This document shows, in pieces, positions 1-64,000 of a stretch of 64,000 nucleotides of DNA. The translations under genes were made by a program, and so were the position numbers. The notes under the pieces were generated by a model, which saw only the letters and a list, made by a program, of their open reading frames with translations, searched no databases and had not been told where the DNA came from. Positions within the stretch are counted from its first letter, which is position 1. Every line of letters starts with the position of its first letter. The DNA is from Clostridia bacterium (GTDB lineage Bacteria > Bacillota > Clostridia > TANB77 > CAG-465): NCBI GenBank assembly GCA_017536445.1, contig JAFXHJ010000012.1, positions 2,348-66,347 of the forward strand. Direction: 5' to 3'.

Positions 1-1122
1 AGAGAATCTATATGATACATCCTCATATAGTCCTAAACATTTTAACATATAGTTTGCTAGTTCTAGACAGTGTTTGAATTCACCTTCTAATTGTTCTGGA
101 GTACACATTAAGTGACCTTCAGAGATAGTAAATTGTCTTACACGGATAAGTCCATGCATTTCTCCTGAAGCTTCATTTCTAAATAATGTAGAAGTTTCAT
201 TTAGACGCATTGGAAGGTCTCTATAACTTCTTCCTCTATTTAAGAATACTTGGTATTGGAATGGACAAGTCATAGGTCTTAACGCAAATACTTCATCATC
301 CTTTTCTTCATTCCCTAATACAAACATTCCATCTTTATAATGATCCCAGTGACCAGATATTTTGTATAGGTCAGATTTAGCCATGAATGGAGTTTTAGTT
401 AGTTGCCAACCTAGTCTAGCCTCAGTATCTTCAACAAATCTTTGCAATATTTGAATTACTTTAGCACCTTTAGGAAGTAATATTGGTAATCCTTGACCAA
501 TGTAATCTACAGTTGTAAAGAATTCCATTTCTCTTCCAAGTTTGTTATGGTCTCTGTTTTTTGCATCTTCAAGTTTTGCTAGATGTTCTTCTACTTCTGC
601 TTCTGTCTTAAAGCAAGTTCCATATATTCTAGTTAACATCTTGTTCTTTTCTGAACCTCTCCAGTATGCACCAGTTACAGATATTAATTTAACTGCACCT
701 ATATCTTTAAGGTTTAATACGTGAGGCCCTCTACACATATCTACAAAAGATCCATTATCATAGAAAGATATTTTTTCACCTTCTGGTAATTCATTTATTA
801 ATTCTACCTTGTATGGTTCATCTTTCATTTTTTCTAATGCTTCTTCTTTAGATAATACATAAGTTTTCATTTCTGCATTCTGAGATATAATATTTTTCAT
901 AATATTCTCAATTTTTCTTAAACCTTCATTTGTAATTTCTATGTTATCAAAATCATAGTAGAACCCTGAATCTGTTGAAGGTCCAATTGCAAGTTTTGCA
1001 TCTTTGTATACTCTTTTAATTGCTTCTGCTAGAACATGTGATGCAGTATGTCTAGCAACGTGAATATATTCGTTATATTCTACTTCATTTATGCTTCCAT
1101 CATTATTAATTATTTTAATCAT
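1..1122 (-). CDS. thrS: threonyl-tRNA synthetase, N-terminal part (C-terminus lies beyond window start)
   Basis: Minus-strand translation begins MIKIINNDGSINEVEYNEYIHVARHTASHVLA... (TGS and second additional domain, then class II catalytic core). RBS AAAGGAGG lies upstream of the ATG at 1122. The ORF runs off the window edge. Confidence 0.85.
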   Translation of the reverse strand, partial: MIKIINNDGSINEVEYNEYIHVARHTASHVLAEAIKRVYKDAKLAIGPSTDSGFYYDFDNIEITNEGLRKIENIMKNIISQNAEMKTYVLSKEEALEKMKDEPYKVELINELPEGEKISFYDNGSFVDMCRGPHVLNLKDIGAVKLISVTGAYWRGSEKNKMLTRIYGTCFKTEAEVEEHLAKLEDAKNRDHNKLGREMEFFTTVDYIGQGLPILLPKGAKVIQILQRFVEDTEARLGWQLTKTPFMAKSDLYKISGHWDHYKDGMFVLGNEEKDDEVFALRPMTCPFQYQVFLNRGRSYRDLPMRLNETSTLFRNEASGEMHGLIRVRQFTISEGHLMCTPEQLEGEFKHCLELANYMLKCLGLYEDVSYRFS

Positions 1123-1144
1123 AAACAATACCTCCTTTAATTAA

Positions 1145-1440
1145 CATTTGAAATAAGCATAATAAAATGCACTCCTATAGGCATTTTACCTATAGGGGTG
1201 CAAATAATATATATTACACGGTTCCACCCTATATTTTACTTAATTCATAGATTTAAGTCGTAAATCTTAACGGTGACTTTCATCACAAGCTCCGGGGTAG
1301 TCTTCAAAATGTTAACCTTCAAGAACGGCTTTCAGCCACGACCATTCCTCTCTTTTGCGTTTTACAAATCTACTCGTCCCTTCATCGCTTACAAATTATA
1401 TTATACTACATAATTTATGTAATTTAAATAGTTTTTTGTG
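1145..1440 (-). promoter_or_regulatory. T-box riboswitch leader (threonine-type) upstream of thrS
   Basis: The minus strand contains the T-box consensus AATATAGGGTGGAACCGTG (plus 1218-1231 reverse-complemented). This is followed by an intrinsic terminator hairpin GCACCCCTATAGG...CCTATAGGAGTGC plus a U-run, and preceded by stem-I-like AGAGAGGAATGG with a candidate ACC specifier. Confidence 0.75.
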
Positions 1441-1463
1441 AATTTTTTATATTTATTCTATAT

Positions 1464-2318
1464 TTACAATTCTATTCCCACTCTTAATACTTGATAGAAT
1501 GTATGATTATCTCTAAGTTCTTGTACTGTATAATGAACAAAATTTCCGGTTACCTCTTCTAATATTAATTCTGGTTTGTTATCCCCATTTAGATCTTTAA
1601 TATATTTTACAGAATATACCGGCCAACTCTCTGCATTTTTGGTGTCTCTAACATATGCATATTTTACAAGATACGCTTCATTATTTGTAACATAAACCAC
1701 CGCACTATACACGCCTAAAATCCCTGCTTTTTTGGCAGTAGCACATATTATTTTATCGTTTATTCCTTCTATATTTGCTGAATATATCTCTGTTATTTTA
1801 ACTCCGCTATTTAAAAATTTATATGACCCTAGTGCTTCTTTTACATATTTTTCATCTTGTTTAGTTCCCTCAACTTGCTTCGCAAACACTAAGTTTTTAG
1901 ATACATTGCTAGATATAGCCAAATATTGTTCAGGTAGCGTATCTTTACCTATAGTTGTATATATTAATCCTTCCCTGTGTTTGCGTATGCTTGCAGTATT
2001 AAAAGTACCATATAAACTTTCTTTAGAATAAAGATTAACCTCTATGTTATTTGTGCCAGCTTTTGCTTCGTAATATTTTTCTGCAGGTATCCATACACCA
2101 TCCTTACTAGATCCTAACAATATGCCATTGTATATTATAACATTGCTTTCTTTAATAATAGCCTCTGATGGGATGGTATTTGATGTATATTCTTTAGAAT
2201 ATGTTATATAATTACCACTAAGTATGTATATTATAAAAGCAATACAAGTTATTATGACTATAATACATAATACTATTAAAATTGGTATTAACATTCTAGT
2301 TTTTCTTGCTTTTTTCAT
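1464..2318 (-). CDS. hypothetical membrane-anchored protein (single N-terminal TM, extracytoplasmic domain)
   Basis: ORF with N-terminal hydrophobic helix LIPILIVLCIIVIITCIAFIIYIL. No recognisable family. Confidence 0.5.
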   Translation of the reverse strand: MKKARKTRMLIPILIVLCIIVIITCIAFIIYILSGNYITYSKEYTSNTIPSEAIIKESNVIIYNGILLGSSKDGVWIPAEKYYEAKAGTNNIEVNLYSKESLYGTFNTASIRKHREGLIYTTIGKDTLPEQYLAISSNVSKNLVFAKQVEGTKQDEKYVKEALGSYKFLNSGVKITEIYSANIEGINDKIICATAKKAGILGVYSAVVYVTNNEAYLVKYAYVRDTKNAESWPVYSVKYIKDLNGDNKPELILEEVTGNFVHYTVQELRDNHTFYQVLRVGIEL

Positions 2319-2886
2319 TAGATTTTCCTCCTTCATCTATAGAGAAAATACAGCCACAGTATTTTTGTCTATATAACCCTATATCTTTTGCTTTATGCTG
2401 TCCAGGCCAAAACAACGGTCTAAAATCTTCATAGTCGAATTTAACACCATATTTAGCCGATAACTTTTCACAAACAGATATTATTACATCATGTTTTTGA
2501 TACGGACTAATTAGAAGCGTCGTAGTTACTGCTGTATATCCATTCTCTTTTGCATACTCAAATACTTTTTCAAGTCTAGAAGTATAACAATACTCGCAAC
2601 GTATATCGTATCCTTCTTCTTTATGATTTACAGCATGTTTTGCCCAACTTAAAAGGTTATATTCATCTAGAAATATTCCTTCTTTATTATTCATAGCTAA
2701 ATATTCTTTTAATGTTTCTTTTCTTCTTTCATATTCTTCTTTTGGATGTATATTAATGTTATACCAAATAACATCGAAATCTTTATTCGCCTCTAAATTA
2801 TACTTTTCTAAATTAGTAGATATATCTTCAAAAACCGCAACTAAACACGGAGCACAACACGCATGTACTAATAATTTATCCTTCAT
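2296..2886 (-). CDS. queH: epoxyqueuosine reductase QueH (DUF208)
   Basis: N-terminal HACCAPC motif and conserved Cys pattern CEYCY...CGC, about 196 aa. Overlaps the ruvB stop. Confidence 0.75.
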
Positions 2887-3880
2887 ATTTTACCCCCATA
2901 TGCTCATAAGCAAGTTTAGTTGGTATTCTTCCTCTTGGCGTTCTATTTATATATCCTATTTGCATTAAGTATGGTTCATATACATCTTCTATTGTATCTT
3001 TATCTTCACCAGTTGCAGCAGCTAAAGCATCAAGTCCTACAGGTTTGCCACTAAACTTAGTTATCATAGTATCTAGTATTCTTCTGTCTACTTCATCAAG
3101 TCCGTTCTCATCTACTTCTAATTTATCTAATGTTGCTTTTGCTACATCATAGTCTATTATATCTTTATCTTCTACTTCTGCAAAATCTCTAACTCTCTTT
3201 AAGAATCTATTTGCTATTCTTGGAGTTCCTCTACTTCTAGAACCAATTTCTAAAGCAGCTTCTTCTGTAATTCCAATTCCAAGTTTTTCTGCATTTTTTT
3301 CTACAATTGTGGCAAGTTCTTTAACTGAATATAATTCAAGTCTGTGTATTATTCCAAACCTGTCTCTTAATGGTCCGGATAAAGCGCCTGCTTTTGTAGT
3401 AGCTCCAACAAGAGTAAATTTAGGTAAATCTATTCTAATGCTTCTTGCAGAAGGTCCTTTGCCTATCATAATATCTAGGTTAAAGTCTTCTAACGCTGGA
3501 TAAAGAACTTCTTCTATTGTCTTCTTTAATCTATGTATTTCATCTATAAATAATAAATCGTTTTCTTCTAGATTGGTTAATATAGCCGCAAGATCTCCTG
3601 GTTTTTCTATAGCAGGTCCAGATGTTACTTTAATATTTACACCCAGTTCTGTTGCTATAATATTAGCAAGTGTAGTTTTTCCAAGTCCTGGTGGTCCATA
3701 AAGCAAAACATGATCCAATGCTTCGTTTCTTTTTCTTGCCGCGCCTATATATATTTTCATATTTTCTTTTACCTTAGTTTGTCCAATATATTCAGTAAAA
3801 TCTCTAGGACGTAAACTAGTTTCTATTTTTTCATCTTCATCTAAATTATATTCTGGCATTATTACTCTATCTTCCGTCAT
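2876..3880 (-). CDS. ruvB: Holliday junction branch migration helicase RuvB
   Basis: Walker [16 protein letters not shown], RuvB-N AAA domain and C-terminal winged helix, 334 aa. Confidence 0.9.
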
Positions 3881-3969
3881 GTTTACACCTCTTTTTCTTT
3901 TATGATTATATCACACAACCATATAAATGCAAGAAAAACGCCAGATTATTATCTAGCGTTTTCTTTAGG

Positions 3970-4380
3970 TTAGAACTGTACATAGTTTACGATGAGTTTT
4001 ACATCAGCAAAGCGACGTTCATTGTCTACATTGATAAATTCGAAAACAATTCTTGTAGTCTCATCCACCAAATCAAAAATGCTTCTAAACTCACCCATAG
4101 TAAAGCTCGAATACGGATTTCTTGAACGTTTTTTATACAGTGACACTTTAATGTCAAAAGGATGCATAGTATACTGATTTGCGCTTAAGCTTACCTTCTT
4201 CGGCGCAGGATGATTTTTATCAAAAACTACGATTGCCTCAATCCTGTCAGGGCTATCCTCCTTTCCCAACTCAACATAGAGCTTCTGCTCCATATCATAA
4301 GACGTAAAGAGCCTTTGCTCCTTTTCACAATTTGGATAATACTTCTTTACCCGAAATTCTTTTGAGCGTAAAAATTCCAT
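3970..4380 (-). CDS. hypothetical protein
   Basis: 136-aa ORF. Somewhat higher GC than neighbours. No family recognised. Confidence 0.4.
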   Translation of the reverse strand: MEFLRSKEFRVKKYYPNCEKEQRLFTSYDMEQKLYVELGKEDSPDRIEAIVVFDKNHPAPKKVSLSANQYTMHPFDIKVSLYKKRSRNPYSSFTMGEFRSIFDLVDETTRIVFEFINVDNERRFADVKLIVNYVQF

Positions 4381-4498
4381 TTACATTCTCCTCTACCTAT
4401 ATATTAAAATAAGTGTTATGTTTACCAACACTTATATTATACTATAAAACAAAAGAATAGTCAAATTTACATTTAACTATTCTCTATCTCTTAATATG

Positions 4499-5812
4499 TT
4501 ATTTTAACATTTTTACGACATCATTTATATTTGTTGTAGTTTGCTCTCCCGTTGTCATATTTTTAATTGTTACTTTATTCTCTTTTTCTTCATCTTCACC
4601 AATAATTATTACATATGGTACTTTTATTCTATTAGCGTAATTCATCATAGATTTTACACTCTTTTTAGAATAGTTTACTTCTGTATTTATATTTGCTTCT
4701 CTTAATACTTTTGCAGTATTTAATGCATATGTTAAATCTTCATTCATAGGAAGTATCATAACATCTGCTGTAGTTGCTTTAGATGCTTCTATTATTCCAG
4801 CTTCTTGTAGTTTATAGAATAGTCTTGAAAGACCAATTGAAATACCTACACCTGGAAGCTTTTTATTTGTATAGAACTCTGCTAAGTTATCATATCTACC
4901 GCCAGAACATACACTTCCCATAGAAGGATATTCATTAAGTATTGTTTCATATACTGTTCCTGTATAGTAATCTAATCCTCTTGCAATTGTTAAATCTATT
5001 CTAAAGTTGCTGTCTGGAACTCCAAATCCCCTAATACCTTTAACGACTTCTTTTAACTCATTTACACCAGTTACAAACGCCCCTTTATCTATATTAAGAT
5101 TTGTTAAAGCTTCTATCACTTCATCAGTAGCACCTTTTATTTCAATAAATTCTAGTATTTTATCTGCTACTATTGCTTCCATTTCAAGTTTAATAAGTTC
5201 CTCTTTAACAGCATCTCTTCCTATTTTATCTATCTTATCTATTACTCTTAATACGTCTGCCGCTTTTTCTGTTAATTCTAGACTTTCAAAAAAACCATTT
5301 AATACTTTTCTATTGTTTATTCTAATAGTAAAATCTGAAAACCCTAGGGAAGTAAATGTTTCATATATAATAGCAGGTATCTCTGCATCTGTCATAAGAG
5401 GTAACGTCTCATCTCCTATAACATCTATATCACATTGATAAAACTCTCTAAATCTACCCTTTTGAGTTCTTTCGCCTCTAAATACTTTCCCTATTTGGTA
5501 TCTTCTAAATGGGAACGCTAGTTCTCCTTGGTGCATAGCTACATACTTAGCTAACGGTACAGTTAAATCGAATCTCATAGATATATCTGTATCGCCTTTA
5601 TTAAATCTATATATTTGTTTTTCTGTTTCTCCACCAGCTTTTGCAAGCAACACTTCAGAATACTCTAATATCGGAGTATCTAACGGTGCAAATCCAAATT
5701 TTTCATAAGACGCACGTATTTTATCATACATATCATTAAATAAAATTTGATCTTTTGGAAGTAATTCCACAAATCCAGCTAGTGTTCTTGGTTTTATTTT
5801 ATTCTCACTCAT
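4499..5812 (-). CDS. hisS: histidyl-tRNA synthetase
   Basis: Class II motifs (FRRYQIGKVFRGERTQKGRFREFYQCDIDVIG) and a C-terminal anticodon-binding domain. Start set at MSENKIKP with RBS GAGGAG. No T-box leader fits in the roughly 90-nt upstream gap. Confidence 0.88.
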   Translation of the reverse strand: MSENKIKPRTLAGFVELLPKDQILFNDMYDKIRASYEKFGFAPLDTPILEYSEVLLAKAGGETEKQIYRFNKGDTDISMRFDLTVPLAKYVAMHQGELAFPFRRYQIGKVFRGERTQKGRFREFYQCDIDVIGDETLPLMTDAEIPAIIYETFTSLGFSDFTIRINNRKVLNGFFESLELTEKAADVLRVIDKIDKIGRDAVKEELIKLEMEAIVADKILEFIEIKGATDEVIEALTNLNIDKGAFVTGVNELKEVVKGIRGFGVPDSNFRIDLTIARGLDYYTGTVYETILNEYPSMGSVCSGGRYDNLAEFYTNKKLPGVGISIGLSRLFYKLQEAGIIEASKATTADVMILPMNEDLTYALNTAKVLREANINTEVNYSKKSVKSMMNYANRIKVPYVIIIGEDEEKENKVTIKNMTTGEQTTTNINDVVKMLK

Positions 5813-5973
5813 TTTAATTCTCCTCGTTTGTTTCAACATATATATTTTAACATATATATAATTCTTTTGCAAACTTATGTAAATAGATTTTATGTGATAA
5901 TATGGTTATTTCACGCTATTCTCTTTATTTTTCCTCAAATTGTGGTAAAATATTTATTGCTTGGAGGTTTATT

Positions 5974-6636
5974 ATGGCTAAAAAGAATATGTGTGGTTAC
6001 ACACTTGGAGAAGAAATATTTAGTTCCGTTTCTCATGGAGTAGGAGCTTTACTTGGAATAGCAGCATTAGTTATATTAATTGTGTTTGCTGCAATAAATG
6101 GTGATGCATTAGATGTTGTTGCCGTTTCTATATATGGCACAACATTAATAATACTTTATACAATATCTACATTGTATCACTCCCTAACAAACGAAAAGGC
6201 TAAAAAGGTGTTCAAAGTACTAGATCACTGTTCTATATATTTACTTATAGCAGGGACATTCACACCAATGTGTCTTTCATGTATGCGTTCGCTTGGATGG
6301 AAAGCTATTTTACTTATAGTATTAATATGGCTTGCAGCAATACTTGGAATTGTACTTTACGCATGTTTTCCAAAGAAACTTAAAATATTACATATTATTT
6401 TATATATTTCAATGGGCTGGAGCGTTTTATTCCTTATGAAAGATTTAATAGCTGTACTTAAAGCTGTAAATGCAATGTCTACATTATACTTTCTTTTAGC
6501 AGGTGGTATAGCTTATACTGCAGGTGTAATATTTTATGTGTTTAAAAAGGTAAAATACTTTCACTCAGTATTTCATTTATTTGTATTAGGCGCATCAATA
6601 TGTCATTTTTTTGCAGTGCTATTATATTTTGTATAA
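5974..6636 (+). CDS. hemolysin-III family (PAQR) membrane channel protein
   Basis: 7-TM protein with HSLTNEK...DHSSIYLLIAGTFTP signature. RBS GGAGG lies before MAKKNM. Confidence 0.7.
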   Translation: MAKKNMCGYTLGEEIFSSVSHGVGALLGIAALVILIVFAAINGDALDVVAVSIYGTTLIILYTISTLYHSLTNEKAKKVFKVLDHCSIYLLIAGTFTPMCLSCMRSLGWKAILLIVLIWLAAILGIVLYACFPKKLKILHIILYISMGWSVLFLMKDLIAVLKAVNAMSTLYFLLAGGIAYTAGVIFYVFKKVKYFHSVFHLFVLGASICHFFAVLLYFV

Positions 6637-6678
6637 ACATAAAACAGTAACAATAAAAACGAACAAGGTTTATTTTAA

Positions 6679-7611
6679 TTAACCTTGTTCTTCTTTTATA
6701 CCTAAACTTTTCCTTATTTTATCTATATTATTAGCAATTATGTTATATCCTCTATGCGCTAAATCTGTTGCGCTAGAAAAATCTAATAACGATACATTAT
6801 TTAAACACAGCTTAACATTGACGTCTGCAAGTTCTACTTTATCTTTATTTGATTCGTGAGACATTATATTAAATGCTTGTGAAGATATTCCTATTACATT
6901 TTCTATTCCCAAATGATTCCCCTTATTGCAGTTAAATGTTACCACTATTATTTTATCTGCCCCCATTTTTCTTAATACATCAATCGGAGAGTTTACTCTT
7001 ACCCCGCCATCTATATATATTTCATCTTTTATTCTCTTTGGAACAAATATTCCAGGAATGCTACAACTTGCTCTTACTATACTTGAAAGCTTTCCGCCTT
7101 TTATATATTTAGGTTCATCTTCATAATTGGTATTTTCTTCTATTAAGCACCATCTATCCTTATATATATTGTTATCGTCGTTCTTGTTTATATCCACATT
7201 ACTAAAATATGTAATCTCACCAGTTTTAAGATTTACTGTAGGAATTGCAATAGGAAAAGATAAATCAGATATATCTTCTATACCTTTATCCTTTAATATG
7301 TATTCTAACATTTTCTCAAGCCTTATTCCTTTTATAAAGCCTTTTATACTAACTCTTTTCTTTAATGCAGAGCTAATTAACTTAAATCCTATGCCCTTAT
7401 CTATATCTATTACTCCATCTTTATATCTATTTATTATTCTGAGCATTTCATTAGGCGTATATCCAGCTGCATAAAGGCTTGCAATTAAGCTGCCACTACT
7501 TGTTCCTGCTATATAATCTATATTTATACCATAATCCTTTAATGCTTCTAAAACGCCAATGTGCGCTAATCCTTTTGCGCCGCCACCAGATAATGCAAGA
7601 CCGATACTCAT
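6679..7611 (-). CDS. patatin-like phospholipase
   Basis: GLALSGGGAKG oxyanion motif, GTSSGS nucleophile elbow and catalytic DGG. Confidence 0.8.
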   Translation of the reverse strand: MSIGLALSGGGAKGLAHIGVLEALKDYGINIDYIAGTSSGSLIASLYAAGYTPNEMLRIINRYKDGVIDIDKGIGFKLISSALKKRVSIKGFIKGIRLEKMLEYILKDKGIEDISDLSFPIAIPTVNLKTGEITYFSNVDINKNDDNNIYKDRWCLIEENTNYEDEPKYIKGGKLSSIVRASCSIPGIFVPKRIKDEIYIDGGVRVNSPIDVLRKMGADKIIVVTFNCNKGNHLGIENVIGISSQAFNIMSHESNKDKVELADVNVKLCLNNVSLLDFSSATDLAHRGYNIIANNIDKIRKSLGIKEEQG

Positions 7612-7669
7612 AAAAATACACCTCCGGTTTTTAACCTTTAGTGTATTATATTCTTAATATTTATATTTG

Positions 7670-8269
7670 CTACTTAACGTATGATACAGCAATTCCATCA
7701 CCTATATCATAAAGAGCTGAATCTAATCTTTCATCTTCTTCTATACGTTTTAAATATTCTCTAAGTCTATTTACCGCTGTTCTATGTTTATGTTCGTTGT
7801 ATTCTCCAAGCACTCTGCCTTTAAATAAAACATTATCTGCTATTATTATTGAACCAGATTTAGTAAGCCTCATAGCTTCATCTAGGTATTTCATATATTG
7901 TCCTTTAGCCGCATCTATAAATACAACATCAAATTTCTCATCTAATGTTTTCATATATTCATATGCATCAGAATGCACAACTTCAATTACATTTTCCATA
8001 GCATTATCTTTAATATTTTCTCTTGCTATTTTTACCATTTCTTCATTTAGTTCTATGGTAATTATCTTACCACCTTCTGATAAATGTCTAGAAAAGCATA
8101 ACGCTGAATAACCAACTGCAGTTCCTACTTCAAGTATTGTTTTAGGTTTACGTTCTTCTAGGATCTTTTCTATAAACTCTAAAGATACATCCTGAAGTAT
8201 TGGCACATAATTTTCTCTGGCCTTTAGTCTTATTACTTCTATCTTGTTATTATCTACCATTTTCATCAC
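7670..8269 (-). CDS. class I SAM-dependent O-methyltransferase (family 3, YrrM-like)
   Basis: ILEVGTAVGYSALC SAM motif and DVVFIDAAKGQY. Confidence 0.7.
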   Translation of the reverse strand: MMKMVDNNKIEVIRLKARENYVPILQDVSLEFIEKILEERKPKTILEVGTAVGYSALCFSRHLSEGGKIITIELNEEMVKIARENIKDNAMENVIEVVHSDAYEYMKTLDEKFDVVFIDAAKGQYMKYLDEAMRLTKSGSIIIADNVLFKGRVLGEYNEHKHRTAVNRLREYLKRIEEDERLDSALYDIGDGIAVSYVK

Positions 8270-8834
8270 CCATACTATATATAATATCCATTATTCTTTC
8301 TGTTTCCTTGTTTAGAAGGTCCTTGTCTTTTATACTCTCTTTATCTACATTTAAATCTATTGGTTTACCATATACAATGCGTATTTTTTTAAACAAACCT
8401 ATTTTTTCTGTGATATGCATTGGCACTATTTGTACATCTGCAGCTGCTGCTATATATACAGCACCGTTTTTAGCTTTTACACCTTTATTTCTAGCATTTC
8501 GGGTTCCTTCAGGGAATATTAAAAGATTTTTGTTATGCTTTTTTATAATCTTTACAGCGTTAAAAACATGTCCAAAATCTTTCTTTCCTCTCTCTATCGG
8601 GAAAACGCCTTGAGAACTTAATATTTTACCAAATAATTTAAATTTAAAAAGTTCTGCTTTAGCCATTATGCCTAGTTCTTCTATGTCCGTATATATTAAC
8701 ATAGCATCTATTGCGCTTACATGATTTGCCACAAACACATATCTTTTATTAAAATCTATATTTTCTCTACCTTCAAACTTTACCCTAAAAAACGTTTTAC
8801 ATAGAATAAAATCTAGTGGTTTTCTTAAATTCAT
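8250..8834 (-). CDS. plsC: 1-acyl-sn-glycerol-3-phosphate acyltransferase
   Basis: HX4D motif NHVSAIDAM and FPEGTR motif. Confidence 0.8.
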   Translation of the reverse strand: MNLRKPLDFILCKTFFRVKFEGRENIDFNKRYVFVANHVSAIDAMLIYTDIEELGIMAKAELFKFKLFGKILSSQGVFPIERGKKDFGHVFNAVKIIKKHNKNLLIFPEGTRNARNKGVKAKNGAVYIAAAADVQIVPMHITEKIGLFKKIRIVYGKPIDLNVDKESIKDKDLLNKETERIMDIIYSMGDENGR

Positions 8835-8835
8835 T

Positions 8836-9507
8836 TTATATTAACCCTTTCATTTTTACTAGTTCCATAGCTTTTTCTACAACCTCATCTATTGACAAAT
8901 TTGTTGTATCTATTTCTATCATATCTTCTGTTTTAATTAGTGGAGAAACTTCTCTTGTCATATCTGCACGATCCCTTGTTTCGATCATATTAAGGGCTTT
9001 TTCGTAAGATATAATTTCTCCTTTTTCTAACAATTGTTTATGTCTTCTATTAGCTCTTTCTTGTACATCTGCATTTAGGAATATTTTTAATTCAGCATCC
9101 GGAAATACTGAGCTTCCAATATCTCTACCTTCCATAATTACATTTCTTCCTTCTGCAAGTCTTCTTTGACGAACAGCAATATATTCTCTTACTTGTTTTA
9201 TACTAGCAAACTTAGATGTTGTTTTTGCTACTTCTTCATTTCTAATATATTCTTCTACATTTTCATTATTAAGATGTGGTAAAAGCTTACCATCAACTTC
9301 TTTAAGTTCAATCTCAACATTAGCTAAAGCTTCTTCTAATTTTTCTATATTATTTGGATCTAAATTCATTCTAATTGCATATAGTCCAAACGCTCTATAT
9401 AACGATCCTGAATCTACATTAACGATTTTTAATTTTTCTGATAAGCTTTTTGCAAGTGTACCTTTGCCTGTTCCGGCAGGTCCATCAATGGTTATTTTAT
9501 ATCCCAT
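8836..9507 (-). CDS. cmk: cytidylate kinase
   Basis: P-loop ITIDGPAGTGKGT, 223 aa. Confidence 0.88.
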   Translation of the reverse strand: MGYKITIDGPAGTGKGTLAKSLSEKLKIVNVDSGSLYRAFGLYAIRMNLDPNNIEKLEEALANVEIELKEVDGKLLPHLNNENVEEYIRNEEVAKTTSKFASIKQVREYIAVRQRRLAEGRNVIMEGRDIGSSVFPDAELKIFLNADVQERANRRHKQLLEKGEIISYEKALNMIETRDRADMTREVSPLIKTEDMIEIDTTNLSIDEVVEKAMELVKMKGLI

Positions 9508-9580
9508 ATTTATTTACCTCTTTATTTTTTCCAGGAAATATGTTATCATATATTTGGATTAAAGTAAAGGGGTGCGTTAT

Positions 9581-10099
9581 ATGCAAAACACGGATATTTT
9601 TGATAAAAGGCTGTTAATATTATTGCTTTTAAGAGAATCTAATCACGAACTATCTTTAGAACAAATTTCTAATCTTTGTTCTGAGTTTGAAGACATTACA
9701 TATATAGACATATGTATGTATATCGATTCATTAAAAACTAGTGATTATATTTCTGAAATATATGAAGGTAATAAAATATATTATACACTTACCCCGGCCG
9801 GCGAAGAAATTTTAAGCGAACTTATTGAATTAGTTCCAGGAATAAATCTACTAAATATAAAAAACATATTAAAAGATTCCTTTGAAGATTACAAACAGAA
9901 TTATGAAGTAGATACTCTTATCCTTCCTATAAAGGAAGATGAATATAAAGTAAGCTGCTATATTAAAGACGGCAATGATGAGCTTATAAATTTAACTATA
10001 TATGCTGGCGATAAAGAAACCGCTAAAAACATATCTAGTAATTGGAAAGAAAACGCAGATGATTTATATGGAAAAATTATAGAACTTATGACAAATTAG
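9581..10099 (+). CDS. hypothetical protein (possibly DUF4364-like)
   Basis: ORF of about 172 aa with RBS AAAGGGGTG. No catalytic motif. Confidence 0.45.
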   Translation: MQNTDIFDKRLLILLLLRESNHELSLEQISNLCSEFEDITYIDICMYIDSLKTSDYISEIYEGNKIYYTLTPAGEEILSELIELVPGINLLNIKNILKDSFEDYKQNYEVDTLILPIKEDEYKVSCYIKDGNDELINLTIYAGDKETAKNISSNWKENADDLYGKIIELMTN

Positions 10100-10118
10100 T
10101 CATAAGTTCTATCTCTTA

Positions 10119-10628
10119 TTATTCCTTTATTAAATGTACAAAATCTTCCACAACCACACTTCCGTCTTTAAGACTAATATATGGAGAATATGTATAATTT
10201 ATCCCCTTACGATTAAAATAAATCTCCGCATTAGGAAATATATCCGAGGCATTACATTTAATAAAAAAAGGCAACCTAGACATCATATAATATTCTTTGT
10301 CGGTTCCGCCATATTCGTTCATTAAAAGTTTGTTTATATGCGTTTTAGTCAAATATCTCGGAATTACAAGATAACATTCTTCTCCTCCCAAATCAATGAT
10401 AGCAAAATTTTCTTGTTCTTGCTTTGTGTAATATCTATCCACCAATGTATAATCATAATCTGATTCTAACCCACCTAAATAAATTAGGCCCAATACTTCT
10501 GTATCTTTTTCAAAAGAAATTCCTATTGCGTACTCGCTTTCCATATTTATATAAAATAAAAATATTGATATTGCCATCAATATTACAAATATTATTATTG
10601 TAATAGTTAAGCATATTTTCTTTTTCAT
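10119..10628 (-). CDS. hypothetical membrane-anchored protein
   Basis: N-terminal TM LTITIIIFVILMAISIFLFYI. 169 aa. Confidence 0.45.
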   Translation of the reverse strand: MKKKICLTITIIIFVILMAISIFLFYINMESEYAIGISFEKDTEVLGLIYLGGLESDYDYTLVDRYYTKQEQENFAIIDLGGEECYLVIPRYLTKTHINKLLMNEYGGTDKEYYMMSRLPFFIKCNASDIFPNAEIYFNRKGINYTYSPYISLKDGSVVVEDFVHLIKE

Positions 10629-10727
10629 ATTACCACTTCCTATTCAGTTACATTATATACCATATAACTAAAATATATCATATATTAACGTACAAAAAAA
10701 GATGTATTTCTACATCTTTTTTTAACA

Positions 10728-11294
10728 CTATTTATTCTCTTTGATTTCTTTTTTATTTGGCTTGTTTTTTTCTTTGACAGGAGCTATTAAATGTATAACT
10801 CCACCAACCATACTCATTATTGTTTCGGCATTTTTCATAGATATTCCTTTGCCTAGTGCTTTACCACCAACTGTTATAGCGGCTGTTATCGCACTTAGTA
10901 CAAGGCTCACTATTACAACATCTATTTCTAGTATCGCTGCAAGTTTTACCGCTATAAGTGCACCTGCACTACCAGATATAATACCACATATATCTCCTAA
11001 AAGGTCATTACATATGTTAGTTGCTCTGTCTTTACTTTTTAATAACCTTAACACTTCCTTTGCTCCGCCGTGTTTTTTAGCAGCTTTAGCGTGGAACGGA
11101 GCTTCATCACATGTTGCTATTGCCATTCCTATCATATCAAATAAAATACCTATAACAATTACTGCTACAAGTACACATATTGCTAATATTATATTTAATT
11201 TTTCTATTACTACGTTAGATACTCCTCCAAATAATAAAGCTAACATAAATGTTAGCATAAACGTAGTTATTATCCATTTTGTATTTTCTTTCAT
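10728..11294 (-). CDS. oapA: OapA-like small membrane protein (stand-alone DUF21/CNNM transmembrane domain)
   Basis: 188 aa with four hydrophobic helices. The segment AIATCDEAPFHAKAAKKHGGAKEVLRLLKSKDRATNICNDLLGDICGIISGSAGAL resembles the DUF21 core of CorC/CNNM Mg2+ transporter TM domains. It lies directly downstream of a roughly 520-nt structured leader with a strong promoter. Confidence 0.6.
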   Translation of the reverse strand: MKENTKWIITTFMLTFMLALLFGGVSNVVIEKLNIILAICVLVAVIVIGILFDMIGMAIATCDEAPFHAKAAKKHGGAKEVLRLLKSKDRATNICNDLLGDICGIISGSAGALIAVKLAAILEIDVVIVSLVLSAITAAITVGGKALGKGISMKNAETIMSMVGGVIHLIAPVKEKNKPNKKEIKENK

Positions 11295-11299
11295 TTCTA

Positions 11300-11828
11300 T
11301 CCTTTATACTATATATGATATGGCAATGCGATAAGTAAATTTTGTGGCTTGAGGTCAAGTCGGATTTCCCTACAAACTACTACTCGTTGCCTTGTAGCGG
11401 TTTCCCTTTAAAGCTCGCATCTAGGTGTCGCCACACTAGCTACATGATTACCACTTAGTCCACACTGTAATCCTTAACACACTCACTGTATTGTGACAGT
11501 CTAGAGGTTTTCCCTAACATCATTTCACTATCCTTATTCGCTTTTGCAAGACTAATTTCAAAAACATAGTATCATTTATCCCGAAGTCTCACGCACGACT
11601 AGCTACAATTATATAGTACTCTCTATATAAAGGTTTACACATTATGTGAAGCTGAAAGAGGATATTATATATATGCCATTATATCTTTACCTCGATCTTA
11701 ACCCTAATACTTACGCCCCAATCTGGGCGAATGCAGCATAAACACTAGGTGCCATTAATATGCTATATGATGGATTTTTAAGCCCACCTTGAGATAGGTA
11801 CTCTTTTGACTAGAATACTGTGCCATAC
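11300..11828 (-). ncRNA. ole: candidate OLE (ornate large extremophilic) RNA
   Basis: Roughly 520-nt GC-enriched non-coding region with no ORF. It is transcribed from a consensus promoter (below) and reads through into the oapA-like gene. Boundaries are approximate. Confidence 0.5.
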
Positions 11829-11835
11829 AATATAT

Positions 11836-11864
11836 ATTATAACATTTTTAAAAATGATTGTCAA
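11836..11864 (-). promoter_or_regulatory. sigma-A promoter for the OLE-like RNA / oapA transcript
   Basis: Minus strand reads TTGACA-17 nt-TATAAT (rc of plus 11859-11864 and 11836-11841). Confidence 0.7.
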
Positions 11865-11872
11865 ATTCAAAA

Positions 11873-11905
11873 CAAAAAGCATAACAAAAGCACCCTTTCG
11901 GGTGC
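11873..11905 (-). terminator. intrinsic terminator (bidirectional hairpin)
   Basis: AAAAGCACCC-TTTC-GGGTGCTTTTGTTT: a perfect 10-bp stem flanked by A-runs and T-runs on both strands. Confidence 0.7.
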
Positions 11906-11911
11906 TTTTGT

Positions 11912-12316
11912 TTATCCTACTCTATTCTTTCTAAGCCAGTTTACCATATATTCTTTATTATACTTATCATAAAGAATTTCGTTAAGCAGCTTCTCTTCAG
12001 AAATACAGAACGCCGGAAGAAGAATTACATTCGCAATAACATCCAATTGCTCTTCATCAAAACTTTGTTCCATGATCCGTCTTGCGACCTTATATGACCA
12101 TTTGTACTGATATCTTGAAAAGAGAGCTACTCTTTCTCTAATAGACAGAACTTTTTCTTTTCCAATACCAAGCGTTTCAACTTCTTCCAAACTAACTCCT
12201 TCTGTAAAAGCACGCGCTAGGATATTTCTATCACTCGAATCAGAAAAATTCCATATGAACTGTAATTCAGCGTCTGTAGGAACGGTATGAGGTTTAATTT
12301 CGAATTCTTTAGCCAT
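11912..12316 (-). CDS. hypothetical protein
   Basis: 134-aa ORF. Confidence 0.5.
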   Translation of the reverse strand: MAKEFEIKPHTVPTDAELQFIWNFSDSSDRNILARAFTEGVSLEEVETLGIGKEKVLSIRERVALFSRYQYKWSYKVARRIMEQSFDEEQLDVIANVILLPAFCISEEKLLNEILYDKYNKEYMVNWLRKNRVG

Positions 12317-12450
12317 ATAAACACTCCTTATTTATTAAAATTTAGGCCTTTATTTTTACGCACCCGATTATTCTACCATAATGTTTTTTAAAAAGCAAAT
12401 AAGTACGTAAATTTTACGTACTTATTTTAATAATACACTAATATATTTTA

Positions 12451-14154
12451 TTACATTTTTTCTGGCGCTTCTATTCCAAGCATATTTAGGCCATTCTTTA
12501 ACACATATCCAGTTGCCTTAACTAGGGCTAATCTTGCCTTCCTTAAAGCCTCGTCCTCTACTATTATTTGACATTCATTATAATATTTAGAGAATGCACT
12601 TGCTACATCTATTATATATCTTGTTATAACAGATGGTTCATTTTCATTTGCAGCTTGTTTAAGCATATTTGGAGCTAACGCTAGAAGTTTGATTAACTCT
12701 ATTTCTTCTTGTGCAGTTAATAACTCTGCTTTAACATCTGCTTCAGTTGGTTCATATCCGGCTTTATTTATTATACTGTTTGTTCTTACATATGTATATT
12801 GTACATATGGTCCTGTTTCACCTTCAAATTTTAACATTTCATCAAGATCGAATATTTCATCTTTAATTCTGTTATTTTTAAGGTCGTTAAATATTACGGC
12901 ACCAATACCAACTGCTTTAGCAATCTTTTCTGCTTCTTCTCCAGTTTTTCCTTTAGCTTCTAATACTTGTTTAGCTTTTTCTATTGCTTCATCTATTACA
13001 TCTTTAATTGTTGTGCTTGCACCTTTACGTGTAGATAATTTTTTTCCACCTGGTCCTAAAACCATTCCAAACGGAACGTGTACTAAACCTGGTACATATT
13101 TTTCATCTACTATATATTTAGCAGTTTCAAATATTTGTTTAAAGTGTAGATTTTGTTCATAACCTGTTAAGTATAGACATTTTGTATAATCGTAAGTTCT
13201 AGCTCTATAAAGTATTGCTGCAAGATCACGAGTTGCATATGTAGTTGAGCCATTAGTTTTAAGTATCATACAAGGAACTTTTTCTGTTTCAAGTTCTACA
13301 ACTTGTGCGCCTTCACTTGGAACAAGTTTACCACTATCTCTTAACATATCTACTACTTCGCCCATTTTATCATTATAGAAAGCTTCACCGTTGTATGAAT
13401 CAAATGTTATACCTAAGATATCATAAATTCTTTTATATTCTTCTAGACTTAGTTCTCTAAATTTAGACCATAACGCTACTATTTCTTCGTCTCCTGCTTC
13501 AAGGCGTGCAAAGTTTTCTCTTGCTTTTTCTACTATAGCCTCATCTTCTTTAGCCATTTCATTTATCTTAACATATATTTCAACTAACTTTTTAATTGGC
13601 TCTTCTGTTAAATCTATATTTTGTCCAAATCTTTTATATCCTTCAATAACATAACCAAATTGAGTACCAAAATCTCCCAAGTGATTAATTCCTACTACAT
13701 TATATCCTAGTGCTTTATATATTTTAACTAAAGCAGACCCTATAACTGTTGAACGTAAATGTCCAATATGGAAAGGCTTTGCTATGTTAGGAGAAGAATA
13801 ATCTATACATATTGTCTTTCCTACTCCTTCTTCTAAGTTATAACAAGCATCTTTTTTATTTAATATATTTTTTACTGTTGTTTCTACTACAACTGTGTTA
13901 TCTGCAAAAAAGTTTAAGTATCCTGCAACTACTTCTACTTTAGAAACCCCTTCTACATCTCCTAGTTTCTCTTTTATATTGTTTGCTATCATTACGGGTG
14001 CTTTCTTAAACACACTAGCTAGCTTAAAACAAGGATATGCAAAATCTCCCATTTTGCTATCTTTAGGTGTTTCTATAGCAGCAAATACTTCATCTGTTTC
14101 TTTTTCTAATACTTTTGCTATAGCTTCTGCTATATTTAATTTTATACTGTCCAT
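12451..14154 (-). CDS. argS: arginyl-tRNA synthetase
   Basis: HIGH motif PFHIGHLRS and a DALR anticodon-binding C-terminus, 567 aa. Confidence 0.9.
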   Translation of the reverse strand: MDSIKLNIAEAIAKVLEKETDEVFAAIETPKDSKMGDFAYPCFKLASVFKKAPVMIANNIKEKLGDVEGVSKVEVVAGYLNFFADNTVVVETTVKNILNKKDACYNLEEGVGKTICIDYSSPNIAKPFHIGHLRSTVIGSALVKIYKALGYNVVGINHLGDFGTQFGYVIEGYKRFGQNIDLTEEPIKKLVEIYVKINEMAKEDEAIVEKARENFARLEAGDEEIVALWSKFRELSLEEYKRIYDILGITFDSYNGEAFYNDKMGEVVDMLRDSGKLVPSEGAQVVELETEKVPCMILKTNGSTTYATRDLAAILYRARTYDYTKCLYLTGYEQNLHFKQIFETAKYIVDEKYVPGLVHVPFGMVLGPGGKKLSTRKGASTTIKDVIDEAIEKAKQVLEAKGKTGEEAEKIAKAVGIGAVIFNDLKNNRIKDEIFDLDEMLKFEGETGPYVQYTYVRTNSIINKAGYEPTEADVKAELLTAQEEIELIKLLALAPNMLKQAANENEPSVITRYIIDVASAFSKYYNECQIIVEDEALRKARLALVKATGYVLKNGLNMLGIEAPEKM

Positions 14155-14471
14155 TATATTCCTCCATTTTTAGCATATTCTTTTATTACATTAAGAATTT
14201 CTTCTTCATTATCATCTGATGCAACTATATTACGTACTCTTGCTTTACACTTAGTACATACATATTCTATTTGCATTTGTTTCTTTCCGGTGTTTAATAC
14301 ATTTACTGGCCTTAAAAGGCCTCTACATTCATTTAACCTGTCTCCTGGTTCTATATCCACATGTAACGAATACAAACATTTATTACAGTGATCCCTAGAA
14401 GTATAGCCAAGTTTTTCAACTTGGCTTCCACAGTGTTTACAAATAAATGAATCATCGTTTTTTACAAACAT
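14154..14471 (-). CDS. small Cys-rich zinc-ribbon protein (RNHCP-like)
   Basis: CKHCGS...RDHCNKC...CTKCK cysteine pairs. Sits in an operon with argS. Confidence 0.55.
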   Translation of the reverse strand: MFVKNDDSFICKHCGSQVEKLGYTSRDHCNKCLYSLHVDIEPGDRLNECRGLLRPVNVLNTGKKQMQIEYVCTKCKARVRNIVASDDNEEEILNVIKEYAKNGGI

Positions 14472-14480
14472 GTAGCCTCC

Positions 14481-16148
14481 TTATATCTTTAAGCTTGCAT
14501 TTCCTATAAATTCTCTTACTATACTATCTCCTGGTATATCTTTAGTTTCAATTGGTAAGAACTTTTGTATAAAGTGATATAGTCTTCTTGATTCTGAGAA
14601 GTATTCACTTGATTTATCTACTTGAAGTAGTAATGGTTCTGCAAAAGTTTTTAATGCTCCAATTTCATAAACAAGACTTGTGTTAAATATATAATCTGCA
14701 TATTTAATATTTGGATATATATATTTAGTTTCACCAGTTCTTAAATTTGGCCACATAGCAAGTGTTCTTTCTACTTTGTGTCCTCGTGTGTGGTAGTCTC
14801 TTACTATTCTTCTTAACATTCTTGTATCTGTCGTAGACACTTTAGAATAATCATCTATATTAAGAGTTGTCATAGGTGCAATATATATTTTATATTTAAG
14901 TTTATCATCTATATCTTTTAACAATGCTGGATTTAAAGCATGTATTCCTTCAAGAACTATAACATCATTTGGTTTTAATCTTAAAGTTTTACCTTTATAT
15001 TCTTTTTCTCCAGTTACAAAGTTAAATTCCGGCATTTCTACAGTCTTACCATCATAAAGTGCAGCTATATGTCTGTTAAATAAATCTAAGTCCAATGCAT
15101 CTATTGTTTCAAAATCATATTCTCCGTTAGGTAGTTTGGGATTATCTTCTCTTTCTTTAAAGTAATTATCCATAGATACAACTATTGGGTTATATCCAAT
15201 AAGTTTAAGATTTATGCATAGTTTGTTTGCAAAAGTAGTTTTCCCTGATGATGACGGTCCCGCTATCATAAATAGTCTCTTAGTACCTTTTGTTTTAATA
15301 TCATTCATTAGGTCTGCCATTCTGTTTTCATGATCAGCTTCCGCAACTCTAACTATATCTGGCATTTTACCTGTTATAACTTTTTCGTTTATTTCTGGCA
15401 CATTTGTAACTCCAATTATTCTTAAGAAATCTCCATTCTTCTCAAATACTTCGTACAATGGACTTTCTGCAATCGTAGCATTAATTTTAGTTGGATCAGA
15501 ACGTTTAGGTAACATTAAAACAAATCCACGTCTAAATTTCTTTATTTCGAAATCTGGTGTACATCCGGTAGTAGGAGCAAGTATTCCATCAGTTAGACCA
15601 TATGTATCTTCTGCTTTGTATATTGTTACTGTTGGATGCATATACACAGAAATTCCTTTCAGTGCATTCGGATGTCCGTTATGTTCAAATAAGTATTTTG
15701 CTTCTTCGTAACTTACAACCATTTTTTCTATCTTAGAATTCTTTACAACTATATTTCTCATTTCTTTTAGAAGTTCTTCTGCCATAACATTTGTAAATTT
15801 CATATTTTCGCAAATGAAGTAAACAATACCATCTATTGTATTACAGACTTCTACATCAAGATTTGGATATAATCTTTGAAGAGCAATGTGTAATAAAAAT
15901 TTAACAGTTCTTACATAGACTCTATGCCCATCTTGATCTGTTAGAGTTATCTTTTCAACCTCACAATCATCCACTAATGGCACTTCTGCGCTTTTTAGAG
16001 CGTTATTTACCTTTACCGCCAGCAGATCTTTTATATCCGTTTTGTTACTTTTAAGCGCATCTAAAGCACTTGTTCCAAACTTAACATTTGCATCTTTACC
16101 ATTTTCAAATTTAACTTTTAATTTTTTGTTTTTTAACTCTTCTATCAT
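14481..16148 (-). CDS. uridine kinase / phosphoribulokinase-family nucleoside kinase with N-terminal TGS-like domain
   Basis: P-loop FMIAGPSSSGKTTFANKL plus a ThrRS-like N-terminal domain. Confidence 0.7.
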   Translation of the reverse strand: MIEELKNKKLKVKFENGKDANVKFGTSALDALKSNKTDIKDLLAVKVNNALKSAEVPLVDDCEVEKITLTDQDGHRVYVRTVKFLLHIALQRLYPNLDVEVCNTIDGIVYFICENMKFTNVMAEELLKEMRNIVVKNSKIEKMVVSYEEAKYLFEHNGHPNALKGISVYMHPTVTIYKAEDTYGLTDGILAPTTGCTPDFEIKKFRRGFVLMLPKRSDPTKINATIAESPLYEVFEKNGDFLRIIGVTNVPEINEKVITGKMPDIVRVAEADHENRMADLMNDIKTKGTKRLFMIAGPSSSGKTTFANKLCINLKLIGYNPIVVSMDNYFKEREDNPKLPNGEYDFETIDALDLDLFNRHIAALYDGKTVEMPEFNFVTGEKEYKGKTLRLKPNDVIVLEGIHALNPALLKDIDDKLKYKIYIAPMTTLNIDDYSKVSTTDTRMLRRIVRDYHTRGHKVERTLAMWPNLRTGETKYIYPNIKYADYIFNTSLVYEIGALKTFAEPLLLQVDKSSEYFSESRRLYHFIQKFLPIETKDIPGDSIVREFIGNASLKI

Positions 16149-16298
16149 AAAAAACTCCTTTGTATATTTAATCTATTCTTTTCGTTCGTTATTATGTCTA
16201 TATAACTATATACCAAATATAGAGAAAAGTCAATTGTTGCTTTACTTTTTAGAACAATTAGTATATAATAAAAACTGCTTAAAAAAGGAGTGATTTTT

Positions 16299-17393
16299 TT
16301 GAAATTAGGTATTGTTGGATTACCAAACGTTGGTAAAAGCACATTATTTAATGCTATAACAAAAGCAGGTGCAGAAAGTGCTAACTATCCTTTCTGCACA
16401 ATAGAACCAAATATAGGTACAGTATTAGTTCCAGACGAACGTTTGGAAGTATTAACAAAAATGTATGATTCTTTAAAAACAACTTATGCTACAATAGAAT
16501 TCGTAGATATAGCTGGTCTTGTTAAAGGAGCTTCTAAAGGTGAAGGTTTAGGAAATAAATTCCTATCTCACATTCGTGAAGTTGACGCTATAGTTCACGT
16601 TGTAAGATGTTTTGAAGATAAAAATATAGTTCACGTAGAAGGTAAAATAGATCCTCTAGATGATATTGAAACAATATCTTTAGAGTTAATATTCTCTGAT
16701 GTAGAAACAGTTAATAAAAGATTAGAAAGAGCAAATAAAGCAGCTAAATCTCATGATAAAGCCGCTCTTATGGAAGTAGATGCATTAAACAAATTAAAAG
16801 ATGCATTAGAAAATGGCAAACCTGCCCGTTCTGTAGAGCTTTCTGATGAAGAAAAATCTTTACTTACAGATTTATTCTTGCTTACTTCTAAAAAGGTTAT
16901 ATACATAGCAAATGTTAATGAAGATCAATTACTAGATGTAGATAATGATGCTAATGTAAATAAAGTAAAAGAATTTGCTAGCCAAGAAGGAGCTATATGC
17001 ATTCCTCTATGTGCTAAACTTGAAGAAGAATTATCTGAACTAGATGATGAAGATAGACAAGCTTTAATGGCAGACTATGGAATGACAGCATCAGGCCTAG
17101 ATTTATTAGCGGTTAAAAGTTACGAATTACTTAATCTTATGTCTTACCTTACAGCTGGTAAAACTGAAGTTAGAGCTTGGACAATAACAAAAGGGACAAA
17201 AGCTCCAGGCGCTGCCGGAAAAATACATTCAGATTTTGAACGCGGATTTATTAAAGCAGAAATAGTTTCTTATGATGACCTAATTGCTTGTGGTACATAT
17301 GCTGCAGCTAGAGATAAAGGTCTTGTTAGACTTGAAGGAAAAGAATATGTAGTTCAAGACGGCGATATTATACTATTTAAGTTTAATGTGTAA
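16299..17393 (+). CDS. ychF: ribosome-binding ATPase YchF
   Basis: LKLGIVGLPNVGKSTLFNAIT G1 motif and a TGS C-terminal domain. TTG start after GGAGTG. Confidence 0.88.
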   Translation: MKLGIVGLPNVGKSTLFNAITKAGAESANYPFCTIEPNIGTVLVPDERLEVLTKMYDSLKTTYATIEFVDIAGLVKGASKGEGLGNKFLSHIREVDAIVHVVRCFEDKNIVHVEGKIDPLDDIETISLELIFSDVETVNKRLERANKAAKSHDKAALMEVDALNKLKDALENGKPARSVELSDEEKSLLTDLFLLTSKKVIYIANVNEDQLLDVDNDANVNKVKEFASQEGAICIPLCAKLEEELSELDDEDRQALMADYGMTASGLDLLAVKSYELLNLMSYLTAGKTEVRAWTITKGTKAPGAAGKIHSDFERGFIKAEIVSYDDLIACGTYAAARDKGLVRLEGKEYVVQDGDIILFKFNV

Positions 17394-17411
17394 CAAAAAC
17401 CAAAAAAGCAA

Positions 17412-17447
17412 AACAAAAGCAGTGGATTTCCACCGCTTTTGTTTTGC
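17412..17447. terminator. bidirectional intrinsic terminator
   Basis: AAAGCAGTGGA-TTTC-CACCGCTTTTGTTTTGC. Confidence 0.65.
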
Positions 17448-17449
17448 TT

Positions 17450-17908
17450 TTAACGTCTTGTTCTAGGTTTTTGTGCAGTCATAGGATAGTACTGCGCTTG
17501 AGCAATAAGTTCGCGCTGTTTGCGATACTTTTCTCTTTTCATACGTGCACGTTCTTTCCTAAGTTTATAGCTTTCATAAATTACTGCAACAGCCCAACCT
17601 TCAAAAAGCATTAATGCAATTGAGACAAGTACTGCAATAATCTGCAACGCCTTAGGCAATTGGTAACTAAACCAAGATTTATAGCCTCCACCGAAGTAGA
17701 GTTCCTCTCTAGCTTTAGAAACCTCCTCATAGATTGCATCTGCAGCTCTCCTCATATGAGGGTCGCCGGATGCTGCTTTGAGTTCTGCCTCTGCTACATC
17801 CGAAGAAAGCAAACACATATAACCTGCAATGCAACAAGTATAAAAAGCACCTGCAAATAAAATTACTGCCACAACAATGGCTACGGACCGGACTAAAAAG
17901 TTTTTCAT
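17450..17908 (-). CDS. hypothetical 2-TM membrane protein with basic C-terminus (compositionally atypical)
   Basis: ORF with clearly higher GC and GC-rich codons than surrounding genes. Confidence 0.5.
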   Translation of the reverse strand: MKNFLVRSVAIVVAVILFAGAFYTCCIAGYMCLLSSDVAEAELKAASGDPHMRRAADAIYEEVSKAREELYFGGGYKSWFSYQLPKALQIIAVLVSIALMLFEGWAVAVIYESYKLRKERARMKREKYRKQRELIAQAQYYPMTAQKPRTRR

Positions 17909-18020
17909 TTGGAAACATCCTTTCAAAATATAATGATACCTATATTATACCACTTTTGGGTATGTTATGTCAACGTGCAAAAGTTTTTTAAAAAATTTTA
18001 ATTTTTTTAAGAAATTCTAT

Positions 18021-18049
18021 TGACATTCGTTCGTAAATTAATTATAATA
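18021..18049 (+). promoter_or_regulatory. sigma-A promoter for the tRNA operon
   Basis: TTGACA-17-TATAAT about 20 nt upstream of the first tRNA. Confidence 0.65.
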
Positions 18050-18070
18050 AATTTGTTCGCTACGATGTGT

Positions 18071-18147
18071 GGGCCTTTAGCTCAGTTGGTCAGAGCAACC
18101 GGCTCATAACCGGTGGGTCCAAGGTTCGAATCCTTGAAGGCCCACCA
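18071..18147 (+). tRNA. tRNA with CAT anticodon, most similar to tRNA-Ile2 (lysidine, CAU) rather than elongator Met
   Basis: GGGCCTTTAGCTCAGTTGGTCAGAGC...GGCTCATAACCGG...GGTTCGAATCC...CCA. Close to Bacillus tRNA-Ile(CAU) GGACCTTTAGCTCAGTTGGTTAGAGC. Encoded CCA. Confidence 0.8.
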
Positions 18148-18176
18148 CACATAAAGTAGTGAACAATATTTTATAT

Positions 18177-18483
18177 GGGCGGGTGTCCGAGTGGCTAAAG
18201 GAGGCAGACTGTAATCTTTGGTTCAAACCTAAATTTGCAGCTCATGCAAGTGATTGTGTGATGATAATCTGGCTAATTCGGGGAACTCTTAACAGGTAAT
18301 GCTGATGACAATCCCGAGCTAAAAGATTTAATCTTTGAGTGTAGAGACTTTATACCATGTATCTCCTATCGAGATAAAGAGAAAGTCCAGACTACAAACA
18401 TTATTTAATGGTAACGAAAGTTATGGTAGTAAGAAATCTGTTAGCGTACGCTTACGATGGTTCGAATCCATCCCCTCCCACCA
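18177..18483 (+). tRNA. tRNA-Tyr (GTA) interrupted by a group I intron in the anticodon loop
   Basis: 5' exon GGGCGGGTGTCCGAGTGGCTAAAGGAGGCAGACTGT (18177-18212). 3' exon AAATCTGTTAGCGTACGCTTACGATGGTTCGAATCCATCCCCTCCCACCA (18434-18483). Joined they give a class II tRNA with a long variable arm and anticodon GUA. One C4-U69 acceptor mismatch. Confidence 0.8.
18213..18433 (+). ncRNA. group I self-splicing intron (221 nt, no ORF) within tRNA-Tyr
   Basis: P/Q/R/S core elements are present: AATTCGGGGAA (P4 5'), AATCCCGAGC (P4 3'), GTGTAGAGACT (P7 5', identical to the Azoarcus tRNA-Ile intron) and AGTCCAGACTACAAAC (P7 3'). P6 (AAAGAT/ATCTTT) and P8 (TATCTC/GAGATA) hairpins are also present. The 5' exon ends in U, and an IGS GCAG can pair with exon CUGU including the U.G wobble. 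The intron ends in G. Confidence 0.75.
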
Positions 18484-18485
18484 AA

Positions 18486-18515
18486 TGCAAGTATTCAACA
18501 TACTTGTATTTTTTT
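18486..18515 (+). terminator. intrinsic terminator after the tRNA operon
   Basis: GCAAGTAT-TCAAC-ATACTTGT followed by TTTTTTTATTTT. Confidence 0.7.
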
Positions 18516-18708
18516 ATTTTCAAGTAGAGATTTAATCAATACATCAACCATTACTATTACTTCAAAATATTCAAAGTATAAAAGAACTCTATTTTAGTTT
18601 TATGTAACCTTTTACTCTCTTTTATTGCTATTTACCTATTTCTGTGATATAATATTCTCACTTTGATACAAAGAACCAAAAAATAATTATTTAAAGGAGA
18701 TTTAAAGT

Positions 18709-18891
18709 ATGGAGTTCAAAGTAGTTCAAGTAGAAGCAGCAACATCTTTCGCAGGCGCAATCAAAAAGGTTGAAAAAGAAGTAAACGAACTTCTTAAGGA
18801 AGGCTGGCAGTTAAGAGGTAATCTTAAGATCGTTCCTCACACCGAATCTACATATTTCGTTGTATATCAGGTTCTCACAAAAGAATCTTAA
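18709..18891 (+). CDS. DUF4177-like small protein
   Basis: 60 aa beginning MEFKVVQVE...LLKEGWQL. Extended -10 promoter TGATATAAT upstream. Paralogous to the next ORF. Elevated GC. Confidence 0.55.
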   Translation: MEFKVVQVEAATSFAGAIKKVEKEVNELLKEGWQLRGNLKIVPHTESTYFVVYQVLTKES

Positions 18892-18905
18892 CCAAAGGAG
18901 TTCAT

Positions 18906-19106
18906 ATGGAATATCAAGTAGTTTATGCACAAGGCGGCGAATTTTACAAAGTTGCCGAAGAGCTCGAGAAAAAGGTCAACAAGCTTCTTAAGGAAGGATG
19001 GGCCCTTCAAGGTGGTGTTACTCAATCAATAACAAAATACGAGTGGCATTTTATGTCTCAAGCAATGGTTAAAATGTCAGCCCGCAATGAGATACGTCAA
19101 CTTTAA
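18906..19106 (+). CDS. DUF4177-like small protein (paralog)
   Basis: 66 aa beginning MEYQVVYAQ...LLKEGWALQG. RBS AAGGAG. Confidence 0.55.
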   Translation: MEYQVVYAQGGEFYKVAEELEKKVNKLLKEGWALQGGVTQSITKYEWHFMSQAMVKMSARNEIRQL

Positions 19107-19122
19107 TCAAGGAGAGATACAA

Positions 19123-19731
19123 ATGACAGAACCTAAAAACTCAATCATTTGCCCAGTATGTGGCAAAACCGCTAAGCGGTTACCCATTCATGTAAATCCA
19201 CTTTACAGATGTGATGAATGTGGTTTTCTTTCAAGCGACGAAAACGTTGTAGACATCTCGTACAAAGATCATGTGTCCGCTCCACTTTCCAATCTTTATC
19301 CCCATAAATTTGTACTTTATGGATTCTATCCTACAAGTAATATTTCCGAGGAACAAATTACGATTCCTTCTATGGAATCTTTTTTGCAGGGTCTTAAGAT
19401 TAAAGACGCTACTTTACAAAATATCTTTATGACAAGATATTCTGCTATGGATGCATGTAAAATGTCTGCAACCTTAAACGACTGGAAAGAAACACAGACG
19501 CTTTGGTTTAACGGAGAACCTTACAACAGATACAGTGATGAATACACCGACCTCATTACAAAAGCCTACGATGCACTCTTTGAAACAAATGTTATTTTCA
19601 GAGAAATCGTACTTCCTAAGTTCAAGGGCAAAATCTTGATTCACACAATTGGCAAAGATTCTGAATCCGATACAGTTCTTACCGAAGCAGAATTCAGACA
19701 CCAGCTTAACAGACTTATGAAAAGGCTGTAA
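19123..19731 (+). CDS. hypothetical protein with N-terminal CxxC...CxxC zinc ribbon
   Basis: CPVCGK...CDECG motif. RBS AAGGAGAG. Probably one operon with the DUF4177 pair. Terminator hairpin at 19738-19770 (AACAAGCAGTAGTT-AAAACTACTGCTTGTT). Confidence 0.55.
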   Translation: MTEPKNSIICPVCGKTAKRLPIHVNPLYRCDECGFLSSDENVVDISYKDHVSAPLSNLYPHKFVLYGFYPTSNISEEQITIPSMESFLQGLKIKDATLQNIFMTRYSAMDACKMSATLNDWKETQTLWFNGEPYNRYSDEYTDLITKAYDALFETNVIFREIVLPKFKGKILIHTIGKDSESDTVLTEAEFRHQLNRLMKRL

Positions 19732-19781
19732 TGTAAAACAAGCAGTAGTTAAAACTACTGCTTGTTGCGTTTATTGTTCAA

Positions 19782-20891
19782 TTATTTAATTATACTAAAA
19801 TCCGTTGTTGTCCCTATTTTAGCAGGAATATCCGCTTTTAAACATATTACTGGACGTACACAACGATAATAATTTGTTGTGTCATTAGCAGTTATTTTAC
19901 CGTAATTTTCCACATACATAATGTAGCCATCCGCCGAAGATGGTGCCGCTAACCATATATCCGAATTAGCATCAGCACACCAAATATACAAATCATCTTC
20001 AGTAGATATATCTATAGTTACTGTATTATTTATATAATACCCTTTCTCTTTATATTCACTTAATACTAATTCATCAGCATATATTTCATATTTTTTAGTA
20101 GCTTCTCTTTTGGCATTCCAACTTGCAACAAACATCTCAGCTGATGGTGTACCTATAGCGCCGACCACATAATCACCATATTTTTCTGTGTTTTTATAAG
20201 CATCCCAAAGCGTTTCATCAAAAAAATAAGCCACATATTTGCTCATTCTAGTTAATGAATAATCCTTCCAATTCGCAAGCCATAATGATGAGTTTTGTAT
20301 TGTTGCAAACTCTGTTAATTCCGTACCATATTTCCAATGAATTCTTTCGACTGTTCCCTTACTACCATCCGGCAATGTTATATCTGTCGATAATGTAGTT
20401 GCGCAAGATTTTTCTTTAAATTTTTCAGGCACCTTACCATAACTTAACGCTTCGCTCGCAATTAAGTATACATATTCATTTGTATGATAAAATAATTTCC
20501 ATTTTGTTATTCCGTTTGCCACATAATCTACCGTTTTACCATAGTCTTCCGCACTTTCTATTAAGTCTCCCAATCCAGAAAACGTGGTTACATTTACTCC
20601 TTTGTCTGAAACTATAATATTCCATTCATCTTCCTTTATTCCTTGCTCTTCTAATTTGTCTATTACTTCATCTATTAGCACTTGTCCTCTTAAATTATTT
20701 GTATATGCATCCGCCCATATCAAAGATGCTAAATTTTGTACTTGGCTTTGATTTGCTAAATCCACTACAAGGCTAGCTCTATTTATTATTCCTGTATTAG
20801 ATAATGTTATTACTACACTTGCTGCTAGTATTATCATAACTATTATTGTTATTACTAATACAATTAATGATACTCCTTGTTTTCTTTTCAT
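19782..20891 (-). CDS. DUF1566 (Lcl C-terminal domain)-like surface protein with non-canonical prepilin-like N-terminus (paralog 1)
   Basis: N-terminus MKRKQG-VSLIVLVITIIVMIILAASVVITLSNTG. C-terminus YIWCADANSDIWLAAPS...YRCVRPVICLK, the DUF1566 hallmark. Own promoter CTTGCA-17-TAGTAT after the rpoD terminator. Confidence 0.6.
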   Translation of the reverse strand: MKRKQGVSLIVLVITIIVMIILAASVVITLSNTGIINRASLVVDLANQSQVQNLASLIWADAYTNNLRGQVLIDEVIDKLEEQGIKEDEWNIIVSDKGVNVTTFSGLGDLIESAEDYGKTVDYVANGITKWKLFYHTNEYVYLIASEALSYGKVPEKFKEKSCATTLSTDITLPDGSKGTVERIHWKYGTELTEFATIQNSSLWLANWKDYSLTRMSKYVAYFFDETLWDAYKNTEKYGDYVVGAIGTPSAEMFVASWNAKREATKKYEIYADELVLSEYKEKGYYINNTVTIDISTEDDLYIWCADANSDIWLAAPSSADGYIMYVENYGKITANDTTNYYRCVRPVICLKADIPAKIGTTTDFSIIK

Positions 20892-20998
20892 TTGTTCTCC
20901 CCTTTATTTTTTATACGTTTATACTATTACATTTTTTTCTTTTTTGCAAGACAAATAAAAATGTTGTGCAATTATTTCACAACATTTTTATGTTAACT

Positions 20999-22300
20999 TT
21001 ATTTGTCTGTGCTCATAAAATCTTTTAATTTTTTACTTCTTGATGGATGCCTTAATTTTCTTAAAGCTTTTGCTTCTATTTGTCTTATTCTTTCACGAGT
21101 TACCATGAATTCACGACCAACTTCTTCAAGAGTTCTTGTTCTTCCATCTTCTAAACCAAATCTAAGTCTTAATACTCTAGCTTCTCTTGGTGTTAATGTT
21201 TCCATTACTTCTTCTATTTGTTCTTTAAGTAGAACATCTGCTGCTTGATCTGATGGAGATGGTGCGTCATCATCTGGAATAAAGTTTCCAACGCTACTAT
21301 CATCTTCTTCACCAACTGGAGTTTCTAAAGATATTGGATCTTGAGATATTTTAAGAATATCTCTTACTTTATCTACTGGTATTTCCATTTCTGCAGCAAT
21401 TTCTTCTGGAGTTGGTTCTCTTCCCATAGTTTGTAACAAATGTCTAGATACTCTCATAAGTCTATTTATTGTTTCAACCATATGTACTGGTATTCTTATT
21501 GTTCTAGCTTGGTCTGCAATAGCTCTTGTTATTGCTTGTCTAATCCACCATGTAGCATATGTACTAAATTTAAATCCTTTTACTGGATCAAATTTATCTA
21601 CTGCTTTAATAAGTCCTAAATTTCCTTCTTGTATTAAATCTAAGAAGTGCATTCCTCTACCTATATATCTTTTAGCTATACTTACAACAAGTCTTAAGTT
21701 AGATTCTACAAGTTTTTTCTTTGCGGCCTTATCTCCTTGAACCATTTTTTCAGCAAGTTCTGCTTCTTCGTCTAAAGATAATAGTTCTATTTTACCTATT
21801 TCTTTCAAGAACATTCTTACAGGATCATCTACACTTATATTGTCTATAAATGAGAAATCATTTATATCATCTTCTAGTAAGATATTCTTTTCTATTTCAG
21901 ATATATCTTCAAGATTTGGTTCAATATCTAATTCAGCAAGAGATACTGATTTATCTCCTTGCGCCATTTTTTCAATCAAACTATCATCTTTTATTTCTTC
22001 ATCTTCATCTGGTTCTTCTGGTATTGTGTCATCTTCTTTTTTAGTTTCATCCAACATTTCTACACCAGCTTGTTCAAGTTTTTGATATAAAGTATCTACA
22101 TCTTCTGGAGATAATTCTTTTTCTCCCATAAAGTCTACTATTTCTTTGTATGTAAATCCTTTTTTTGCTATTGCCGCTTCTACAAACTCTGCTATAGCTG
22201 TTTCTTTAGCGTTTTTCTTTGATGCTTTAGTACTTTTTTTAGCTTTAACTTCTTCCACTACTTCTACTTCCTTTATTTCAGATTCCTTTTTTCTTCCCAT
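20999..22300 (-). CDS. rpoD: RNA polymerase primary sigma factor
   Basis: Regions 2 to 4: [30 protein letters not shown]. Acidic N-terminal region. Confidence 0.9.
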
Positions 22301-22369
22301 TATATTATTCTCTCCCTAATATTAAATTTATACAACATTAAATTTTAAATTACAACCTTTTTTCTTTTT

Positions 22370-24172
22370 TTATTTCATTTTAGCAATTTTTAGCATTATT
22401 TGTTTAAGTTCTACCTCAAGAAATTCCTTTTCATCTTTAGATATATTTTCTTTTTCTAATTCTTTAAATATCTCTTCTCTTCTGTTTTGGTAATAATACT
22501 TCTTAAATGTTTTATCCATTTCTGTATAAAGCTTGTCTTTATCAAAATCAGATAAATTTATTGCTAAAATTTCAGTAATTAAGTTTAAGGTGTCACTATC
22601 AGAGATTCTTGTTAATACATTAATCTTTGTTATATCTTGCTCGTTATTCAATTCCTTTAGGAAGATAAATAAGTTTCGCACATCCTCGTATACAAAATCT
22701 CTTTCTTTAAATCTATCTAGCACTTGGTTTATCATTTTCTTATCTTTACCAAGTAACATAGCCACTATATATTCTTCTTGCTTCTTTCTGAGTGTCAAAG
22801 GGCCTTTTTCTTTTCGTTCAGCTACTTTTTCTTTAACTTTGACTACTTTTTCCTCTTTAACATTCTTTTTAATCTTTTTATTTATTTCAGACTCAATTGC
22901 CGCTTTACTTACGTTATATTTCTTTGCAATTGTATCTACATACATTTCTCTTTCTATATCGTTTTCAAGAGTTGCTAAAATATCTGCCGCTCTGCTTAAG
23001 AATTTAACTTTGTTATCAAAGTTGTTATCATCTTCTAGTAGTTTCTCCATTCTACTTATCTTGTATTCTATATGTGAAATACTTTTCTTAACACACTCTT
23101 CAAAACGTTCTTTTCCATATTTTTTAATATATTCATCTGGATCTTTTGCATCTTCTTTATCTAGTCTTAATACTTTAACTTTAAGTCCCTCTTTAACAAG
23201 TATATCTATTGCTCTTAAAGTCGCATTTTGCCCTGCGGCATCTTGGTCATATGAAATAATTACAGTGTCTGTGTATTTCTTAAGTAACTTTGCTTGCTTT
23301 TCTGTAAAAGCAGTACCAAGACTTGCTACAACATTTGTAATGCCAGACTTATGTGGCGCTACCGTATCCATGTATCCTTCAACAATTATTACAGAGTTTA
23401 ATTGTTCTTTTTTAGCAACATTCATTCCATATAAATTGCTACCTTTATGGTATAACGCATTTTCAGGCGAGTTAACATACTTAGGTAAAGAGTTGTCTAA
23501 CACTCTACCACCAAAAGCAATTACTCTATCTCTTGTGTCAAAGATTGGGAATATTAATCTGCCTGCAAAATTTTCGTATATGTCTCCACGCATATTTTTC
23601 GAAACAACGCCTGCAGCCAAAATATCTTCTTTTTTGTATCCCAACCTTGTTAAGTATGCCATTAGAGTTTCTGAACTCTTAGAACCATATCCTAGGCCAA
23701 ATCTAGTTATTGTTTTAGAGTCCAAATCTCTTTTTATTAAATAATCTTTAAGGATACTTTTTTCTTTCTTAACTTCTTCTGTTAAAGCATCAAAGAAATA
23801 TCTTGCAGTAGATTTATTTATTTCTAAAATTGTATCTCTTAAATCTTTTTTAGGATCTACTGTAGTATTTGTTTTATATTTTTCTAAATCTATATTAGCT
23901 CTCTCAGCTAATGTTTCTAGTGTTTCTCTAAAATCTAGATTCTCTAGCTTAGATACAAATTGTATTACTGTACCTCCTTGTCCACATCCAAAACATTTAT
24001 ATATTTGCTTGTCCGCTGACACAGTAAAAGAAGGAGTCTTCTCTTTATGGAAAGGGCATAAACCTAAGTAGTTTGCGCCTCTTCTTTTTAATGGTACATA
24101 TTCATTTACTACTTCTACTATGTCTGTAGATGCTAAGATTTCATCTATTAAATCTTCTGAATAATATGCCAT
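22370..24172 (-). CDS. dnaG: DNA primase
   Basis: Zinc finger CPFHKEKTPSF, TOPRIM EGYMD and C-terminal helicase-binding domain, 600 aa. Confidence 0.9.
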   Translation of the reverse strand: MAYYSEDLIDEILASTDIVEVVNEYVPLKRRGANYLGLCPFHKEKTPSFTVSADKQIYKCFGCGQGGTVIQFVSKLENLDFRETLETLAERANIDLEKYKTNTTVDPKKDLRDTILEINKSTARYFFDALTEEVKKEKSILKDYLIKRDLDSKTITRFGLGYGSKSSETLMAYLTRLGYKKEDILAAGVVSKNMRGDIYENFAGRLIFPIFDTRDRVIAFGGRVLDNSLPKYVNSPENALYHKGSNLYGMNVAKKEQLNSVIIVEGYMDTVAPHKSGITNVVASLGTAFTEKQAKLLKKYTDTVIISYDQDAAGQNATLRAIDILVKEGLKVKVLRLDKEDAKDPDEYIKKYGKERFEECVKKSISHIEYKISRMEKLLEDDNNFDNKVKFLSRAADILATLENDIEREMYVDTIAKKYNVSKAAIESEINKKIKKNVKEEKVVKVKEKVAERKEKGPLTLRKKQEEYIVAMLLGKDKKMINQVLDRFKERDFVYEDVRNLFIFLKELNNEQDITKINVLTRISDSDTLNLITEILAINLSDFDKDKLYTEMDKTFKKYYYQNRREEIFKELEKENISKDEKEFLEVELKQIMLKIAKMK

Positions 24173-24204
24173 AATTTCCTCCTTCTATTTATATTTACAT
24201 TAAA

Positions 24205-25470
24205 TTAATCGTTTCTATCTTTTAATAATTTAATCTTCTCTTCTCTATTATAATATATATTACACATATTTGAAACTAGCAATAATATTAACGTTACATC
24301 AAATATTGTAGCTGTATATGTTGTGTCTTTACTTAATACCATAGATATTATTACTAATATATTTAATATCTTTACTGCTACCATTTTAATATCTAAATTC
24401 CTTTTTAATATTACTCCCATTATTTCTAGTAACACGACTAATATTATTAGAACTATGTAATAATTTCTAGATGTATTTAATGATTCTACTGTTCTATTCA
24501 CAAGTTCTGATATATTTGTTGTAAACGCATAATTTGTAGGCGTTGTCGTAAATAAATCTATTATTGTTGACACTAAAGCAGTTATAAGCAATACTATTAA
24601 AAACGTATTTAATAATTTAGAAAAGTTCGTTTGCTCTATTTTATATAACAATCTTTTAATATTAAACGACATATTTTTCTTTATTTCTTCTCCAAAAGAT
24701 ATATGGGCTATATCTATATAAGTTGCAGAAGCGGTTAGAATTAATACTAAAAGCACCCAAAACAGCCAAGAGCCTCCTAATATAATATCTATACCTGCCA
24801 TTATGCCTAATACCACAGACATATATATATATTTATTAGTTTTTAATTTATATTGTTTTACAAGATCTATAATATTTAACATTATATACAAACCTAGAAG
24901 CACAAATAATAAATTATAATTATATCTATTATATTCCACTACGAAGTATAAGGATTGCGGTAAGAATATATACAATGTTGCTGCGGTTGCAGATAAGAAA
25001 TCGCTTTTAGTAATATTCTCAAGGATTTTCTTTATTAATATGACTACAACATACGTTATTGTAGTATTTATTATCGCGTTTGCAAAGGATGGATTGTCAA
25101 CTATTCTATTTATAAGACTAAATATATATGATCCTAAACCTTTGCCAAATGATGGCGAAATAATTTCTACATCTCTTTTAGCAAACATATATACCATACC
25201 GACTCTTGTTACTAAGGTAAGTACCGCTAAATACATATACCTATATAACATCGAAATCTTTACACTAGTTATTTTTCTGTTTAACCTCTTTTTTAACCAC
25301 ATATATACAGAAACACTACCCACTACTACTAGTACATACAAAACTTTTATGCCAATGCTCAATTCGCTTTTTACAGTCATACTATTTCTTAACAAGCAAA
25401 TAGCAATGTATATAAGTAATAGCATATATGTTATTGTGATAATGCTACATATAATCCTACTTCTTTTCAA
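24205..25470 (-). CDS. hypothetical polytopic membrane protein
   Basis: 421 aa with more than 10 hydrophobic helices. No family recognised. Confidence 0.5.
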   Translation of the reverse strand: MKRSRIICSIITITYMLLLIYIAICLLRNSMTVKSELSIGIKVLYVLVVVGSVSVYMWLKKRLNRKITSVKISMLYRYMYLAVLTLVTRVGMVYMFAKRDVEIISPSFGKGLGSYIFSLINRIVDNPSFANAIINTTITYVVVILIKKILENITKSDFLSATAATLYIFLPQSLYFVVEYNRYNYNLLFVLLGLYIMLNIIDLVKQYKLKTNKYIYMSVVLGIMAGIDIILGGSWLFWVLLVLILTASATYIDIAHISFGEEIKKNMSFNIKRLLYKIEQTNFSKLLNTFLIVLLITALVSTIIDLFTTTPTNYAFTTNISELVNRTVESLNTSRNYYIVLIILVVLLEIMGVILKRNLDIKMVAVKILNILVIISMVLSKDTTYTATIFDVTLILLLVSNMCNIYYNREEKIKLLKDRND

Positions 25471-25635
25471 CTTTAACTCCCATACATTATTTGTCCTAGA
25501 TTATACCACATACAAGTAACATTCTCAAGAATAAACTACATAATATTTACAAATACTTCTGTCAATTGTAACAGATTGTTATTTTTTTCATACTATGTAA
25601 TATATACAAAATATGTATATAGCAAAGGAGTTTAC

Positions 25636-25797
25636 ATGTGGTGGCAAAATAACAATAATTATTCAAATTCTATTATTTGGTTTGTCTTACTAATATTAAT
25701 TTTCTTTAAGCAGAATTCTAATGATTCTATTAGCCAAGGTGACTATTTTAAACTAACTGGGCCTACTCATATGACTAATAGTTTCTTTAATAGTTAA
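25636..25797 (+). CDS. possible tiny membrane protein (53 aa)
   Basis: RBS AAAGGAG 7 nt before ATG. Hydrophobic IIWFVLLILIFF segment. Weak call. Confidence 0.3.
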   Translation: MWWQNNNNYSNSIIWFVLLILIFFKQNSNDSISQGDYFKLTGPTHMTNSFFNS

Positions 25798-25811
25798 AGG
25801 AGGATTTTAAT

Positions 25812-25961
25812 ATGATAGATGAAAGATGTGGATGCGGATGCTCAAATCAATGTGGCGGTGGATACCAAGGCGGATTTGGTGGTTTCGGTGGAGGAAACTG
25901 TTGCTGCATATGGATAATACTTATTATAATAATTTTAGTATGTTGCTGCGGATGCTGCTAA
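25812..25961 (+). CDS. tiny Gly/Cys-rich membrane peptide, YjcZ-family-like (49 aa)
   Basis: Strong RBS AAAGGAGG 8 nt upstream. Sequence is MIDERCGCGCSNQCGGGYQGGFGGFGGGNCCCIWIILIIIILVCCCGCC. Followed by an intrinsic terminator. Below the 60-aa ORF-track cutoff. Confidence 0.6.
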   Translation: MIDERCGCGCSNQCGGGYQGGFGGFGGGNCCCIWIILIIIILVCCCGCC

Positions 25962-25990
25962 TATATAATACCTAAAATTAATTTGAAATA

Positions 25991-26029
25991 AAAAGATCCA
26001 AGGATAACTCCTTGGGTCTTTATTATTTA
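25991..26029 (+). terminator. intrinsic terminator
   Basis: GATCCAAGGA-TAACT-CCTTGGGTC followed by TTTATTATTTATTT. Confidence 0.7.
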
Positions 26030-26045
26030 TTTATACACTTGAAAA

Positions 26046-27158
26046 TTATATTTGTCTTATTCTTTTTATTAGTTCTTCTATTCTTTCGTTTTCTACATCT
26101 ATATTCAATTCTGGCATTTCATTGTCATTTAAGTTATATTTCACTTTTAAATCTACCACTTTTTGAACTCTATTATCTATTACCTTATTGTCTATATTTC
26201 CTTTTGAAATTTGCTTTTCTAAGTCGTCTAATACCGATTTCATTTTAGAAGCACTACTAACTATCATAAGCTCGTTTCCCGCCAGTATAGCTTTATGCAC
26301 AGCGCTTTTTAAGCCATATTGCACTGTAATAGGAATGCTTGCCAAATCATCAGTTATGCTTAACCCTTCAAAATTATATTTAGCCTTTAAAGTTTTTTCT
26401 ATCATTTTATGAGATAAGGAAGCTGGTGTAAACATATTTACTTTAGATACTTGTATATGTCCTACTAACATAGTTTCAATACCTTCTTCTATTAAATATT
26501 TAAAAGGTGCTATATCTTGCTGTTCCAATTTAGCTAAAGACTTCTTTGTGTATGGTATTACCAAATTACTTCTTTCAGCTTTTGTTGTAGCATGCCCTGG
26601 AAAATACTTTGGAACTGGTATTATACCATTATTTCTATGTGCATTTACTACTTGCACTGCAGTACCAGCAATTAATGTAGTATTATTTTCAGATATACAT
26701 CTATCTCCCAATGGAATACCATTTACCATTCCTCCCATATCTAGCAATGGCGCAAAATTCATATTAACTCCTAGTTTTGCTAATATGTTTGCTGTGATAT
26801 TCGTTGCATCATAAACAACAGTCTTGTCTGTATTCTCTATAATGTATTTCATTGCAGGGATAGTTCTTATTTCATTTGGTAGTACATTTCCTCTTCCCGT
26901 TTCTTCCGCTATTGCAATAAATAGTGGCAATGAATTCCCAATATTTGCGGCTTTTAAATCGTTTATTAACTTTTGTAGTTGTTTAACGCTTTCTATATTT
27001 TTCCCATCTAAAAATACTCCGCCTATTTTATATGCTTGAATTAATTCAATAATATCAGCATTCGTCTCAGTTCCATCAACACCTACTATAAACATTTGCC
27101 CTATTTTTTCTTTTAAAGATAAATTACCTACTGATTCTTGCATCTTATATACCTCCAT
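26046..27158 (-). CDS. nagZ: glycoside hydrolase family 3 beta-N-acetylhexosaminidase (NagZ-like)
   Basis: KIGQMFIVGVDG motif and GH3 N-terminal domain architecture. Confidence 0.7.
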   Translation of the reverse strand: MEVYKMQESVGNLSLKEKIGQMFIVGVDGTETNADIIELIQAYKIGGVFLDGKNIESVKQLQKLINDLKAANIGNSLPLFIAIAEETGRGNVLPNEIRTIPAMKYIIENTDKTVVYDATNITANILAKLGVNMNFAPLLDMGGMVNGIPLGDRCISENNTTLIAGTAVQVVNAHRNNGIIPVPKYFPGHATTKAERSNLVIPYTKKSLAKLEQQDIAPFKYLIEEGIETMLVGHIQVSKVNMFTPASLSHKMIEKTLKAKYNFEGLSITDDLASIPITVQYGLKSAVHKAILAGNELMIVSSASKMKSVLDDLEKQISKGNIDNKVIDNRVQKVVDLKVKYNLNDNEMPELNIDVENERIEELIKRIRQI

Positions 27159-28041
27159 TTTCCCATTTTGTTGTTATTCCACAAGGAAGAACAAATGATG
27201 ATTTTTCCATTTTTATACCTATTTCATCTGTTATTATTCTACCACATTTAATCAAATCTTTTCTTGCATCTTCTAATACCATTGTTAATAAATTTGAAAT
27301 TACAGTGCCTGAAAGCCCTCCTGTGTAGGTATTTATTATCACAAATGTAGCGTCGTTAGATAATAAGTCTACACATAATTCTAAAAGTCCTTCCAAATCT
27401 TTCTCGATGCTCCATACTTCCCCGTTTGCTCCTCTGCCATAACTAGGTGGATCCATTATGATCGCATCATATTTATTTCCCCTTTTTATTTCCCTTTTAA
27501 CAAATTTAATTACATCGTCTACAATAAATCGTACTGGTGCATCTTTAAGTCCTGAACTAATCACATTTTCTTTAGCCCATGCTACCATTCCTTTTGACGC
27601 ATCTACGTGACACACGCTAGCTCCAGCTTCTAAACAAGCAACTGTAGCTCCACCTGTATACGCAAAAAGATTTAATACTTTTGTATCTTTTCCTTGTTTC
27701 TTTCTTGTAAGTATTCTTTCTTTCATATATGTCCAATTAACCGCTTGTTCTGGGAAAAGCCCTGTATGTTTAAATCCCATTGGTTTTATATTAAAATTTA
27801 ATTTGTTGTACGAAACTTGCCAACTATCTGGGAGTTTCTTTTTAACTTCCCAATGTCCGCCGCCCGTTTTACTTCTTATATATCTAGCATCTGCTTGTTC
27901 CCATAATTTAGGATTAGTTTTCTTGTTCCATACTATTTGAGGATCCGGTCTAATTAACAAATATTTACCCCAACGCTCAAGCTTCTCTCCTCCAGCCATA
28001 TCTATTAATTTAAAGTCCTCAAAATCTTCTACATATTGCAT
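27145..28041 (-). CDS. class I SAM-dependent rRNA methyltransferase (RlmI/RlmK-like)
   Basis: LNLFAYTGGATVACLEAGA SAM fold and DPPSYGR motif. Confidence 0.7.
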   Translation of the reverse strand: MQYVEDFEDFKLIDMAGGEKLERWGKYLLIRPDPQIVWNKKTNPKLWEQADARYIRSKTGGGHWEVKKKLPDSWQVSYNKLNFNIKPMGFKHTGLFPEQAVNWTYMKERILTRKKQGKDTKVLNLFAYTGGATVACLEAGASVCHVDASKGMVAWAKENVISSGLKDAPVRFIVDDVIKFVKREIKRGNKYDAIIMDPPSYGRGANGEVWSIEKDLEGLLELCVDLLSNDATFVIINTYTGGLSGTVISNLLTMVLEDARKDLIKCGRIITDEIGIKMEKSSFVLPCGITTKWENGGI

Positions 28042-28081
28042 ATATTCTTCTCCTTTTTAGTAATATCTATTAGGTGTTTTT

Positions 28082-29173
28082 ATGAAAGTAATTCTAACAA
28101 AAAGAACCAAATTATTTATTACTAATACTACAATTTATACTTGTATATTTCTTTTATTAATAAATTCAAAAACTGTTTTAAATAGCATAAATATATCCTT
28201 AGACTTATTTATACATAATTTAATACCTTCCTTATTTATATACATATTAATAACAGAAATACTAATTAACTCTAATTTAATGTACACCTTGTCTTTAGGT
28301 TTATCTAATATATTATCTAAAATCTTTAGAATACCTAAAAATACAACTTTTATATTAATTATTTCCTACTTACTTGGTTATCCCAATGCCGCTAAATGTA
28401 TATATAAACTTTACTCTGATAACAAAATAAACTTAAAACTTGCTAAAAAGCTATTAGCCTTTACGAATAATGCAAGCCCTGCATATATACTTTGCTCCAT
28501 AGGAATAGGAATGTTTAATAATGTTGATGTTGGCATACTCCTTCTAATTTCACACTTTTTCTCTAGTATAATAATTGGACTATGCTATCCAACCTCAAAT
28601 GATATTATACAACAAAATATTACAAATTCAAATACTTTTACTAAAATATCTTCTTCATCACAAATATTAACGACATCACTTTTAAATTCATTTAAGACAC
28701 TAGGGATAATTTTAGGTTATACAATTATATTTTCCCTTATACCTAGCCTTATACTTACTAAACAAAACATTCCGGAATTAATAAACGGATTATTCATAAG
28801 CGTATTTGAAATAACAAATGGAATCAAAACGCTTTCTACGCTAGCAGTAAACACCACAACTCTTTTATGCGTCATTTCTTTCATACTGTCCTTTAGTTCA
28901 CTTATGATAATATTCCAAATACATTCATTTGTATATAAAATTGGAATTAAATTAAAAGAACTTCTATTATATAAACTTATTCACGGAACCTTAAGTAGTA
29001 TAATTACATATCTATTATTAAAACTGAATATAATAAAACTAAATTTAGTTTTAGATGTGTCGCTAAATTTAAGTTTAATAAAGGAATTAAACATACCTCT
29101 TAACTTTATGTATATTTTTATAATATTTTTAACTATCCTTCTTCTATATATAACATTAAAAAAGAAACGATAG
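28082..29173 (+). CDS. polytopic membrane protein, possibly YlbJ-like sporulation integral membrane protein
   Basis: 363 aa, multiple TM helices. Assignment by size and topology only. Confidence 0.4.
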   Translation: MKVILTKRTKLFITNTTIYTCIFLLLINSKTVLNSINISLDLFIHNLIPSLFIYILITEILINSNLMYTLSLGLSNILSKIFRIPKNTTFILIISYLLGYPNAAKCIYKLYSDNKINLKLAKKLLAFTNNASPAYILCSIGIGMFNNVDVGILLLISHFFSSIIIGLCYPTSNDIIQQNITNSNTFTKISSSSQILTTSLLNSFKTLGIILGYTIIFSLIPSLILTKQNIPELINGLFISVFEITNGIKTLSTLAVNTTTLLCVISFILSFSSLMIIFQIHSFVYKIGIKLKELLLYKLIHGTLSSIITYLLLKLNIIKLNLVLDVSLNLSLIKELNIPLNFMYIFIIFLTILLLYITLKKKR

Positions 29174-29275
29174 CATGCTATCGTTTCGAATAAAAGGGGG
29201 ATACTCATTTTATATATGAGGTAATCATATTATTCACCTAAAATTTATATAATATACATAAAGGAGATGATTTTT

Positions 29276-29509
29276 TTGGACGAAAGAGCATTTTTTAATC
29301 CATATAATTTTAATAATATTACACCAAATATGTCATTACCACCCAATGTAACTCCGCCGCCTTCATTCTTACCTTCACCTATGGATTTTTACAACAATCA
29401 GTATTATTATTACCGTTATCTAAATGAATATTTGGATTATTCTATTAAAAGTGCAGAATACGAAAAAAAATTCGGTAATACCAATGCACCTTCAAATCTT
29501 AAAGGGTAA
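29276..29509 (+). CDS. small Tyr/Pro-rich protein (possible spore-coat-type peptide)
   Basis: TTG start 9 nt after AAGGAG. Sequence contains PPNVTPPPSFLPSP and YYYYRY. Confidence 0.3.
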   Translation: MDERAFFNPYNFNNITPNMSLPPNVTPPPSFLPSPMDFYNNQYYYYRYLNEYLDYSIKSAEYEKKFGNTNAPSNLKG

Positions 29510-29551
29510 AAAGGCAACAAAAAAAGAGGCTTTCGCCTCTTTTAATTATTC

Positions 29552-29737
29552 CTACGCTCTTTCAACTTTACCAGATTTTAAGCATCTAGTACATACTTTT
29601 ATAGATTTTACTGTTCCGTTCTCATTTACTTTAACTGATTGAACGTTTGGTTTGTATGTTCTTGAAGTCTTTCTGTTAGAGTGACTTACATTATTTCCAA
29701 AGTTTACTTCTTTTGAGCAAATTTCACATTTTGCCAT
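29552..29737 (-). CDS. rpmB: 50S ribosomal protein L28
   Basis: MAKCEICSKEVNFGNNVSHSNRKTSRTYKPN, 61 aa. Confidence 0.9.
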   Translation of the reverse strand: MAKCEICSKEVNFGNNVSHSNRKTSRTYKPNVQSVKVNENGTVKSIKVCTRCLKSGKVERA

Positions 29738-29827
29738 TTATATTCCCTCCCTTGTACTGGTCTTAATTTTACACATAGTATTTTAACACACTTTTTTTAT
29801 ATTTGCAAGTACTTTTTATAAATACTT

Positions 29828-31303
29828 TTATATTCTAATTACAGCTCCCATCGCTTGTGTAGATAAGTAGTTTTCAGATATATGATCATTAGTTGTACCG
29901 CCGCCTAGTATTACTATATCTCCTTTTTTAATATGTTTCTCTGTAATTAATGTGTCTACTCCTTTTTTTAGTATTTCTTCAAAATTGTGCTCGTCTGGGA
30001 AATAATATGCTGTTACGCCCCATTCTAAAGATAATTGTCTATATGTTTTTTCATTTGCAGTAAATACATATATTGGGCATTTTGGTCTATATCCTGAAAG
30101 AACAGCTGGTGTTTTACCTTTATCTGATATAGATATTATTGCTTTTGCTTCTGTAAATAACGCACTTGAACATACAGCAAAGTTTATTTGTCTTCTAAAT
30201 AAGTTTGCATCTTTAGTTTCATCTTCATCATCTGCTTCTACATAAGCGCCCAATTTGCTTACATTACGTTTCTTAAATCTATTCCAATAATCTATGCTAT
30301 CTTCTGTCTCTACTGCAATATTTTTCATCATGTTTATACATTCTACTGGATATTTACCAGATGCAGATTCTCCAGAAAGCATTATTGCACCTGTACCATC
30401 ATATATCGCGTTTGCTACGTCAGATACTTCAGCACGAGTTGGTCTTGGATTAGTTACCATTGATTCTAGCATTTGTGTTGCAGTTATAACCATTTTGCCT
30501 GCCGCTGTAGCCTTCTTAATCATATCTTTTTGGATTTGAGGAAGTTTAGCTATAGGTACTTCGACACCCATATCTCCTCTTGCTACCATTACTCCGTCAA
30601 CCACTTCTAATATATCATCGTAATTGTCTATTCCTTCCTGGTTTTCTATTTTAGCAATTATTTTAACTTTATCTCCATTTATACTGCTTAAATAACTTCT
30701 TAAATCTAAAACATCTTGAACTTTTCTTACAAAAGATGCAGCTATAAAATCTACATCGTTTTCTACACCGAATTTAATATCTTCTTTATCTCTATCTGTT
30801 AAAGCTGGTAAAGATAATTTTATACCTGGTATATTAACACCTTTTTTAGACTTAATTGAGCCTGTATTTTTAACAAGACATACGATGTCTTCTTTTTTAA
30901 TTTTTACAACTTCTAATTCTATTAATCCATCGTCTAATAATATTGTTGAGCCTACTTTAACATCATCTACTAAACCTTTGTATGTAACGCTAACTTTTTC
31001 TGTATCTCCCACAACTTCTTTAGTAGTAAGTGTAAATTCTGAGCCTTGAACTAATAACACTGGTTCTTCTGCAAATACACCCAAACGAATTTCTGGTCCT
31101 TTTGTATCTAGCATTAAACCAACATTTTTATTTAATTTTTTATTTAGTTTTTTTACTCTCTCTATTTTTGCTAAGTGTTCTGGATGAGAACCGTGTGACA
31201 TATTAAATCTTGCCACATTAAGTCCTGCTTTCATTAGTTTTTCTAACATAGCTTCACTTTCTGAGCTTGGTCCTATTGTCGCTACTATTTTTGTTTTTAT
31301 CAT
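29828..31303 (-). CDS. pyk: pyruvate kinase with C-terminal PEP-utilizing (mobile) domain
   Basis: MIKTKIVATIGPSS start after AAAGGAG. PK barrel and C-terminal ILGGGTTNDHI domain. Confidence 0.88.
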   Translation of the reverse strand: MIKTKIVATIGPSSESEAMLEKLMKAGLNVARFNMSHGSHPEHLAKIERVKKLNKKLNKNVGLMLDTKGPEIRLGVFAEEPVLLVQGSEFTLTTKEVVGDTEKVSVTYKGLVDDVKVGSTILLDDGLIELEVVKIKKEDIVCLVKNTGSIKSKKGVNIPGIKLSLPALTDRDKEDIKFGVENDVDFIAASFVRKVQDVLDLRSYLSSINGDKVKIIAKIENQEGIDNYDDILEVVDGVMVARGDMGVEVPIAKLPQIQKDMIKKATAAGKMVITATQMLESMVTNPRPTRAEVSDVANAIYDGTGAIMLSGESASGKYPVECINMMKNIAVETEDSIDYWNRFKKRNVSKLGAYVEADDEDETKDANLFRRQINFAVCSSALFTEAKAIISISDKGKTPAVLSGYRPKCPIYVFTANEKTYRQLSLEWGVTAYYFPDEHNFEEILKKGVDTLITEKHIKKGDIVILGGGTTNDHISENYLSTQAMGAVIRI

Positions 31304-31399
31304 AAATATCTCCTTTGTTTTCCCCCCCAAGTTTCGGGCACTATATATTACTATAGTTCTATAATAAATGCAAGTTTTTTTCAAGTATTATGTAAAATT

Positions 31400-31972
31400 T
31401 TATCGATTTTTTATATATCTATAGATATCTCCCCAGTTATTTACCTCTTTAACATATTCGTTTTCCTCTAATTTCTTTAAATTAGCGTCTCTAAAATATA
31501 ACGTTTTAACTTTATTTTTAGATAAATGTTCTATTACTTTGTAATCATCATCTATCATAACATCTACTTTTTCCGTAATGTATGCGTTTAGTTTGTCTGA
31601 AGTGTGCCAGTAGTATTTATCAAAAGAAAGACCTTTTTCTTCAAATATTCTTATTGCATCATCTTTCATTTCGGGAATCCATCCACCTCTAGCTGTTATT
31701 ACAACGAATGTATGTCCCTCTTCTATTAATTTTTTATATACCGTTTCAAATCCTGCCATTAGAGGGCTTACTTTTGAAATTTCTAAATAATATTTATCTC
31801 TAAACACTTTCGTTTGCTCTTCCGTCCAATTATATCTTCGACTATGTTTTGGTTCGCTTCTATCTATTAAATTATTTCCATTTAGCTCTTCTATATCGTA
31901 TATTTCTTCATATGTTCTAAAAACATTTTCTGAATCAAAAACAACCCCATCTAAATCTATTCCTATTACCAT
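31400..31972 (-). CDS. HAD-superfamily 5'(3')-deoxyribonucleotidase-like protein
   Basis: Motif I GIDLDGVV, 190 aa. Confidence 0.55.
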   Translation of the reverse strand: MVIGIDLDGVVFDSENVFRTYEEIYDIEELNGNNLIDRSEPKHSRRYNWTEEQTKVFRDKYYLEISKVSPLMAGFETVYKKLIEEGHTFVVITARGGWIPEMKDDAIRIFEEKGLSFDKYYWHTSDKLNAYITEKVDVMIDDDYKVIEHLSKNKVKTLYFRDANLKKLEENEYVKEVNNWGDIYRYIKNR

Positions 31973-31975
31973 ATA

Positions 31976-32845
31976 TTATCCCTCATATTCTTCTATAGCT
32001 TGTACAACATCATCTATTACATTTTTAGGTGTAGACGCCCCAGCCATAATTCCAACATCTAACTTTCCTTCAAGTACGTTAAGATTCAACTCATCTTTTG
32101 TTTCTACCCAATATGTATTTTCACACTCTTCCTTTGATATATTATATAATTTGTGTGTATTTGAACTATTCTTTCCACCTACTATGATCATTACATCTTT
32201 AGATTTTGCCATTTCTCTTGTTTCATTTTGTCTTATGCTAGTTGCATTACATATTGTATTTTTAACCATTACATTTACATCTTTACATACATTTCCTTTT
32301 ATATATTCTGCATATTCTAAAAACACTTTTTCATCAAATGTTGTTTGTGCTATAACAGCTACATACTTATATTTATTAAGTTTATTTACTATTTCTTTTA
32401 ATTCGTCTTCATTTTCTATAATACTAGCATTATCTCCTAAAAAACTTATTGTACTTTTTGCTTCGGGATGGTCTTTTTTAGCAACAAGAATTATATATGA
32501 TTCTTCGTTTATATATTCCCTTACATCCTCTTTAATTTTTGCTACTTTTGGACATGTTAAGTCTAAAACTCTCATCCTTCTTTTTTCTGCAAGCTCATAT
32601 GTATGCTTCTCAGCCCCGTGTGCTCTTATTACTAGTTTAGAATTATTTGGTACCGTTTTTATGTTGTCTACAAATATTACACCCTTATTTTTAAAACTAT
32701 TTACCACATCTTTGTTGTGTACTAATTCCCCTAAGCAATATATTTTTTCGCTACTTTTTTCTAGCTCTTCGTCTAATGTCTTTATACACAAATTAACTCC
32801 TCCACAAAAACCAGCGTGTTTACCTATTTCAATATTTCTTTTCAT
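31976..32845 (-). CDS. ispH: 4-hydroxy-3-methylbut-2-enyl diphosphate reductase
   Basis: GFCGGVNLCIK motif and conserved Cys/His pattern, 289 aa. Confidence 0.85.
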   Translation of the reverse strand: MKRNIEIGKHAGFCGGVNLCIKTLDEELEKSSEKIYCLGELVHNKDVVNSFKNKGVIFVDNIKTVPNNSKLVIRAHGAEKHTYELAEKRRMRVLDLTCPKVAKIKEDVREYINEESYIILVAKKDHPEAKSTISFLGDNASIIENEDELKEIVNKLNKYKYVAVIAQTTFDEKVFLEYAEYIKGNVCKDVNVMVKNTICNATSIRQNETREMAKSKDVMIIVGGKNSSNTHKLYNISKEECENTYWVETKDELNLNVLEGKLDVGIMAGASTPKNVIDDVVQAIEEYEG

Positions 32846-33015
32846 ATTCCCTCCATGAGTTATATGTAATATATCACATGAGAAAAACTTTTTCCACTCT
32901 TAAATATTACAAATATATATCATTTTTGCTTTTTGTTTTCTATTTACAATATTTCGTTTTACATTTTTTTAGCTTTAATATATACTTATTCTATATATTA
33001 ACTTAGGGGGAAAAT

Positions 33016-35193
33016 ATGAAAGAAAATTTTTGGATATGGCTTTTTGTACTTGTATACTTTTCGCCAGTTATTTTTGGTTTAGCTGAAGCATTTGTGCCAG
33101 AAGACTTTAATATTAATCCATTCGACTATGCTAGAATAACCGATGTGGATTATAAAGCGGTATTGATAGATGAACCAGGCTCTAACGGGAAAGTAAGAAT
33201 TACAGAAAAGCTTACATTTGACATACACGCCTTCTCTAAAGGCAACCTATTCTGGGAACTTTGGAGAGCATTACCAGAAAAGTATGAAGATGGCGTAAAA
33301 ATAGAATACGACGTACTTCGTGTTGAGGAAATATTACCAAATGGTTCAAGAACAAAATATGATCACGCGAACAAATTGTATTGGGACGATTCAGACTATG
33401 TGAATGGTCCACGACATTGGTATCACAGCCCAGGGCCATATAATCCAGATCGAAACCTTTATGAATGTGTGTTGCTATACGTAGACGGATTATATAGAGA
33501 AAAGGTTCAATTTGAAATCGAATACGATATGTATAACGCGGCTTTAAGATATGCAGATTGCTCTTCTTTATACTTAACTATGTATTCTGAGTCTACAATT
33601 AAATATCTAAATTCATTTAAAGCTGAAATACTAATTCCAGACAAAGATATGCCAAGTATAGGAAATTATAAAGCAGGCACATATGGAACTAATTCTCATA
33701 CATTTAACTTTACAGAATCAGATTTCAAAAATCCAGGATACCATACATTCATTATTGATTTGGATGAATCCGAACTTAAATTTAGACCATATAATCAATA
33801 TATAGAATTTACTTTACTTTCATATGGTAAGGACAGACATAAATTTACAGATCACGCTTCAAGAAATAGATATTATAACGCTCCTGCGCTTCAAGAAATA
33901 TTAGATGAACAAGAAGAATATGACGCGCTAGTTCCGGCAGCTCGTAGCACTAAAACAAAAGTGCTTGTAATTGCTATTATAGTTTCAGTAATTATATTGT
34001 TCTCTACAACACTTACAATTAACAAGTTGTATAAAGATAACACATTCTATAGGCCAAGTATAAATGTTCAATATTTTAGAGATATACCTAGTAACTTAGA
34101 CCCATATTTTGCTGCTACTCTAGTATTCTCAAAAGAAAGAAAGAAAAAAGAATTAAAAGAAGTATATTCCGCATTAATGTTAAGTTTGGTACGTAAAAAA
34201 TATATTTCTTTAGAAAAGAAGGACATGAATATAGATTGGACACCTAAAAATACTGTGTTCAAAATATTAGCTAAAGTAGATAACAGACCAACCGAACCAG
34301 CATCTAATCCTAATACTATAGCGTATAATTCTACTACTCCACGCCCTAGCATTATGGATAGAATCGCTGAGATGGAAAAAAATCCAGTAACAGCCACAAA
34401 AATCTCTAAATATTATTCAGATACATACGGCGAATTAGAAGAACTAACTCCTTCTGAAGAAGCATATCTAAATCTTATATATAGATATAATCGACCTGAT
34501 GGATTAACAATGGAACAATTCCAACAAAGAATTAAAGCGGATTATTCTAATACAGATTCATTTGTTAAGAAGGTTAAACGTTCTGTAAAAAATATAGGTG
34601 TGTTACACGGATATTTCCAAACAGTAGAATATGATAAAGAAAAAAATAAAATGCTAGTCAAAGCAAAATCTTCAAGAAATTTGGGTCTAATATTTATTAT
34701 TATAGTAAACTTCATTTCTCACTTTACTCGTTTAGATTATGCTTATGGTGCATTTACACTAATTGGTATAGCGCTTCTACTTAAAGCGTACAAGATAAGT
34801 AAAATTGGTCGCACAGCACTTCTATATACACAATTTGGTGAAGATGAATATGCAAAATGGAAGGGCTTATACGACTTCTTAAACAGCCAAACGCTAATGA
34901 ACGAAAAAACAGTTGTAGATTTAGTGCTATGGGAAAAATATTTGGTTTATGCTACAGCTTTTGGAATTTCAGAAAAGGTTATTAAAGCATTGAATATAAG
35001 ATGCCAAGAATTCGAATTAGCACCTAGTCCTATGTTCGAAAATAGATACTATCGTTCAACATACTTCCGTTCTAGCAGTCGTTCATTTAGTTCGAGTGTA
35101 CGTTCTGCATCAAGATCATACTCTAGTCACATGGGTGGCGGCGGATACTACGGAGGCGGTCGTGGTGGCGGCGGCGGTGGCGGCGGTCACTAA
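33016..35193 (+). CDS. DUF2207 family membrane protein with C-terminal Gly-rich tail
   Basis: Signal peptide, extracellular domain, TM segments and terminal GGGGYYGGGRGGGGGGGGH. Confidence 0.65.
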   Translation: MKENFWIWLFVLVYFSPVIFGLAEAFVPEDFNINPFDYARITDVDYKAVLIDEPGSNGKVRITEKLTFDIHAFSKGNLFWELWRALPEKYEDGVKIEYDVLRVEEILPNGSRTKYDHANKLYWDDSDYVNGPRHWYHSPGPYNPDRNLYECVLLYVDGLYREKVQFEIEYDMYNAALRYADCSSLYLTMYSESTIKYLNSFKAEILIPDKDMPSIGNYKAGTYGTNSHTFNFTESDFKNPGYHTFIIDLDESELKFRPYNQYIEFTLLSYGKDRHKFTDHASRNRYYNAPALQEILDEQEEYDALVPAARSTKTKVLVIAIIVSVIILFSTTLTINKLYKDNTFYRPSINVQYFRDIPSNLDPYFAATLVFSKERKKKELKEVYSALMLSLVRKKYISLEKKDMNIDWTPKNTVFKILAKVDNRPTEPASNPNTIAYNSTTPRPSIMDRIAEMEKNPVTATKISKYYSDTYGELEELTPSEEAYLNLIYRYNRPDGLTMEQFQQRIKADYSNTDSFVKKVKRSVKNIGVLHGYFQTVEYDKEKNKMLVKAKSSRNLGLIFIIIVNFISHFTRLDYAYGAFTLIGIALLLKAYKISKIGRTALLYTQFGEDEYAKWKGLYDFLNSQTLMNEKTVVDLVLWEKYLVYATAFGISEKVIKALNIRCQEFELAPSPMFENRYYRSTYFRSSSRSFSSSVRSASRSYSSHMGGGGYYGGGRGGGGGGGGH

Positions 35194-35246
35194 TAAATAA
35201 CAAATAAAAGAGTTCATTAAATATGAACTCTTTTTATTATATATAT

Positions 35247-35900
35247 CTAATCTATCTCTTTTTTTGCTTTCTTTATCTTTGCTTTAACTGGTTCCTTAAA
35301 ACCATCCGTATGTAATATTTCTAAGCCCTTTATTTTATACGTATATAATAGCTTGTTTGTATCTTTCCTTATCTTTTCGCTATCCGAAACAAGAATTACT
35401 TTCTTTATTCCATTATCTAAAAGATATTTAGCGCTTGGCATATCTTGTTCATATACATACCAACTATTATCATATACAGTTCTATCTTTTCTAAATAAAT
35501 TCATTCTAGTACTGTCAAACAAAAATGCAGGTGGCGCATCTTCTTCAAAAGATATCTCTTTAAGAATATTCGCTCCCCATAAAACAGCTAATTCTAGTGG
35601 AGAATTGTCTACATTTGCCGTGGAACCTAATTGTTCATCCGGTCCATTATATATTACAATAGGTCTTACTCCATATTTTGCAAGACTAAGCCCTTCTCTT
35701 ACACTTTCTGCTCCTGGTAAGTCTATAATAAAAGCTGTTTCCTTATTTATATACTCTTTATAAAGTATTTCATCTAAGTTTTTGCTAAAGTATTCTTCCT
35801 TAACATTATCCATGTCTAGTCCTACAAATATTACCGGTCTAACCCAACCTTGCCATTTGCTTTTAGGAGCCCAAATTTTATATATTTCTTTTCCTACCAT
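35247..35900 (-). CDS. hypothetical protein, operon partner of the GspS-like ATP-grasp protein
   Basis: 217 aa. Start overlaps the upstream stop (ATGA). Confidence 0.5.
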   Translation of the reverse strand: MVGKEIYKIWAPKSKWQGWVRPVIFVGLDMDNVKEEYFSKNLDEILYKEYINKETAFIIDLPGAESVREGLSLAKYGVRPIVIYNGPDEQLGSTANVDNSPLELAVLWGANILKEISFEEDAPPAFLFDSTRMNLFRKDRTVYDNSWYVYEQDMPSAKYLLDNGIKKVILVSDSEKIRKDTNKLLYTYKIKGLEILHTDGFKEPVKAKIKKAKKEID

Positions 35901-37126
35901 TAATTTATGCCCCCTTCTATTAAAACTGGAATATCTGCCGCATTAGAGTCTATACGAGGCACATTACTAATACGAGCATAGAATCCTGCTTGTTTACCAT
36001 CTACTGTATACGAGCCAACGCACACGTGACATTCTTCACCATTTATTCCTTCTAAAGGTTTACTAATAAATTTCTTTTGAGCAAGATAACGTTTTGGATG
36101 CCACTTTACTTCTTTTAGTATTTTATCGTATTCGCCTTCCTCACATGCTTCTTTAATGCCTATCTTTTCTCCCACTCTGCCATACACTGGTTTGTATATA
36201 TATCCACTTTTGTCTTCTAGTTTTTTGTAGTCTTTAATAAGTTTCGTGTCTGGCAGAAGCTCTCTCCAATATTTCATAGATATTCCTGCTTTTTCTAAGT
36301 TATCCCAAACAAGTGGAAATCTTTTAGTTTGAGCAAACAATGCTATTGGATGGTTACAAGACATAGTTTCTGTACTAAAATATCCTCCCCATTTTTTAGG
36401 TTTAATTCTAGTTACCCATTCTAAAGGATTAAATCTAACAATTCCATCTAATTTACATTCATTCCCTGAAAGTATACTGTATGGTACTCCTTCTTTAAAT
36501 ATAATGTGGTCTGCCGCTCCATATATTATCTTAAACCCCATATTAGCAAGTTTATCCCCCATATATTGCATAACTTGTCTATCATCGCTAAAGCAAGTAC
36601 AATGTACCATCATAATTGTTCCGTTTTCTTTTGTTTTAGTTTTAATTGCGTTAGCTAAAATATCTCCAAAGCATTTTACAGAATATGTATCGTCTAAACC
36701 AATTATTTCTTTAGCAAGTTTAGGAAGCAAAGATGCTTCAGCAAAACCGCCTGGCACATCACTATTTACTTCACTTACTGCCCATTTTCCGTCAATTGTT
36801 GGATGGAAATCATAACGCATAAGTCTAACGTGTTTTGTTTTATCATAGTTGGACATAGATTCTATGTCCTTTTTTAGTCTTCTTGCTAGTCCTAATGGTT
36901 TTGCTTTATCTAAATTTGCATTTAAATATTCTTCTGCTGCTATTGTTTCTTTATCCATCGACTCCGTAAGAAATACTAGTTCTTCATATTCTTCTTTAGT
37001 TAATACTAAAGCATATTTTGCTACTGTATTGTTATCTTTAAACTGTGGATCCCATTTATAGCAGTCAAATATTGCTCCTAGTCTATATTCATCATATTTA
37101 TCCTCTGGTATAGGTACAAGTCTCAT
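35900..37126 (-). CDS. glutathionylspermidine-synthase-family (YgiC/YjfC-like) ATP-grasp protein
   Basis: [19 protein letters not shown] aligns with E. coli YgiC [35 protein letters not shown] aligns with KPIFSREGANVSII. Confidence 0.6.
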   Translation of the reverse strand: [408 protein letters not shown]

Positions 37127-37154
37127 ATTTCACCTCTTGTATATTTATTATTAT

Positions 37155-38333
37155 CTAATATTTTAAGAACCATTTAGCAAATCTTTTTGCTACTTTGTAT
37201 GCTGGCCCTTCAAGCTCACGTTTAGCATCTTTAAGATGTTTTCTAATTTCTAATCCCTGTGGACAATGTTTTTCGCATTTACCACATCCTACACAGTTAG
37301 AAGCAGATGTAGAATCTTTTCTAAGTAGTGTACACATCACATACTCTTTAAGCCCAATAAACTTACTATCCGTATGTAGCTTGTTGTATGCCGAGAAAGT
37401 TCCTGGGATATCTACCTTCATAGGGCATGGCATGCAATATCCACAACCCGTACAACCAACTTTCATACTTCTATTTATTTCTTTTACTACATCTTCTAGA
37501 AGCTTAAAGTCCTCCGAGTCAAACTCACCTACTTTTGCAGTAGAAGCATTCTTAACATTTTCTTCTACCATCTCTATAGAATTCATACCAGATAATACAC
37601 AAGTAACTTCTGGTTGATTCCATAACCATCTAAATGCCCACTCAGCTGGTGTACGTTTAGTTTTGTAGTTTTCAAATAGTTTTTTAGCTTTTTCTGGAAG
37701 ATTATTAACAAGTCTTCCACCTCTTAATGGTTCCATAATTATTACTGGTAACCCTTTAGCATTTGCATGTTTAAGACCTTTTACTCCTGCTTGAGAAGTT
37801 TCATCTAAATAGTTATATTGTATTTGGCAAAAATCCCAATCATATGCATCAACAATTTGGCAGAACATATCTGAATTCCCATGATAAGAAAAACCAATTT
37901 GACGTATCTTGCCACTTTCTTTTTTCTCACGTATCCAATCTGCTATTCCAAGTTCGCATAATCTTTCCCAGCTCTTTACATCTGTTAACATATGCATTAA
38001 ATAATAGTCTATATGATCTGTTTTAAGACGTTCTAGCTCTTCATTAAAACATTTCTCTGCACTCTCTTTAGATTTAATTAAATATTGTGGTAACTTAGTA
38101 GCTATATATATTTTATCTCTAGCATTATTCTTTGCTAAAACATATCCTAAGGCAGCTTCACTTCCTGGATAAATGTATGCTGTATCAAAATAATTGACAC
38201 CTGCATTAATAGCAGTCATTACCTCTTTATCCATTTTATCTAAATCTATTCCTGTTCCTTTTTTGGTAAATCTCATACAACCAAAACCTAAAACAGATAT
38301 ATCATTTCCGTACTTATCTTTTCTATATTTCAT
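37155..38333 (-). CDS. aldo/keto reductase fused to a C-terminal 4Fe-4S ferredoxin domain
   Basis: AKR motifs (GFGCMRF, IDYYLMH) and CTGCGYCMPCP...CVGCGKCEKHCP. Confidence 0.75.
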   Translation of the reverse strand: MKYRKDKYGNDISVLGFGCMRFTKKGTGIDLDKMDKEVMTAINAGVNYFDTAYIYPGSEAALGYVLAKNNARDKIYIATKLPQYLIKSKESAEKCFNEELERLKTDHIDYYLMHMLTDVKSWERLCELGIADWIREKKESGKIRQIGFSYHGNSDMFCQIVDAYDWDFCQIQYNYLDETSQAGVKGLKHANAKGLPVIIMEPLRGGRLVNNLPEKAKKLFENYKTKRTPAEWAFRWLWNQPEVTCVLSGMNSIEMVEENVKNASTAKVGEFDSEDFKLLEDVVKEINRSMKVGCTGCGYCMPCPMKVDIPGTFSAYNKLHTDSKFIGLKEYVMCTLLRKDSTSASNCVGCGKCEKHCPQGLEIRKHLKDAKRELEGPAYKVAKRFAKWFLKY

Positions 38334-38470
38334 ACTACACCTCTTTATATTAACTATGTTATATCACAAGGATACTACTTTAACAAGAAAATTATATTTT
38401 ATTTATAAAAAGCTAGACATTTTTAACTAAAAATGTTAAAATGAACATATGTTCTTTAGGAGGTATTTAT

Positions 38471-39170
38471 ATGAACACTAATTCGAAGCATAACGATACC
38501 GAATTATCTTCAATCAATCTAAAAAATCTTAGTCTTAATCGTTTAAATCAATCTTTTATTAAGCATATATCTGCAGGCGAATATAAAAAATCTGATTTGT
38601 TGGCATATTGGATAAATGATTTTGCCAATTACCATGATAATGAAGAATGTTTTAATTCCAATGAACTAAAACGATATAAAAGAGGCGATATAATAAAAGT
38701 CGACTTGGGATTTAACATCCGGAAACGAACTTGGCGGCCTACACTATTGCATTGTGATAAGTAAACACGATAAACCATCATTTGGAACACTAAATGTAAT
38801 TCCATTAACATCTATAAAAGAGGATAAAACTTATTTCAATGATACTGTTAATCTTGGTAGCGAATTATATGATTTATTATATTCTAAATTAAAAAAACAT
38901 ATTTCTAAATCTTCTTTATATACTCCCTTAAACACTTCGTTTTATCAAAATAATTTAGTTAGCGAAAATTCAAAAATGATACTAAAACTCCAACATGAAA
39001 TAAACAAAATGAAAAAAGGCAGCATAGCACTTTTAAATCAAATTACAACTATTAGTAAACAACGTATTTTTAACCCCAAATCTTCAAATGATTTATTATC
39101 TGGCATACATATTTCTAATTCAAGTTTAAATCTAATTGATACAAAACTCATCGAACTTTTCACAAAATAA
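38471..39170 (+). pseudogene. long PemK/MazF-family toxin-like gene disrupted by a -1 frameshift near 38715
   Basis: Frame 1 ends ...KRGDIIKVDLGFNI(RKRTWRPTLLHCDK*). The +1 frame continues GNELGGLHYCIVISKHDKPSFGTLNVIPLTS, which is the PemK/MazF core. Promoter TAGACA-17-TAAAAT and RBS AGGAGG. Confidence 0.55.
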
Positions 39171-39305
39171 TTATAATATCTTGATTTTTCACATATTATA
39201 TATTATAATTAAGTTATTATTGAGCTATGCGTTTATACGCATCGGCATTTAAAACATTTGAGAGTAGTCCAATGCGGACTACTCGCTTTTTTATTTATTA
39301 TTATT

Positions 39306-39938
39306 TTATTTGCCAATTATAATAGCACCACTCCATTTAAATGAGTCTATCCAATAACGTGTGCCTATAAAATTAACCTTTTCTTCTACTAAGCCATAAT
39401 CTTTATGTTCATACTTAATATTAAATGTTAAAAATATTTTATTTTCGTCCCAGGTAGCACTTTGTGTACCTCGCAATGAATTAATAGAAATAATATTTTC
39501 TTTTTCTTCTCCCATTCCATTTAAGAAAACTTCAGTTAAATCTTTATTGTATTTATCAAAAATCCAAGTAGCATATCCTCCACCACAAGCGCCAGCATCC
39601 CAATCCACAGGTCTAGTATAAATATATCCAACTAAAGTTCCGCATACTATTAATAATACACAAACGCTAATTATAATACCTATTTTTATTTTTTGTCTTT
39701 TAGACAATTTTTGTTTAGACTTACTCGTATCTACTGTTTCTTGTTTACCAGATGCAATGTATTCTACTGTGGAATTTAACAGTTCTGCTAATTTAATAAT
39801 ATTATTAGTATCCGGATTTGATATATCTTGTTCCCACTTTGATACTGCTTGTCGACTTACTTCTAATTGTTCTGCAAGATACTCTTGAGAATAGTTAAGG
39901 TTTCTTCTTAAATCTCTAATTCTGCTTCCAATGGTCAT
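39306..39938 (-). CDS. membrane-bound XRE-family HTH transcriptional regulator
   Basis: N-terminal HTH LRRNLNYSQEYLAEQLEVSRQAVSKWE, one TM and a C-terminal extracytoplasmic domain. Confidence 0.7.
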   Translation of the reverse strand: MTIGSRIRDLRRNLNYSQEYLAEQLEVSRQAVSKWEQDISNPDTNNIIKLAELLNSTVEYIASGKQETVDTSKSKQKLSKRQKIKIGIIISVCVLLIVCGTLVGYIYTRPVDWDAGACGGGYATWIFDKYNKDLTEVFLNGMGEEKENIISINSLRGTQSATWDENKIFLTFNIKYEHKDYGLVEEKVNFIGTRYWIDSFKWSGAIIIGK

Positions 39939-40033
39939 AATAATTACCTCCTTCTAGGATAATTATATAAATTTTAATAATTGCGTTCTACCAACTATTT
40001 GTCAATTATAGGTTGCATGCTACAAATTATTAT

Positions 40034-40303
40034 TTATTTATGTATTACTATCTTTTTAGGATTAATCACATCACAAACAACCTTTAACTTATCTCCAATG
40101 TTTATTTCTTTATCTCCTAAATACACAAATTTGTTCTTTTCGTAAGTAGTGTCATTTACAGTGTATTCAACAGTTATTATATATGGAAATGTTGCTCCAT
40201 CTAATGTCGATGTTCTAAAAGCTTTTGTATTTATTTTTATCCACCACATTTTCTTTAATTTAATTATTATTCCTTCTACTTCTATATTTCCTTGTTTATT
40301 CAT
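40034..40303 (-). CDS. hypothetical small protein
   Basis: 89 aa, immediately downstream of the ABC-F gene. Confidence 0.4.
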   Translation of the reverse strand: MNKQGNIEVEGIIIKLKKMWWIKINTKAFRTSTLDGATFPYIITVEYTVNDTTYEKNKFVYLGDKEINIGDKLKVVCDVINPKKIVIHK

Positions 40304-40316
40304 TTTTACCCCAATT

Positions 40317-41801
40317 CTATTTTCCTATATTTACAATTTTTGTTGCTAGCTTTTCTATAAATCTTTCATCGTGCTCTACAAATATTATTGTTGGATTATA
40401 TGTTAAAACTGCATCTTCAATTTGTTCACGTGTTAATATATCTATATAATTTAGTGGTTCATCCCATATATATAGATTTGCTTGTTCTGAAATGCTTTTA
40501 GCGATTAATATTTTTTTCTTTTGGCCTTCACTCATCTCTTCAATGTTTGTGTCAAAATCTTTATCTGTAAATCCCATCTTTGCTAACATAGATTTAAATA
40601 TACTTTCATCCACAGAGTTATCTATTGCAAAATCTTTTAAATTACCATTAAGATGTTCTGTACTTTGAGATACATAAGATATTTTTATTCCGTTTTGCAC
40701 CTTTATGTTTCCTGTATATTCTATATTCTCACCTAATATTAATTTCAATATACTAGATTTACCAACTCCATTTTTACCAACAAGTGCAATTCTTTCTTTA
40801 GAATTTATTTCAAATGTAATAGGGTTAAATATACTTTTACCATCATATACCACTTGAACTTTATTTAAACTTACCAATGGATTTCTTGCACTATCTATTG
40901 GGATTATTTTTAATTTATCCGTTCTATCTATATTTTTAAGCAATTCATTTTTCTCATCAATTGCTCTTTCTATTCTTTGTTCCATTACCTTAGAGCTTTT
41001 CATCATTTTAGCAGATTTATGCCCAATATATCCAGTATCTATAAATTCGGCAGTGTTGTGTTTTCTGCTCTTAGCCTTTTCTGATTCATTTGACCATTTA
41101 GCTGTATTTTTAGCAGCTGTTTCAAGTCTTGCTATATCTCTTCGTAGTCTTTCGTTTTGTGTAAGTTCAAAAGCATCTTGTCTATCTTTATTTTCCTTCC
41201 AAACACTAAAATTACCTTGTCTAATTTCAATATTAGTGTTGTTTATAGCGATAATATGGTCTACTACTCTATCTAGAAAGTTTCTATCGTGTGATACTAA
41301 TATATACCCTTTTTTCTTAGCTAAATATTCTACTAAATTTTCTCTTGTTTCGGTATCTAAATGATTAGTCGGTTCATCAACAAGCAAAAAGTTATTACCC
41401 TTCAAGAATAAGCTTATTAACAACACTTTAACTTGTTCTCCACCACTTAATGTATTAAAACTTCTATATAATATTCCAAAATCTGCATGTAGTAAATTTA
41501 TTTCTTTTATTATTTCCCATTCTTCTGCAAGTGGTGCAATCTCTTGTATAACATCCATTACTAATCTATCTTTGTTAGATATATCATAAGGGAAATAATC
41601 CACGTCTACATTTTTAGATATACTTCCTTTGTATTCATATTTGTCTTGTAATAATTTTAAGAAGGTGGTTTTTCCTTTTCCATTTCTTCCTATTAAACCT
41701 AGTTTCCAGTCTGTATCTATGTTAAAAGAAACATTCTCAAATATATTAGTATAACTTCCATCATAACCAAAAGTTAAATTATTTACACTTATTACTGACA
41801 T
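40317..41801 (-). CDS. ABC-F family ATPase (two NBDs, no TMD), possible ribosomal-protection ARE-type protein
   Basis: GRNGKGKTTFLKLL and GKNGVGKSSILKLILG Walker A motifs, two LSGGE signatures and an interdomain linker, 494 aa. Confidence 0.75.
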   Translation of the reverse strand: MSVISVNNLTFGYDGSYTNIFENVSFNIDTDWKLGLIGRNGKGKTTFLKLLQDKYEYKGSISKNVDVDYFPYDISNKDRLVMDVIQEIAPLAEEWEIIKEINLLHADFGILYRSFNTLSGGEQVKVLLISLFLKGNNFLLVDEPTNHLDTETRENLVEYLAKKKGYILVSHDRNFLDRVVDHIIAINNTNIEIRQGNFSVWKENKDRQDAFELTQNERLRRDIARLETAAKNTAKWSNESEKAKSRKHNTAEFIDTGYIGHKSAKMMKSSKVMEQRIERAIDEKNELLKNIDRTDKLKIIPIDSARNPLVSLNKVQVVYDGKSIFNPITFEINSKERIALVGKNGVGKSSILKLILGENIEYTGNIKVQNGIKISYVSQSTEHLNGNLKDFAIDNSVDESIFKSMLAKMGFTDKDFDTNIEEMSEGQKKKILIAKSISEQANLYIWDEPLNYIDILTREQIEDAVLTYNPTIIFVEHDERFIEKLATKIVNIGK

Positions 41802-41860
41802 ATATTCACCTCCATACTCAAAACAAGGCCTAAATATTTTCAGGCCTTGTTATTTATACA

Positions 41861-42496
41861 TTATCTTAAATTACTTAGTACCTTTCTAGCTCTTAATATA
41901 TATTCTTGTTTGTTATCTATTAGTCTTTGTAATTCATCTAGATATTCTTTATACTTTTTATCTTCTACATACATTTTAGTAGTAGCATAACCATTCTTAC
42001 CAAATTTCTTTATAGCGAATTCATAAGATTCTTCTATTACCTCTTCATCTGTAATATCTGGATTCTTCTTTATGCTAAATCCCATAGAAGATGTAAGATA
42101 AATATCTATGTCTATTTTTCTATCTGCAGAAGATAATATTTTTCCATATATATTTCTTGGAACATATTCTAAAGAAGCTCTATGATCTTCTATTGCTTCT
42201 TTCATAATTAATCTTTGCTCTTCTGTAAAGAACTCTTTTAACTTTTCATCTTCATACATTCTTTTAGCAGAAAGTATTTCATGTTCTTCTCTATTTATAT
42301 GACAAGCAATATCATGAAAAGAAACTACTACATATAACATATCTAGGTTAAGGGCATAGTTTTCAGATATTTCATATGCTCTGTTTAGAACAAATTCTAT
42401 ATGTTCTAAGTTATGACCTTTATCATTTAGGTTGTATTCAGGATATATATTCTCCTCAATGTATTTTCTTAAGTTTACATTTACTAATTCTTTCAT
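41861..42496 (-). CDS. HD-domain phosphohydrolase
   Basis: H...HD motif (HNLEHIEFV...SFHDIACH). Confidence 0.65.
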   Translation of the reverse strand: MKELVNVNLRKYIEENIYPEYNLNDKGHNLEHIEFVLNRAYEISENYALNLDMLYVVVSFHDIACHINREEHEILSAKRMYEDEKLKEFFTEEQRLIMKEAIEDHRASLEYVPRNIYGKILSSADRKIDIDIYLTSSMGFSIKKNPDITDEEVIEESYEFAIKKFGKNGYATTKMYVEDKKYKEYLDELQRLIDNKQEYILRARKVLSNLR

Positions 42497-42513
42497 ACAA
42501 ACCTCCTAAAGCA

Positions 42514-43656
42514 CTATGCTTTTTTGATTTCTTTTTTAGGTTTTGTTTCTTTTATTTCTTTTTTGTTGTCTTTCTTAGTTTTATCTTTAATATCGTTTTT
42601 AACTAATGTGTATATTACTACTGCTGTTGGTACACTTAATAACATGCCAAGTACACCAAACATATTACCACCTAATGTTACTGCTACTAGTACTAATATT
42701 CCCGGTAGTCCTAAAGATTCACCTACAACTTTTGGATAAATTACATTACCTTCAAATTGTTGTAACACAACCATAAATATTATAAATGGTAATGCTTTTG
42801 TAGGTTCAACGGCAACTATTAATATTGCACCAATTATTATACCAACAATTCCACCAACTATTGGTACTAATGCTGTTACAGATATAAGTACACTAATTGG
42901 TATTGCATATGGTATTTTGAGTATTAACATACCTATATAGCATAGCACACCTAATATTATTGCTTCTAAACATTGTACCGTAAAGAAACTCTTAAACGAT
43001 ACATTTGTTAAACTTCCTAAATCTATTATCTTTTTAGCTTTCTTTGGAGCATATACATTAAGTAATGTTTTTAATGTTTCTGCTATCTTTTCTTTACTTG
43101 CTAAAACATATATTGCAAATATTATTGATATTATTGCTGTGGAAACAACTCCAAATACTGAGCTTACTAAAGATATTGATGATGTAAACACATTTGATGC
43201 TATAGATAATATTTGTGCTTTTAAGCTTGTTTCATCTAAATTTAATTTCTCTATGTATTCTGTCAAATCCCATTTTACGGCAAGTTCTTTTACTTCTGTT
43301 ATATAATATGGAATGTTTGTAATTAACATATTAATAATAGCTCCTAATTCTGGTACTATTAAGTTTATTATTAAATATATAATTAAAGATACTATTGCTA
43401 TAGATAGAATAATTGATATTATTCTTCTAATTACTTTCAATTTAATCCAAGACATATGCTTTTCAAAAAATGTCATTGGTATATTTATTATAAACGCAAT
43501 TGCTCCACCAATTATAAATGGTAATAATATATTTGCTACTTTAGATAATACTGCTCCTAAAACTTTAACATTATTTATTAACCACCAAGCCGCAAGTATT
43601 AATACTACATTTCTAAAAAATCTAGATAAAGTATCTCTTCCTTTTTTCTCTTCCAT
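42514..43656 (-). CDS. AI-2E family transporter (UPF0118 permease)
   Basis: 380 aa, 8 TM, typical AI-2E topology with basic C-terminus. Confidence 0.65.
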   Translation of the reverse strand: MEEKKGRDTLSRFFRNVVLILAAWWLINNVKVLGAVLSKVANILLPFIIGGAIAFIINIPMTFFEKHMSWIKLKVIRRIISIILSIAIVSLIIYLIINLIVPELGAIINMLITNIPYYITEVKELAVKWDLTEYIEKLNLDETSLKAQILSIASNVFTSSISLVSSVFGVVSTAIISIIFAIYVLASKEKIAETLKTLLNVYAPKKAKKIIDLGSLTNVSFKSFFTVQCLEAIILGVLCYIGMLILKIPYAIPISVLISVTALVPIVGGIVGIIIGAILIVAVEPTKALPFIIFMVVLQQFEGNVIYPKVVGESLGLPGILVLVAVTLGGNMFGVLGMLLSVPTAVVIYTLVKNDIKDKTKKDNKKEIKETKPKKEIKKA

Positions 43657-43674
43657 TTGTTTTCTTCTTCCTTC

Positions 43675-44043
43675 CTAATATGTAATATGTATTGTTCTGT
43701 ACATTCCATGATTTACTACTTCATATTCTTGTATAAATACATCATCTTTCATATATCCATATGTTGATTCATCGTCAAAATACTTAAAATCTTTCATATA
43801 ATTTTCTATTTCTTCTTTTAATGCGCTTTCACTTCTTAAGGAATAAAATATAGCCGCTGTCATACAGCATTCGCTCTTAAAATATGAATATTTTGGTATA
43901 AATCTAATTTTACCGTCTACCCCTTCATATTCTTCCTTAAAGAATGTTTTATTTGTACCAAGTGCTACAACAATAGTACTAGCTATAATTAAAATTAGCA
44001 ATGGTATCACTACAAATAATACTTTTAATTTTTGTTTAGTCAT
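43675..44043 (-). CDS. hypothetical membrane-anchored protein
   Basis: 122 aa, N-terminal TM. Confidence 0.4.
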   Translation of the reverse strand: MTKQKLKVLFVVIPLLILIIASTIVVALGTNKTFFKEEYEGVDGKIRFIPKYSYFKSECCMTAAIFYSLRSESALKEEIENYMKDFKYFDDESTYGYMKDDVFIQEYEVVNHGMYRTIHITY

Positions 44044-44051
44044 ATAACCAC

Positions 44052-44324
44052 CTAATCTCTTATTCCTGTTTCTATATGTTTACCAAAGATGTAGAAATCA
44101 TATCTAGTTACACCAGGGAATTCGTCTTCTGGCATAAAATTTCCTTCTATATCAAAAGAATAACCTATTCCTGTATATTTACCACTTCCACCATCATCTT
44201 TAAGTTCTGTACCTATACAAAATATTGGTTTCTCAAATCTTGATACAGTATAATAATCTGTAAGTCCAAATCCTATTATTACAAATATTACTAATGTAAT
44301 TGTTATTTTTAATACACCTTTCAT
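44052..44324 (-). CDS. hypothetical membrane-anchored protein
   Basis: 90 aa, N-terminal TM. Confidence 0.4.
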   Translation of the reverse strand: MKGVLKITITLVIFVIIGFGLTDYYTVSRFEKPIFCIGTELKDDGGSGKYTGIGYSFDIEGNFMPEDEFPGVTRYDFYIFGKHIETGIRD

Positions 44325-44509
44325 TTGTTTTCTCCTTAATATTACTATTTCATAATATCACAACAAAAAATAATTATCAACTAATTATTTCTAAAGTATA
44401 GTTATATATAACAAAACAACTCTTGAAAATATTCAAGAGTTGTTTAAGTGAGTTCTTTGTAATAAGTAGTTTGTTGTGAGTTTTATTCTAGAACGTCGAT
44501 TGGTATTAC

Positions 44510-46237
44510 TTACTCGGTTTTAGTTACAACTTCTCCCTCAGTTGCAACAGGAGCTTCAGAAGCATCAGGCTTTCTAAGAGCGCCAAGTCCAGCGCCGATT
44601 GCCTTAGAAAGGTCCTTTACTTCGTCGGTGACAGGGCGGCCGTTAAGAGCCTCATTCTGAACGTTGAGAGCCTTCATAAGCACGGGGAACTGTGCAAGAG
44701 TATCAACAAGGACGTTACCAGTACCACCAGTTCCGCCAACGCCGGGGATGTTTCCACCGCCGATATTGATAAACTCAGCGTTCTGACCAACGTTGGCCAT
44801 AATTTCAGCCTGAGCGATCGCAATCTTGATTTGAGCCTCGGTCTGGATCTTGAGTCTTTCAATCTCGAAGTTAACCTTGCCGTTAGAAGCTCTTGCTTCT
44901 GCAAGTTCTCTTTCACCTTCAGCCTGAGCATGCAAGGTAGCCTTAAGACCTTCTGCCTCTGCAAGCTTTTGAGCTTTGATACCTTCAGCTTCTGCAAGTT
45001 TCTGCGCCTTGATACCTTCTGCTTCAGCGATAGCCTTTGCCTGAGCAACAGCAGCCGCAGCTTCACCTTCTGCACGCGTCTTGTGTGCCTCTGCTTCTGC
45101 AGCCTTCTTAACTGCTTCTGCATCGTTGCTTGCAACCTTTACACGTGCTTCTGCTTTGGTGGTTTCTACGTCAGCTTCACCCTGTGCAGCCTTACGCGCA
45201 GCATCTGCCTCACGTTCTGCAACCTTGATTTTAGCTTCCGCCTCAATAGATTTTACGCTTGCCTCCGCCTCTGCGTTAACACGCTTAGTTTCCTTCTCAG
45301 CTTCAGCACGGGTAATCATAACCTCACGTTCCTTCTGAGCTGCAAGGTTGGCTTGCTCCTGACGAGTAATTTCAACAGCACCCTTACGTTCTTCGACTTC
45401 CTTCTGACGGATGGTCATCTGAAGTTCCTTCGCAATCTCTGCGTCAGCGTTTGCGGTATCTGTTTCGATCTTGAACTGCGCAAGTTTCATATCTGTTTCC
45501 TTACGCTTTTCCTTCTCGGTCTGCTCTGCGGTCATACGGGCAATTTCTGCATCCTGCTTAGCCTGAGCTTCGGCAATTTCTGCTTCCTTCTTGGCAACAG
45601 CCTGCTTCTGGCGGGTAATTTTGTCTACCTCAGCACGCTTGATGTCTGCCGCCTGTTGCTTGTCTGCTGCATCGATGGCGGCAATGTTGTTGAAGTAATC
45701 GTTGTTGTCCGTAATATCCTGGATATTAAGAGAAACCAGTTCCAGACCCATATTGTCAAGCTCATCGCTTACAGCGGTCTGAATAAGCTTCTTATATTCT
45801 TCTTTCTCACGAAGGATCTGCTCAGGAGTCATTGCAGCAACAACGTCACGAACTGCACCCATAAGGGTAAGTTTAACGTCATCGATAATACCCTGATTAC
45901 CTCTTTCTTTGAAAGAAATAATCGCTGTACGAAGTTTTACAGGATCAGACACACAAGGTCTAATTTGAGCAGTCCAGTCACAAACGACCGGTACAGCCGT
46001 AGATGTTTTGATTTCATCCGCATCCGCAGTAACGGTCAGCATACAAAGATCAAAGTAGCTTGCCTTCCGGAAAACCGGGATAACGAAAGCACCACCAGAA
46101 ACCTTGATAACAGGTTCCTTACCACCGGTGATAATAAGCGCCTTATCTACATCGGCAACCTTGTAGATGCACGCAAGGAAAATGATGAGTGCAACAACGA
46201 GGCCAACGCCAATGCCTATAGGGATAAGAATTTCCAT
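44510..46237 (-). CDS. floT: flotillin-like SPFH/band-7 protein (FloT/YuaG-like), compositionally foreign
   Basis: N-terminal membrane hairpin, SPFH domain and a long Ala/Glu/Lys coiled coil with EA repeats (AEAEGIKAQKLAEAEGIKAQKLAEAEGLKA). GC is far above the local background, with AAG and GCN codon preference. Confidence 0.8.
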   Translation of the reverse strand: MEILIPIGIGVGLVVALIIFLACIYKVADVDKALIITGGKEPVIKVSGGAFVIPVFRKASYFDLCMLTVTADADEIKTSTAVPVVCDWTAQIRPCVSDPVKLRTAIISFKERGNQGIIDDVKLTLMGAVRDVVAAMTPEQILREKEEYKKLIQTAVSDELDNMGLELVSLNIQDITDNNDYFNNIAAIDAADKQQAADIKRAEVDKITRQKQAVAKKEAEIAEAQAKQDAEIARMTAEQTEKEKRKETDMKLAQFKIETDTANADAEIAKELQMTIRQKEVEERKGAVEITRQEQANLAAQKEREVMITRAEAEKETKRVNAEAEASVKSIEAEAKIKVAEREADAARKAAQGEADVETTKAEARVKVASNDAEAVKKAAEAEAHKTRAEGEAAAAVAQAKAIAEAEGIKAQKLAEAEGIKAQKLAEAEGLKATLHAQAEGERELAEARASNGKVNFEIERLKIQTEAQIKIAIAQAEIMANVGQNAEFINIGGGNIPGVGGTGGTGNVLVDTLAQFPVLMKALNVQNEALNGRPVTDEVKDLSKAIGAGLGALRKPDASEAPVATEGEVVTKTE

Positions 46238-46450
46238 AATGTTTTGTCTCCTTTAACTATTTCTACATATTGTTTCACAAACTACTTATTACTATTTTTT
46301 GTCAATCTTCATCATAATTATACGATTGAACTAGCAATAAAACTCGCACATAATTATATTATATTTTACATAAAAAGTCAATGTTTTATGTAGACTTGTG
46401 TAGCAATACATATATAAGAAGCTGTTAGCATATTATGCTAACAGCTCATA

Positions 46451-47638
46451 TTATTTCTCAATTCCTACATAGCCTGTTTTTTCTATTATTTCTTGGCCTT
46501 CTTTAGATAATACCCATTTTATTAATTTATCCACATTTTCGTTTGGATTATCTTTATATGTTACTGCATATAAAGAAGTAGTAATTGGATAACTTCCGTT
46601 TTTAATGTTTTCTACAGTTGGTGATATACCATCTATGCTTACCATTTTAACATCAGGATTTTTAATAATACCTTCTAAATAATATCTAAACGAAAAACCT
46701 ATTGAATTTGTTTTGTTTCTATAATTAGATACTCTTTCTATTATTCCAGACATCATATCATTTACTTGTTCTGTTGGAGCTTTCATTATCTTTTTACCAT
46801 CCATAAAACGAATTAGCATACTTTGGCTACCGCTTCCTTCATTTCTTTGGAATGCAACTATTTCTTCATTCTTTCCACCAACTTCTTTCCAGTTTGTTAT
46901 TTCACCAGCATAAATCCTTCTTATTTGATCTGCTGTTAAACTTGTAATTGGATTGTCTTTATGTACGAAGAATACAAAAGCTTCTGTACCTATTTTTGTA
47001 TACTCAAATTCAGTGTTATTTTCTTTCGCATCTTCTATTTGTGTTTCTGATGGATATGCTCCAAAGAATATATCTATTCTTTTTTCTCCAAGCAGTCTAT
47101 ATCCTCTAACTGTATTGTTGTACTCAAATACGCCATCATTTAGAGTAGTTGTATTTGGATATACAGCATTTACAAAAGCAGAATATACAGGGAATACTGC
47201 CGCTGCTCCATCTACAATTGGTAAATTATCTTTTAACTTTAGACTTGCCTCATGATCTAATTTTACTATTTTAGAGTTATTAGTAAACGGCAAATATTCG
47301 CTTGTATTAATATTAGGATTTGTATTTATGGTAATACTTTCATCGTATTTAATAACACCTATGTTTACACCTAAACATACAGCTAATATTAAAACACATA
47401 CAGTCCATATCTTAAACACTATCTTTTTCTTCTTAGCGTATATTAATGGTAGTAATAGTCCTGGTGTTACTAACGTACTACAAAACGTCAATATATCTAT
47501 AACACCAGACGAACTGCAAAGTAGCAGTAATATAAATCCTATTATCCAGCTCACAAATAATACTATTGCTGTGAGTATAAGTTTTAGTAATATCCTTGCC
47601 GTTTTATTCTTAAAAAAGTTTTTCTTTTCTTTTTCCAT
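46451..47638 (-). CDS. PstS-like periplasmic phosphate-binding domain protein with N-terminal TM region
   Basis: PBP-like fold motifs (DGAAAVFPVYSAF...GSGSQ). Confidence 0.6.
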   Translation of the reverse strand: MEKEKKNFFKNKTARILLKLILTAIVLFVSWIIGFILLLLCSSSGVIDILTFCSTLVTPGLLLPLIYAKKKKIVFKIWTVCVLILAVCLGVNIGVIKYDESITINTNPNINTSEYLPFTNNSKIVKLDHEASLKLKDNLPIVDGAAAVFPVYSAFVNAVYPNTTTLNDGVFEYNNTVRGYRLLGEKRIDIFFGAYPSETQIEDAKENNTEFEYTKIGTEAFVFFVHKDNPITSLTADQIRRIYAGEITNWKEVGGKNEEIVAFQRNEGSGSQSMLIRFMDGKKIMKAPTEQVNDMMSGIIERVSNYRNKTNSIGFSFRYYLEGIIKNPDVKMVSIDGISPTVENIKNGSYPITTSLYAVTYKDNPNENVDKLIKWVLSKEGQEIIEKTGYVGIEK

Positions 47639-47663
47639 AAACTATTTCTCCTAAATTTAGATT

Positions 47664-48362
47664 TTATTTCTTTTTTCCCTTATTCTTCTTTTTGTTTTCC
47701 TGTATTTCTGCTATTTTATTTGCTATTTTACTCTTTACCATTTCTGCAATTTGCTGAGTATTCATATCTTTATACTCATCATAACATATTGGCTCTAAAT
47801 AATGTACTTCTGTTGTTACTTTTCTTAAGCTCCATGAATTGTATGGTATATGTGAGTTTACTAAAACAACCGGTACAATTGGCACTCCGGATTTTAGTGC
47901 TATCTTAAAGCAACCTGGTTTAAATTCTAAAAGATCATTAGGTTTTTTACCATCGTAAGTACCTTCTGGGAATAAGACATATTTTCTGCCCTGTTTTACT
48001 TCTTCTGCTACCGCATTAATAACCTTCATAGCTTGTCTATTATCTTTTTTGTTTAAGCGTTTTGCTCTAAGCAATTTTACTAATTGATTTACACCTAATC
48101 TATATGACTTTTCTATATCCATTACAAAGGTACAAGGCTTTTCATGAACAGAAACAATACCATAAACATCATATTTGCCTTGATGGTTAGGATACATCAT
48201 ATATCCACCCTCTTTAGGTAAATTCTCCTTACCATATACTATTGTTTCTATACGTCCTGTTCTATGCATTACAGACAATATATTATCCTTAACATATTTA
48301 TATATATATTCATCTGAATATTCATTTGGATTGTTTTCTAAATCTTTATTCATCTTATTCAT
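47664..48362 (-). CDS. lysophospholipid acyltransferase (PlsC-like)
   Basis: HX4D NHQGKYDVYG and FPEGT motifs. Confidence 0.7.
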   Translation of the reverse strand: MNKMNKDLENNPNEYSDEYIYKYVKDNILSVMHRTGRIETIVYGKENLPKEGGYMMYPNHQGKYDVYGIVSVHEKPCTFVMDIEKSYRLGVNQLVKLLRAKRLNKKDNRQAMKVINAVAEEVKQGRKYVLFPEGTYDGKKPNDLLEFKPGCFKIALKSGVPIVPVVLVNSHIPYNSWSLRKVTTEVHYLEPICYDEYKDMNTQQIAEMVKSKIANKIAEIQENKKKNKGKKK

Positions 48363-48453
48363 TGCTTCTACTTCATTTAGAATTGTAAAAGCGTTTCTAA
48401 TAATTGAGTAATAATATCTAATCATTTTGTATATTCCTTATTTTTTACCTTTC

Positions 48454-49818
48454 TTATTTCTTAAGTTCCAATACACAAACACATTCTATATGGCTTGTCC
48501 ACGGAAACATATCTACCATCTTTATTTCTTTTATATCATATCTAGTAGATAACAATTTTAAGTCCCTTGCAAGTGTAGCTGAATTACAACTTACATATCC
48601 TATTTTAGTAGGAGCAAGTTCTAATATTAATTCTATACCTTGTTCATCTAGTCCTTTTCTTGGGGGATCTACTACTATGTAATCAAAAAACTTACCTTCG
48701 TCTTTTAATTTTAATGTTTCTTTTGTTGCATCTCCTAATACATGTATTACATTTGTTACATTGTTTATTCTGGCATTTTCTTTTGCAGCTTCTACTGCAG
48801 ATTCTACTATTTCTACTGCATATATATCTTTTACAGCATCAGATAAATATATTCCTATACTTCCAACTCCGCTATATAGCTCTAATACTGTTTTGTCTTT
48901 TTCAAGTTCCATCTCAGTTTTTAGAAGATTGTACAATACTTCTGCTTGAAGTGTATTTACTTGGAAGAAGGAATCTGCTGTAATCTTAAATGTATAATTA
49001 CCTATTTTATCTGTTATATATTCATCTCCAAATATACAAACATTTTCATCAGATAATATTACATTTGTATTTTTAGCATTTATATTTAGTACAAAAGATT
49101 TAATATTTGGATATTCTTTTGTAATTTCTTTTACTACCTTATCCATTCTTGAATCTTTTGCGAAACACCTATCTGTTACAACTAATACACACATAACTTC
49201 ATCTGTATGTATACCACGTCTAACCATTATATTACGTATATCTCCAGTTAGTGTTTTTTCATTGTATCCTACAAACTTTTCTTTGTCTAAAAGTTCAAAC
49301 AATCTTCTTGCAACTTTATGTGTTGTTTCATCTTGTATGTAACATTCTTTGTTGTTTACTAAATCGTGGCTACCTTTTTCGTACATACCAACATAGTTTC
49401 TACCATTACGGTTTATCATAGGATATTGAACTTTATTTCTATAATAATATGGTTTATCCATACCATATATATCCTTAACTAACGTTTCATCTAACCCTTG
49501 TTTTTTTATGTTGTTAATTACTTTTTCTTTCTTTATTTCTAATGTATTTTTGTAGTCTGTATGCATAGCTTCACAACCACCACATCTAGAATAATATTCA
49601 CATACTGGTTTAGCTCTTCTTTTAGAAGCTTCTTTTATTTCTTTTAAGTCTCCAAGTGCATAATTCTTATTAAGTTTTATTATCTTAGCTGTTACTTGTT
49701 CATCTTTAAGTGTTCCTGGTACAAATACTGTAAGTCCATCATCAGATTTAGCAATACCTTCAAAATTCATGCCAACATCTTTTATTTTGAAATTATACTG
49801 TTTGTTCAGCTCCAACAT
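48454..49818 (-). CDS. rlmD: 23S rRNA (uracil-C5)-methyltransferase RlmD/RumA
   Basis: TRAM domain, Fe-S Cys cluster, SAM MTase motifs and a DPPRKG catalytic motif. Confidence 0.8.
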   Translation of the reverse strand: MLELNKQYNFKIKDVGMNFEGIAKSDDGLTVFVPGTLKDEQVTAKIIKLNKNYALGDLKEIKEASKRRAKPVCEYYSRCGGCEAMHTDYKNTLEIKKEKVINNIKKQGLDETLVKDIYGMDKPYYYRNKVQYPMINRNGRNYVGMYEKGSHDLVNNKECYIQDETTHKVARRLFELLDKEKFVGYNEKTLTGDIRNIMVRRGIHTDEVMCVLVVTDRCFAKDSRMDKVVKEITKEYPNIKSFVLNINAKNTNVILSDENVCIFGDEYITDKIGNYTFKITADSFFQVNTLQAEVLYNLLKTEMELEKDKTVLELYSGVGSIGIYLSDAVKDIYAVEIVESAVEAAKENARINNVTNVIHVLGDATKETLKLKDEGKFFDYIVVDPPRKGLDEQGIELILELAPTKIGYVSCNSATLARDLKLLSTRYDIKEIKMVDMFPWTSHIECVCVLELKK

Positions 49819-50935
49819 TCTTTTTCCCTTCTTTTTTAGCTTTACTCTTTAATTTTGTTTCTTCTACAAAGTTATCTTTCATTATCTTAAATAGTATTGT
49901 TATTGTTTTTATAATCATATCCTTAGTTTCTTCATCTAATTCTTTATATGATCCAAGTAATATTTTACCTTTAGCTATTGGATTTTTCATAAGTTCCTTA
50001 AATGATTCTATATTTGTTGTATTTATTATTTCAAATACAACTTCAATTACCTTTTCACGTTTCTTAGGATCGGTTTGTTCCAACCAATCTTTTAAGCTCT
50101 TATCTATAAACTTACTTCCGTTTGTTACTTCTTTAAGTTTTATAAATTTATTGCCTTCTATTTCCCAGCTGTATAAATCATGTTGCATAACGCCAAATTC
50201 ATTACTTTTTACTACTGTATATCTACCTTCGTTATATAACATTCTTCCAAAGATTGAATCTTGTGGAATATACGTTTCAACTTTATTTATCATCTGCTTA
50301 TATTCTTTTGATTCAATAATTTCTTTATTAAATCCTGGGCCTTCATTGTTATATACAGTTACAATTCTATCTTGCACTTCTTTGCTAGCATATATAGCAG
50401 AATACACCGCTACATTTCCACCTTTAGAATGTCCGCCTACTAATATCTTTTTATCTGGATATTCTTTAGCAACTTGTTCTAAATATTTCACGCCTTCTAT
50501 TTGTGATGCAACGTGAGTCATAAATGTCATATTAAGGTCTTCTTTCCAACCCACTACTGTACTATCTGTACCTCTATATGACACATAGATTGTACCATCT
50601 GGCAGTATAATAGTCACTGCGGCATATTGTATGTCCTTTTCCTTTATAATCTTATGATCGTATTTAGTTACTAACATTTCTCCAAATCTTTTTGAGCTTC
50701 CCATTGCAGGAATTAAGTATACATCATCCGGCCAAAGGATATTTAATGTCTTTACATCAAGTTTAGAATATCTTTCACCAATTTCCTTAAATGTAACTGT
50801 TTCATTATCTTCCATTAAAGATTCAAAAGGGAAATATGACGCTCTAGAAAGTATTAATCCATCTACTTCATTAAAGCCATCTATACTTACGCTTAAATCG
50901 CCTCTCCATTTTATATAATCTATTACATTTGCCAT
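49793..50935 (-). CDS. DUF2974 / lipase-class-3-like alpha/beta hydrolase
   Basis: GHSKGG nucleophile elbow, 380 aa. Confidence 0.6.
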   Translation of the reverse strand: MANVIDYIKWRGDLSVSIDGFNEVDGLILSRASYFPFESLMEDNETVTFKEIGERYSKLDVKTLNILWPDDVYLIPAMGSSKRFGEMLVTKYDHKIIKEKDIQYAAVTIILPDGTIYVSYRGTDSTVVGWKEDLNMTFMTHVASQIEGVKYLEQVAKEYPDKKILVGGHSKGGNVAVYSAIYASKEVQDRIVTVYNNEGPGFNKEIIESKEYKQMINKVETYIPQDSIFGRMLYNEGRYTVVKSNEFGVMQHDLYSWEIEGNKFIKLKEVTNGSKFIDKSLKDWLEQTDPKKREKVIEVVFEIINTTNIESFKELMKNPIAKGKILLGSYKELDEETKDMIIKTITILFKIMKDNFVEETKLKSKAKKEGKKNVGAEQTV

Positions 50936-51005
50936 ATATACCACCTCAAATTTTACATATAGTATTTTATCAAAAAAGAGAAAATGTTGCAAGGAGTAAC
51001 AAAAT

Positions 51006-51105
51006 ATACTTTTTGATTCCGTCAGAAGTGAGCATTACCGTTCTTCCGAACAAGAGATTGTGTGTAGAATTCACCTCCGTCTTGTATATTCTTACGTAAT
51101 TGCTC
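51006..51105. repeat. direct repeat copy A: decayed duplicate of the 3' end of the beta-CASP gene
   Basis: About 92 % identical to 52452-52550. In frame it still encodes SNYVRIYKTEVNSTHNLLFGRTVMLTSDGIKKY. Confidence 0.85.
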
Positions 51106-51175
51106 AATGCGAACACCCTAAAACAAAAATATCAATTGAAATAGTAAACGCCTTTACTATTTCAATTGATGTTAA

Positions 51176-52231
51176 CTACTTTATAACCCACTGTCCATTT
51201 CGTTTTCCGTTTTTTCTTTCAATTAATCCTTTTTCTTTCATCTGAGACATATGTGATTTTACAGTTCTTAAAGATTTATTAATTTCTTTTGCTATTTCAT
51301 CTTGTGTTATTGTTGGATTATTTTTTAATATATTTATAATTGCTTGTTCTTCTAAAGTGCAATTTTTGCACTTTGAATCGTTATTGTTTGCACTTTTTTC
51401 ATTATCTATATGCGTATATCTATTTTTCAATTCATAATTTGTATTGGTTAATAGATTATAAAAGAACTTTTCTAAAAACGATGTGTCTTCAAATATATTT
51501 TTTTCAAAGTTTTTGTAATTTGCTCTAACTAACGAATTTCTAAAATACCAAGAGTTTTCAGCAAAAACATCATCGTTGATCTTAAACCCAAAAGTCCTTA
51601 AATATTTTATTATAAACACAGCTGTTGTTCTTGTATTACCTTCACAAAACGGATGAACTTGCCAAATATTTGAGGTAAATCTACATAGGTGTTTTATAGA
51701 TTCATCTATGCTTAGGTCTTTATATGAAAATGCTCTTTCTTGTTCAAAATCATAGTTTAAAGCATCTATAATTGTTTCATAAGAAGAGTATATTACTGTA
51801 TCTTTATTTAATACCCATTCTTTTTTAGTAAAGTTATAATCTCTAAATACTCCCGCATTTTTATATATTCCATTAAATAATCTTTTGTGAATGTTTAATA
51901 ATTCTGCTACTGAGAAATTAAATGTATTTTCACTTAATATCTCTGTAATTCTAACCGCTACTTTATCTGCTTCTTCGTTTTCTCTTGTTTCTAATTTTCT
52001 ATTATCTATTTCTTTATAATATTCATCTATCCTATCCTTAACTTCTTCAATATCTATATTCCCTTCAATATGTTCTTTTGCTGTTTCTATTAAATATTTT
52101 GATGGTTTTAAGCCATCAACATCTTGAAGTCCTATAGCCGTTTCCCATACCTTAGTTTTTTCTACTTTATTTGGTTCACCTTGTTTTATATATTCTATTA
52201 ATTCCAAATTCCAATCTTTTTTGTTGTTCAT
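51176..52231 (-). CDS. Fic/DOC-family protein with C-terminal winged-HTH
   Basis: Fic motif HPFCEGNTRTT and a C-terminal DeoR-like wHTH (ITQDEIAKEINKSLRTVKSHMSQMKEKGLIER). RBS GGAGG before MNNKKDW. Confidence 0.8.
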   Translation of the reverse strand: MNNKKDWNLELIEYIKQGEPNKVEKTKVWETAIGLQDVDGLKPSKYLIETAKEHIEGNIDIEEVKDRIDEYYKEIDNRKLETRENEEADKVAVRITEILSENTFNFSVAELLNIHKRLFNGIYKNAGVFRDYNFTKKEWVLNKDTVIYSSYETIIDALNYDFEQERAFSYKDLSIDESIKHLCRFTSNIWQVHPFCEGNTRTTAVFIIKYLRTFGFKINDDVFAENSWYFRNSLVRANYKNFEKNIFEDTSFLEKFFYNLLTNTNYELKNRYTHIDNEKSANNNDSKCKNCTLEEQAIINILKNNPTITQDEIAKEINKSLRTVKSHMSQMKEKGLIERKNGKRNGQWVIK

Positions 52232-52291
52232 TATATACATCCTCCACACATATTATTATAGCATTTTTAATACACAAAGTCAATTTCAAAG

Positions 52292-52316
52292 TGCAAAAAT
52301 TGCACTTTGAAATATA
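52292..52316. promoter_or_regulatory. palindromic operator-like site in the fic upstream region
   Basis: TCAAAGTGCAA-AAA-TTGCACTTTGA: a perfect 11-bp inverted repeat. A half-site is repeated 25 nt further, and a related palindrome lies at 51357-51382 inside the fic CDS. Confidence 0.5.
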
Positions 52317-52444
52317 TGAAATTGCACTTTGAATATTAATTTATATATAATAACTTTTCTCTTCCAAAATCATGCCTACTCACTTAAATTTACGCAAAAA
52401 AGGGCTAACACCTTTAGGTGTTAGCCCTAATTTGAGACTTAAGC

Positions 52445-53959
52445 TTAATAATACTTTTTGATTCCATCAGAAGTGAGCATTACCGTTCTTCCGAACAAGA
52501 GGTTGTGTGTGGAGTTTACATCCGTCTTGTATCTTCTTACATAATTGCTCTTTGCTTCTACAGTGCCGTGGTTGAAAAGAAGTGCTTTTGCGTTTTCAAA
52601 CCTTGCAAGGAACTTATCCAAGTCTTCGGGAGGGATGTGCGAAGAGTAATAACCGAAGTTATACATCTTACACATGAGTTTTACTTTCTCACCCATATAC
52701 TCGATTTCAGTTCCACGAGGCAGATTTACGATGTTCCTTACATTCTCCGGGATATATGCTACAAAGATAAGCGTTACATTTTTGTTTGCAAGCATCTTTG
52801 CACCATACGTTACAAACGAACCTTGATAAAGTCTCGGCGATGTGCAGATAATCATCTTAGGTCCTTGCTCGGCTGCAACCAACTCGCGGTCGGTCTTGTC
52901 GATAATCCTGAAGTTTTCCGGAACATAGTCTGTGCCGTAAAGCTTTACATACTTGGAATGGCATTTGATACCAAAGGTAGAATCGAAATAGATTTTGAAA
53001 TCCTTGATTCCTTCAAATACATTTTCCTTTTGCATGCTTACAAGGTCTGCACAAACTTTCTGAGGTCTTTCAAGAGAGTTGGACATATACATTACTGTTC
53101 CACGCTTCTTGCGAACGTTTTCCAGAATCTTGATGTGTCTTTGTCTCTCTGCTTCATCATCGCGAGGCCCATCAGATGCTCCGTAGGTAGCTTCAGATAC
53201 CACAAAGTCAATCTTTTTACAAACCTCGTCAGGAATGATTGTAACTCCGCCGGTGACAGGATTTGTCATTCCCAGGTCTCCAGTGAACAAGAAGTTCAAC
53301 TCTTCACTTTCATCGAAAGCCCTTACGTGTACAAGAACTGCACCACCAATATGAGCATTCGGATAGAATGTGATTTCCAAACCTTCCGCGGGAGAAAACG
53401 TTTCAAAAGGTGCTACAGTGTTAACTCTATCTAAGCAGACATCAATGTCTTTTCTTTCAAAAATTAAAACCGGCATATGAGTTTCAGTTTTGGGCTTATC
53501 CTTGGTATATTCCCTACGCTGTTTATCTCTCTTGCCACGACCTTTCGAGTCCAGCTTTGCCTTACGCACTGCCTTCTTCTCCGCTTTGTACTTCTTAAGT
53601 GCAACGTCATATTCTTCCTGAAGTCTGTCACTTGTCTCGGACAAGATACAAGGAAGGAGTTGCTTAGTTTCCTCGGTAGTATAAATTCTACCCATAAATC
53701 CTTTCTTTACCAGGTACGGGAACCGACCAACATGGTCAGTGTGTACGTGGGTTGCGATTGCAAACGCGATGTTGCTTGGTGTAAAAACGAACTTTTCAGC
53801 ATTCCTTTCTAAATGTTCTTTTTCCTGGAACAAACCGCAATCGATTACAAACGAAAGTTCCCGACCATCCGGCCAGACAACCTTCACATGGTTGCAGCTA
53901 CCAGTGACTTCCTCAGAGTACGATGTTACATAAGCTTTGATTTTTAGTCTACTGTCCAT
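52445..53959 (-). CDS. beta-CASP family metallo-beta-lactamase-fold nuclease (CPSF/RNase J-like), compositionally foreign
   Basis: MBL motifs VIDCG, ATHVHTDHVG, NAHIGGA and FTGDLG. beta-CASP motif A VVSEATYG and C LFNHG. GC is clearly above background. Confidence 0.65.
   Translation of the reverse strand: MDSRLKIKAYVTSYSEEVTGSCNHVKVVWPDGRELSFVIDCGLFQEKEHLERNAEKFVFTPSNIAFAIATHVHTDHVGRFPYLVKKGFMGRIYTTEETKQLLPCILSETSDRLQEEYDVALKKYKAEKKAVRKAKLDSKGRGKRDKQRREYTKDKPKTETHMPVLIFERKDIDVCLDRVNTVAPFETFSPAEGLEITFYPNAHIGGAVLVHVRAFDESEELNFLFTGDLGMTNPVTGGVTIIPDEVCKKIDFVVSEATYGASDGPRDDEAERQRHIKILENVRKKRGTVMYMSNSLERPQKVCADLVSMQKENVFEGIKDFKIYFDSTFGIKCHSKYVKLYGTDYVPENFRIIDKTDRELVAAEQGPKMIICTSPRLYQGSFVTYGAKMLANKNVTLIFVAYIPENVRNIVNLPRGTEIEYMGEKVKLMCKMYNFGYYSSHIPPEDLDKFLARFENAKALLFNHGTVEAKSNYVRRYKTDVNSTHNLLFGRTVMLTSDGIKKYY
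52452..52550. repeat. direct repeat copy B (functional 3' end of the beta-CASP gene)
   Basis: See copy A. Confidence 0.85.
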
Positions 53960-54058
53960 ATACTATTCTCCTTTAATTATATTAGAGTAATTTTATATAC
54001 TACTGCCTTTATTTTAACATCCACAAAAACATATTGCAAGGAAATTTCACATATTTTG

Positions 54059-54439
54059 TCACATATTTCTAAAAAACTTTAAGCACTCTAAAAAGCTAGC
54101 GTTCCCACGCAAACCGCAGCTAATAATTACGGCATTTTTAATCTCATCTAAAACCTTTTTATCTACCCTTCCTATTCTTTCCTTTAACCTACTTTTATCT
54201 AACGTTCTAATTTGTTCTACAAGAATAATAGAGTCCTTCTCCAAACCATATTTATTTTTACTTATGCTCACATGCGTTGGCAATTTCTTTTTAACTCTAG
54301 AGGTTATAGGTAAAACTATTACTGTATTACTGTATTTGTTGCCTACATTGTTTTGCACAACAACAACCGGCCTAATTCCGGATTGTTCGCTTCCTACTAC
54401 CTCACCTAAATCTGCATAATATATATCTCCACGTTTCAT
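54059..54439 (-). CDS. mazF: MazF/EndoA-family endoribonuclease toxin, no cognate antitoxin gene evident
   Basis: MKRGDIYYADLGEVVGSEQSGIRPVVVVQNNVGNKYSNTVIVLPITS..VEQIRTLDK, very similar to B. subtilis EndoA. Own TATAAT -10. No MazE/NdoAI-like ORF on either side. Confidence 0.75.
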   Translation of the reverse strand: MKRGDIYYADLGEVVGSEQSGIRPVVVVQNNVGNKYSNTVIVLPITSRVKKKLPTHVSISKNKYGLEKDSIILVEQIRTLDKSRLKERIGRVDKKVLDEIKNAVIISCGLRGNASFLECLKFFRNM

Positions 54440-54462
54440 AATCCACCTAGTGTATTATATGC

Positions 54463-54500
54463 AAAAACATAAAAAAGAATAGACAAAAAGTCTATTCTTC
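54463..54500 (-). terminator. intrinsic terminator after paralog 2
   Basis: AAGAATAGAC-TTTTT-GTCTATTCTT plus a U-run on the minus strand. Confidence 0.65.
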
Positions 54501-54502
54501 AT

Positions 54503-54595
54503 AATTATTATGTTAATTATTCTTTTAATAAATTGTGTGCGCTTACGCTGGTGGTACTTGCCCCCACTTGCGCACGCCTTGCATTAGTGCCTCAG
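54503..54595 (-). other. conserved GC-rich structured 3' UTR element (copy 1)
   Basis: GTGCGCAAGTGG...CCACCAGCGTAAGCGCAC imperfect hairpin. About 90 % identical to 63059-63129, with the loop diverged and the stems conserved. Confidence 0.5.
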
Positions 54596-55621
54596 TTATT
54601 TTGTTAAGCTAAAATCATAGTCTCCTGTTCCCGCTGTTGCTGGGATACTAGATTTTAGACAAACTACGGGACGCACGCCATAAGGACCGTCGTAGAGGCT
54701 AAGGCCCACACTGTCACTTCCCGCAAGCACAACATAGTCATAGTAGTCAGCAGACGGAGACGCCAACCAATAGTAATAACTTGACGGTACATATAATCCA
54801 TCACTTGTTACTGATACATAACAGGTATTATTTATCTTGTATCCATATGTGTCTGTTGTTAGTGTCATTGTTGGCGTATAGCCTTTCGAATTCCATCCTG
54901 CTACTAATAGTTCTAATGTAGGGCTGCCTATTGCTCCTACTACATTTGTTCCATATGTCGTTGTATTTGCAAAGTTTGAATAATCTTTTATTAATTGTGC
55001 TACTGCTTGTGAGTTATATGATGTGCTTCCACTTACTGTATCTACTAATGTGTATTTATCTGCATCTCCTACTCTAAATTTTTCGTATAGTGATAGCTCA
55101 TCACTTGTTAGACTTGCTACTGTTGTTCCTTTATCTAATGTTGTATCTCCTATTGATTCTGCTGCTATTAGATATACATAGTCGCTATTATGATAATATA
55201 TTTGCCAATCGCTATATGTTGTTCCATCTACTGTTACAGAGTAATCTACTTTGTCTCCATAGTTAGCTGCTGTTATTAACGAACCTAATCCTGTTCCTGA
55301 TGCGGAGTTTTTATTTGTAACGCTTACTCCTGTATCTGTTACTGTTATATTCCAGTCATCTGTTGTTACTCCTCGTTCTGCTAATTTTGTTGTTACTTCA
55401 TCTATTAGTTCTTGACCTCTTAGATTATCCATATAGGCATCTGCCCACACCAATGCAGCTAAGTCTTGTACTTGTGATTCATTTGTTAAGTCTACTGCTT
55501 CATTTGCTCTGTTTATTACACCAGTATTACTTAGTGTTATTACTACACTTGCCGCTAATATTATCATTACTATTATTGTAATGACTAAAACTATTAAGGA
55601 TATACCTTGTTTCTTTTGCAT
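54596..55621 (-). CDS. DUF1566-like surface protein with prepilin-like N-terminus (paralog 2)
   Basis: MQKKQG-ISLIVLVITIIVMIILAASVVITLSNTG. C-terminus YYWLASPSADYYDYVVLAGS...YGVRPVVCLK. RBS AAGGAGG. Confidence 0.6.
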   Translation of the reverse strand: MQKKQGISLIVLVITIIVMIILAASVVITLSNTGVINRANEAVDLTNESQVQDLAALVWADAYMDNLRGQELIDEVTTKLAERGVTTDDWNITVTDTGVSVTNKNSASGTGLGSLITAANYGDKVDYSVTVDGTTYSDWQIYYHNSDYVYLIAAESIGDTTLDKGTTVASLTSDELSLYEKFRVGDADKYTLVDTVSGSTSYNSQAVAQLIKDYSNFANTTTYGTNVVGAIGSPTLELLVAGWNSKGYTPTMTLTTDTYGYKINNTCYVSVTSDGLYVPSSYYYWLASPSADYYDYVVLAGSDSVGLSLYDGPYGVRPVVCLKSSIPATAGTGDYDFSLTK

Positions 55622-55639
55622 ATTTTTCTCCTCCTTTTT

Positions 55640-55695
55640 GCATGCAAAAAAGCAAAGCAGCACATACCTTTAAGTATGTGTTACTTTGCTAGTTT
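55640..55695 (-). terminator. intrinsic terminator/attenuator between the XRE regulator and paralog 2
   Basis: AGCAAAG-uaac-ACAUAC-uuaaag-GUAUGU-gcug-CUUUGCU plus UUUUUU, ending about 25 nt before the paralog-2 RBS. Confidence 0.5.
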
Positions 55696-55858
55696 CTATT
55701 TTAATTTGAGGTGCAAAAAACGCCTCTAATGTTTGTTCATTAGAATTGATTGTGTGTGTATATGTAATCTTATAACTTTCAACGTTTTTCATCTTTTGTT
55801 TACCCCTTCTTTATGTATTTAATCTTATTATATATTTTATTTTTTGTAAATATTTTTC

Positions 55859-56533
55859 TTATTCTTTTATTATTTTGTCTATTAAAAAATATATAACTAC
55901 CATAATTAAAGATATTCCCATTCCAATATAGAATTCTGGAAAAGCAAATTCTATACTGTTTGCAAGGCTCATTTCTCCTGTTATGTTCATAATATGCCAA
56001 GTGAAAAATTTATATATTTCAGATGCTACAATTCCTATTACACCAACACCACCTAATATTTTGCCTATTATTTCTTTCTTAAACGGTAGCCATACACCTA
56101 GTAAAAATAATATTACAGATAATATCCCTATTGGATTTAATAAATTAATTAGTCCTGTTATTTCTTGTACACCTTTTAGCCCGCCATATTGATTCATTAA
56201 CATTGGTAGTAGGCTCATAAAGAATAATATGGTTAGTATTATTCTCTTGTTTTTTCTTTTTATATAGTTTGTGTAATCTAAAAGTGTTTTTGCAGATAAA
56301 TTAATTGATTTGTTTTTGCTAGTTATTTTTTCTCCTTTTAATAGTTCGTTAACTGTTATATTTAATTCTTCACATAGTATTTCAAATAACGAAACATCTG
56401 GCATTGTTTTTCCGTTTTCCCAACGACTTATTGATTTACTAGATACTCCTAATTTTTCTGCCATTTGTTCTTGTGTCATATTTTTATCTTTTCTTCTTTC
56501 TGCTATAAATCTTCCTATCTTTTCTTGATCCAT
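55859..56533 (-). CDS. membrane-bound XRE-family HTH regulator
   Basis: HTH MTQEQMAEKLGVSSKSISRWENGKT and four C-terminal TM helices. RBS AGAGGTGGA. Confidence 0.7.
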   Translation of the reverse strand: MDQEKIGRFIAERRKDKNMTQEQMAEKLGVSSKSISRWENGKTMPDVSLFEILCEELNITVNELLKGEKITSKNKSINLSAKTLLDYTNYIKRKNKRIILTILFFMSLLPMLMNQYGGLKGVQEITGLINLLNPIGILSVILFLLGVWLPFKKEIIGKILGGVGVIGIVASEIYKFFTWHIMNITGEMSLANSIEFAFPEFYIGMGISLIMVVIYFLIDKIIKE

Positions 56534-56629
56534 AATCCACCTCTTTCTAGTTTTTATTCTATAATATCTAACTAAAAAATAACAGGACACAAAGTGAGAA
56601 TTGACTAATTCTTCTATGTCCTGTTTGGT

Positions 56630-57706
56630 TTATTCTTCCCTCTTTAACATTTCATAATATTCATTTAGAATGTTTATTACACCTTCATATGTGTTTTCTT
56701 TGTTTATTCTATCTCTTGCAATACTACTATGTTTTAATCCTTTAAAATACCAAGCAATATGTTTACGCATTTTAGGTATTGCTACTTCTTCTCTTTCACG
56801 TAACACAGCTAAATCTAAATGTTCACGTATTACATTAAATCTTTCTTCTAAACTTGGTATATATTCTTTTCCTTCTATTATGCTTCTAAATATCCAAGGA
56901 TTTCCCATTGCTGCTCTACCTATCATAATTGCATCTACGCCAGTTTCAAACATCCTTTTAGCAGATTCTACATCTACAACATCACCATTTCCTACTACCG
57001 GAATAGATACGCTTTCTTTAACTTCCTTTATACCTTCTAAATCCGCTATACCTGTATAATACTGATCTCTTGTTCTACCATGAACTGTTAGCATGCTAAC
57101 TCCATATTTTTCACAAAGTTTAGCAACTTTAACAGCAGTCATTGTATCCTTGTTATATCCAAGTCTTGTTTTTATTGTAACTGGTTTAGTACTAGTTTCT
57201 GTAAGCGTCTTAATTATTTCTTCTACTTTGTCTAAGTCTTTTAGTAGTTCACTACCATCACCATTTTTTACTACCTTGGGTGCCGGACATCCCATATTAA
57301 AGTCTATAATATCTATATTCTTGTCTTCATTTAATCTTAACACTACTTGTTTTATAATATCCGGTTCACTACCAAATATTTGTATTACTTTAGGTTTTTC
57401 GTTTTCATACATATCCATTATTTTATGTGTCTTTTTATCTTGATATACAAGTCCACGAGTACTAACCATTTCTGTTGGAGAATATACCACGCCACCATAT
57501 TTGTTACAAATATATCTAAATGGTAAATCTGTAACTCCTGCCATTGGTGCTAAAAACACATTATGTTTTACAGGTATATTCCCAACTTTTATTTCCTTTA
57601 TATATTCTCTTAGTTCCAAACTAATTTCTCCTTTATGTTTGTTTTCTATTCTACAAATAAAGATTTTTGCCTTCTTCCGCTTATGCTTAAAAGAAGTCCT
57701 AAGCAA
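56630..57706 (-). CDS. dusB: tRNA-dihydrouridine synthase
   Basis: FLAPMAGVTDLPFR, TIM-barrel FMN site and catalytic Cys region. The true start is probably internal to the long ORF. Confidence 0.8.
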   Translation of the reverse strand: MLRTSFKHKRKKAKIFICRIENKHKGEISLELREYIKEIKVGNIPVKHNVFLAPMAGVTDLPFRYICNKYGGVVYSPTEMVSTRGLVYQDKKTHKIMDMYENEKPKVIQIFGSEPDIIKQVVLRLNEDKNIDIIDFNMGCPAPKVVKNGDGSELLKDLDKVEEIIKTLTETSTKPVTIKTRLGYNKDTMTAVKVAKLCEKYGVSMLTVHGRTRDQYYTGIADLEGIKEVKESVSIPVVGNGDVVDVESAKRMFETGVDAIMIGRAAMGNPWIFRSIIEGKEYIPSLEERFNVIREHLDLAVLREREEVAIPKMRKHIAWYFKGLKHSSIARDRINKENTYEGVINILNEYYEMLKREE

Positions 57707-58752
57707 GTAAAGTTTGTAAGAAGACTACTTCCACCATAGCTTACAAATGGTAATGGTATACCTGTAATAGGCATAAGACCAATCGTCATACCAATATTTT
57801 CTACAAAGTGGAAAAAGTACATTCCAAATACTCCAATTGCTATTAAACTTCCAAATCTGTCTTTAGAAGTTTCTGCTATCTTTAATATTCTAAGTAGCAT
57901 AAATACGTATGCTATAACTATTAAAAAGGATGCAACAAATCCAAATTCTTCAGATATTACTGAGTATATAAAGTCTGAAGATTTAACCGGCAAATATCCC
58001 CATTGAGTTTGTGTTCCTTTACCTAAACCTGTCCCAAATAACATTCCAGAGCCAACCGCTATTTTAGATTGTATTGCGTTATATCCTGCTCCTAGTGGTT
58101 CTCTTTCTGGATCTAAGAACACAAGTATTCTTTGTTGTTGGTAATCATTTAACACAAAGAAATATACAATTGGTACAAGTATTATTACTAGTAATATTAA
58201 TGCTATAACATATTTATAACTTAACCCAGACTTAAACATCATAAAGAATGTTATACTAGCAAAAACTATAGCTGTACCTAAGTCTGGTTGTAACATTATT
58301 AGTATTACTGGAATTGCAAACATAGCTCCTATTACTAATATGTTTTGCCATTTGTTAACTGCTTCTTTACCTTTACCCATATATTCCATATATTTTGCTA
58401 CAGCAAGTATATATGCTATTTTCATAAACTCAGATGGTTGAAGTAAAAAGCCGCCAAGATTAAACCAGCTGGATGCTCCGTTAATCTCTGGCATAAAGAG
58501 TACTACAACCAGGGCTACTAAAAATATTGGATAAGCCACAATTCCTATGCTTCCTGTTAAATGGTAATCTAGCATCCATGCAGCAAACATAACTGCTAAA
58601 GATATACCTACCCATACTATTTGTTTTACCCACTCATCGCTAGAGCTTGTACTATTCATCCCTGCACTATATATTCCGATTACTCCAATTACTACTAGGA
58701 CTATTACAAGTCCTAGTAATATATAATCGGTATTCCTAAATAAATTTTTCAT
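57646..58752 (-). CDS. rodA: FtsW/RodA/SpoVE-family peptidoglycan glycosyltransferase
   Basis: 10-TM SEDS protein, 368 aa. Confidence 0.8.
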   Translation of the reverse strand: MKNLFRNTDYILLGLVIVLVVIGVIGIYSAGMNSTSSSDEWVKQIVWVGISLAVMFAAWMLDYHLTGSIGIVAYPIFLVALVVVLFMPEINGASSWFNLGGFLLQPSEFMKIAYILAVAKYMEYMGKGKEAVNKWQNILVIGAMFAIPVILIMLQPDLGTAIVFASITFFMMFKSGLSYKYVIALILLVIILVPIVYFFVLNDYQQQRILVFLDPEREPLGAGYNAIQSKIAVGSGMLFGTGLGKGTQTQWGYLPVKSSDFIYSVISEEFGFVASFLIVIAYVFMLLRILKIAETSKDRFGSLIAIGVFGMYFFHFVENIGMTIGLMPITGIPLPFVSYGGSSLLTNFTCLGLLLSISGRRQKSLFVE

Positions 58753-58768
58753 ATATCCCCCTTATTTA

Positions 58769-60154
58769 TTATCCCTTAAAGAATGCCTTGTATGCTTTGT
58801 ATGTCATATACACATCTATTACAGATGCTACTTCATAAGGAGAATGCATAGATAAAAGCGCTGTACCGCAGTCTACTACTTCCACACCTTTTGCTGCTAG
58901 TATGTATGCAATAGTACCGCCGCCACCTTTACCAATTTTACCTAATGTCCCTAATTGGTAATTAACATTATTTCTTTCAAATAAATTCATTACATAAGAC
59001 ATATACTTTGCTGATGCATCATTTGCAGAATATTTACCACCGCTGCCAGTATATTTTTCTATAGATATTCCGCATCCTGCAATATTACCATTTTGTATAT
59101 CACTTAAATGGTCATGCATTGGGTCTACCGCTGCTGATACGTCTGCAGATAACATATATGAATTATCTAATGTTTGTAACAAGTCTTCTCTTGATTCTTT
59201 TCCTCTAAGTCTTAAAAGCTTAGTCATAAATAGTTCAAAGCCCATAGAGTTCATTGAAGTATTTCCTTCACTACCAATTTCTTCTTTATCTACTATTAAA
59301 GCTATAGCTGTTTTATTTAATGTTTTTCCTTCTTCAATTAAATTTAGCATAGCAGTAATTGTTGCATAAGCACATACTCTATCATCTTGGCCATAGCCTG
59401 CTATCATACCTTTGTCTATACCAATATATTTAGCGTCAAATGCTGGCACAAAGCGAATATCACTTCTTGCAAAATCTATTTCAGTAATACCGTATTTTTT
59501 ATTTAATGCCTTAAGTATTTTAGATTTAACTTTATCTTCTTTTTCATCTAAATCTGGAATTGAACCAACTAAAACATTTAAGTTTTCTGGGTCAATAAAT
59601 TCTGATGCTTTCTTTTCAGATTCTTCGCGACCAAGGTGTGGTAATAGATCAGTGATTACAAATGTAAAGTCGTCATCTTTTTCTCCTAATACAACATCTA
59701 TTTTTTCACCAGATTCGTTATATACAACTCCATACATCGCAAGAGGTATACTTAACCATTGATATTTCTTTATTCCACCATAATATTGTGTTTTCATTAG
59801 AGCCATACCATGTTTTTCAAATAACGGCATTGGTTTTGTATCTAATCTTGGGCTATCTATATGTGATCCAATTATATTTACACCTAGTGTTTCTGCGCTC
59901 TCTCCAATTATTGCTGCATATATACTTCTATCTTTATTTATATAATATATTTTGTCCCCTGGAACTAATACTTTAAAGCAAGAAATATCCTTAAAGCCAG
60001 CACCTTCTAATTCAGACTTTATAGCATCCACACATTTATATTCTGTTTTAGCTGCGTTTAGAAATTTAATATATTCATCTGCATATTTGTACATTTCTTC
60101 TTGCTCGAATTTATTTAGTTTTTCATATGAATTTTCTTTTTTGTACTTAACCAT
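58769..60154 (-). CDS. M18-family aminopeptidase
   Basis: About 460 aa with His/Asp/Glu metal-site motifs (GSHIDSPRLD). RBS GAGGTGGA. Confidence 0.7.
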   Translation of the reverse strand: MVKYKKENSYEKLNKFEQEEMYKYADEYIKFLNAAKTEYKCVDAIKSELEGAGFKDISCFKVLVPGDKIYYINKDRSIYAAIIGESAETLGVNIIGSHIDSPRLDTKPMPLFEKHGMALMKTQYYGGIKKYQWLSIPLAMYGVVYNESGEKIDVVLGEKDDDFTFVITDLLPHLGREESEKKASEFIDPENLNVLVGSIPDLDEKEDKVKSKILKALNKKYGITEIDFARSDIRFVPAFDAKYIGIDKGMIAGYGQDDRVCAYATITAMLNLIEEGKTLNKTAIALIVDKEEIGSEGNTSMNSMGFELFMTKLLRLRGKESREDLLQTLDNSYMLSADVSAAVDPMHDHLSDIQNGNIAGCGISIEKYTGSGGKYSANDASAKYMSYVMNLFERNNVNYQLGTLGKIGKGGGGTIAYILAAKGVEVVDCGTALLSMHSPYEVASVIDVYMTYKAYKAFFKG

Positions 60155-60277
60155 ATTCCACCTCACATATATTATTTTATTCTATGTTACATATTATACC
60201 ACAAAAGTGTGATTTTTCAACGAATTTAGGTATAAAAAGAATGAGCATAAGATAAAACTTATACTCATTATTTTACT

Positions 60278-60676
60278 TTACATTTTGTTTTCCTTAAGGA
60301 CATCCGCAAGATTGATTTTACCAGAACCTGCTCCCACAAGTGTTACTTGTGTTTCTGCTCCTTGGCCAATCCAGGTAATCATCTCAATAGTAGTCTCATC
60401 ATCCAAGTTGATAACTACCATAAGCCTTACAAAACCATTTTCACTGCCTTCGACTTCAATTCCATGTTTCTCACAGTATCCGTGAACAAGATAAAAGAAC
60501 TTAGAAATTTTATATATTCTTTCTTGTTCTTCTTCAGATGCTGCTCTGTTTTCTGTGGCATTGGGATTGTCTGTAAAAAACTTGTGCTCCTTTACATACC
60601 TCTTAAGCCAAGAAATATACTCAGGCTTAAGTGTAGAATAGAGACTTTCTAAATAACCTTCTACGAAACTCTTCAT
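60278..60676 (-). CDS. hypothetical protein
   Basis: 132-aa ORF. Confidence 0.45.
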   Translation of the reverse strand: MKSFVEGYLESLYSTLKPEYISWLKRYVKEHKFFTDNPNATENRAASEEEQERIYKISKFFYLVHGYCEKHGIEVEGSENGFVRLMVVINLDDETTIEMITWIGQGAETQVTLVGAGSGKINLADVLKENKM

Positions 60677-60804
60677 GCTAATTCTCCTTACATTAGTAAT
60701 GTGATTTGTTTTTCTACCGACAAGAATTATATCACAAAAAGGTATGTTTTACAACAAAAAGAAAGAACCCAACAAGTGGGTTCTTTAAGATACTGTATTA
60801 ATTA

Positions 60805-61080
60805 TTATTTGTTAACAGTTTCTTTTAAAGCTTTACCAGCTTTGAATACTGGAGCTTTAGAAGCAGGTATTTTTATTTCTGCTTTAGTTTGAGGATTTCT
60901 TCCTTTTCTTGCAGCTCTTTGTCTAACTTCAAAAGTACCAAATCCAACTAATTGAACTTTTTCTCCTTTTTTTAGAGCACCTTCTACTGATGATACGAAA
61001 GCGTCTAAAGCAGCTTCAGCAGCTTTTTTAGTTAATTTGCTTTCTTCAGCGATTTTTGCAATAAGTTCACCTTTATTCAT
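60805..61080 (-). CDS. hup: DNA-binding protein HU
   Basis: [28 protein letters not shown]...[20 protein letters not shown]. Confidence 0.9.
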
Positions 61081-61433
61081 ATTTCTTACCTCCTGTAATA
61101 AGATTACAACTAAGTTATACTTCATGAATGGCTAAAAGTCAACACTTTTTGGAAACTTTTTTATTTCAAAATTCTCACGTTACATATTAAGTTTCCATAA
61201 TTATTAAACATTGATGAAATATTATTAATATTATATCTTAAAACCCTTTATTTATGCGCGTTTTGTAAGATTAAAGCTTCTTTCCTTTATATTTTATGTA
61301 TACCAAATATTTTTTTAAAAATTTTCGCCGTTTTTCTTCTTTTTATGCACTTTTTAGATACATTTTTCCCTTAAATTCCCTATTTACATTGTATTTTTTA
61401 TATATAAATAGTATAATATTTTTGGTGAAAATA

Positions 61434-61877
61434 ATGAAAATAACAACACATTCAGAAAAAGAAACAGAAAATTTTGCATATGAATTTGCAAAAAAATTAG
61501 ATAATAACAGTATAATAGTTTTAACTGGAGATTTAGGAACTGGTAAAACAAGATTTATGCGTGGAGTTGCAAGATACTTTGGAATAGAAAACGATGTCTC
61601 TTCTCCTACCTTTACCATAGTTAATGAATATACTCCAAAAGAGAATTTAGATAAGGTAAATAGAATATTCCATTTTGATACATATCGTTTAACAGATGGT
61701 GAAGATTTTGAAAACACAATAGGAACCGACTACTTCCACTCTGGGTTATGTATTATTGAATGGGGCGAAATAATTAAAGATATATTACCTAAAGATACAA
61801 TATATATAACAATAACTAGAAATAACGAATATGAAGATAACGAAAGAACGATAGAAATCTTAGGAGGAAATATTTAA
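61434..61877 (+). CDS. tsaE: tRNA t6A37 biosynthesis ATPase TsaE
   Basis: P-loop LTGDLGTGKTRF. Confidence 0.8.
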   Translation: MKITTHSEKETENFAYEFAKKLDNNSIIVLTGDLGTGKTRFMRGVARYFGIENDVSSPTFTIVNEYTPKENLDKVNRIFHFDTYRLTDGEDFENTIGTDYFHSGLCIIEWGEIIKDILPKDTIYITITRNNEYEDNERTIEILGGNI

Positions 61878-62560
61878 TGAACATATTAGCAATAGATAGT
61901 ACAACTAAAAAAGCTGCAGTAGCATTAATGTTAAATGATACCACTTATGTTAAAGAAATAGATAATGAAATAACTCACTCAGAAAAGCTTCTACCTTTAG
62001 TAGATGAAGTTCTTAATGAACATAATGTAAAAGTTAAAGATATGGATCTATTAGCATGTACTTTAGGTCCTGGTTCTTTTACTGGTGTAAGAATTGGTAT
62101 AGCTACTGTTAAAGCTTTAGCTAAAGTATTAAATAAAAAAATACTTGGTGTAACAAGTTTAAAGCTTATGGCACTAAATCATTTAGATACAGATCACAAA
62201 TATATATTATCTACACTAGATGCAAAAAATACTAGAGTATATTATGAACTATTTGAAGTTACAGATAATAAAGAATTAAAAGAAACAAATGTATCTGGCA
62301 ACCTTCCATACGAAGCTCTAATTAGCCTTCTAAAAGGAAACGAAATAGCAGACATGTTAGTTGTTACAGATAATACAGAAATGCTTAAAAATCCATTTAC
62401 TGAGCAAATAACAGGTACAGAAGTTATATCTTCTACCTTAGATTTAAGAAATATATTTAAGGAAGATGTAAATGAATCTAATACATATACATACGAAACA
62501 TTAGACGCAATGTATTTTAGAAACAGTGAAGCTGAAAGAACTCGTGATGGTGAAAAATAA
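61877..62560 (+). CDS. tsaB: tRNA t6A37 biosynthesis protein TsaB (inactive Kae1 paralog)
   Basis: MNILAIDSTT, YeaZ fold. Confidence 0.8.
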   Translation: MNILAIDSTTKKAAVALMLNDTTYVKEIDNEITHSEKLLPLVDEVLNEHNVKVKDMDLLACTLGPGSFTGVRIGIATVKALAKVLNKKILGVTSLKLMALNHLDTDHKYILSTLDAKNTRVYYELFEVTDNKELKETNVSGNLPYEALISLLKGNEIADMLVVTDNTEMLKNPFTEQITGTEVISSTLDLRNIFKEDVNESNTYTYETLDAMYFRNSEAERTRDGEK

Positions 62561-63009
62561 TGGAAAACATATCTATAACAAAAGCGGACAGTTCTCACCT
62601 AGAGCAAATTGAAGCTATAGAAAAAACATTAGAACATAGAAATCTTTCATATGATTCAATAAAAAAAGATTTAGAAAGAGATAACGCGTATTATCTTGTA
62701 GCAATAGACAATACTACAAACATTGTAGTTGGATATATAGGATGTGAACTATTAGTAGATCATGCAGATATAGTCTCAATAGCAACAGATAAAAACCACC
62801 TAAAACAAGGTATTGCTTCTTCTCTACTAAACACTTTAGAAAAAGAATTAAAAGAGAAAAAAATAGAAAGTATATTCCTTGAGGTACGTACATCAAACCT
62901 TCCTGCTATTAACCTATATACAAAACTAAACTATAATAAAATATCTACTAGAACTAAATATTATGATAATCTAGAAGATGCAAATATAATGAAAAAGGAC
63001 TTAATTTAA
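62560..63009 (+). CDS. rimI: ribosomal-protein-alanine N-acetyltransferase
   Basis: GNAT motifs. Operon tsaE-tsaB-rimI. Confidence 0.8.
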   Translation: MENISITKADSSHLEQIEAIEKTLEHRNLSYDSIKKDLERDNAYYLVAIDNTTNIVVGYIGCELLVDHADIVSIATDKNHLKQGIASSLLNTLEKELKEKKIESIFLEVRTSNLPAINLYTKLNYNKISTRTKYYDNLEDANIMKKDLI

Positions 63010-63022
63010 TAAGTCCTTTTCT

Positions 63023-63058
63023 CACATTTTATACAAAATATTGCATTATGTAACATAA
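63023..63058. terminator. bidirectional terminator (perfect 15-bp inverted repeat)
   Basis: AAATATTGCATTATG-TAAC-ATAATGCAATATTT between rimI and paralog 3. Confidence 0.65.
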
Positions 63059-63129
63059 TGCAATATTTTGTGCGCTTACGCGGGTGGGAATTAGCCACCA
63101 CTTGCGCACACTTTGCATTAGTGCCTCCG
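63059..63129 (-). other. conserved GC-rich structured 3' UTR element (copy 2)
   Basis: GTGCGCAAGTGGTGGCTAATTCCCACCCGCGTAAGCGCAC. See 54503-54595. Confidence 0.5.
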
Positions 63130-63990
63130 TTATTTTGTTAAGCTAAAATCATATTCTCCTGTTCCTGCTATTGCTGGGATACTAGATTTTAGACAAACTA
63201 CGGGACGCACACCAATAGCACAGTTGCAGGAGTCATCGCCCACATTGCCAGAGCCCGCAACCATAACACTGCTACCGTGGCTAGCAGACGGAGACGCCAA
63301 CCAATAGTAATCTGACGGTACATATAATCCATCACTTGTTACGTATACATAGTAGGCATTATTTATCTTGTATCCATCTGTGTCTGTTGTTAGTTCCATT
63401 GTTGGTGTATAGCCCTTTGCATTCCATCCTGCTGCTAATAACTCTAATGTTGGTCCTCCTATTGCTCCTACTACATTTGTTCCATATGTTGTTGTATTTG
63501 CAAAGTTTGCATAGTCTTTTATTAATTGTGCTACTGCTTGACAGTTATGCATTGTATAATTATTTTCATCTGTAGATGTATCTATTAATGTATACTTATC
63601 TGCATTACCTACTCTAAATTTTTCATATAATGCTAATTCATCGCTAGTTAAACTTGCTACTGTTGTTCCTTTATCCATTGAAACTTCTTCAACATAACTT
63701 TCAGATATTAAATATACATAGTCGCTATTATGATAATATATTTGCCAATCATCATATGTTGTTCCATCTACCGTTACAGTATAATCTACTTTGTCTCCAT
63801 AGTTAGCTTTAGAGATTAATGAACCTAGTCCAGCCCCTGATTGTGTGTTGTCTCCACCGCCATTGTTTTTATTTTCTATTGTAACTCCTGTATCTGTTAC
63901 CGTTATATCCCATTTGTCTGCCGTTACTCCTTGTTTACCTAATTCTTCTGTTACTTTATCTATTAGTTCTTGGCCTCTTAGATTATCCAT
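63130..63990 (-). CDS. DUF1566-like surface protein (paralog 3), N-terminus beyond window end
   Basis: C-terminus GVRPVVCLKSSIPAIAGTGEYDFSLTK. Long identical nucleotide blocks shared with paralog 2. Confidence 0.6.
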   Translation of the reverse strand: MDNLRGQELIDKVTEELGKQGVTADKWDITVTDTGVTIENKNNGGGDNTQSGAGLGSLISKANYGDKVDYTVTVDGTTYDDWQIYYHNSDYVYLISESYVEEVSMDKGTTVASLTSDELALYEKFRVGNADKYTLIDTSTDENNYTMHNCQAVAQLIKDYANFANTTTYGTNVVGAIGGPTLELLAAGWNAKGYTPTMELTTDTDGYKINNAYYVYVTSDGLYVPSDYYWLASPSASHGSSVMVAGSGNVGDDSCNCAIGVRPVVCLKSSIPAIAGTGEYDFSLTK

Positions 63991-64000
63991 ATAGGCATCT

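What the first reader, a model, noticed from the sequence alone, without database searches (positions are those of the whole stretch)
10728..11870. OLE-RNA-like 520-nt structured leader driving a DUF21/CNNM-type 4-TM protein (candidate OLE RNP locus)
A perfect TTGACA-17-TATAAT promoter launches a roughly 520-nt ORF-free, GC-enriched transcript that runs straight into a 188-aa four-helix membrane protein. That protein's core resembles the DUF21 transmembrane domain of CorC/CNNM Mg2+ transporters. This is the arrangement described for OLE RNA and its membrane partner OapA in anaerobic Firmicutes, where the RNP is linked to Mg2+, cold and alcohol stress. The flanking genes (argS operon, cmk/plsC) differ from the isoprenoid-gene neighbourhood usually reported. 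I cannot verify the OLE consensus from memory.
Basis: partly seen in the sequence, partly recalled or inferred. Interest (0 to 1): 0.7.

Follow-up and report, generated by a model that had tools for sequence, protein, structure and literature searches.

The report
Compact OLE RNA with its OapA gene
This is a real but already known kind of element, an OLE non-coding RNA made together with its membrane partner protein OapA, here in a shortened form from an uncultured gut Clostridia bacterium.

Summary
Window 11842..11304 (-) matches Rfam OLE (RF01071) over the whole model at 286 bits (threshold 50, E 3e-80). A perfect, extended TTGACA-17-TGnTATAAT promoter sits directly upstream. The 188-aa gene 10 nt downstream is an OapA orthologue. 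It has four long helices and the OapA-specific DxxxD motif. It is 42% identical (E 1e-35) to the OapA of a classical ispA-OLE-oapA-dxs locus, and its predicted fold matches only CNNM/CorB/CorC transporters. Ten related genomes, all uncultured gut "Clostridia bacterium" MAGs, carry the same promoter-OLE-oapA unit. Eight of them keep argS, cmk or both beside it. Their sequence differences preserve the OLE helices.

The RNA is a reduced form: a 509-nt core with a mini P7, a short P8 and a P9 shortened by about 33 nt without its palindromic loop. It lacks the k-turn strand (AUCGAUGA) that binds OapC and the J6/7 CCGUGGAGAC motif. It keeps the OapB-binding P13 hairpin. Reduced OLE variants in uncultured gut lineages are already published (Fernando and Breaker 2024).

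Verdict: a new member of a known class, of low to moderate interest.

The parts
11883..11912 (-). Intrinsic terminator ending the upstream 134-aa ORF. It insulates the OLE unit from the argS operon.
   Evidence: 13-bp stem with 6 GC pairs, followed by a T-run.
11836..11864 (-). Sigma-70 promoter: -35 TTGACA (11864..11859), 17-nt spacer ending in TG, -10 TATAAT (11841..11836). The predicted start is about 11829, 2 nt before helix P1.
   Evidence: 12/12 match. TTGAC(A/T)-17-TGnTATAAT is conserved in register in all 10 related loci. The start site is inferred, not measured.
11304..11842 (-). Full extent of the Rfam OLE (RF01071) match.
   Evidence: 286.1 bits, E 3.1e-80, model 1-616, not truncated.
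11319..11827 (-). OLE RNA core, 509 nt, closed by helix P1 (11827..11822 pairs with 11324..11319).
   Evidence: P1, P2 and P3.1 were added by hand. They are 91.6% paired across 11 sequences against 26-43% when slid, and 5 pairs change on both sides. The Rfam helices are 85.8% paired against 34-46% when slid, and 24 pairs change on both sides against 2-8.
11769..11788 (-). P4 hairpin with an A-rich loop (CUUAAAAAUCC). This is a dimer contact in the published cryo-EM models.
   Evidence: Rfam alignment. 100% paired in the clade. Its role comes from PMC12265935.
11750..11761 (-). J4a/5, the position of the k-turn 5' strand. It reads AUAUUAAUGGCA instead of the consensus AUCGAUGAAG.
   Evidence: 10 of the 13 more distant OLEs keep AUCGAUGAAG (3 others could not be anchored and the Bacilli MAG L023 also lacks it). 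All 11 clade members and 5 further metagenome members of this variant lack it.
11703..11749 (-). P5/P5.1 with a GCCCA loop (11728..11724).
   Evidence: 20 pairs, 7 of them with compensatory changes. The loop is invariant.
11654..11698 (-). P6/P6.1 with an AAUGGCAU loop, complementary to the P5.1 loop (kissing contact).
   Evidence: Rfam alignment. P6.1 is 100% paired with 2 covarying pairs; outer P6 is only 60% paired.
11609..11648 (-). Reduced J6/7-P7-P8 region: a 4-bp mini P7 (11648..11638) and a short P8 hairpin (11630..11609). The CCGUGGAGAC motif is absent.
   Evidence: 66 nt from the P6.1 loop to GUAGC, against 94-131 nt in the twelve more distant Clostridia-type relatives (78 nt in the Bacilli MAG L023). 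The P8 hairpin is nearly invariant in the clade.
11538..11599 (-). P9, shortened (65-nt segment against about 98 nt), without the GGCC palindromic terminal loop.
   Evidence: Comparison of folded P9 segments. The basal helices are conserved.
11420..11440 (-). P13 hairpin with a GCGA (GNRA) tetraloop and a single bulged U, the published OapB docking site.
   Evidence: Rfam alignment. The loop varies only as GCGA/GUGA/GCAA/GUAA, and 2 stem pairs covary. The site is defined in PMC7936274.
11304..11318 (-). 3' tail UCAUAUAUAGUAUAA between P1 and the oapA ribosome-binding site. There is no terminator here.
   Evidence: Identical in 9 of the 11 sequences, i.e. the window and eight relatives. Its function is unknown.
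10728..11294 (-). oapA, 188 aa. RBS AAGGA at 11303..11299. Four transmembrane helices, a basic loop DEAPFHAKAAKKHGGAKEVLRLLKSKDR, and DxxxD at D97-D101.
10694..10723 (-). Intrinsic terminator of the OLE-oapA transcript.
   Evidence: Hairpin plus U7, dG -15.2 kcal/mol, z -5.6 against shuffles.

Best explanation
This is an ole-oapA locus. A conserved, near-consensus sigma-70 promoter starts transcription about 2 nt before helix P1. The roughly 510-nt RNA folds into the OLE architecture: P1-P3 close the molecule, P4-P9 form domain 1, and P10-P15 form domain 2. The same transcript continues, with no terminator, into oapA and ends at a terminator after its stop codon.

OapA is a small four-helix membrane protein related to the transmembrane CNNM domain of MpfA/CorB Mg2+ transporters. 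By analogy with Halalkalibacterium halodurans and the clostridial cryo-EM models, OapA dimers should bind the RNA and hold it at or in the membrane. The RNA-protein particle is then expected to help the cell cope with Mg2+, cold, alcohol and carbon-source stress, possibly by controlling OapA-mediated divalent-cation flux.

This lineage carries a pared-down RNA. It keeps the P4 loop, the P5.1/P6.1 kissing loops and the OapB-type P13 hairpin. It has lost the k-turn strand used by OapC, the J6/7 motif and the P9 kissing loop.

Shown here: identity of the RNA and the protein, a conserved fold, a conserved promoter, and the operon layout. Inferred: the start site, any processing, membrane localisation and physiological role.
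For: - Rfam OLE: 286 bits, full-length match.
- The same RNA lies directly upstream of oapA in all 23 relatives with an intact flank.
- Covariation within the clade supports the Rfam helices (24 pairs with compensatory changes against 2-8 in slid controls) and the long-range helices P1, P2 and P3.1.
- The promoter is conserved in register in all 11 sequences. No terminator and no other minus-strand promoter-like site lies between OLE and oapA. A terminator follows oapA.
- OapA: 42% identical, E 1e-35, to the OapA of the xseA-folD-xseB-ispA-OLE-oapA-dxs-tlyA-nadK locus of Sporotomaculum syntrophicum. D97, G100 and D101 are invariant in 39 homologues. The AF2 model has pLDDT 82. The top five Foldseek PDB hits are all CNNM-family: CorB 7m1t/7m1u (prob 1.00) and CorC 7cff (prob 0.98). 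CNNM is the only Pfam family hit, by 20 of 39 homologues.
- Published function and structure: PMC12265935, PMC11332333, PMC7936274, PMC9723947.
Against: - Nothing contradicts the identification.
- The physiological role is known only from H. halodurans, which has a full-length OLE plus OapB and OapC. No expression data exist for this uncultured organism.
- The bit score is about half that of full-length OLEs (527-534 bits).
- The k-turn sequence that is essential in H. halodurans is missing, so the mechanism may differ in detail.
- The Pfam CNNM score is just below the curated cut-off, and the Foldseek E-values are modest (5e-3).
Confidence: 0.95

Rival explanations
1. The structured region is only a cis-acting 5' leader, such as a riboswitch or thermosensor, that controls oapA translation. 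On this view it is not an RNA with a function of its own.
For: OLE and oapA share one promoter and one terminator. Only 24 nt separate P1 from the ATG. A 15-nt tail next to the RBS is invariant.
Against: The RNA is a full-length match to OLE, a class shown experimentally to be an abundant RNP component that acts together with OapA (PMC12265935). No other Rfam family reaches threshold. In classical loci OLE sits mid-operon. A 510-nt RNA of about 20 helices far exceeds what a leader needs. The two roles are not mutually exclusive.
Confidence: 0.04
2. It is a decaying OLE remnant in a reduced genome. It is recognisable by sequence but no longer functional.
For: It has the lowest OLE scores among the loci compared (283-292 bits). 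The k-turn strand, J6/7 motif and P9 loop are lost, and P7 and P8 are shortened.
Against: Across 11 species whose OapA is only 66-97% identical, the RNA keeps 87% mean column identity and makes compensatory changes in P2, P3.1, P5, P12, P13 and P14. The promoter and oapA remain intact. A remnant would not covary.
Confidence: 0.01

Closest known systems
OLE RNA / OapA ribonucleoprotein of Halalkalibacterium halodurans (Rfam RF01071; Puerta-Fernandez 2006, Block 2011, Harris 2018, as cited in PMC12265935)
   Same: The same RNA family by covariance model. oapA lies immediately downstream. OapA has four transmembrane helices, the DxxxD motif and a basic loop. The P13 GNRA hairpin with a bulge, the OapB site, is present.
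   Different: The core is about 510 nt rather than about 610 nt. It has its own promoter instead of sitting inside a long isoprenoid/DNA-repair operon. It lacks the OapC k-turn strand, the J6/7 motif and the P9 palindromic loop. No oapB or oapC lies in the 64-kb window.
Reduced OLE 'variant 1' (short P7, P8, P9; typical of TANB77) and 'variant 2' (no P7/P8; typical of RF39) of Fernando and Breaker 2024 (PMC11332333)
   Same: Uncultured, low-GC gut organisms and a shortened J6/7-P9 region. The missing k-turn fits the reported absence of OapC in those clades.
   Different: Variant 1 is reported as often lacking the OapB site, which is kept here. Variant 2 is reported to lack P7 and P8 entirely, whereas mini versions of both sit at those positions here. 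Exact assignment was not possible, because their models and figures were not available and their score cut-offs apply to a different covariance model.
Clostridium acetobutylicum / C. botulinum OLE RNA dimers solved by cryo-EM (Kretsch 2025, PMC12286853; Wang 2025, as summarised in PMC12265935)
   Same: The P4 A-rich loop and the complementary P5.1 (GCCCA) and P6.1 (UGGC) loops used for dimerisation are present and invariant. The P3-region helices found number about 11 bp (P3.1 of 8 bp is well supported; the 3-bp P3 is not), close to the published typical 12.
   Different: The fourth dimer contact, the P9-P9 kissing loop, has no counterpart here. The window's P9 terminal loop is not self-complementary.
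MpfA / CorB / CorC (CNNM, Pfam PF01595) Mg2+ transporters
   Same: The transmembrane fold is related. It is the only Pfam family hit, and the top solved-structure matches are 7m1t, 7m1u and 7cff.
   Different: There are no CBS-pair or CorC_HlyC domains, since the protein is only 188 aa. It scores below the Pfam cut-off, has four rather than three transmembrane helices, and has the DxxxD motif that CNNM domains lack (PMC11332333).

Membership tests
OLE RNA (Rfam RF01071) | Covariance-model score above the curated threshold over the whole model | tested here: met
   286.1 bits against a gathering score of 50, E 3.1e-80, model 1-616, not truncated.
OLE RNA (Rfam RF01071) | Multi-helix secondary structure maintained by compensatory changes | tested here: met
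   In 11 clade sequences, 85.8% of cells are paired against 34-46% when slid. 24 pairs change on both sides against 2-8. P1, P2 and P3.1 are 91.6% paired.
OLE RNA (Rfam RF01071) | oapA gene immediately downstream | tested here: met
   The ATG is 10 nt after the Rfam match. The layout is the same in 23 related loci.
OLE RNA (Rfam RF01071) | Host in Bacillota, typically anaerobic or extremophilic | tested here: met
   The nearest genomes are 'Clostridia bacterium' MAGs from sheep rectum and other sources; the two next-nearest relatives are 'uncultured Clostridium sp.' MAGs. The window is a metagenome contig. The GTDB order was not determined.
OLE RNA (Rfam RF01071) | OapB site: P13 hairpin with a GNRA tetraloop and a single-nucleotide bulge | tested here: met
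   GCUAG-U-GUG-GCGA-CAC-CUAG at 11440..11420. In the clade the loop varies only within GNRA.
OLE RNA (Rfam RF01071) | OapC k-turn (k-turn 1a/1b) built on J4a/5 AUCGAUGAAG | tested here: not met
   The window reads AUUAAUGGCA. There is no GA dinucleotide after a 3-nt bulge, and J6/7 CCGUGGAGAC is also absent. 10 of the 13 more distant relatives keep the J4a/5 motif and 12 of 13 keep J6/7. This feature is already known to be dispensable in some clades (PMC11332333).
OLE RNA (Rfam RF01071) | Dimerisation loops: P4 A-rich, P5.1/P6.1 kissing, P9 palindrome | tested here: inconclusive
   The P4, P5.1 (GCCCA) and P6.1 (AAUGGCAU) loops are present and conserved. The P9 GGCC-type loop is absent, and the window's loop is not palindromic.
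OLE RNA (Rfam RF01071) | Abundant stable RNA localised to the membrane | not testable with these tools
   This needs RNA-seq or Northern data plus fractionation.
OapA | Small protein with four transmembrane helices | tested here: met
   The AF2 model (pLDDT 82) has helices 3-32, 35-61, 88-122 and 126-154.
OapA | DxxxD motif and a conserved basic cytoplasmic cluster | tested here: met
   N-D97-L-L-G-D101. D97, G100 and D101 are invariant in 39 homologues. DEAPFHAKAAKK is shared with the OapAs of classical loci.
OapA | Sequence homology to an OapA from a classical ole locus | tested here: met
   42% identity over 130 aa, E 1e-35, to the protein downstream of OLE in the ispA-OLE-oapA-dxs locus of Sporotomaculum syntrophicum.
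OapA | Binds OLE RNA as a dimer | not testable with these tools
   This is a biochemical assay.
CNNM / DUF21 transporters (Pfam PF01595; MpfA, CorB, CorC) | Pfam score at or above the gathering cut-off | tested here: not met
   27.0 bits against 28.4. 20 of 39 homologues hit at E <= 1e-3.
CNNM / DUF21 transporters (Pfam PF01595; MpfA, CorB, CorC) | CNNM-type transmembrane fold | tested here: met
   The top five Foldseek PDB matches are 7m1t, 7m1u and 7cff, with prob 0.98-1.00 and TM about 0.5.
CNNM / DUF21 transporters (Pfam PF01595; MpfA, CorB, CorC) | C-terminal CBS pair and CorC_HlyC domains | tested here: not met
   The protein ends at residue 188 and has no other Pfam hit.

The most novel reading that the evidence does not exclude
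The window clade, together with the few metagenome contigs that share its P8 hairpin, may be a distinct minimal OLE architecture not captured by the published variant 1 and variant 2 descriptions. It has lost both strands of the k-turn switch (J4a/5 and J6/7, and so the OapC docking and the bS21-promoted k-turn rearrangement) and the P9 dimer contact. It has gained an AAUGRC element at J4a/5 that duplicates the P6.1 kissing-loop sequence. It keeps the OapB hairpin, and it is driven by its own strong promoter. If so, it is a natural OapC-independent OLE of about 510 nt. That would define the minimal functional core and would be a convenient target for structure determination with OapA.
Probability: 0.3. 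Interest if true: 0.4.

Novelty: new member of a known kind. Interest (0 to 1): 0.25.

Why it matters
OLE is one of the largest bacterial non-coding RNAs whose biochemical function is still unknown, and it has recently been proposed to span the membrane. This locus adds no new principle. It does show which parts an OLE-OapA particle can apparently do without: the k-turn switch, most of P7 and P8, and the P9 arch tip. It also shows which parts are kept under selection: P1-P6, the P4, P5.1 and P6.1 loops, the P13 GNRA hairpin and the P10-P15 domain. In addition, the unit can run from a dedicated strong promoter outside the isoprenoid gene cluster. This is useful for annotation and for choosing a minimal construct. 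It is not a discovery of a new system.

Tried and rejected
- Sequence search of OapA against solved structures, as a single sequence and as a 39-sequence profile. No meaningful hit (only a de novo designed protein at E 0.96; nothing for the profile). Only the fold comparison showed the CNNM relation.
- NCBIfam scan of OapA and its neighbours. No family found for OapA.
- Search for oapB or oapC in the window. All small non-overlapping ORFs were concatenated and searched against PDB sequences, which include B. halodurans OapB and B. subtilis YbxF. Only MazF, HU, bL28 and an acetyltransferase matched. With those removed there was nothing at E <= 0.1. Pfam on ten further unannotated ORFs gave no L7Ae, KOW or CNNM hit.
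- The idea that AUCGAU to AUUAAU preserves a palindromic OapA site. Rejected, because other members of the variant read ACAAUG or AAAUGG, so only AAUGRC is conserved. Block 2011 could not be read.
- The idea that the upstream 134-aa ORF or the downstream 169-aa ORF is a lineage-specific OLE partner. Not supported. Both are poorly conserved or absent in close relatives whose ArgS is 81-98% identical, and each has its own transcription signals.
- Metagenome scan for the variant-specific P8 motif. Only 5 contigs were found, too few for a distribution analysis.
- The 197-aa plus-strand ORF 10741..11334 is antisense to oapA and was treated as an artefact.

Full report
**Observation.** On the minus strand, the region 11870..10690 holds the following elements in order.
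- A strong terminator at 11912..11883 ends a 134-aa ORF.
- A perfect extended promoter follows: TTGACA, 17 nt ending in TG, then TATAAT (11864..11836). It is the only 12/12 site in the 2.6 kb scanned.
- About 535 nt come next with no ORF of 60 aa or more. GC is 37-38.5% against 31.2% for the window.
- The 188-aa ORF lies at 11294..10728.
- A hairpin plus U7 terminator lies at 10723..10694 (dG -15.2 kcal/mol, z -5.6).

**Identity of the RNA.** A scan of the whole window against Rfam 15 gave two hits above threshold. One is OLE (RF01071) at 11842..11304 (-), with 286.1 bits against a threshold of 50, E 3.1e-80, model positions 1-616 and no truncation. The other is a tRNA. I transferred the Rfam consensus structure onto the window sequence and tested it on an alignment of the window RNA with the ten close relatives that carry a complete copy (A1).
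- 85.8% of cells form standard pairs, against 34-46% when the 3' partners are slid by 1-3 columns.
- 24 pairs show changes on both sides, against 2-8 in the slid controls and 14.5 +/- 2 in shuffles.
- The compensatory changes concentrate in P5, P12, P13 and P14.

The Rfam model does not annotate the long-range helices, so I added them by hand. They are P1 (11827..11822 with 11324..11319), two segments of P2, and P3.1. These are 91.6% paired, against 26-43% when slid, and five pairs change on both sides. The 3-bp P3 segment is not supported in this MAFFT alignment. The functional core is therefore 509 nt, from 11827 to 11319. It starts about 2 nt after the predicted transcription start, which is an inference from the -10 box.

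**Identity of the protein.**
- Pfam gives only CNNM/DUF21, at E 4.3e-6 and 27.0 bits, just under the 28.4 cut-off. This is the behaviour reported for OapA, which clusters as the next-closest group to MpfA under that HMM (PMC11332333).
- 20 of 39 homologues hit CNNM and no other family.
- Of the 1970 candidate proteins collected in the search of public genomes and metagenomes, 1251 match at E <= 1e-3. The closest is 92% identical, and all the closest are from metagenomes.
- The exact protein occurs on a 122-kb ENA metagenome scaffold and on two Logan contigs.
- The AlphaFold2 model (pLDDT 82, pTM 0.72) has four long helices plus short amphipathic helices in the basic loop.
- The five best Foldseek matches in the PDB are the archaeal CNNM protein CorB (7m1t, 7m1u; prob 1.00) and the bacterial CorC transmembrane domain (7cff; prob 0.98). 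Nothing else is credible. This reproduces, for this protein, the published OapA-CorB similarity.
- The OapA-specific DxxxD motif is present (D97-L-L-G-D101), and D97, G100 and D101 are invariant in 39 homologues.
- The block DEAPFHAKAAKK...GAK and the motif TVGGKAxGK are shared with the proteins downstream of full-length OLE RNAs.
- Against the OapA of Sporotomaculum syntrophicum, BLASTP gives 42% identity and E 1e-35. I confirmed by Pfam that this organism's locus is xseA-folD-xseB-ispA-OLE-oapA-dxs-tlyA-nadK.

**Relatives and context.** A scan of GTDB species representatives with OapA returned 30 loci. The nearest (97-66% OapA identity) are all uncultured MAGs: nine labelled 'Clostridia bacterium' (the one whose source is stated comes from sheep rectum) and two labelled 'uncultured Clostridium sp.'. 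Twenty-six of the 30 loci were scanned with Rfam. Two held only cut copies: L009, truncated at its 5' end, and L032, a 1.6-kb contig. Rfam OLE lies directly upstream of oapA in every one of the 23 with an intact flank.
- The window clade scores 283-292 bits at 533-554 nt.
- Other gut Clostridia score 366-420 bits.
- Desulfotomaculia-type full-length OLEs score 527-534 bits at 607 nt.

Within the clade the unit usually sits between argS and the DUF4364/cmk/plsC genes, although several relatives keep only one of these flanks. Variable genes are inserted on either side: the 134-aa ORF, the 169-aa ORF, an EamA transporter, an AMP-binding enzyme, and in L008 the RNase P RNA gene. The promoter TTGAC(A/T)-17-TGnTATAAT is conserved at a fixed distance from P1 in all 11 sequences, while the surrounding sequence diverges. 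That is better evidence for function than the consensus match alone.

**How this OLE differs from the full-length form.**
1. J4a/5. Ten of the thirteen more distant relatives carry AUCGAUGAAG, the 5' strand of k-turns 1a and 1b bound by OapC (PMC9723947, PMC12054373). Three others could not be anchored, and the Bacilli MAG L023 also lacks the motif. The window clade reads A(U/C)AUUAAUGGCA, or AAAUAAUGACA in its two most distant members (L013, L014).
2. J6/7. The CCGUGGAGAC motif, the partner strand of k-turn 1b, is present in the twelve more distant Clostridia-type relatives and missing in the clade. The distance from the P6.1 loop to the GUAGC before P9 is 66 nt, against 94-131 nt. It contains only a 4-bp mini P7 and a short P8 hairpin (UUAUAUAG-AGAG-UACUAUAUAA) that is almost invariant.
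3. P9. The segment is 65 nt rather than about 98 nt and lacks the GGCC palindromic loop seen in full-length relatives. Four close relatives have a palindromic ACUAGU loop, but the window has ACUAUG.
4. Retained features:
   - the P4 A-rich loop;
   - the complementary P5.1 (GCCCA) and P6.1 (AAUGGCAU) loops;
   - P10 to P12 and P14/14.1;
   - the P13 hairpin, with a single bulged U and a tetraloop that varies only within GNRA (GCGA, GUGA, GCAA, GUAA).

   The P13 hairpin is the mapped OapB site and also a tetraloop-receptor contact (PMC7936274).

A metagenome scan with the clade-specific P8 motif found only five more contigs, and all of them lack AUCGAUGA. These traits fall within the spectrum of reduced OLE variants described by Fernando and Breaker. 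They report short P7, P8 and P9 in TANB77, no P7/P8 in RF39, and OapB and OapC largely absent from those clades. I could not assign the window to variant 1 or variant 2. Their cut-offs apply to a different covariance model, and the consensus figures are not available as text.

**Partners.** No ORF in the 64-kb window resembles OapB or YbxF/OapC, or any other solved protein beyond MazF, HU, bL28 and an acetyltransferase. Ten unannotated ORFs gave no relevant Pfam hit. The rest of the genome could not be examined.

**Mechanism.** One promoter and one terminator bracket OLE and oapA, with no terminator or promoter-like site between them. RNA and protein are therefore made from one transcript. Whether the RNA is then processed is unknown. 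By homology, OapA dimers should bind the RNA and tether it to, or in the recent model through, the membrane. The particle should then contribute to Mg2+, cold, alcohol and carbon-source stress tolerance (PMC12265935, PMC10898510). The helices I could identify in the P3 region number about 11 bp. They are an 8-bp P3.1 with one bulge, which is well supported, and a 3-bp P3, which is not. This is close to the 12 bp quoted as typical for the proposed membrane-spanning element. These functional statements are inference from the family, not from this sequence.

**Rivals.**
- A purely cis-regulatory leader is unlikely given full OLE membership, though a secondary role of the invariant 3' tail next to the RBS cannot be excluded.
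- A decaying remnant is excluded by the covariation, the intact promoter and the intact oapA across 11 species.

**Verdict.** This is a new, metagenome-derived member of a known class, in a reduced form of a kind already published. Interest is low to moderate.

Noticed in passing
window 11304..11318 (-): The 15-nt tail UCAUAUAUAGUAUAA between P1 and the oapA ribosome-binding site is identical in 9 of the 11 sequences (the window and eight relatives), although the general OLE consensus shows no conservation there. It repeats the heptamer UAUAUAG that forms the 5' strand of the short P8, so it could in principle compete for the P8 3' strand.
   Followed up: partly
window 11750..11756 (-), and loci L004-L014, L034-L038: In this OLE variant the former k-turn strand is replaced by a conserved AAUGRC element. 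It is the same sequence as the P6.1 kissing loop (AAUGGCAU) and the 5' strand of P1 (UAUGGCA). No pairing partner or role was identified.
   Followed up: partly
window 11912..12316 (-): The 134-aa ORF between argS and OLE has no Pfam, NCBIfam or PDB match. It is only 47-74% identical between genomes whose ArgS is 95-98% identical, and it is absent from some relatives. It is a fast-evolving accessory gene of unknown function with its own terminator.
   Followed up: partly
window 10119..10628 (-): The 169-aa ORF downstream of oapA has one N-terminal hydrophobic segment and no family match. It is 40-62% identical in relatives and is often displaced by inserted genes, such as an EamA transporter in L004.
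   Followed up: partly
L008 6643..6971: In one relative, the bacterial RNase P RNA gene (260 bits) lies immediately downstream of oapA.
   Followed up: no
window 18071..18147 (+) and about 18300..19750: A tRNA-Met gene is followed by several small ORFs. The gene table of the source contig lists Phage_30_3 and DUF1737 hits there, which may mark a small prophage remnant or island next to the tRNA.
   Followed up: no
window 54059..54439 (-): A MazF/PemK-type toxin (E 3e-36 to solved MazF structures). The antitoxin was not examined.
   Followed up: no
window 14154..16148 (-): argS is preceded in the same orientation by a 555-aa PRK-domain protein (uridine-kinase-like) and a 105-aa RNHCP zinc-ribbon protein. 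This trio (PRK-RNHCP-argS) is present in six of the ten close relatives whose upstream flank was captured.
   Followed up: no
window 10741..11334 (+): A 197-aa ORF lies antisense to oapA. It is a compositional artefact of the hydrophobic, codon-biased gene on the other strand, not a gene.
   Followed up: partly

Follow-up and report, generated by a model that had tools for sequence, protein, structure and literature searches.

An ORF-less group I intron interrupting a tRNA-Tyr(GUA) gene of Clostridia

The analyzed stretch of 64,000 nucleotides (here called the window) almost certainly carries, at positions 18177 to 18483, a tRNA-Tyr gene that is interrupted by a group I intron. Considering the locus together with its relatives, we think it very probable that this is a chromosomal tRNA-Tyr(GUA) gene of an uncultured Clostridia bacterium of the gut, co-transcribed with a CAU-anticodon tRNA, and that an IC3-like group I intron lying between U35 and A36 is removed from it by the standard pathway. 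Judged from its sequence, this particular copy is likely to splice in vivo. All positions given below are those of the window, and all features lie on the forward strand.

First, the tRNA gene itself was delineated. ARAGORN in intron mode reported a tRNA-Tyr(gta) at 18177-18483 with a mature length of 86 nt, an intron of 221 nt, and the junction actgt|intron|aaatc, exactly matching the coordinates, isotype, and intron length proposed in an initial annotation of this DNA made from the letters alone. The joined exons, which had been predicted to form a canonical class II tRNA-Tyr, were likewise recognized as tRNA-Tyr(gta) by ARAGORN without intron mode, while the split gene was overlooked both by ARAGORN in default mode and by Rfam at its gathering threshold. 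The 5' exon (18177-18212, 36 nt) contains the acceptor strand GGGCGGG, the D arm, the anticodon-stem strand GCAGA, and C32 U33 G34 U35, with U35 as its last base. The 3' exon (18434-18483, 50 nt) continues with A36 A37 A38, UCUGU, a long variable arm, the T arm, the acceptor strand CCCUCCC, A73, and an encoded CCA. Direct reading of the sequence gives the variable arm as AGCG-UA-CGCU and places the discriminator A73 before the CCA; the gene thus possesses the class II tRNA-Tyr features of a GUA-anticodon cloverleaf, a long variable arm, and A73. The 7-bp acceptor stem is not fully paired, C4 being opposed to U69 in GGGCGGG/CCCUCCC. The intron (18213-18433) is 36% GC, begins with AAUCUUU, and ends with GUAAG, its terminal (omega) G being G18433. 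No ORF of at least 30 amino acids lies wholly inside it, in agreement with its earlier description as ORF-less, and an intron-encoded homing endonuclease was not found in it.

The gene is the second member of a two-tRNA unit. A sigma-70 promoter (18020-18048), consisting of TTGACA, a 17-nt spacer, and TATAAT with 12/12 hexamer matches, lies upstream of a tRNA-Met-tRNA-Tyr pair, the first partner of which is a CAU-anticodon tRNA called as tRNA-Met (18071-18147; 74.5 bits to the Rfam tRNA model). An AT-rich hairpin followed by a T run (18487-18516), read from the sequence and with a fold of -6.8 kcal/mol, is likely the terminator of the unit; it was not called by a consensus terminator scan because it has too few G-C pairs. 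The pairing of a CAU tRNA with tRNA-Tyr was also seen in relatives, both with and without the intron. Neither a second tRNA-Tyr nor a second intron was found within the 64-kb window, where one other tRNA is present.

In order to establish the ends of the intron, metagenomes were scanned for the predicted ligated junction. Uninterrupted tRNA-Tyr genes identical at 86/86 positions to the ligated exons of one intron-bearing locus, L008, were recovered at loci L149, L164, L168, and L206, and some uninterrupted genes were also 86/86 identical to the ligated exons of other intron-bearing loci. These uninterrupted genes keep the arrangement of CAU tRNA plus tRNA-Tyr. The most direct comparison is between L034, which has the intron, and L176, which does not. 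These loci are 93.5% identical over 7.2 kb, and at tRNA-Tyr their sole difference is a 221-nt gap exactly at CTGT|AAATC; the promoter, which is equivalent to that of the window and conserved between them, aligns base for base, as do the CAU tRNA, the spacer, the exons, and the terminator. This homologous indel, together with the ARAGORN boundaries, bears out the insertion site between anticodon positions 35 and 36 that had been proposed initially. For the ligated exons of the window itself, the best intron-less matches were 79/86 and 78/86, the latter being L213, the nearest syntenic intron-less locus, in which a YchF gene (80% identical) is followed by the CAU tRNA and then by a tRNA-Tyr without an intron whose acceptor stem is the same as that of the window. 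At the level of sequence comparison, the intron ends are independently confirmed by these intron-less alleles.

Next, a complete secondary structure of the intron was derived by hand. In the P1 hairpin (18209-18240), exon CUGU and the first AA of the intron (18209-18214) pair with the guide UUGCAG (18235-18240), placing U35 opposite G18237 at the splice site; the initial annotation had correctly set the final U of the 5' exon against the G of GCAG and had the intron end in G. The U.G pair is invariant in 8/8 Tyr introns, and the neighboring pairs vary between A-U and G.U. An extension stem within the P1 hairpin (18217-18222 with 18227-18233) shows a G-C to A-U compensatory change. P2 (18242-18261) has 8 bp, of which 5/8 change on both sides, and is capped by a GUGA (GNRA) tetraloop at 18250-18253. 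The 5' strand of P3, UCUGG (18268-18272), is partnered by the 3' strand CCAUG (18355-18359). P4 (18278-18283 with 18312-18317, UCGGGG/UCCCGA) encloses P5 (18287-18295 with 18302-18308), which has a receptor-like internal loop UUAA/AU, the two together spanning 18278-18317; the strands UUCGGGG and UCCCGA, assigned to P4 from the outset, are both present and paired. P6 (18318-18340, formed by 18318-18326 with 18332-18340) and P8 (18360-18376, UAUCUC/GAGAUA) are hairpins, as had been described, and contain four and two compensatory pairs, respectively.

The guanosine-binding helix P7, which forms a pseudoknot with P3, has the 5' strand G(A)GACUU (18344-18350) with a bulged A18345. For this strand, GUGUAGAGACU, Williams' seed alignment shows the same letters in its Azoarcus tRNA-Ile2 row, just as the initial annotation held, and J6/7, GUGUA, is likewise identical to the Azoarcus row. 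On the 3' side, J8/7 (AAGAGA) and the 3' strand of P7 occupy 18377-18388. The 3' strand had originally been given as AGTCCAGACTAC; its AAGUCC portion (18383-18388) indeed pairs with 18344-18350, but ACUAC (18391-18395) belongs to P9, as its 5' strand. The P9 domain (18391-18430) is made up of P9 itself, in which ACUAC pairs with GUAGU (18426-18430), the P9a hairpin (18399-18410), and the P9b hairpin (18411-18424), whose GAAA tetraloop occupies 18416-18419. In P7 the intron therefore has a bulged A; its J8/7 and J6/7 carry the conserved strings, and a terminal G (G18433) precedes the 3' splice site, the boundary of which is fixed by the comparison of L176 with L034 and by ARAGORN. The nested minimum-free-energy fold of the intron alone was not exceptional (z = -1.6), and a weak z-score of this kind is expected since the ribozyme is pseudoknotted.

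To place the intron among its relatives, one genome per GTDB species was scanned with the core pattern AATTCGGNGAA ... AANNCCGAG ... GTAGAGACT, yielding at least 120 loci, almost all of which are interrupted tRNA genes according to ARAGORN in intron mode. Among the matches listed, the isotypes were Leu(UAA) (at least 29), CAU (at least 26), Thr(UGU) (at least 12), and Tyr(GUA) (at least 7), with fewer of others; this tally is approximate, as ARAGORN intron mode mislabels some loci, such as L242, which was called Tyr and is tRNA-Thr(UGU) by inspection. The seven Tyr loci among the matches listed (L006, L008, L034, L044, L071, L078, and L108) all come from uncultured Clostridia metagenome-assembled genomes (MAGs) of animal and human guts. 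Their introns are 220 to 229 nt long and share an identical insertion site, and the upstream CAU tRNA is present as in the window in 6/7. Default ARAGORN and Rfam at the gathering threshold overlook all seven of these homologous loci too. The closest relative of the window among the matches listed, L006, is labeled as a Clostridia MAG, in line with the low-GC Firmicute host suggested initially; its YchF is 97% identical and its intron 98.6% identical to those of the window.

Comparison of these introns provides the main evidence for the fold. Across the window and the seven Tyr introns, 99.6% of 558 cells were paired, and both-sided changes occurred in 17/70 pairs. Structures slid along the alignment gave only 0 to 4 such pairs, and the observed number was reached in 0/500 shuffles. 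When the P7 pseudoknot was added, 95.1% of cells paired and 58/70 pairs had double changes in 100 other tRNA introns, an alignment that leans towards the structure because it was fitted to it. In the same 100 wider relatives, P3 covaried extensively and was 98.8% paired, and the outermost pair of P7 was A-U in 43, U-A in 38, G-C in 12, and C-G in 1. Compensatory changes were observed in the P1 extension, P2, P3, P6, P8, P9a, and P9b; the wider family adds P7. The P3-P7 pseudoknot, which had been singled out initially as a feature to be checked by folding, is formed and supported by covariation. Collectively, the comparison of sequences very strongly supports a predicted core of P3-P8 and P4-P6 with a P3/P7 pseudoknot.

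The intron was also compared with covariance models. A search with the Rfam group I model (RF00028, Intron_gpI), suggested in the initial annotation, succeeded only in part: no group I match was obtained in the window at the gathering threshold (50), but a permissive local search returned a sub-threshold match of 28.6 bits (E = 2e-5) at 18214-18407 that covers the whole model. Since the same kind of search gave Arg, Leu, and CAU-type introns just 54 to 61 bits and left the other Clostridial Tyr and Thr introns unreported at E <= 0.01, a score below the threshold is expected for the window. The low score reflects the Rfam model; according to Williams 2020 (bioRxiv 10.1101/2020.01.27.920355), the Rfam seed contains no bacterial sequence. 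Separately, Rfam matches named 'Plastid-ycf2', 'Plastid-psbI-rps4', and 'SpF41' were dismissed as tRNA look-alikes that coincide with the tRNA exons or run antisense to them. Shuffling the window 100 times produced no match to the core pattern. A core-only model, R2, trained on 31 Leu(UAA), Arg(CCU), and CAU introns and containing no Tyr sequence, matched 18265-18390 at 76.4 bits (E about 1e-17), a score that is in part due to construction, as the pattern that retrieved these training introns came from the core of the window intron itself; R2 had no match in four intron-less loci. Another custom model scored the window at 259 bits, with all catalytic-core strands intact, and a covariance model of the eight Tyr introns recovered 100/100 of the non-Tyr loci searched, at 25 to 135 bits and nearly all at full length.

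Three other readings of the locus were weighed against these results. It is unlikely that the insert, although a true group I intron, is inefficient in the cell and depends on a protein cofactor or on certain conditions, with the result that splicing would act as a checkpoint on the supply of tRNA-Tyr. The AT-richness of the intron, its modest peripheral contacts (a GUGA L2 facing a plain P8 helix and a variant P5 receptor), and the weakened P3 of the window copy are compatible with such a role; however, no aptamer, ORF, cofactor, or sensor is suggested at the locus, and the intron is built like the small tRNA introns that self-splice, that of Azoarcus among them.

The weakened P3 also bears on a second reading, which we regard as very unlikely, that the intron is decaying and defective in splicing, that the locus is a tRNA-Tyr pseudogene, and that another tRNA-Tyr of the genome decodes tyrosine. 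In the 5-bp P3, C18269 is opposed to U18358, a mismatch seen in the window alone. L006 has C-G there, and the pair is formed in all seven other Tyr introns and in 100/100 wider relatives (107/107 in all); the mismatch may reduce the stability of the fold or may stem from an error in assembly. The acceptor-stem C4 x U69 mismatch points in the same direction, and the count of tRNA-Tyr genes is that of the 64 kb alone. Against this reading, the window intron differs from that of L006 at three positions only, one of which is an A-U to G.U change that preserves a P2 pair and one a loop indel; the exons of the two loci are identical, the consensus promoter is intact, and so are the strands of the catalytic core. 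C4 x U69 is moreover common to the window, L006, and the uninterrupted gene of L213, the other Tyr-intron loci having U4.G69, and it therefore looks like a lineage trait and not a sign of decay. Finally, that the resemblance to group I introns is degenerate or due to chance, the insert being a MITE, a protein-spliced intron, or a group II fragment, is extremely improbable: the missing Rfam match at the gathering threshold and the unexceptional minimum-free-energy fold speak for it, but it is already refuted by the compensatory changes in helix after helix and by full-length matches to group I models, and U-1 and the terminal G lie exactly at the edges of the indel from an intron-less relative.

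For the preferred reading, that of a group I intron in a tRNA-Tyr gene, we infer a two-step chemistry from the intron family, with the fold taken from comparison. In the precursor, exon CUGU would pair with the guide GCAG, creating a U.G wobble at the splice site. P3-P8 and P4-P6 would build the core, in which P7, G(A)GACUU/AAGUCC, is predicted to serve as the guanosine pocket. Two docking contacts are probable, of the L9b GAAA loop with the receptor-like loop in P5 and of the L2 GUGA loop with P8. Free guanosine would then attack 3' of U35. The terminal G18433 would next occupy the pocket, with the 3' exon AAAU pairing with the guide AUUU to form P10, and ligation of the exons would yield the 86-nt class II tRNA-Tyr. 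In this reading the intron, which has no homing endonuclease, is inherited vertically, and its gain or loss is precise and involves the whole unit.

To explore how the lineage may have moved, we turned to its nearest relatives outside tRNA-Tyr. Among the matches listed, these interrupt tRNA-Thr(UGU) genes in MAGs of gut Clostridia and Bacilli (L007, L015, L019, L060, L064, L066, L077, L080, and L109), all 9/9 of which are 72 to 78% identical to the window intron. In 8/9 the identity begins at P3 and runs over about 166 to 173 nt as far as the 3' end; in L007 it covers 132 nt. The Tyr model scores eight of them at 124 to 135 bits (L109 was not in this search). Introns of other isotypes among the matches listed have only core stretches of at most 61 nt in common with the window intron. 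The Thr introns resemble the Tyr introns in their guide core UUGCA and exon target UGU|AA. In contrast, their insertion site is shifted by one base in the 3' direction, following U36 (UUGU|AA) instead of U35 (CUGU|AA), the sequences of P1 and P2 are unrelated, and P5 and P8 carry canonical receptors of the CCUAAG/UAUGG type. As the same UGU|AA target is available to the common UUGCA guide, a jump from Thr to Tyr or from Tyr to Thr by reverse splicing is conceivable, and transposition between the two anticodon loops would fit this shared target.

A lineage-specific pattern also matched five IMG/VR contigs, which are putatively viral. The loci L245 and L246 score 165.6 bits, above any bacterial non-Tyr locus among the matches listed, and their intron interrupts a protein-coding gene whose exons resemble those of a DNA polymerase. 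L243 (153.7 bits), on a contig of 273 kb, is a tRNA-Leu(UAA) gene and belongs to a tRNA array, and L242, a tRNA-Thr(UGU) gene also in a tRNA array, has an intron with a 137-amino-acid HNH endonuclease ORF in L5. A blastn search against phage genomes returned short core matches only. These putative viral contigs suggest that phages may be carriers of the window's intron lineage. We put forward, tentatively and as somewhat less probable than the opposite, that this ORF-less lineage remains mobile among gut Clostridia and their phages, that it has jumped between Thr(UGU) and Tyr(GUA) genes, and that the viral HNH-bearing copy could drive homing. The presence or absence of the intron in relatives of about 93% identity and the close relatives on putative viral contigs, some in what would be phage-encoded tRNA genes, belong to this picture.

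The consequences of these findings are modest overall, consisting of value for annotation and a modest lead on intron mobility. The authors of tRNAscan-SE state that their tool was not designed for detecting group I introns, and default ARAGORN and the Rfam threshold overlook the gene, so affected gut Clostridia MAGs will appear to have no tRNA-Tyr, distorting estimates of tRNA complement and completeness. If the window gene is the sole tRNA-Tyr of its organism, ribozyme activity is essential for translation. The catalogue of bacterial tRNA group I introns, which has recently grown, gains a Clostridial lineage of animal guts, and with one ribozyme body, two tRNA genes, and a UGU|AA target, the system is a small natural model in which to study how introns move. 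The precise presence and absence alleles and the relatives on viral contigs could serve for tests of whether ORF-less introns spread by reverse splicing or through homing.

Reviews up to 2014 describe bacterial tRNA group I introns as limited to cyanobacteria and to alpha- and beta-proteobacteria, in four host tRNAs. In line with such a distribution, the initial annotation had called both the insertion site and the host unusual, which proved to be overstated. Williams 2020 widened the list to 21 settings, and its seed alignment includes an intron of the Tyr.4Ug class, Mba143.Tyr.4Ug, spliced at CUGU|AA. A 2026 study in mSystems (PMC13011429) reports a Tyr(GUA) 35/36 intron in one Patescibacteria genome and places one of 28 introns at 35/36 in Bacillota_A, from a count of 4,934 complete genomes. 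The same study describes experiments that demonstrate accurate splicing at 35/36 in tRNA-Asn and tRNA-Asp, and it notes that genes with 35/36 introns escape standard annotation. We found no description of the gut Clostridia lineage of the window intron in the literature, and what may be new is the occurrence of sister introns in tRNA-Thr(UGU) genes of Clostridia and of relatives on putative viral contigs.

Each of these systems resembles the window in some respects and differs in others. Mba143.Tyr.4Ug shares with the window the tRNA-Tyr host, the site after U35, U-1, the terminal G, and the guide UUGCAG, but it has a P4 of AACGGUG/UACCGU and a single-hairpin P9. A global alignment of the two introns gives just 146 matches over 225 nt, and on this sequence comparison Mba143.Tyr.4Ug is assigned to a different ribozyme lineage. 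The Patescibacteria 35/36 introns of PMC13011429 are like the window intron in insertion site and in being missed by annotation; they differ in belonging to another phylum and in residing mainly in tRNA-Asn and tRNA-Asp, and the experiments described there concern neither the Tyr intron nor the Clostridial lineage. The IC3 introns of Azoarcus tRNA-Ile2(CAU) and of cyanobacterial and plastid tRNA-Leu(UAA) are, like that of the window, small introns of the anticodon loop that contain no ORF. They have in common with it the core strings AAUUCGG-GAA, CCGAGC, GUGUAGAGACU, and AGUCCAG and a GNRA L2, and the layout of P9, P9a, and P9b (GAAA) is that of the tRNA-Leu introns in Williams' alignment. Unlike the window intron, they interrupt other host tRNAs at position 36/37 (Ile2) or 34/35 (Leu). 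The window intron, for its part, has CUAA and not AAA in J3/4, a variant 11-nt receptor in P5, and no receptor in P8, and it is AT-rich and falls under the Rfam threshold. A Tyr intron at 35/36 is thus of a known kind, of which the window provides a further example from a ribozyme lineage other than that of Mba143.Tyr.4Ug.

The acceptor stem of the intron-bearing tRNA-Tyr gene contains a mismatch between C4 and U69 (window positions 18180 and 18476). The same mismatch is present in L006, the closest relative carrying the intron, and in the uninterrupted tRNA-Tyr gene of the syntenic relative L213, while U4.G69 is found at these positions in other relatives. Immediately 5' of tRNA-Tyr lies a CAU-anticodon tRNA (18071-18147) that was called as tRNA-Met. 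Because its acceptor and D arms (GGGCCUUUAGCUCAGUUGGUCAGAGC) are tRNA-Ile-like in appearance, this gene may instead encode a lysidine-modified tRNA-Ile2. Rfam matches to "Plastid-ycf2" and "Plastid-psbI-rps4" were observed antisense to the tRNA genes, at 18071-18145 and 18433-18480 on the minus strand, and were also seen in L006 and in two other Tyr-intron loci, L008 and L034. Both models seem to include stretches antisense to tRNAs, giving rise to spurious sub-threshold matches.

Three small ORFs are located immediately 3' of the tRNA-Tyr gene (18709-19731, plus strand). Two of these, of 60 and 66 amino acids, have weak or borderline matches to DUF1737, and the third, of 202 amino acids, matches the phage protein family Phage_30_3 (96 bits). 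All three are retained in L006 with 80-87% identity and may represent a small phage-derived cassette beside the tRNA genes. Elsewhere in the window, an OLE (ornate, large, extremophilic) RNA was detected in its full length at 11304-11842 on the minus strand (286 bits versus a gathering score of 50; model positions 1-616), consistent with an anaerobic Firmicute host.

A sister intron was found after U36 of tRNA-Thr(UGU) in gut Clostridia and Bacilli MAGs (L007, L015, L019, L060, L064, L066, L077, L080, and L109), and in at least three loci tRNA-Lys and tRNA-Glu lie directly upstream of the interrupted gene. These split tRNA-Thr(UGU) genes would likewise be invisible to default ARAGORN and Rfam searches. 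A further match to the intron core pattern (L059, 1573-1773, minus strand) scores 34.9 bits with the covariance model of the Clostridia Tyr introns and comes from a contig assigned to the MAG of a Methanosarcinaceae archaeon. No split tRNA gene was detected at this locus by ARAGORN. The contig could be bacterial and wrongly binned, or the match could represent a group I intron of an archaeon.

Relatives of the intron were also identified on IMG/VR contigs labeled as viral. In L242 (IMGVR_UViG_3300037454_000175, 3685-4332, minus strand), an intron of the same lineage splits a tRNA-Thr(UGU) gene after U36 within a tRNA array, and its L5 holds an ORF for a 137-amino-acid HNH endonuclease (Pfam PF01844, 22.6 bits). 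The Tyr identity assigned to this gene by the ARAGORN intron mode was incorrect. Another contig, 273 kb long, carries within a tRNA array a tRNA-Leu(UAA) gene with an intron (L243, 646-862, plus strand; 153.7 bits with the Tyr-intron model). In L245 (6861-7089, minus strand) and L246 (1170-1398, plus strand), intron copies scoring 165.6 bits interrupt a protein-coding gene; the flanking ORFs resemble family-A DNA polymerase, and HNH-like ORFs lie close by. With this model, L243, L245, and L246 outscore every bacterial non-Tyr locus among the matches listed. According to a 2014 review, all phage group I introns known at that time were hosted by protein-coding genes.

Follow-up and report, generated by a model that had tools for sequence, protein, structure and literature searches.

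A Fic-wHTH cassette beside an orphaned beta-CASP gene 3' end in a Clostridia bacterium: a probable recombination scar

How does the 3' end of a nuclease gene come to stand on both sides of a single Fic gene, in DNA that carries no integrase? The question is raised by a locus in a window of 64,000 nt from an uncultured gut Clostridia bacterium (contig JAFXHJ010000012.1; the window is the whole stretch analyzed here and all positions refer to it). A first-pass annotation read the two copies as the attL/attR footprint of an integrative element that targets the 3' end of a protein gene, and named a decayed element or a cassette exchanged by recombination as further options. We conclude that the 105-bp distal copy is probably a recombination scar and not an attachment site; the scar would most likely have originated by homology-facilitated illegitimate recombination (HFIR) with DNA of a related lineage, followed by small deletions.

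The repeat pair and the insertion

The locus contains the following features, listed in the direction of transcription.

52445-53959, minus strand: native beta-CASP/MBL ribonuclease-like gene, 504 aa (Pfam Lactamase_B, Beta-Casp and RMMBL; PDB; synteny)
52451-52555, minus strand: proximal copy of the repeat; forms the functional 3' end of the beta-CASP gene (sequence comparison)
52401-52428, minus strand: native intrinsic terminator of the beta-CASP gene, 12-bp stem and T-tract, present in every empty-site relative
52370-52384, minus strand: left junction and linker; homology ends at 52385 (L016/L020) or at 52380 (L001/L019)
51119-52369, minus strand: Fic-wHTH module, promoter to terminator (nucleotide identity to other loci)
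51111-51118, minus strand: remnant of a recombinase 3' coding end (…IEHP…), GGGTGTTC, a 13-nt match with the preceding TTTTA included
51006-51110, minus strand: distal repeat copy, an orphan stub of ~34 codons from the 3' end of a different beta-CASP allele
50964-51005, minus strand: right junction (…AAGTAT/ATTTTGT…), then the native DUF2974 promoter TTGCAA-17-TAAAAT; empty-site homology resumes at 51007
49793-50935, minus strand: DUF2974/Mbeg1-like gene, 380 aa from the ATG at 50935, first in the downstream operon

A repeat search returned 51006-51110 and 52451-52555 as a direct repeat pair of 105 nt with 90% identity and a start-to-start spacing of 1445. Since the remaining direct repeats in 49000-55500 measure at most 35 nt with 71-88% identity, this pair lies far beyond chance. 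The 3'-most ~52 nt contain one mismatch and a 35-nt perfect run, and the other ~53 nt hold every remaining mismatch. The repeat of about 100 nt described by the first-pass annotation is thus real, and so is its observation that the distal copy stays in frame while detached from any gene: it reads SNYVRIYKTEVNSTHNLLFGRTVMLTSDGIKKY. The distal copy has neither a stop codon nor a terminator and is located within the inserted DNA. The 5' half of the proximal copy is 100% identical in five relatives without the duplication (L016, L020, L010, L103, and L104). When a second copy of the beta-CASP C-terminus was sought in 92 homologous MBL loci, only the window strain had one, so that recurrent use of the site as an att site is not seen among them. 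A scan of JGI metagenomes with the invariant 20-mer CTCTTGTTCGGAAGAACGGT gave a single unrelated chance match. We also noted that the promoter regions of beta-CASP and DUF2974 resemble each other over 33 nt, a potential sign of a larger duplication, and judged this to be chance or generic promoter similarity.

The beta-CASP protein has PDB matches to RNase TTHA0252, Cas14 and CPSF73, and its gene lies in a conserved core synteny (Dus-HTH-PemK-MBL-rlmD). The gene has a GC content of 42% against ~30% in the flanks. A foreign origin of the gene on these grounds was rejected in view of the synteny and the GC excess, both conserved across species.

In eleven related loci from genomes or metagenomes (among them L016, L020, L010, L103, L104, L105, L001, L002, and L019) the site is empty, and the DUF2974 promoter lies directly next to the beta-CASP gene and its terminator. 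They include relatives at 98-99% aa identity and one locus of the same study. The window therefore carries a strain-specific insertion of ~1.38 kb (52384-51008, bounds 52385/51007), placed in the spacer that separates the beta-CASP terminator from the DUF2974 promoter, and the empty sites which the first-pass annotation had proposed to look for identify the Fic cassette as inserted. Because the native stop codon, terminator and spacer continue after the proximal copy, up to ~52380-52385, the insertion point is intergenic; it lies ~60-65 nt beyond the beta-CASP stop codon and 3' of the terminator, not in the 3' end of the gene as had been supposed. Removal of 52379-51005 in the sequence restores an L019-like spacer, AAGTGA/ATTTT. 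The left junction reads AAGTGAGTAGGCATGATTTTGG, with the 10 nt GTAGGCATGA as part of its linker, the junction of recombinase remnant and stub reads GTTTTAGGGTGTTCGCATTGAGC, and that of stub and promoter AAAAAGTATATTTTGTTACTCC.

Two descriptions of the interval need correction. The distal repeat had been taken as part of the DUF2974 promoter, but this promoter (50992-50964) is the same as in the empty sites and the stub abuts it directly, just upstream. The interval between the repeats had been said to hold only the Fic-wHTH gene and palindromes; the gene is indeed the sole one and the palindromes are real, but the terminator of the beta-CASP gene (52401-52428) is located there as well. The insertion consists of three parts, namely the Fic-wHTH module, 8-13 nt of a recombinase 3' end, and the last ~100 nt of a differing beta-CASP allele. 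This arrangement is known from one strain (L096, L097, and the window). No similar scars were found at a DUF3592 insertion (L017/L018) or at a DUF6273 insertion in the window.

The Fic-wHTH module and the trace of a serine recombinase

Within the module we distinguish the following elements.

52288-52308, no strand assigned: 21-bp perfect palindrome AAAGTGCAA-N3-TTGCACTTT overlapping the -35 box, present in all homologous loci
52255-52283, minus strand: Fic gene promoter TTGACT-17-TATAAT with extended TG
51176-52231, minus strand: Fic/DOC and winged-HTH protein, 351 aa, ATG at 52231, RBS GGAGGA (Pfam Fic 3.6e-12, HTH_24 9.4e-12)
51354-51374, no strand assigned: second, identical copy of the operator palindrome, in the coding sequence between the Fic and wHTH domains
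51131-51170, minus strand: terminator hairpin of the module, 18-bp stem and T-tract

The promoter palindrome is presumably the operator for the protein's own wHTH. There is an extra operator half-site at 52322-52333, and the 934-nt spacing between the internal and the promoter palindrome is conserved in L098, L123, and L011. The module is self-contained and probably autoregulated. Its product is most likely a toxin-like Fic enzyme that acts alone and is repressed through binding of its own wHTH to the promoter palindrome. Support for the Fic fold comes from the Pfam match together with weak PDB matches to VbhT and Bep. The motif HPFCEGNTRTT (HPFCEGNTRTTA) is non-canonical when compared with HxFx(D/E)GNGRxxR, with T for G and the final R missing, and the protein thus departs from the canonical active-site motif of AMPylating Fic enzymes. 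The protein matches the PADLOC PDC-S72 HMM with an E-value of 2e-123 (residues 12-334 to profile positions 7-324 of 377). PADLOC PDC entries are candidate defence families, and an anti-phage role of this PDC-S72 member is a database prediction only; a literature search for PDC-S72 found no paper. This Fic-wHTH family, presumably autoregulated, is very abundant, with more than 8000 close homologues.

The module shares 91-92% nucleotide identity with those of L012-L015, L098, and L123 and 88% with that of L011. The homologous modules occupy unrelated genomic contexts with sharp boundaries, also in a species with an MBL protein just 59% identical, and repeats flanking the module were looked for in L011 and L012 and not found. 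Plasmid and phage collections contained no close copy. A viral-contig scan with the single Fic protein gave no match, and an alignment-based scan of viral contigs retrieved only Fic relatives at 27-60%; serine recombinases occur near Fic relatives in 8 of 17 IMG/VR viral contigs.

In L098, L012-15, and L123 the Fic gene is convergent with a large serine recombinase gene, with a VanY/M15 peptidase-like gene upstream; the recombinase gene is fragmented in L012-15 and L123. A tblastn search with a large serine recombinase over the 64 kb gave no match and Fic is the sole ORF of the insertion, in agreement with the absence of an integrase stated by the first-pass annotation. A trace of 8-13 nt nevertheless lies between the Fic terminator and the stub, and corresponds to the last part of the large serine recombinase gene that is convergent with Fic elsewhere. 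The linker TTTTAGGGTGTTC is identical to the recombinase 3' end of both L098 and L123, and at a background rate of 3e-6 per nt for the 8-mer ~8e-4 matches are expected. Because these nucleotides persist beside the stub, a decayed-element origin is plausible, but the evidence does not support the repeats as attL/attR. Recombinase codons ~-17 to -11 are fused to beta-CASP position ~-105 in an illegitimate joint, at which a possible GAGCA microhomology is ambiguous and the exact joint position is not placeable.

Origin of the distal copy

The stub differs from the working copy at eight in-frame positions, seven of them third codon positions (P=0.003). Six of the eight are synonymous, and each corresponds to the state in functional alleles of L105, L017, L018, L019, L001 or L016. 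The stub is therefore an orphan of a foreign allele. A donor allele was sought among MBL C-termini and closer DUF2974 relatives; L105 has four of the stub's variants, and none of the sequences examined matches the stub exactly. That the stub diverges in its 5' half but hardly in its 3' half was not retained as a strong argument for a crossover point, as the 5' half is about twice as variable among orthologues, and the clustering of mismatches there is not significant given this higher natural variability.

HFIR could account for the locus as follows. A related donor lineage would have carried a Fic/serine-recombinase element just 3' of its beta-CASP terminator, and a donor fragment would have extended from the beta-CASP gene into this element and broken off within the recombinase gene. 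The fragment would have recombined homologously at the beta-CASP side and illegitimately at the other, where the recombinase 3' end became attached to the resident beta-CASP gene at position ~-105. In this process, also termed 3'-end displacement, the complete donor gene with its terminator and Fic would have taken the place of the resident gene, and the last ~100 nt of the resident gene would have ended up behind them as an orphan stub. The stop codon and hairpin terminator of the stub would have been lost afterwards, by a slippage deletion between AAGTAT and AAGTGA (or AT/AT).

The locus shows the layout of an HFIR product, with cargo behind an intact gene and then a detached 3' piece of that gene; this piece stems from another functional allele and has an illegitimate joint at its 5' edge. 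Identity to relatives swings from 85% to 99.7% per 200-300 nt, so homologous recombination is frequent here. Of the proposals in the first-pass annotation, exchange of the cassette by recombination is closest to the evidence, with a foreign-allele stub, an illegitimate joint and no integrase. Against HFIR stand at least one extra small deletion, which the AAGTAT/AAGTGA event would have to supply given that the stub joins the native DUF2974 promoter without stop codon and terminator, and a deletion of ~95 nt relative to L098. The donor layout (beta-CASP, terminator, Fic, intact recombinase) was found in none of the genome, metagenome and protein-context searches, in which sampling was thin. Given frequent recombination, the working copy could also have been overwritten after a duplication of other origin.

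The att reading, in which an integrase island targeted the beta-CASP 3' end, brought a replacement 3' end and later lost its integrase, explains why cargo lies between direct repeats; the recombinase remnant implies that an integrase gene was once adjacent, and the 35-nt perfect block could act as a core. We nevertheless consider it very unlikely. An attR should keep the native stop codon and terminator, but the distal copy has neither and abuts the DUF2974 promoter, while the terminator after the proximal copy is ~99% identical to native alleles. The remnant is of the serine type, and serine recombinases are not known to create or require duplications of ~100 bp. In addition, the 5' edge of the stub is fused to an internal recombinase codon and not to an element end, the stub derives from a different allele, no MBL-like sequence is found in the Fic-recombinase element of other genomes, and the 92 loci offer no second case. 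A Campbell-type event would invoke a circularized donor fragment (beta-CASP 3' end, terminator, spacer, Fic, partial recombinase), a single crossover in the conserved last ~50 nt, and deletion of the second terminator. RecA suffices for this, and it predicts both a stub with a diverged 5' half and a near-identical 3' half and a proximal spacer (AAATTTAAGTGA) that resembles L001/L019, unlike the closest relatives. It requires a prior illegitimate circularization besides the terminator deletion, however, and the proximal terminator is almost identical to native alleles; its final sequence is the same as the HFIR product, and we regard this route as rather unlikely.

Tandem duplication of the gene 3' end in situ, with Fic inserted later and the distal copy decaying neutrally, could reach a divergence of ~8-10% in a neutral fragment over the strain separation (94-97% nucleotide identity). 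The differences, however, favour third positions and recur as standing synonymous polymorphisms among functional alleles, no duplication is present in the closest relatives, and the stub adjoins recombinase-derived sequence, which leaves this origin with slim prospects. The window comes from metagenome assemblies, and strains with and without Fic occur in the same study (L096/L097 vs. L103), so that a chimeric join of two strain variants at their shared 3' end has to be weighed. It is hardly credible: two independent assemblies from two samples have the same structure with 99.96-100% identity over 8.7-12 kb, the longest identical run of 35 nt is short compared with typical final assembly k-mers, and the junction sequences are specific and non-repetitive.

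Related systems and implications

Displacement of 3' ends (C-termini) that leaves orphan fragments has been attributed to HFIR for rhs, CDI and T6SS effector loci, and orphaned 3' regions in T6SS and rhs loci provide a precedent (Kirchberger et al., 2017, PMC5361080); the passage of that paper on the attribution cites de Vries and Wackernagel (2002) and Prudhomme et al. (2002). As in those loci, a complete gene is followed by new cargo and an orphaned 3' piece of the resident gene from a different allele, with one homologous anchor, one illegitimate joint and no need for an integrase. Unlike there, the displaced gene encodes a housekeeping-type beta-CASP RNase rather than a polymorphic toxin, no immunity gene or evident function goes with the orphan, which also lacks stop codon and terminator, and a single event is seen without an array. 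Tyrosine-integrase islands and prophages at the 3' ends of tRNA, tmRNA and protein genes resemble the locus in that direct repeats of a gene 3' end flank acquired cargo and relatives have empty sites. They differ in that the insertion here lies downstream of the terminator, the distal repeat lacks native downstream sequence, an integrase is missing, the remnant is of the serine type, and the repeat edges are illegitimate joints.

The full-length match to PDC-S72, a candidate single-gene defence, is accompanied by other likenesses to this family and to SoFic, a validated Fic defence gene (bioRxiv 10.1101/2022.05.11.491447; PMC12249575), including the stand-alone gene, the Fic fold and the location in variable regions; Fic-wHTH relatives adjoin restriction-like genes and integrases. 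Unlike SoFic, to which it is weakly similar (E 2e-10), the window protein has a C-terminal wHTH with matching operators and the motif HPFCEGNTRTT. The convergent arrangement in L012-15, L098, and L123 also recalls 'moron' cargo at the integrase-proximal end of temperate phages and elements with large serine recombinases, but the window has lost the recombinase together with the remainder of the element. As a speculation that we hold to be improbable, Fic-wHTH plus a large serine recombinase might make up a minimal mobile defence element of two genes, one that inserts again and again into intergenic spacers in gut Clostridia and is then reduced to the cassette alone; here the 105-bp repeats with their perfect 35-nt core might then allow RecA-mediated excision, so that the defence gene could be lost reversibly, with remodelling of the beta-CASP C-terminus and terminator.

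The locus is ordinary biology with a decayed-island flavour. It is a clean and dated case of one candidate defence gene that came to lie in the spacer beside a core gene with no functioning integrase at hand. The probable route is preserved in the orphan stub and in the 8-13 nt left of the recombinase gene: element cargo would have been captured by homologous and illegitimate recombination between related strains. It also cautions that direct repeats copying the 3' end of a gene do not alone signify att sites. For the function of PDC-S72, the locus provides a natural pair with and without Fic in one host population.

Gene order and the repeated beta-CASP 3' end

All genes of the region lie on the minus strand and are ordered below in that direction.

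Dus, HTH_3 protein, DUF6273/pilin-like and PemK/MazF genes, minus, head of the gene order
52445-53959, minus, MBL/beta-CASP gene (504 aa), after PemK/MazF
52428-52401, minus, intrinsic terminator of the beta-CASP gene
52231-51176, minus, Fic-wHTH gene, behind a sigma-70-type promoter with palindromes
51170-51131, minus, long hairpin terminator of the Fic-wHTH gene
51110-51006, minus, detached copy of the beta-CASP 3' end (the stub)
50992-50964, minus, DUF2974 promoter, followed by the DUF2974, rlmD, plsC and pstS-like genes

A repeat search recovered 51006-51110 (distal copy) and 52451-52555 (proximal copy) as a pair of 105 nt with 90% identity and a spacing of 1445, and found no comparable repeat elsewhere across 6.5 kb. 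The first-pass annotation had described the repeat and the Fic interval accurately but had omitted the beta-CASP gene's own terminator, which lies inside it. The stub has one mismatch to the proximal copy in its 3'-most ~52 nt and all remaining differences in its 5' half, an asymmetry that is not significant after allowing for natural variability.

The same neighbourhood was recovered in numerous uncultured Clostridia from gut and rumen by protein searches and context look-ups. MBL and rlmD remain neighbors down to 40% aa identity, and the beta-CASP gene is therefore an old resident. Its GC content (42% versus about 30%) was rejected as a mark of recent import since the excess is common to all close relatives; it fades with distance, to 34-38% at 40-77% aa identity. 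A Band_7/flotillin-like gene (44510-46237) is likewise a GC-rich resident (48-50%), and long antisense ORFs are found in both genes (309 aa in beta-CASP, 520 aa in Band_7/flotillin-like). In a 77% lineage (L004-L009, MBL at 8001-9511), a frameshift about 45 codons ahead of the end of the beta-CASP gene gives a 474-aa product, with the C-terminus in another frame; the identical frameshift occurs in 22 contigs from several samples. No antitoxin is recognisable next to the PemK/MazF toxin gene (54059-54439, minus). This toxin gene always lies directly upstream of the beta-CASP RNase gene across the genus (L001, L004-L009, L010, L103-L104), which hints at a functional pair. The window also encodes a full-length OLE (ornate large extremophilic) RNA (11304-11842, minus; 286 bits), consistent with an anaerobic Firmicute host.

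The insertion point and the position of the repeats

The alignment of the window to two MAGs (L016, L020; 99% aa identity for MBL, 94-97% nt identity overall) ends at 52385 and restarts at 51007, two points that lie only ~5 nt apart in the relative. The site is also empty in L010, L103 (which comes from the study that yielded the window strain), L104, L105, L001, L002, and L019, the layout being the beta-CASP stop codon, the terminator, a ~40-nt spacer, and then the DUF2974 promoter. These empty sites confirm that the Fic cassette is an insertion. An assembly artefact is unlikely, because the same strain is seen in two ENA contigs from two samples (L097, 100%; L096, 99.96%).

The two repeats had been interpreted as attL and attR of an integrative element that targets the 3' end of the gene. 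After an att crossover there, the native terminator would be expected behind the distal copy, but the reverse is observed. According to the empty-site alignments, the native sequence (stop codon, terminator, and spacer) continues behind the proximal copy to about 52380-52385. The distal copy ends in …AAAAAGTAT, immediately ahead of the expected stop-codon position, and abuts ATTTTGT…CTTGCAAC, which corresponds to the native spacer and the -35 box. Neither the attL/attR reading nor 3'-end targeting is thus supported: the insertion point lies between genes, and the inserted DNA includes the distal copy. Of the 92 MBL-homologue loci compared, that of the window strain is the only one with a second copy of the MBL C-terminal part.

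Two genomes of the 92% group (L017, L018) carry another single gene, encoding a DUF3592 membrane protein, in the same beta-CASP/DUF2974 spacer, which is therefore a variable spot with recurrent gene gain. This insert (L017:11572-12628 and the L018 equivalent; 305 aa) has its own promoter and terminator. A second strain-specific one-gene insertion in the window, the DUF6273/pilin-like gene (54470-55858, minus), is located between HTH_3 and PemK, which are adjacent without it in L020, L103, and L104. No flanking repeats were found at 54470-55858, and a paralogue (84% nt identity) is present at 63065-63841.

The Fic-wHTH module and the recombinase remnant

The cargo protein consists of a Fic domain and a C-terminal wHTH and is a full-length match to PADLOC PDC-S72 (E 2e-123). 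PDC-S72 is a candidate phage-defence family (PDC entries are described as candidates), and a literature search found no paper on it. The protein is weakly similar to the validated SoFic, and its motif, HPFCEGNTRTT, differs from the canonical AMPylation motif. The Fic-wHTH family is very large and tightly conserved, with >8000 matches, the best 120 of which all have at least 77% identity. The DNA unit 52369-51119 extends from promoter through terminator and moves between species: it recurs in unrelated contexts with 91-92% identity in L012-L015, L098, and L123 and with 88% identity in L011. In the L123 MAG, the MBL is just 59% identical and adjoins rlmD, with no Fic nearby (L023). In three further loci (L100-L102), an 82% Fic-wHTH relative directly follows a second Fic gene fused to HTH_3, among DpnII/MboI-like, Mrr-like, and tyrosine-integrase genes, in a variable region that resembles a defence island.

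The Fic promoter (TTGACT-17-TATAAT with an extended TG) is overlapped by a 21-bp perfect palindrome (52288-52308). An identical palindrome lies in the Fic coding sequence (51354-51374), 934 nt from the promoter copy, and this spacing is also found in L098, L123, and L011. From the promoter palindrome and its exact internal copy at conserved spacing, we infer that the module is probably autoregulated by the protein's own wHTH. The internal palindrome, which codes for SKCKNCT in the stretch that separates the two domains, may reflect looping of the DNA or a promoter inside the gene from which a wHTH-only product is made.

A convergent large serine recombinase with Resolvase, Recombinase, and Zn_ribbon_recom domains lies behind the Fic module in L012-L015, L098, and L123, and the arrangement is preceded by a VanY/M15 peptidase-like gene. 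Fic relatives have a serine recombinase near them in 8 of 17 IMG/VR contigs. The tail of the Fic terminator in the window is separated from the stub by 8 nt, GGGTGTTC. Together with a preceding TTTTA they form a 13-mer identical to L098:1287-1299 and L123:10535-10547, where it encodes …IEHP…, 11-17 codons ahead of the recombinase stop codon. The 8-mer has a frequency of 3e-6 per nt (3.26 Mb of fetched sequence), giving a chance expectation of ~8e-4 in the relevant 250 nt. Judging from this match to the recombinase 3' end, the window cassette was in all likelihood cut out of the Fic-recombinase arrangement. Compared with L098, the window lacks ~95 nt in the stretch from the Fic terminator to GGGTGTTC, between TATTTTTGTTTTA and TATTTTTATTTTA.

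No serine recombinase was detected in the window by tblastn over 64 kb. The suggestion of a decayed element is supported in that the recombinase gene is gone and its 3'-end remnant is left beside the stub. The 5' edge of the stub is an illegitimate joint of two internal gene positions and not an element end. We also ruled out the stub as the attP of the element, since no MBL-like sequence is found in the Fic-recombinase element elsewhere. The recombinase beside Fic (L012:2758-4289, L123:10515-12412) is broken up into 2-3 ORFs at all loci seen, which come from four assemblies and one MAG, and L123 has an extra HipA_C-like gene between Fic and recombinase. Everywhere it occurs, the element seems to be in decay.

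Origin of the stub and proposed history

A codon-wise comparison set the stub against the working copy and ten further alleles. Of the eight differences in its clearly homologous part, seven fall on third codon positions (P=0.003 under random decay) and six are synonymous. All six synonymous states also occur in functional alleles of related genomes: TAC, GTG, AAT, and GAC are common to the stub and L105, and GTG, TCT, and AAT to the stub and L017/L018/L019. Only an R->I change at an invariant Arg and a D->E change are unique to the stub. The 5' half of the working copy is 100% identical to five relatives without the duplication. The third-position bias, the shared synonymous states, and the identity of the working copy argue strongly against a decayed in-situ duplicate and mark the stub as the orphaned end of another beta-CASP allele that was once functional.

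Identity between the window and its relatives ranges from 85% to 99.7% per 200-300 nt, a signature of frequent homologous exchange. Homology-facilitated illegitimate recombination (HFIR), which has been put forward as the source of orphan 3' regions at T6SS and rhs loci (PMC5361080), is the simplest and most likely path to the order gene, terminator, Fic, recombinase remnant, foreign-allele stub, and promoter. A donor lineage would have carried the Fic-recombinase element downstream of its own beta-CASP terminator. A donor fragment ending within the recombinase gene would have undergone homologous recombination within the beta-CASP gene or upstream of it, and illegitimate recombination at about -105 of the resident gene, the latter joint displacing the resident beta-CASP 3' end. 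HFIR would need a further step, in which the stop codon and terminator of the stub were lost. The stub terminates in AAGTAT and the spacer on the opposite side of the insertion in AAGTGA, and removing 52379-51005 restores an L019-like spacer with AAGTGA joined to ATTTT. Slippage deletion of the hairpin between the short repeats AAGTAT/AAGTGA would yield exactly the observed loss. A circularised fragment integrating by a Campbell-type single crossover would lead to the same end product as HFIR, and the two routes cannot be told apart.

No donor genome with the predicted layout was found among the matches listed in scans of public collections, and the arrangement of gene, Fic, and stub is known from one strain only. 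The feature is a scar of recombination next to a candidate defence gene that was gained horizontally, and as such a further instance of known processes.

Follow-up and report, generated by a model that had tools for sequence, protein, structure and literature searches.

A MazE-less mazF gene, a predicted beta-CASP ribonuclease gene and a candidate defence Fic gene side by side in a genome of the uncultured Clostridia

The window, by which we mean the whole 64-kb stretch of DNA analysed, carries three consecutive genes on the minus strand, as the earlier note had correctly placed them: mazF (54059-54439), a gene for a predicted beta-CASP metallo-beta-lactamase (MBL) RNase of 504 aa (52445-53959) and a gene for a Fic protein with a C-terminal wHTH domain (51176-52231). 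Comparison of loci identified the conserved anchors on either side: upstream, dus for a tRNA-dihydrouridine synthase (56630-57706, minus strand), with rodA ahead of it (57646-58752), and downstream, a TRAM/U5-methyltransferase gene resembling rlmCD (48454-49818, minus strand; rlmCD hereafter). Dus and mazF are separated by a variable slot (54596-56590, minus strand) which, from Pfam matches, encodes a pilin-like DUF6273 protein (54596-55663) and an XRE-HTH membrane protein (55859-56590), both on the minus strand, and between rlmCD and the beta-CASP gene a lineage-specific insertion has brought in an Mbeg1-like gene (49793-50935). A promoter scan and the sequence itself revealed a promoter-like site ahead of each of the three genes, and terminator-like hairpins lie at the end of the beta-CASP gene, at the end of the Fic gene and ahead of mazF; the terminator scan found no hairpin in the mazF/beta-CASP spacer.

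The mazF product (126 aa) matches Pfam PemK_toxin (PF02452; E 4.7e-37, 127 bits against a cutoff of 23.1 bits), and its closest solved homologues in the PDB, aligned over residues 1-110, are S. aureus MazF (3e-38) and B. subtilis EndoA (3e-36). Residues matching R25 and T48 of B. subtilis are conserved, and a dN/dS of 0.03-0.11 points to strong purifying selection on the gene. We annotate the product as an EndoA/NdoA-type MazF, an apparently active endoribonuclease judging from its sequence, which by homology should cut at U^ACAU-like sites. It ends in a 16-aa C-terminal tail (RGNASFLECLKFFRNM); across the clade this tail is 15-20 aa long, amphipathic and conserved, with the pattern GLRGxxxF[E/D][E/D][Y/C][I/L]K..., and the AlphaFold model (pLDDT 45) is too poor for judging it. 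MazFs linked to MazE lack this conserved tail, their median tail being 3 aa. A TATAAT box (54459-54454) stands between the mazF RBS and the hairpin that terminates the upstream gene (54500-54474; whole block 54454-54500, minus strand, from the terminator scan and the sequence), and the TATAAT-RBS block is conserved in two relatives (L014 and L016). The claim that mazF has its own promoter is to that extent borne out by its elements, which would function as a promoter. A second PemK-like gene, frameshifted, is present in the window at 38441-39170.

Equally correct was the observation that mazF has no MazE-type antitoxin ORF on either side. On the strand of mazF, neither the 156-nt spacer upstream of the gene nor the 99-nt spacer downstream contains an ORF reaching 20 aa, and a MazE HMM that we built, which recovered the positive controls B. 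subtilis MazE (3e-23) and S. aureus MazE (2e-13), had no match across the entire window or in the ~19 loci searched (the window and related loci), ~300 kb sampled from the clade. An Rfam scan detected no RNA near mazF. Nor is the arrangement rare: among 74 other MazF loci sampled in Firmicutes with enough upstream DNA, at least 46 lack an adjacent MazE.

The window MazF shares fold and sequence with EndoA/NdoA (YdcE) of the EndoA-EndoAI pair and with MazF of S. aureus MazEF, and has common ancestry with the ydcC-linked chromosomal locus of these species (ydcC-alr-mazE-mazF), but its locus has neither mazE nor alr, and a terminator and a separate promoter-like site precede mazF. The canonical order ydcC-alr-mazE-mazF was found in L169, alr-mazF without mazE in L164 and L167, and in relatives of the window a YdcC-like gene stops 8-57 nt ahead of mazF. 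This mazF would then descend from the Firmicute ydcC-alr-mazE-mazF (endoA/ndoA) locus, with alr and mazE lost in the lineage.

The beta-CASP ORF gave weak Pfam matches to Lactamase_B, Beta-Casp and RMMBL, whereas profile comparison with the PDB was far more informative, with matches to Cas14 (9e-43), aCPSF1 (2e-40), TTHA0252 (3e-37) and RNase J (2.5e-4). Its AlphaFold model (pLDDT 89.5) has TTHA0252 as its top Foldseek match (TM 0.84; TM 0.7-0.84 for TTHA0252 and CPSF73). MBL motifs 1-4, including HxHxDH, and motifs A (E256), B (H441) and C (H464) are all present, and across 20 sequences, with identities as low as 34%, there is no variation at D40, H71, H73, D75, H76, H203, D228, E256, H441 and H464. 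At motif C, RNA-specific enzymes have H and DNA-specific ones V. Fold and motifs are common to TTHA0252, CPSF73 and aCPSF1 (FttA), but identity to these is only ~21%, the KH domains of aCPSF1 are absent, and a Lys/Arg-rich helical insertion of ~70 aa (residues ~96-165, between MBL motifs 2 and 3) is present. Although Cas14 of type VII CRISPR-Cas was the best sequence-profile match in both the PDB and NCBIfam (7e-36), assignment as Cas14 was rejected, the protein scoring 124 bits against the 800-bit NCBIfam cutoff with its nuclease core alone aligning; neither Rfam nor tandem-repeat scans flagged a CRISPR-like array in the window, and no Cas protein was found among the window proteins scanned (part of the ORFs). 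Assignment as RNase J was likewise discarded, since the marginal match covers only residues 38-109, the MBL motif region, even if RNase J1/J2 share the superfamily and the expected chemistry. The protein is therefore predicted to be a Zn-dependent RNase of the TTHA0252/CPSF73 type. We found relatives in 483 species genomes, the family being confined to uncultured gut Clostridia, and none in viral contigs (IMG/VR); a distant subfamily is located among housekeeping genes. Housekeeping RNA processing or decay is its most likely role.

The composition of the beta-CASP gene, which the earlier note took as clearly foreign, is indeed anomalous: GC is 0.42 and GC3 0.43, compared with a GC3 of 0.15-0.22 (about 0.18) in neighbouring genes, and none of its 28 Ile codons is ATA, the codon used for ~70-85% of Ile in host genes. 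HU, pyruvate kinase and GroEL have host-typical codons, unlike beta-CASP, whose codon usage is not that of an ordinary housekeeping gene, a point against the explanation that we prefer below. A recent foreign origin, however, was not supported by comparison with relatives. GC3 is raised in 12 of 12 species-level relatives, and beta-CASP is the top-ranked ORF for GC3 in 9/14 and 30/64 loci; being raised across the family, GC3 is not explained by recent transfer. Moreover, identity to the window falls in step for beta-CASP and the adjacent rlmCD (99/96, 92/90, 77/73, 58/65, 57/61 and 42/54%, respectively), and the dS of beta-CASP (0.09 and 0.75-0.78) is like that of the flanks (0.10-0.26 and 0.42-0.79). 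From these sequence comparisons, beta-CASP appears to have been inherited vertically together with rlmCD. Its promoter-like site in the 99-nt mazF/beta-CASP spacer (TTGCAA-17-TAAAAT with an upstream TG; 54011-54039, minus strand, promoter scan) has both hexamers conserved in 8 of 8 aligned relatives, and the gene would be transcribed from this conserved promoter of its own. It ends in an intrinsic terminator (12-bp stem with seven GC pairs and a T-run; 52401-52428, minus strand, terminator scan), the hairpin of which is also found in L012, L015 and L016.

Gene order in relatives is RodA-Dus-(YdcC-like)-MazF-betaCASP-RlmCD. MazF-betaCASP-TRAM was seen directly in L008, L009/L021, L012-L016 and L018-L020. 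The mazF-betaCASP junction is intact in 11 of the 15 loci of the 504-aa subfamily, while beta-CASP and rlmCD are together in all 15; at least 28 further beta-CASP/MazF pairs were deduced, from clusters whose longest contigs are equal in length, rather than read directly. The four loci with a broken junction are L007, L017, L022 and L023, where a DGR-like insertion or rearrangements have intervened. The content of the dus/mazF slot varies among L012-L016, and deeper relatives have the YdcC-like gene there. Such largely conserved order in related genomes, around a conserved chromosomal gene of probable housekeeping function for the predicted RNase, speaks against reading the genes as an accessory system.

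The Fic gene is of another kind, and its description as a mobile, defence-flavoured accessory gene stood up well. Its start is likely ATG at 52231 (351 aa, as in public assemblies) rather than GTG at 52249. The translated protein matches Pfam Fic (3.6e-12; 47 bits against a cutoff of 24 bits) and HTH_24 (9e-12), and PADLOC PDC-S72 with E 2.1e-123 (410 bits; residues 18-340 on profile positions 7-324 of 377). With this near full-length HMM match, its Fic plus C-terminal wHTH architecture and its single-gene cassette, it resembles Fic-wHTH proteins of the PDC-S72/SoFic type and is a putative member of the candidate defence family PDC-S72. Its active-site motif is the non-canonical HPFCEGNTRTTA instead of HxFx(D/E)GNGRxxR, with G replaced by T and the last R by A and with the catalytic His and first Arg retained, and hence its activity may differ from AMPylation.

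Alignment to empty sites delimits a 1374-nt insert (51006-52379, minus strand) between 'atttaagtga' and 'attttgt' of the ancestral beta-CASP/Mbeg1 spacer, with Fic as the sole gene encoded. The sites are empty, with no Fic, in L012, L015 and L016 (99%- and 92%-identity relatives), and a DUF3592 gene occupies the insertion site in L013 and L014; the window arrangement is identical in two independent metagenome assemblies. The Fic promoter (TTGACT-17-TATAAT, 11/12, TG-extended) abuts a palindrome, TTCAAAGTGCAA-N5-TTGCACTTTGAA (52255-52313, minus strand; promoter scan and repeat search), with a further half-site upstream. A second copy of this promoter palindrome lies within the Fic CDS at the Fic/wHTH linker (51354-51377, minus strand, repeat search), its 24 nt being 100% complementary to 52285-52308. 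The operator-like palindromes flanking the promoter are probably bound by the wHTH domain of Fic itself, which would lead to autoregulation. A terminator-like hairpin with an 18-bp stem and a T-run (51131-51170, minus strand, terminator scan) follows the gene. Bounding Fic are direct repeats of 105 nt with 90% identity, found by repeat search: copy B (52451-52555, minus strand) is the true 3' end of the beta-CASP CDS, with no differences seen from L016 and one or two from L012 among the empty-site relatives, and copy A (51006-51110, minus strand), which has neither stop codon nor terminator, aligns as a diverged, non-functional version of the last 105 nt of beta-CASP (tblastn, 89% to its C-terminus). 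This relic suggests that the insert was copied or recombined from a locus where Fic was already beside beta-CASP. No recombinase gene (integrase or transposase) occurs between dus and rlmCD, and so no site-specific element is evident at the insert.

We consider it likely that the locus combines an old, vertically inherited mazF-betaCASP neighbourhood of RNA metabolism with a recent, self-contained Fic insert. The old part would read rodA-dus-[variable slot]-mazF-betaCASP-[variable slot]-rlmCD, and the insert would be a recent 1.37-kb addition bringing a strong Fic promoter and its own terminator. MazF would be tolerated without MazE because an EndoA-type MazF would be non-lethal at native expression, possibly aided by its C-terminal tail or by a partner encoded elsewhere. 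The expectation that an orphan MazF is lethal is weakened by the many MazE-less loci described above and by a mazE mutant of S. aureus; the latter has no growth defect (PMC9077811), and an orphan MazF therefore need not be lethal. Many uncultured Clostridia have an EndoA-type MazF with no MazE beside it, kept by purifying selection, which bears on the long debate as to whether chromosomal MazFs are toxins or ordinary RNases. The locus also brings to light an uncharacterised family of predicted bacterial CPSF73/TTHA0252-like RNases, conserved in hundreds of gut species with persistently GC-rich codon usage; no new multi-gene defence system is revealed.

That MazF is instead a conventional type II toxin, kept in check by an antitoxin elsewhere in the genome (a relocated mazE or a cross-reacting one), seems unlikely to us, though worth weighing. 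The MazE search covered 64 kb of this genome and 7-17 kb per relative, the frameshifted PemK-like gene indicates that TA-like genes exist elsewhere in the genome, and cross-neutralisation among MazEF homologues has reportedly been observed, to go by the title of one study. Yet type II antitoxins are nearly always beside their toxin and co-transcribed with it, no MazE-like ORF turned up in the ~300 kb of clade sequence, and the adjacent antitoxin has been stably lost across lineages with saturated dS in which MazF is still under purifying selection.

Quite improbable is a two-gene module, in which beta-CASP would process or clear the 5'-OH fragments made by MazF, or neutralise MazF in place of MazE. 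The recurrence of the pair, the lack of a terminator between the two genes in the window and the clade-wide absence of MazE are in its favour, and beta-CASP found without MazF, with MazF rarely without beta-CASP within the subfamily, fits an antitoxin logic; adjacency across lineages could mean functional coupling beyond mere synteny. Against such a module, beta-CASP has its own conserved promoter-like site, the junction is broken in four loci, and beta-CASP stays with rlmCD more faithfully than with mazF. Furthermore, in sister lineages, tail-bearing MazE-less MazF is followed by an LRV/HEAT-repeat protein or unknown ORFs and no beta-CASP; none of 80 other MazF loci has beta-CASP nearby, the distant beta-CASP subfamily never adjoins MazF, and beta-CASP genes show no avoidance of MazF sites.

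A more elaborate reading, to which we likewise attach little credence, has MazF domesticated to an antitoxin-free housekeeping endoribonuclease, with its tail as a MazE in cis, beta-CASP as its partner in decay and the GC-rich beta-CASP mRNA escaping AU-directed decay. In these small-genome gut Clostridia, a former toxin may have become self-regulated; the conserved 15-20-aa amphipathic tail would supply the inhibitory or regulatory role of MazE, and MazF and the CPSF73-like beta-CASP would act as an endo/exo mRNA-decay pair.

Finally, a single horizontally acquired defence/toxin island of mazF, beta-CASP and Fic, along the lines of the earlier note, would be in keeping with their shared strand and adjacency, the PADLOC match of Fic, the atypical composition of beta-CASP and a neighbourhood that is an accessory-gene hotspot, but it is highly implausible. 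The nearest relatives keep mazF-betaCASP without Fic, separate promoter-like sites precede the three genes and separate terminator-like hairpins close beta-CASP and Fic, mazF and beta-CASP appear vertically inherited alongside flanking core genes, neither of their products has a meaningful PADLOC match, neither an integrase nor a transposase lies between dus and rlmCD, and viral contigs yielded no relative. Accessory and defence genes of this clade have hotspots in the slots next to mazF and beta-CASP, which accounts for the 'defence flavour' with no need for the conserved genes to be part of any system; conserved anchor genes are easily misread as parts of systems inserted alongside them. Defence candidates gathering in such slots, flanked by conserved genes of RNA metabolism, are the Fic/PDC-S72 gene here, Thoeris-like genes and another Fic gene downstream of rlmCD in L009 and L007, and, between mazF and beta-CASP in one MAG, a reverse-transcriptase cassette read as a DGR.

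The minus-strand series that includes the three genes of interest begins with rodA (57646-58752), followed by dus (56630-57706), a gene for an XRE-HTH membrane protein (55859-56590) and, directly ahead of mazF, one for a pilin-like DUF6273 protein (54596-55663); then come mazF (54059-54439; PemK_toxin match, 4.7e-37), the 504-aa metallo-β-lactamase/β-CASP RNase gene (52445-53959), that for a 351-aa Fic-wHTH protein (51176-52231), an Mbeg1-like hydrolase gene (49793-50935) and an RlmCD-like TRAM/U5-methyltransferase gene (rlmCD; 48454-49818). An identical set of proteins is present on two metagenome contigs, and the source organism is an uncultured Clostridia bacterium of animal gut with a GC content of ~31%. 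The earlier note's observation of three minus-strand genes with no adjacent MazE and an oddly composed β-CASP gene was right, given the domain matches, the MazE-free spacers, the null result with a MazE HMM, and the β-CASP codon data and GC3 (GC at third codon positions). Its interpretation as a toxin/defence cluster held only in part: Fic stands as a defence candidate (PDC-S72), but neither the three genes as a unit nor a recently foreign β-CASP does. The conserved genes of the interval form an RNA-metabolism neighbourhood, and the slots flanking them gather accessory genes, the Fic/PDC-S72 cassette being a recent arrival.

Promoter-like sites precede each of mazF, β-CASP and Fic in a promoter scan, and terminator-like hairpins end β-CASP and Fic, with a further hairpin before mazF; the terminator scan found none in the mazF/β-CASP spacer. 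The 99-nt spacer downstream of mazF holds the β-CASP promoter, TTGnAA-17-TGnTAAAAT, kept in 8/8 aligned relatives. Gene order is RodA-Dus-YdcC-like-MazF-βCASP-TRAM in deeper relatives (β-CASP identity of 58%, 57% and 42%), and Dus-[variable]-MazF-βCASP-[variable]-Mbeg1-TRAM in the 99% and 92% relatives. Separate promoters and an order maintained in relatives without Fic speak against a single three-gene system, and the comparative data put mazF/β-CASP and Fic at different ages. We consider it improbable that mazF and β-CASP by themselves form a functional module: they are adjacent in 11/15 loci, with at least 28 more pairs deduced from contigs of equal length, and lack an intervening terminator, but β-CASP has its own conserved promoter and is linked more tightly to rlmCD than to mazF, sister lineages with a tail-bearing MazF have other genes downstream of mazF, and mazF and β-CASP have come apart in four loci from related genomes (L007, L022, L023 and L017), with a reverse-transcriptase cassette resembling a diversity-generating retroelement (DGR) between them in L017. 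No report of a MazF/β-CASP pairing was found in the literature.

Fic is absent from three of the close relatives (L012, L015 and L016), where the site is empty (142 nt), and in two others (L013 and L014) a DUF3592 membrane protein occupies its position. Alignment of the window with the empty sites delimits an insert of 1374 nt (52379-51006), set into the ancestral spacer between 'atttaagtga' and 'attttgt'. It contains the 351-aa Fic-wHTH gene, a terminator and a strong promoter (TTGACT-17-TATAAT), whose -35 box is abutted by a perfect palindrome, TTCAAAGTGCAA-N5-TTGCACTTTGAA, with an extra half-site upstream. This palindrome (24 nt, within 52283-52313) is repeated perfectly at 51354-51377, inside the Fic CDS at the Fic/wHTH junction, where it may act as a second operator, form an RNA hairpin or mark a past domain fusion. 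The distal end of the insert is a 105-nt copy of the final 105 nt of β-CASP, 90% identical and without stop codon or terminator. Relatives match the copy on the intact β-CASP almost exactly, and it is the distal copy that has diverged; the repeat would therefore either have arrived with the cassette, from a donor that had diverged, or have been generated by an old duplication that decayed neutrally. The insert has no recombinase gene. A match of the Fic protein to the PADLOC candidate defence family PDC-S72 (2e-123) bears out its designation as a defence-flavoured gene, and its active-site motif, HPFCEGNTRTTA, is non-canonical; we infer that Fic-wHTH is an autonomous, autoregulated, single-gene defence candidate. 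A phage or plasmid origin of β-CASP or Fic was rejected, as IMG/VR contains no relatives of the former and no close relatives of the latter, whose sole homologue on a phage-like contig is 51% identical.

Elsewhere in the same neighbourhood, related genomes have Thoeris-like ThsA-Macro/ThsB-TIR genes (L009, 12120-13572), a Fic_N-Fic protein (L007, 11710-12849) and the DGR-like cassette (L017, 796-2770), and from these accessory and defence genes the dus-rlmCD region looks like an integration hotspot. The pilin-like protein encoded ahead of mazF is one of three minus-strand paralogues (19782-20891, 54596-55663 and 63130-63990; 41-73% identical) with a prepilin-type N-terminus and a DUF6273-like C-terminus. 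A similar C-terminal fragment lies beside the L017 cassette, which we interpret as a DGR and which includes a small ORF that is possibly Avd-like; the pilin-like DUF6273 proteins may therefore be DGR targets.

The remaining novelty lies in the bias of a CPSF73-like RNase family towards GC-rich codons and in a lineage-wide, tail-bearing MazF without MazE. β-CASP has a GC of 0.42 and GC3 of 0.43, compared to a GC3 of 0.15-0.22 in its surroundings, and uses ATA for 0/28 Ile codons. This odd composition is real, yet the foreign origin read from it earlier, and with it recent horizontal transfer, is rejected because β-CASP identity to the window follows that of rlmCD at six depths (99/96, 92/90, 77/73, 58/65, 57/61 and 42/54%, respectively), dS is the same for β-CASP as for its flanks, and 12/12 relatives have an elevated GC3 (0.27-0.46 versus 0.16-0.25). 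Judged from these comparisons, the anomaly is a conserved property of the gene; β-CASP is the highest-GC3 ORF in 9/14 loci of its own subfamily and 30/64 of a distant one. Site avoidance for MazF was not supported: TACAT is absent from the window gene (2.1 expected, P 0.08), z-scores across 10 orthologues are -1.6 for TACAT and -1.0 for ACA, and only GATC and CTAG are depleted. High-expression codon bias was rejected because HU, pyruvate kinase and GroEL show the A/T-ending codon usage typical of the host, as was an overlapping antisense gene (309-aa ORF, 52505-53434), which is not conserved and is a by-product of the avoidance of TTA, CTA and TCA codons by β-CASP.

The same kind of codon anomaly is shared by a Band_7/SPFH (flotillin-like) gene at 44510-46237 (-), with a GC of 0.48 and GC3 of 0.42 in a 31% GC genome, extreme codon usage (ATA 1/47, CTT 25/33, AAG 40/53), a fully open antisense frame and an internal 33-nt tandem repeat (44939-45025). 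Raised GC3 (0.31-0.39) also occurs in small genes at 19087-19731 (+), 3970-4380 (-), 17450-17926 (-) and 60278-60676 (-). The first matches phage protein GP30.3 (PF08010; 2e-27) and lies beside a tRNA gene (18071-18144), in the region at 17-20 kb where GC is higher and the skew reversed, which may be a small integrated element.

When one genome per GTDB species was scanned, β-CASP relatives were found in 483 genomes, all of uncultured Clostridia, with the 504-aa subfamily in 12 of them; the distant subfamily (~30% identity, 68 loci) lies among unrelated housekeeping genes. All MBL and β-CASP catalytic motifs are invariant in 20 homologues with identities down to 34%, and a family-specific helical insertion, ~70 residues long and rich in Lys/Arg, separates motifs 2 and 3. 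The best match in a PDB profile search was Cas14 (9e-43), followed by aCPSF1, TTHA0252, CPSF73 and INTS11, in contrast to RNase J, for which the match was only marginal; the structural model is confident (pLDDT 89.5) and superposes best on TTHA0252 (TM 0.84). Cas14 membership was rejected, with a score of 124 bits against a cutoff of 800, and a CRISPR-like array appeared in neither the Rfam nor the tandem-repeat scan of the window.

MazF shares 55-67% identity with ordinary Firmicute MazFs, and among solved structures it is closest to S. aureus MazF (3e-38) and B. subtilis EndoA; the residues aligned with the EndoA catalytic Arg and Thr are preserved, and a dN/dS of 0.03-0.11 indicates strong purifying selection. 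An HMM built from 26 MazE genes adjoining other MazFs, which recovered MazE from B. subtilis (3e-23) and S. aureus (2e-13), had no match in the 64-kb window, and no MazE was found in the ~19 related loci searched, in most of which the end of a YdcC-like gene lies 8-57 nt ahead of mazF, leaving no room for mazE. The order in B. subtilis is ydcC-alr-ndoAI-ndoA, and the mazF locus therefore looks like this ancestral arrangement with alr and mazE lost. In support, among other MazF loci, from a metagenome sample, one (L169) has the complete ydcC-alr-mazE-mazF arrangement and two (L164 and L167) have alr-mazF without mazE. Only 28/80 other MazF loci (53-67% identity) include MazE, and antitoxin-less EndoA-type MazFs are therefore common. 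No report of a MazE-less MazF in Clostridia was found in the literature. A conserved 15-20-aa tail is present on all MazFs of the clade, compared to a median of 3 aa in MazE-linked and 5 aa in other MazE-less MazFs. The lethality expected of an orphan MazF is an unsafe assumption, since an S. aureus strain with a nonsense mutation in mazE shows wild-type growth (PMC9077811).

Closer to mazF, the terminator of the gene before it, a TATAAT box and an RBS are the only elements in the upstream spacer (156 nt); neither spacer contains an ORF of 20 aa or more on the mazF strand, and no Rfam match or tandem repeat lies nearby, in line with the earlier statement that an antitoxin is missing. The dS of mazF is high, at 0.30 versus 0.09-0.24 in the flanks for the closest relative and 1.4-2.8 versus 0.6-0.8 for the 92% group, with dN/dS low throughout, which argues against a conserved overlapping antisense element and suggests that mazF alleles are exchanged by recombination at the hotspot. 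The YdcC-like protein is an unlikely antitoxin, as it has an N-terminal hydrophobic segment, read as a membrane anchor, and its gene is missing from the lineage to which the window belongs, although MazF is still conserved there. The MazF tail has no similarity to the MazE HMM, and the AlphaFold model (pLDDT 45) is uninformative for it. A weak RHH-like stretch, 'KRTQFIKRII', upstream of mazF (E 1.8) is one frame of a window-only piece and probably a chance match; this GC-rich, hairpin-forming 44-nt segment (54535-54578, -), directly 3' of the stop codon of the pilin-like gene, is missing from the equivalent spacer of L012, L014 and L016.

A second PemK/MazF-like gene, at 38441-39170 (+) and convergent with an XRE-HTH gene (39306-39938), is broken by a frameshift, the ORF at 38441-38764 ending '...YKRGDIIKVDLGFN...' and that at 38754-39170 (PemK, E 6.5e-4) resuming '...NVIPLTS...', and represents a pseudogene or else an assembly error. 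At 11304-11842 (-) the window encodes an OLE (ornate large extremophilic) RNA in full length (286 bits against a 50-bit cutoff), a notable presence for a gut MAG lineage, and a 134-aa ORF with no Pfam match (11912-12316, -) is located just upstream of it.
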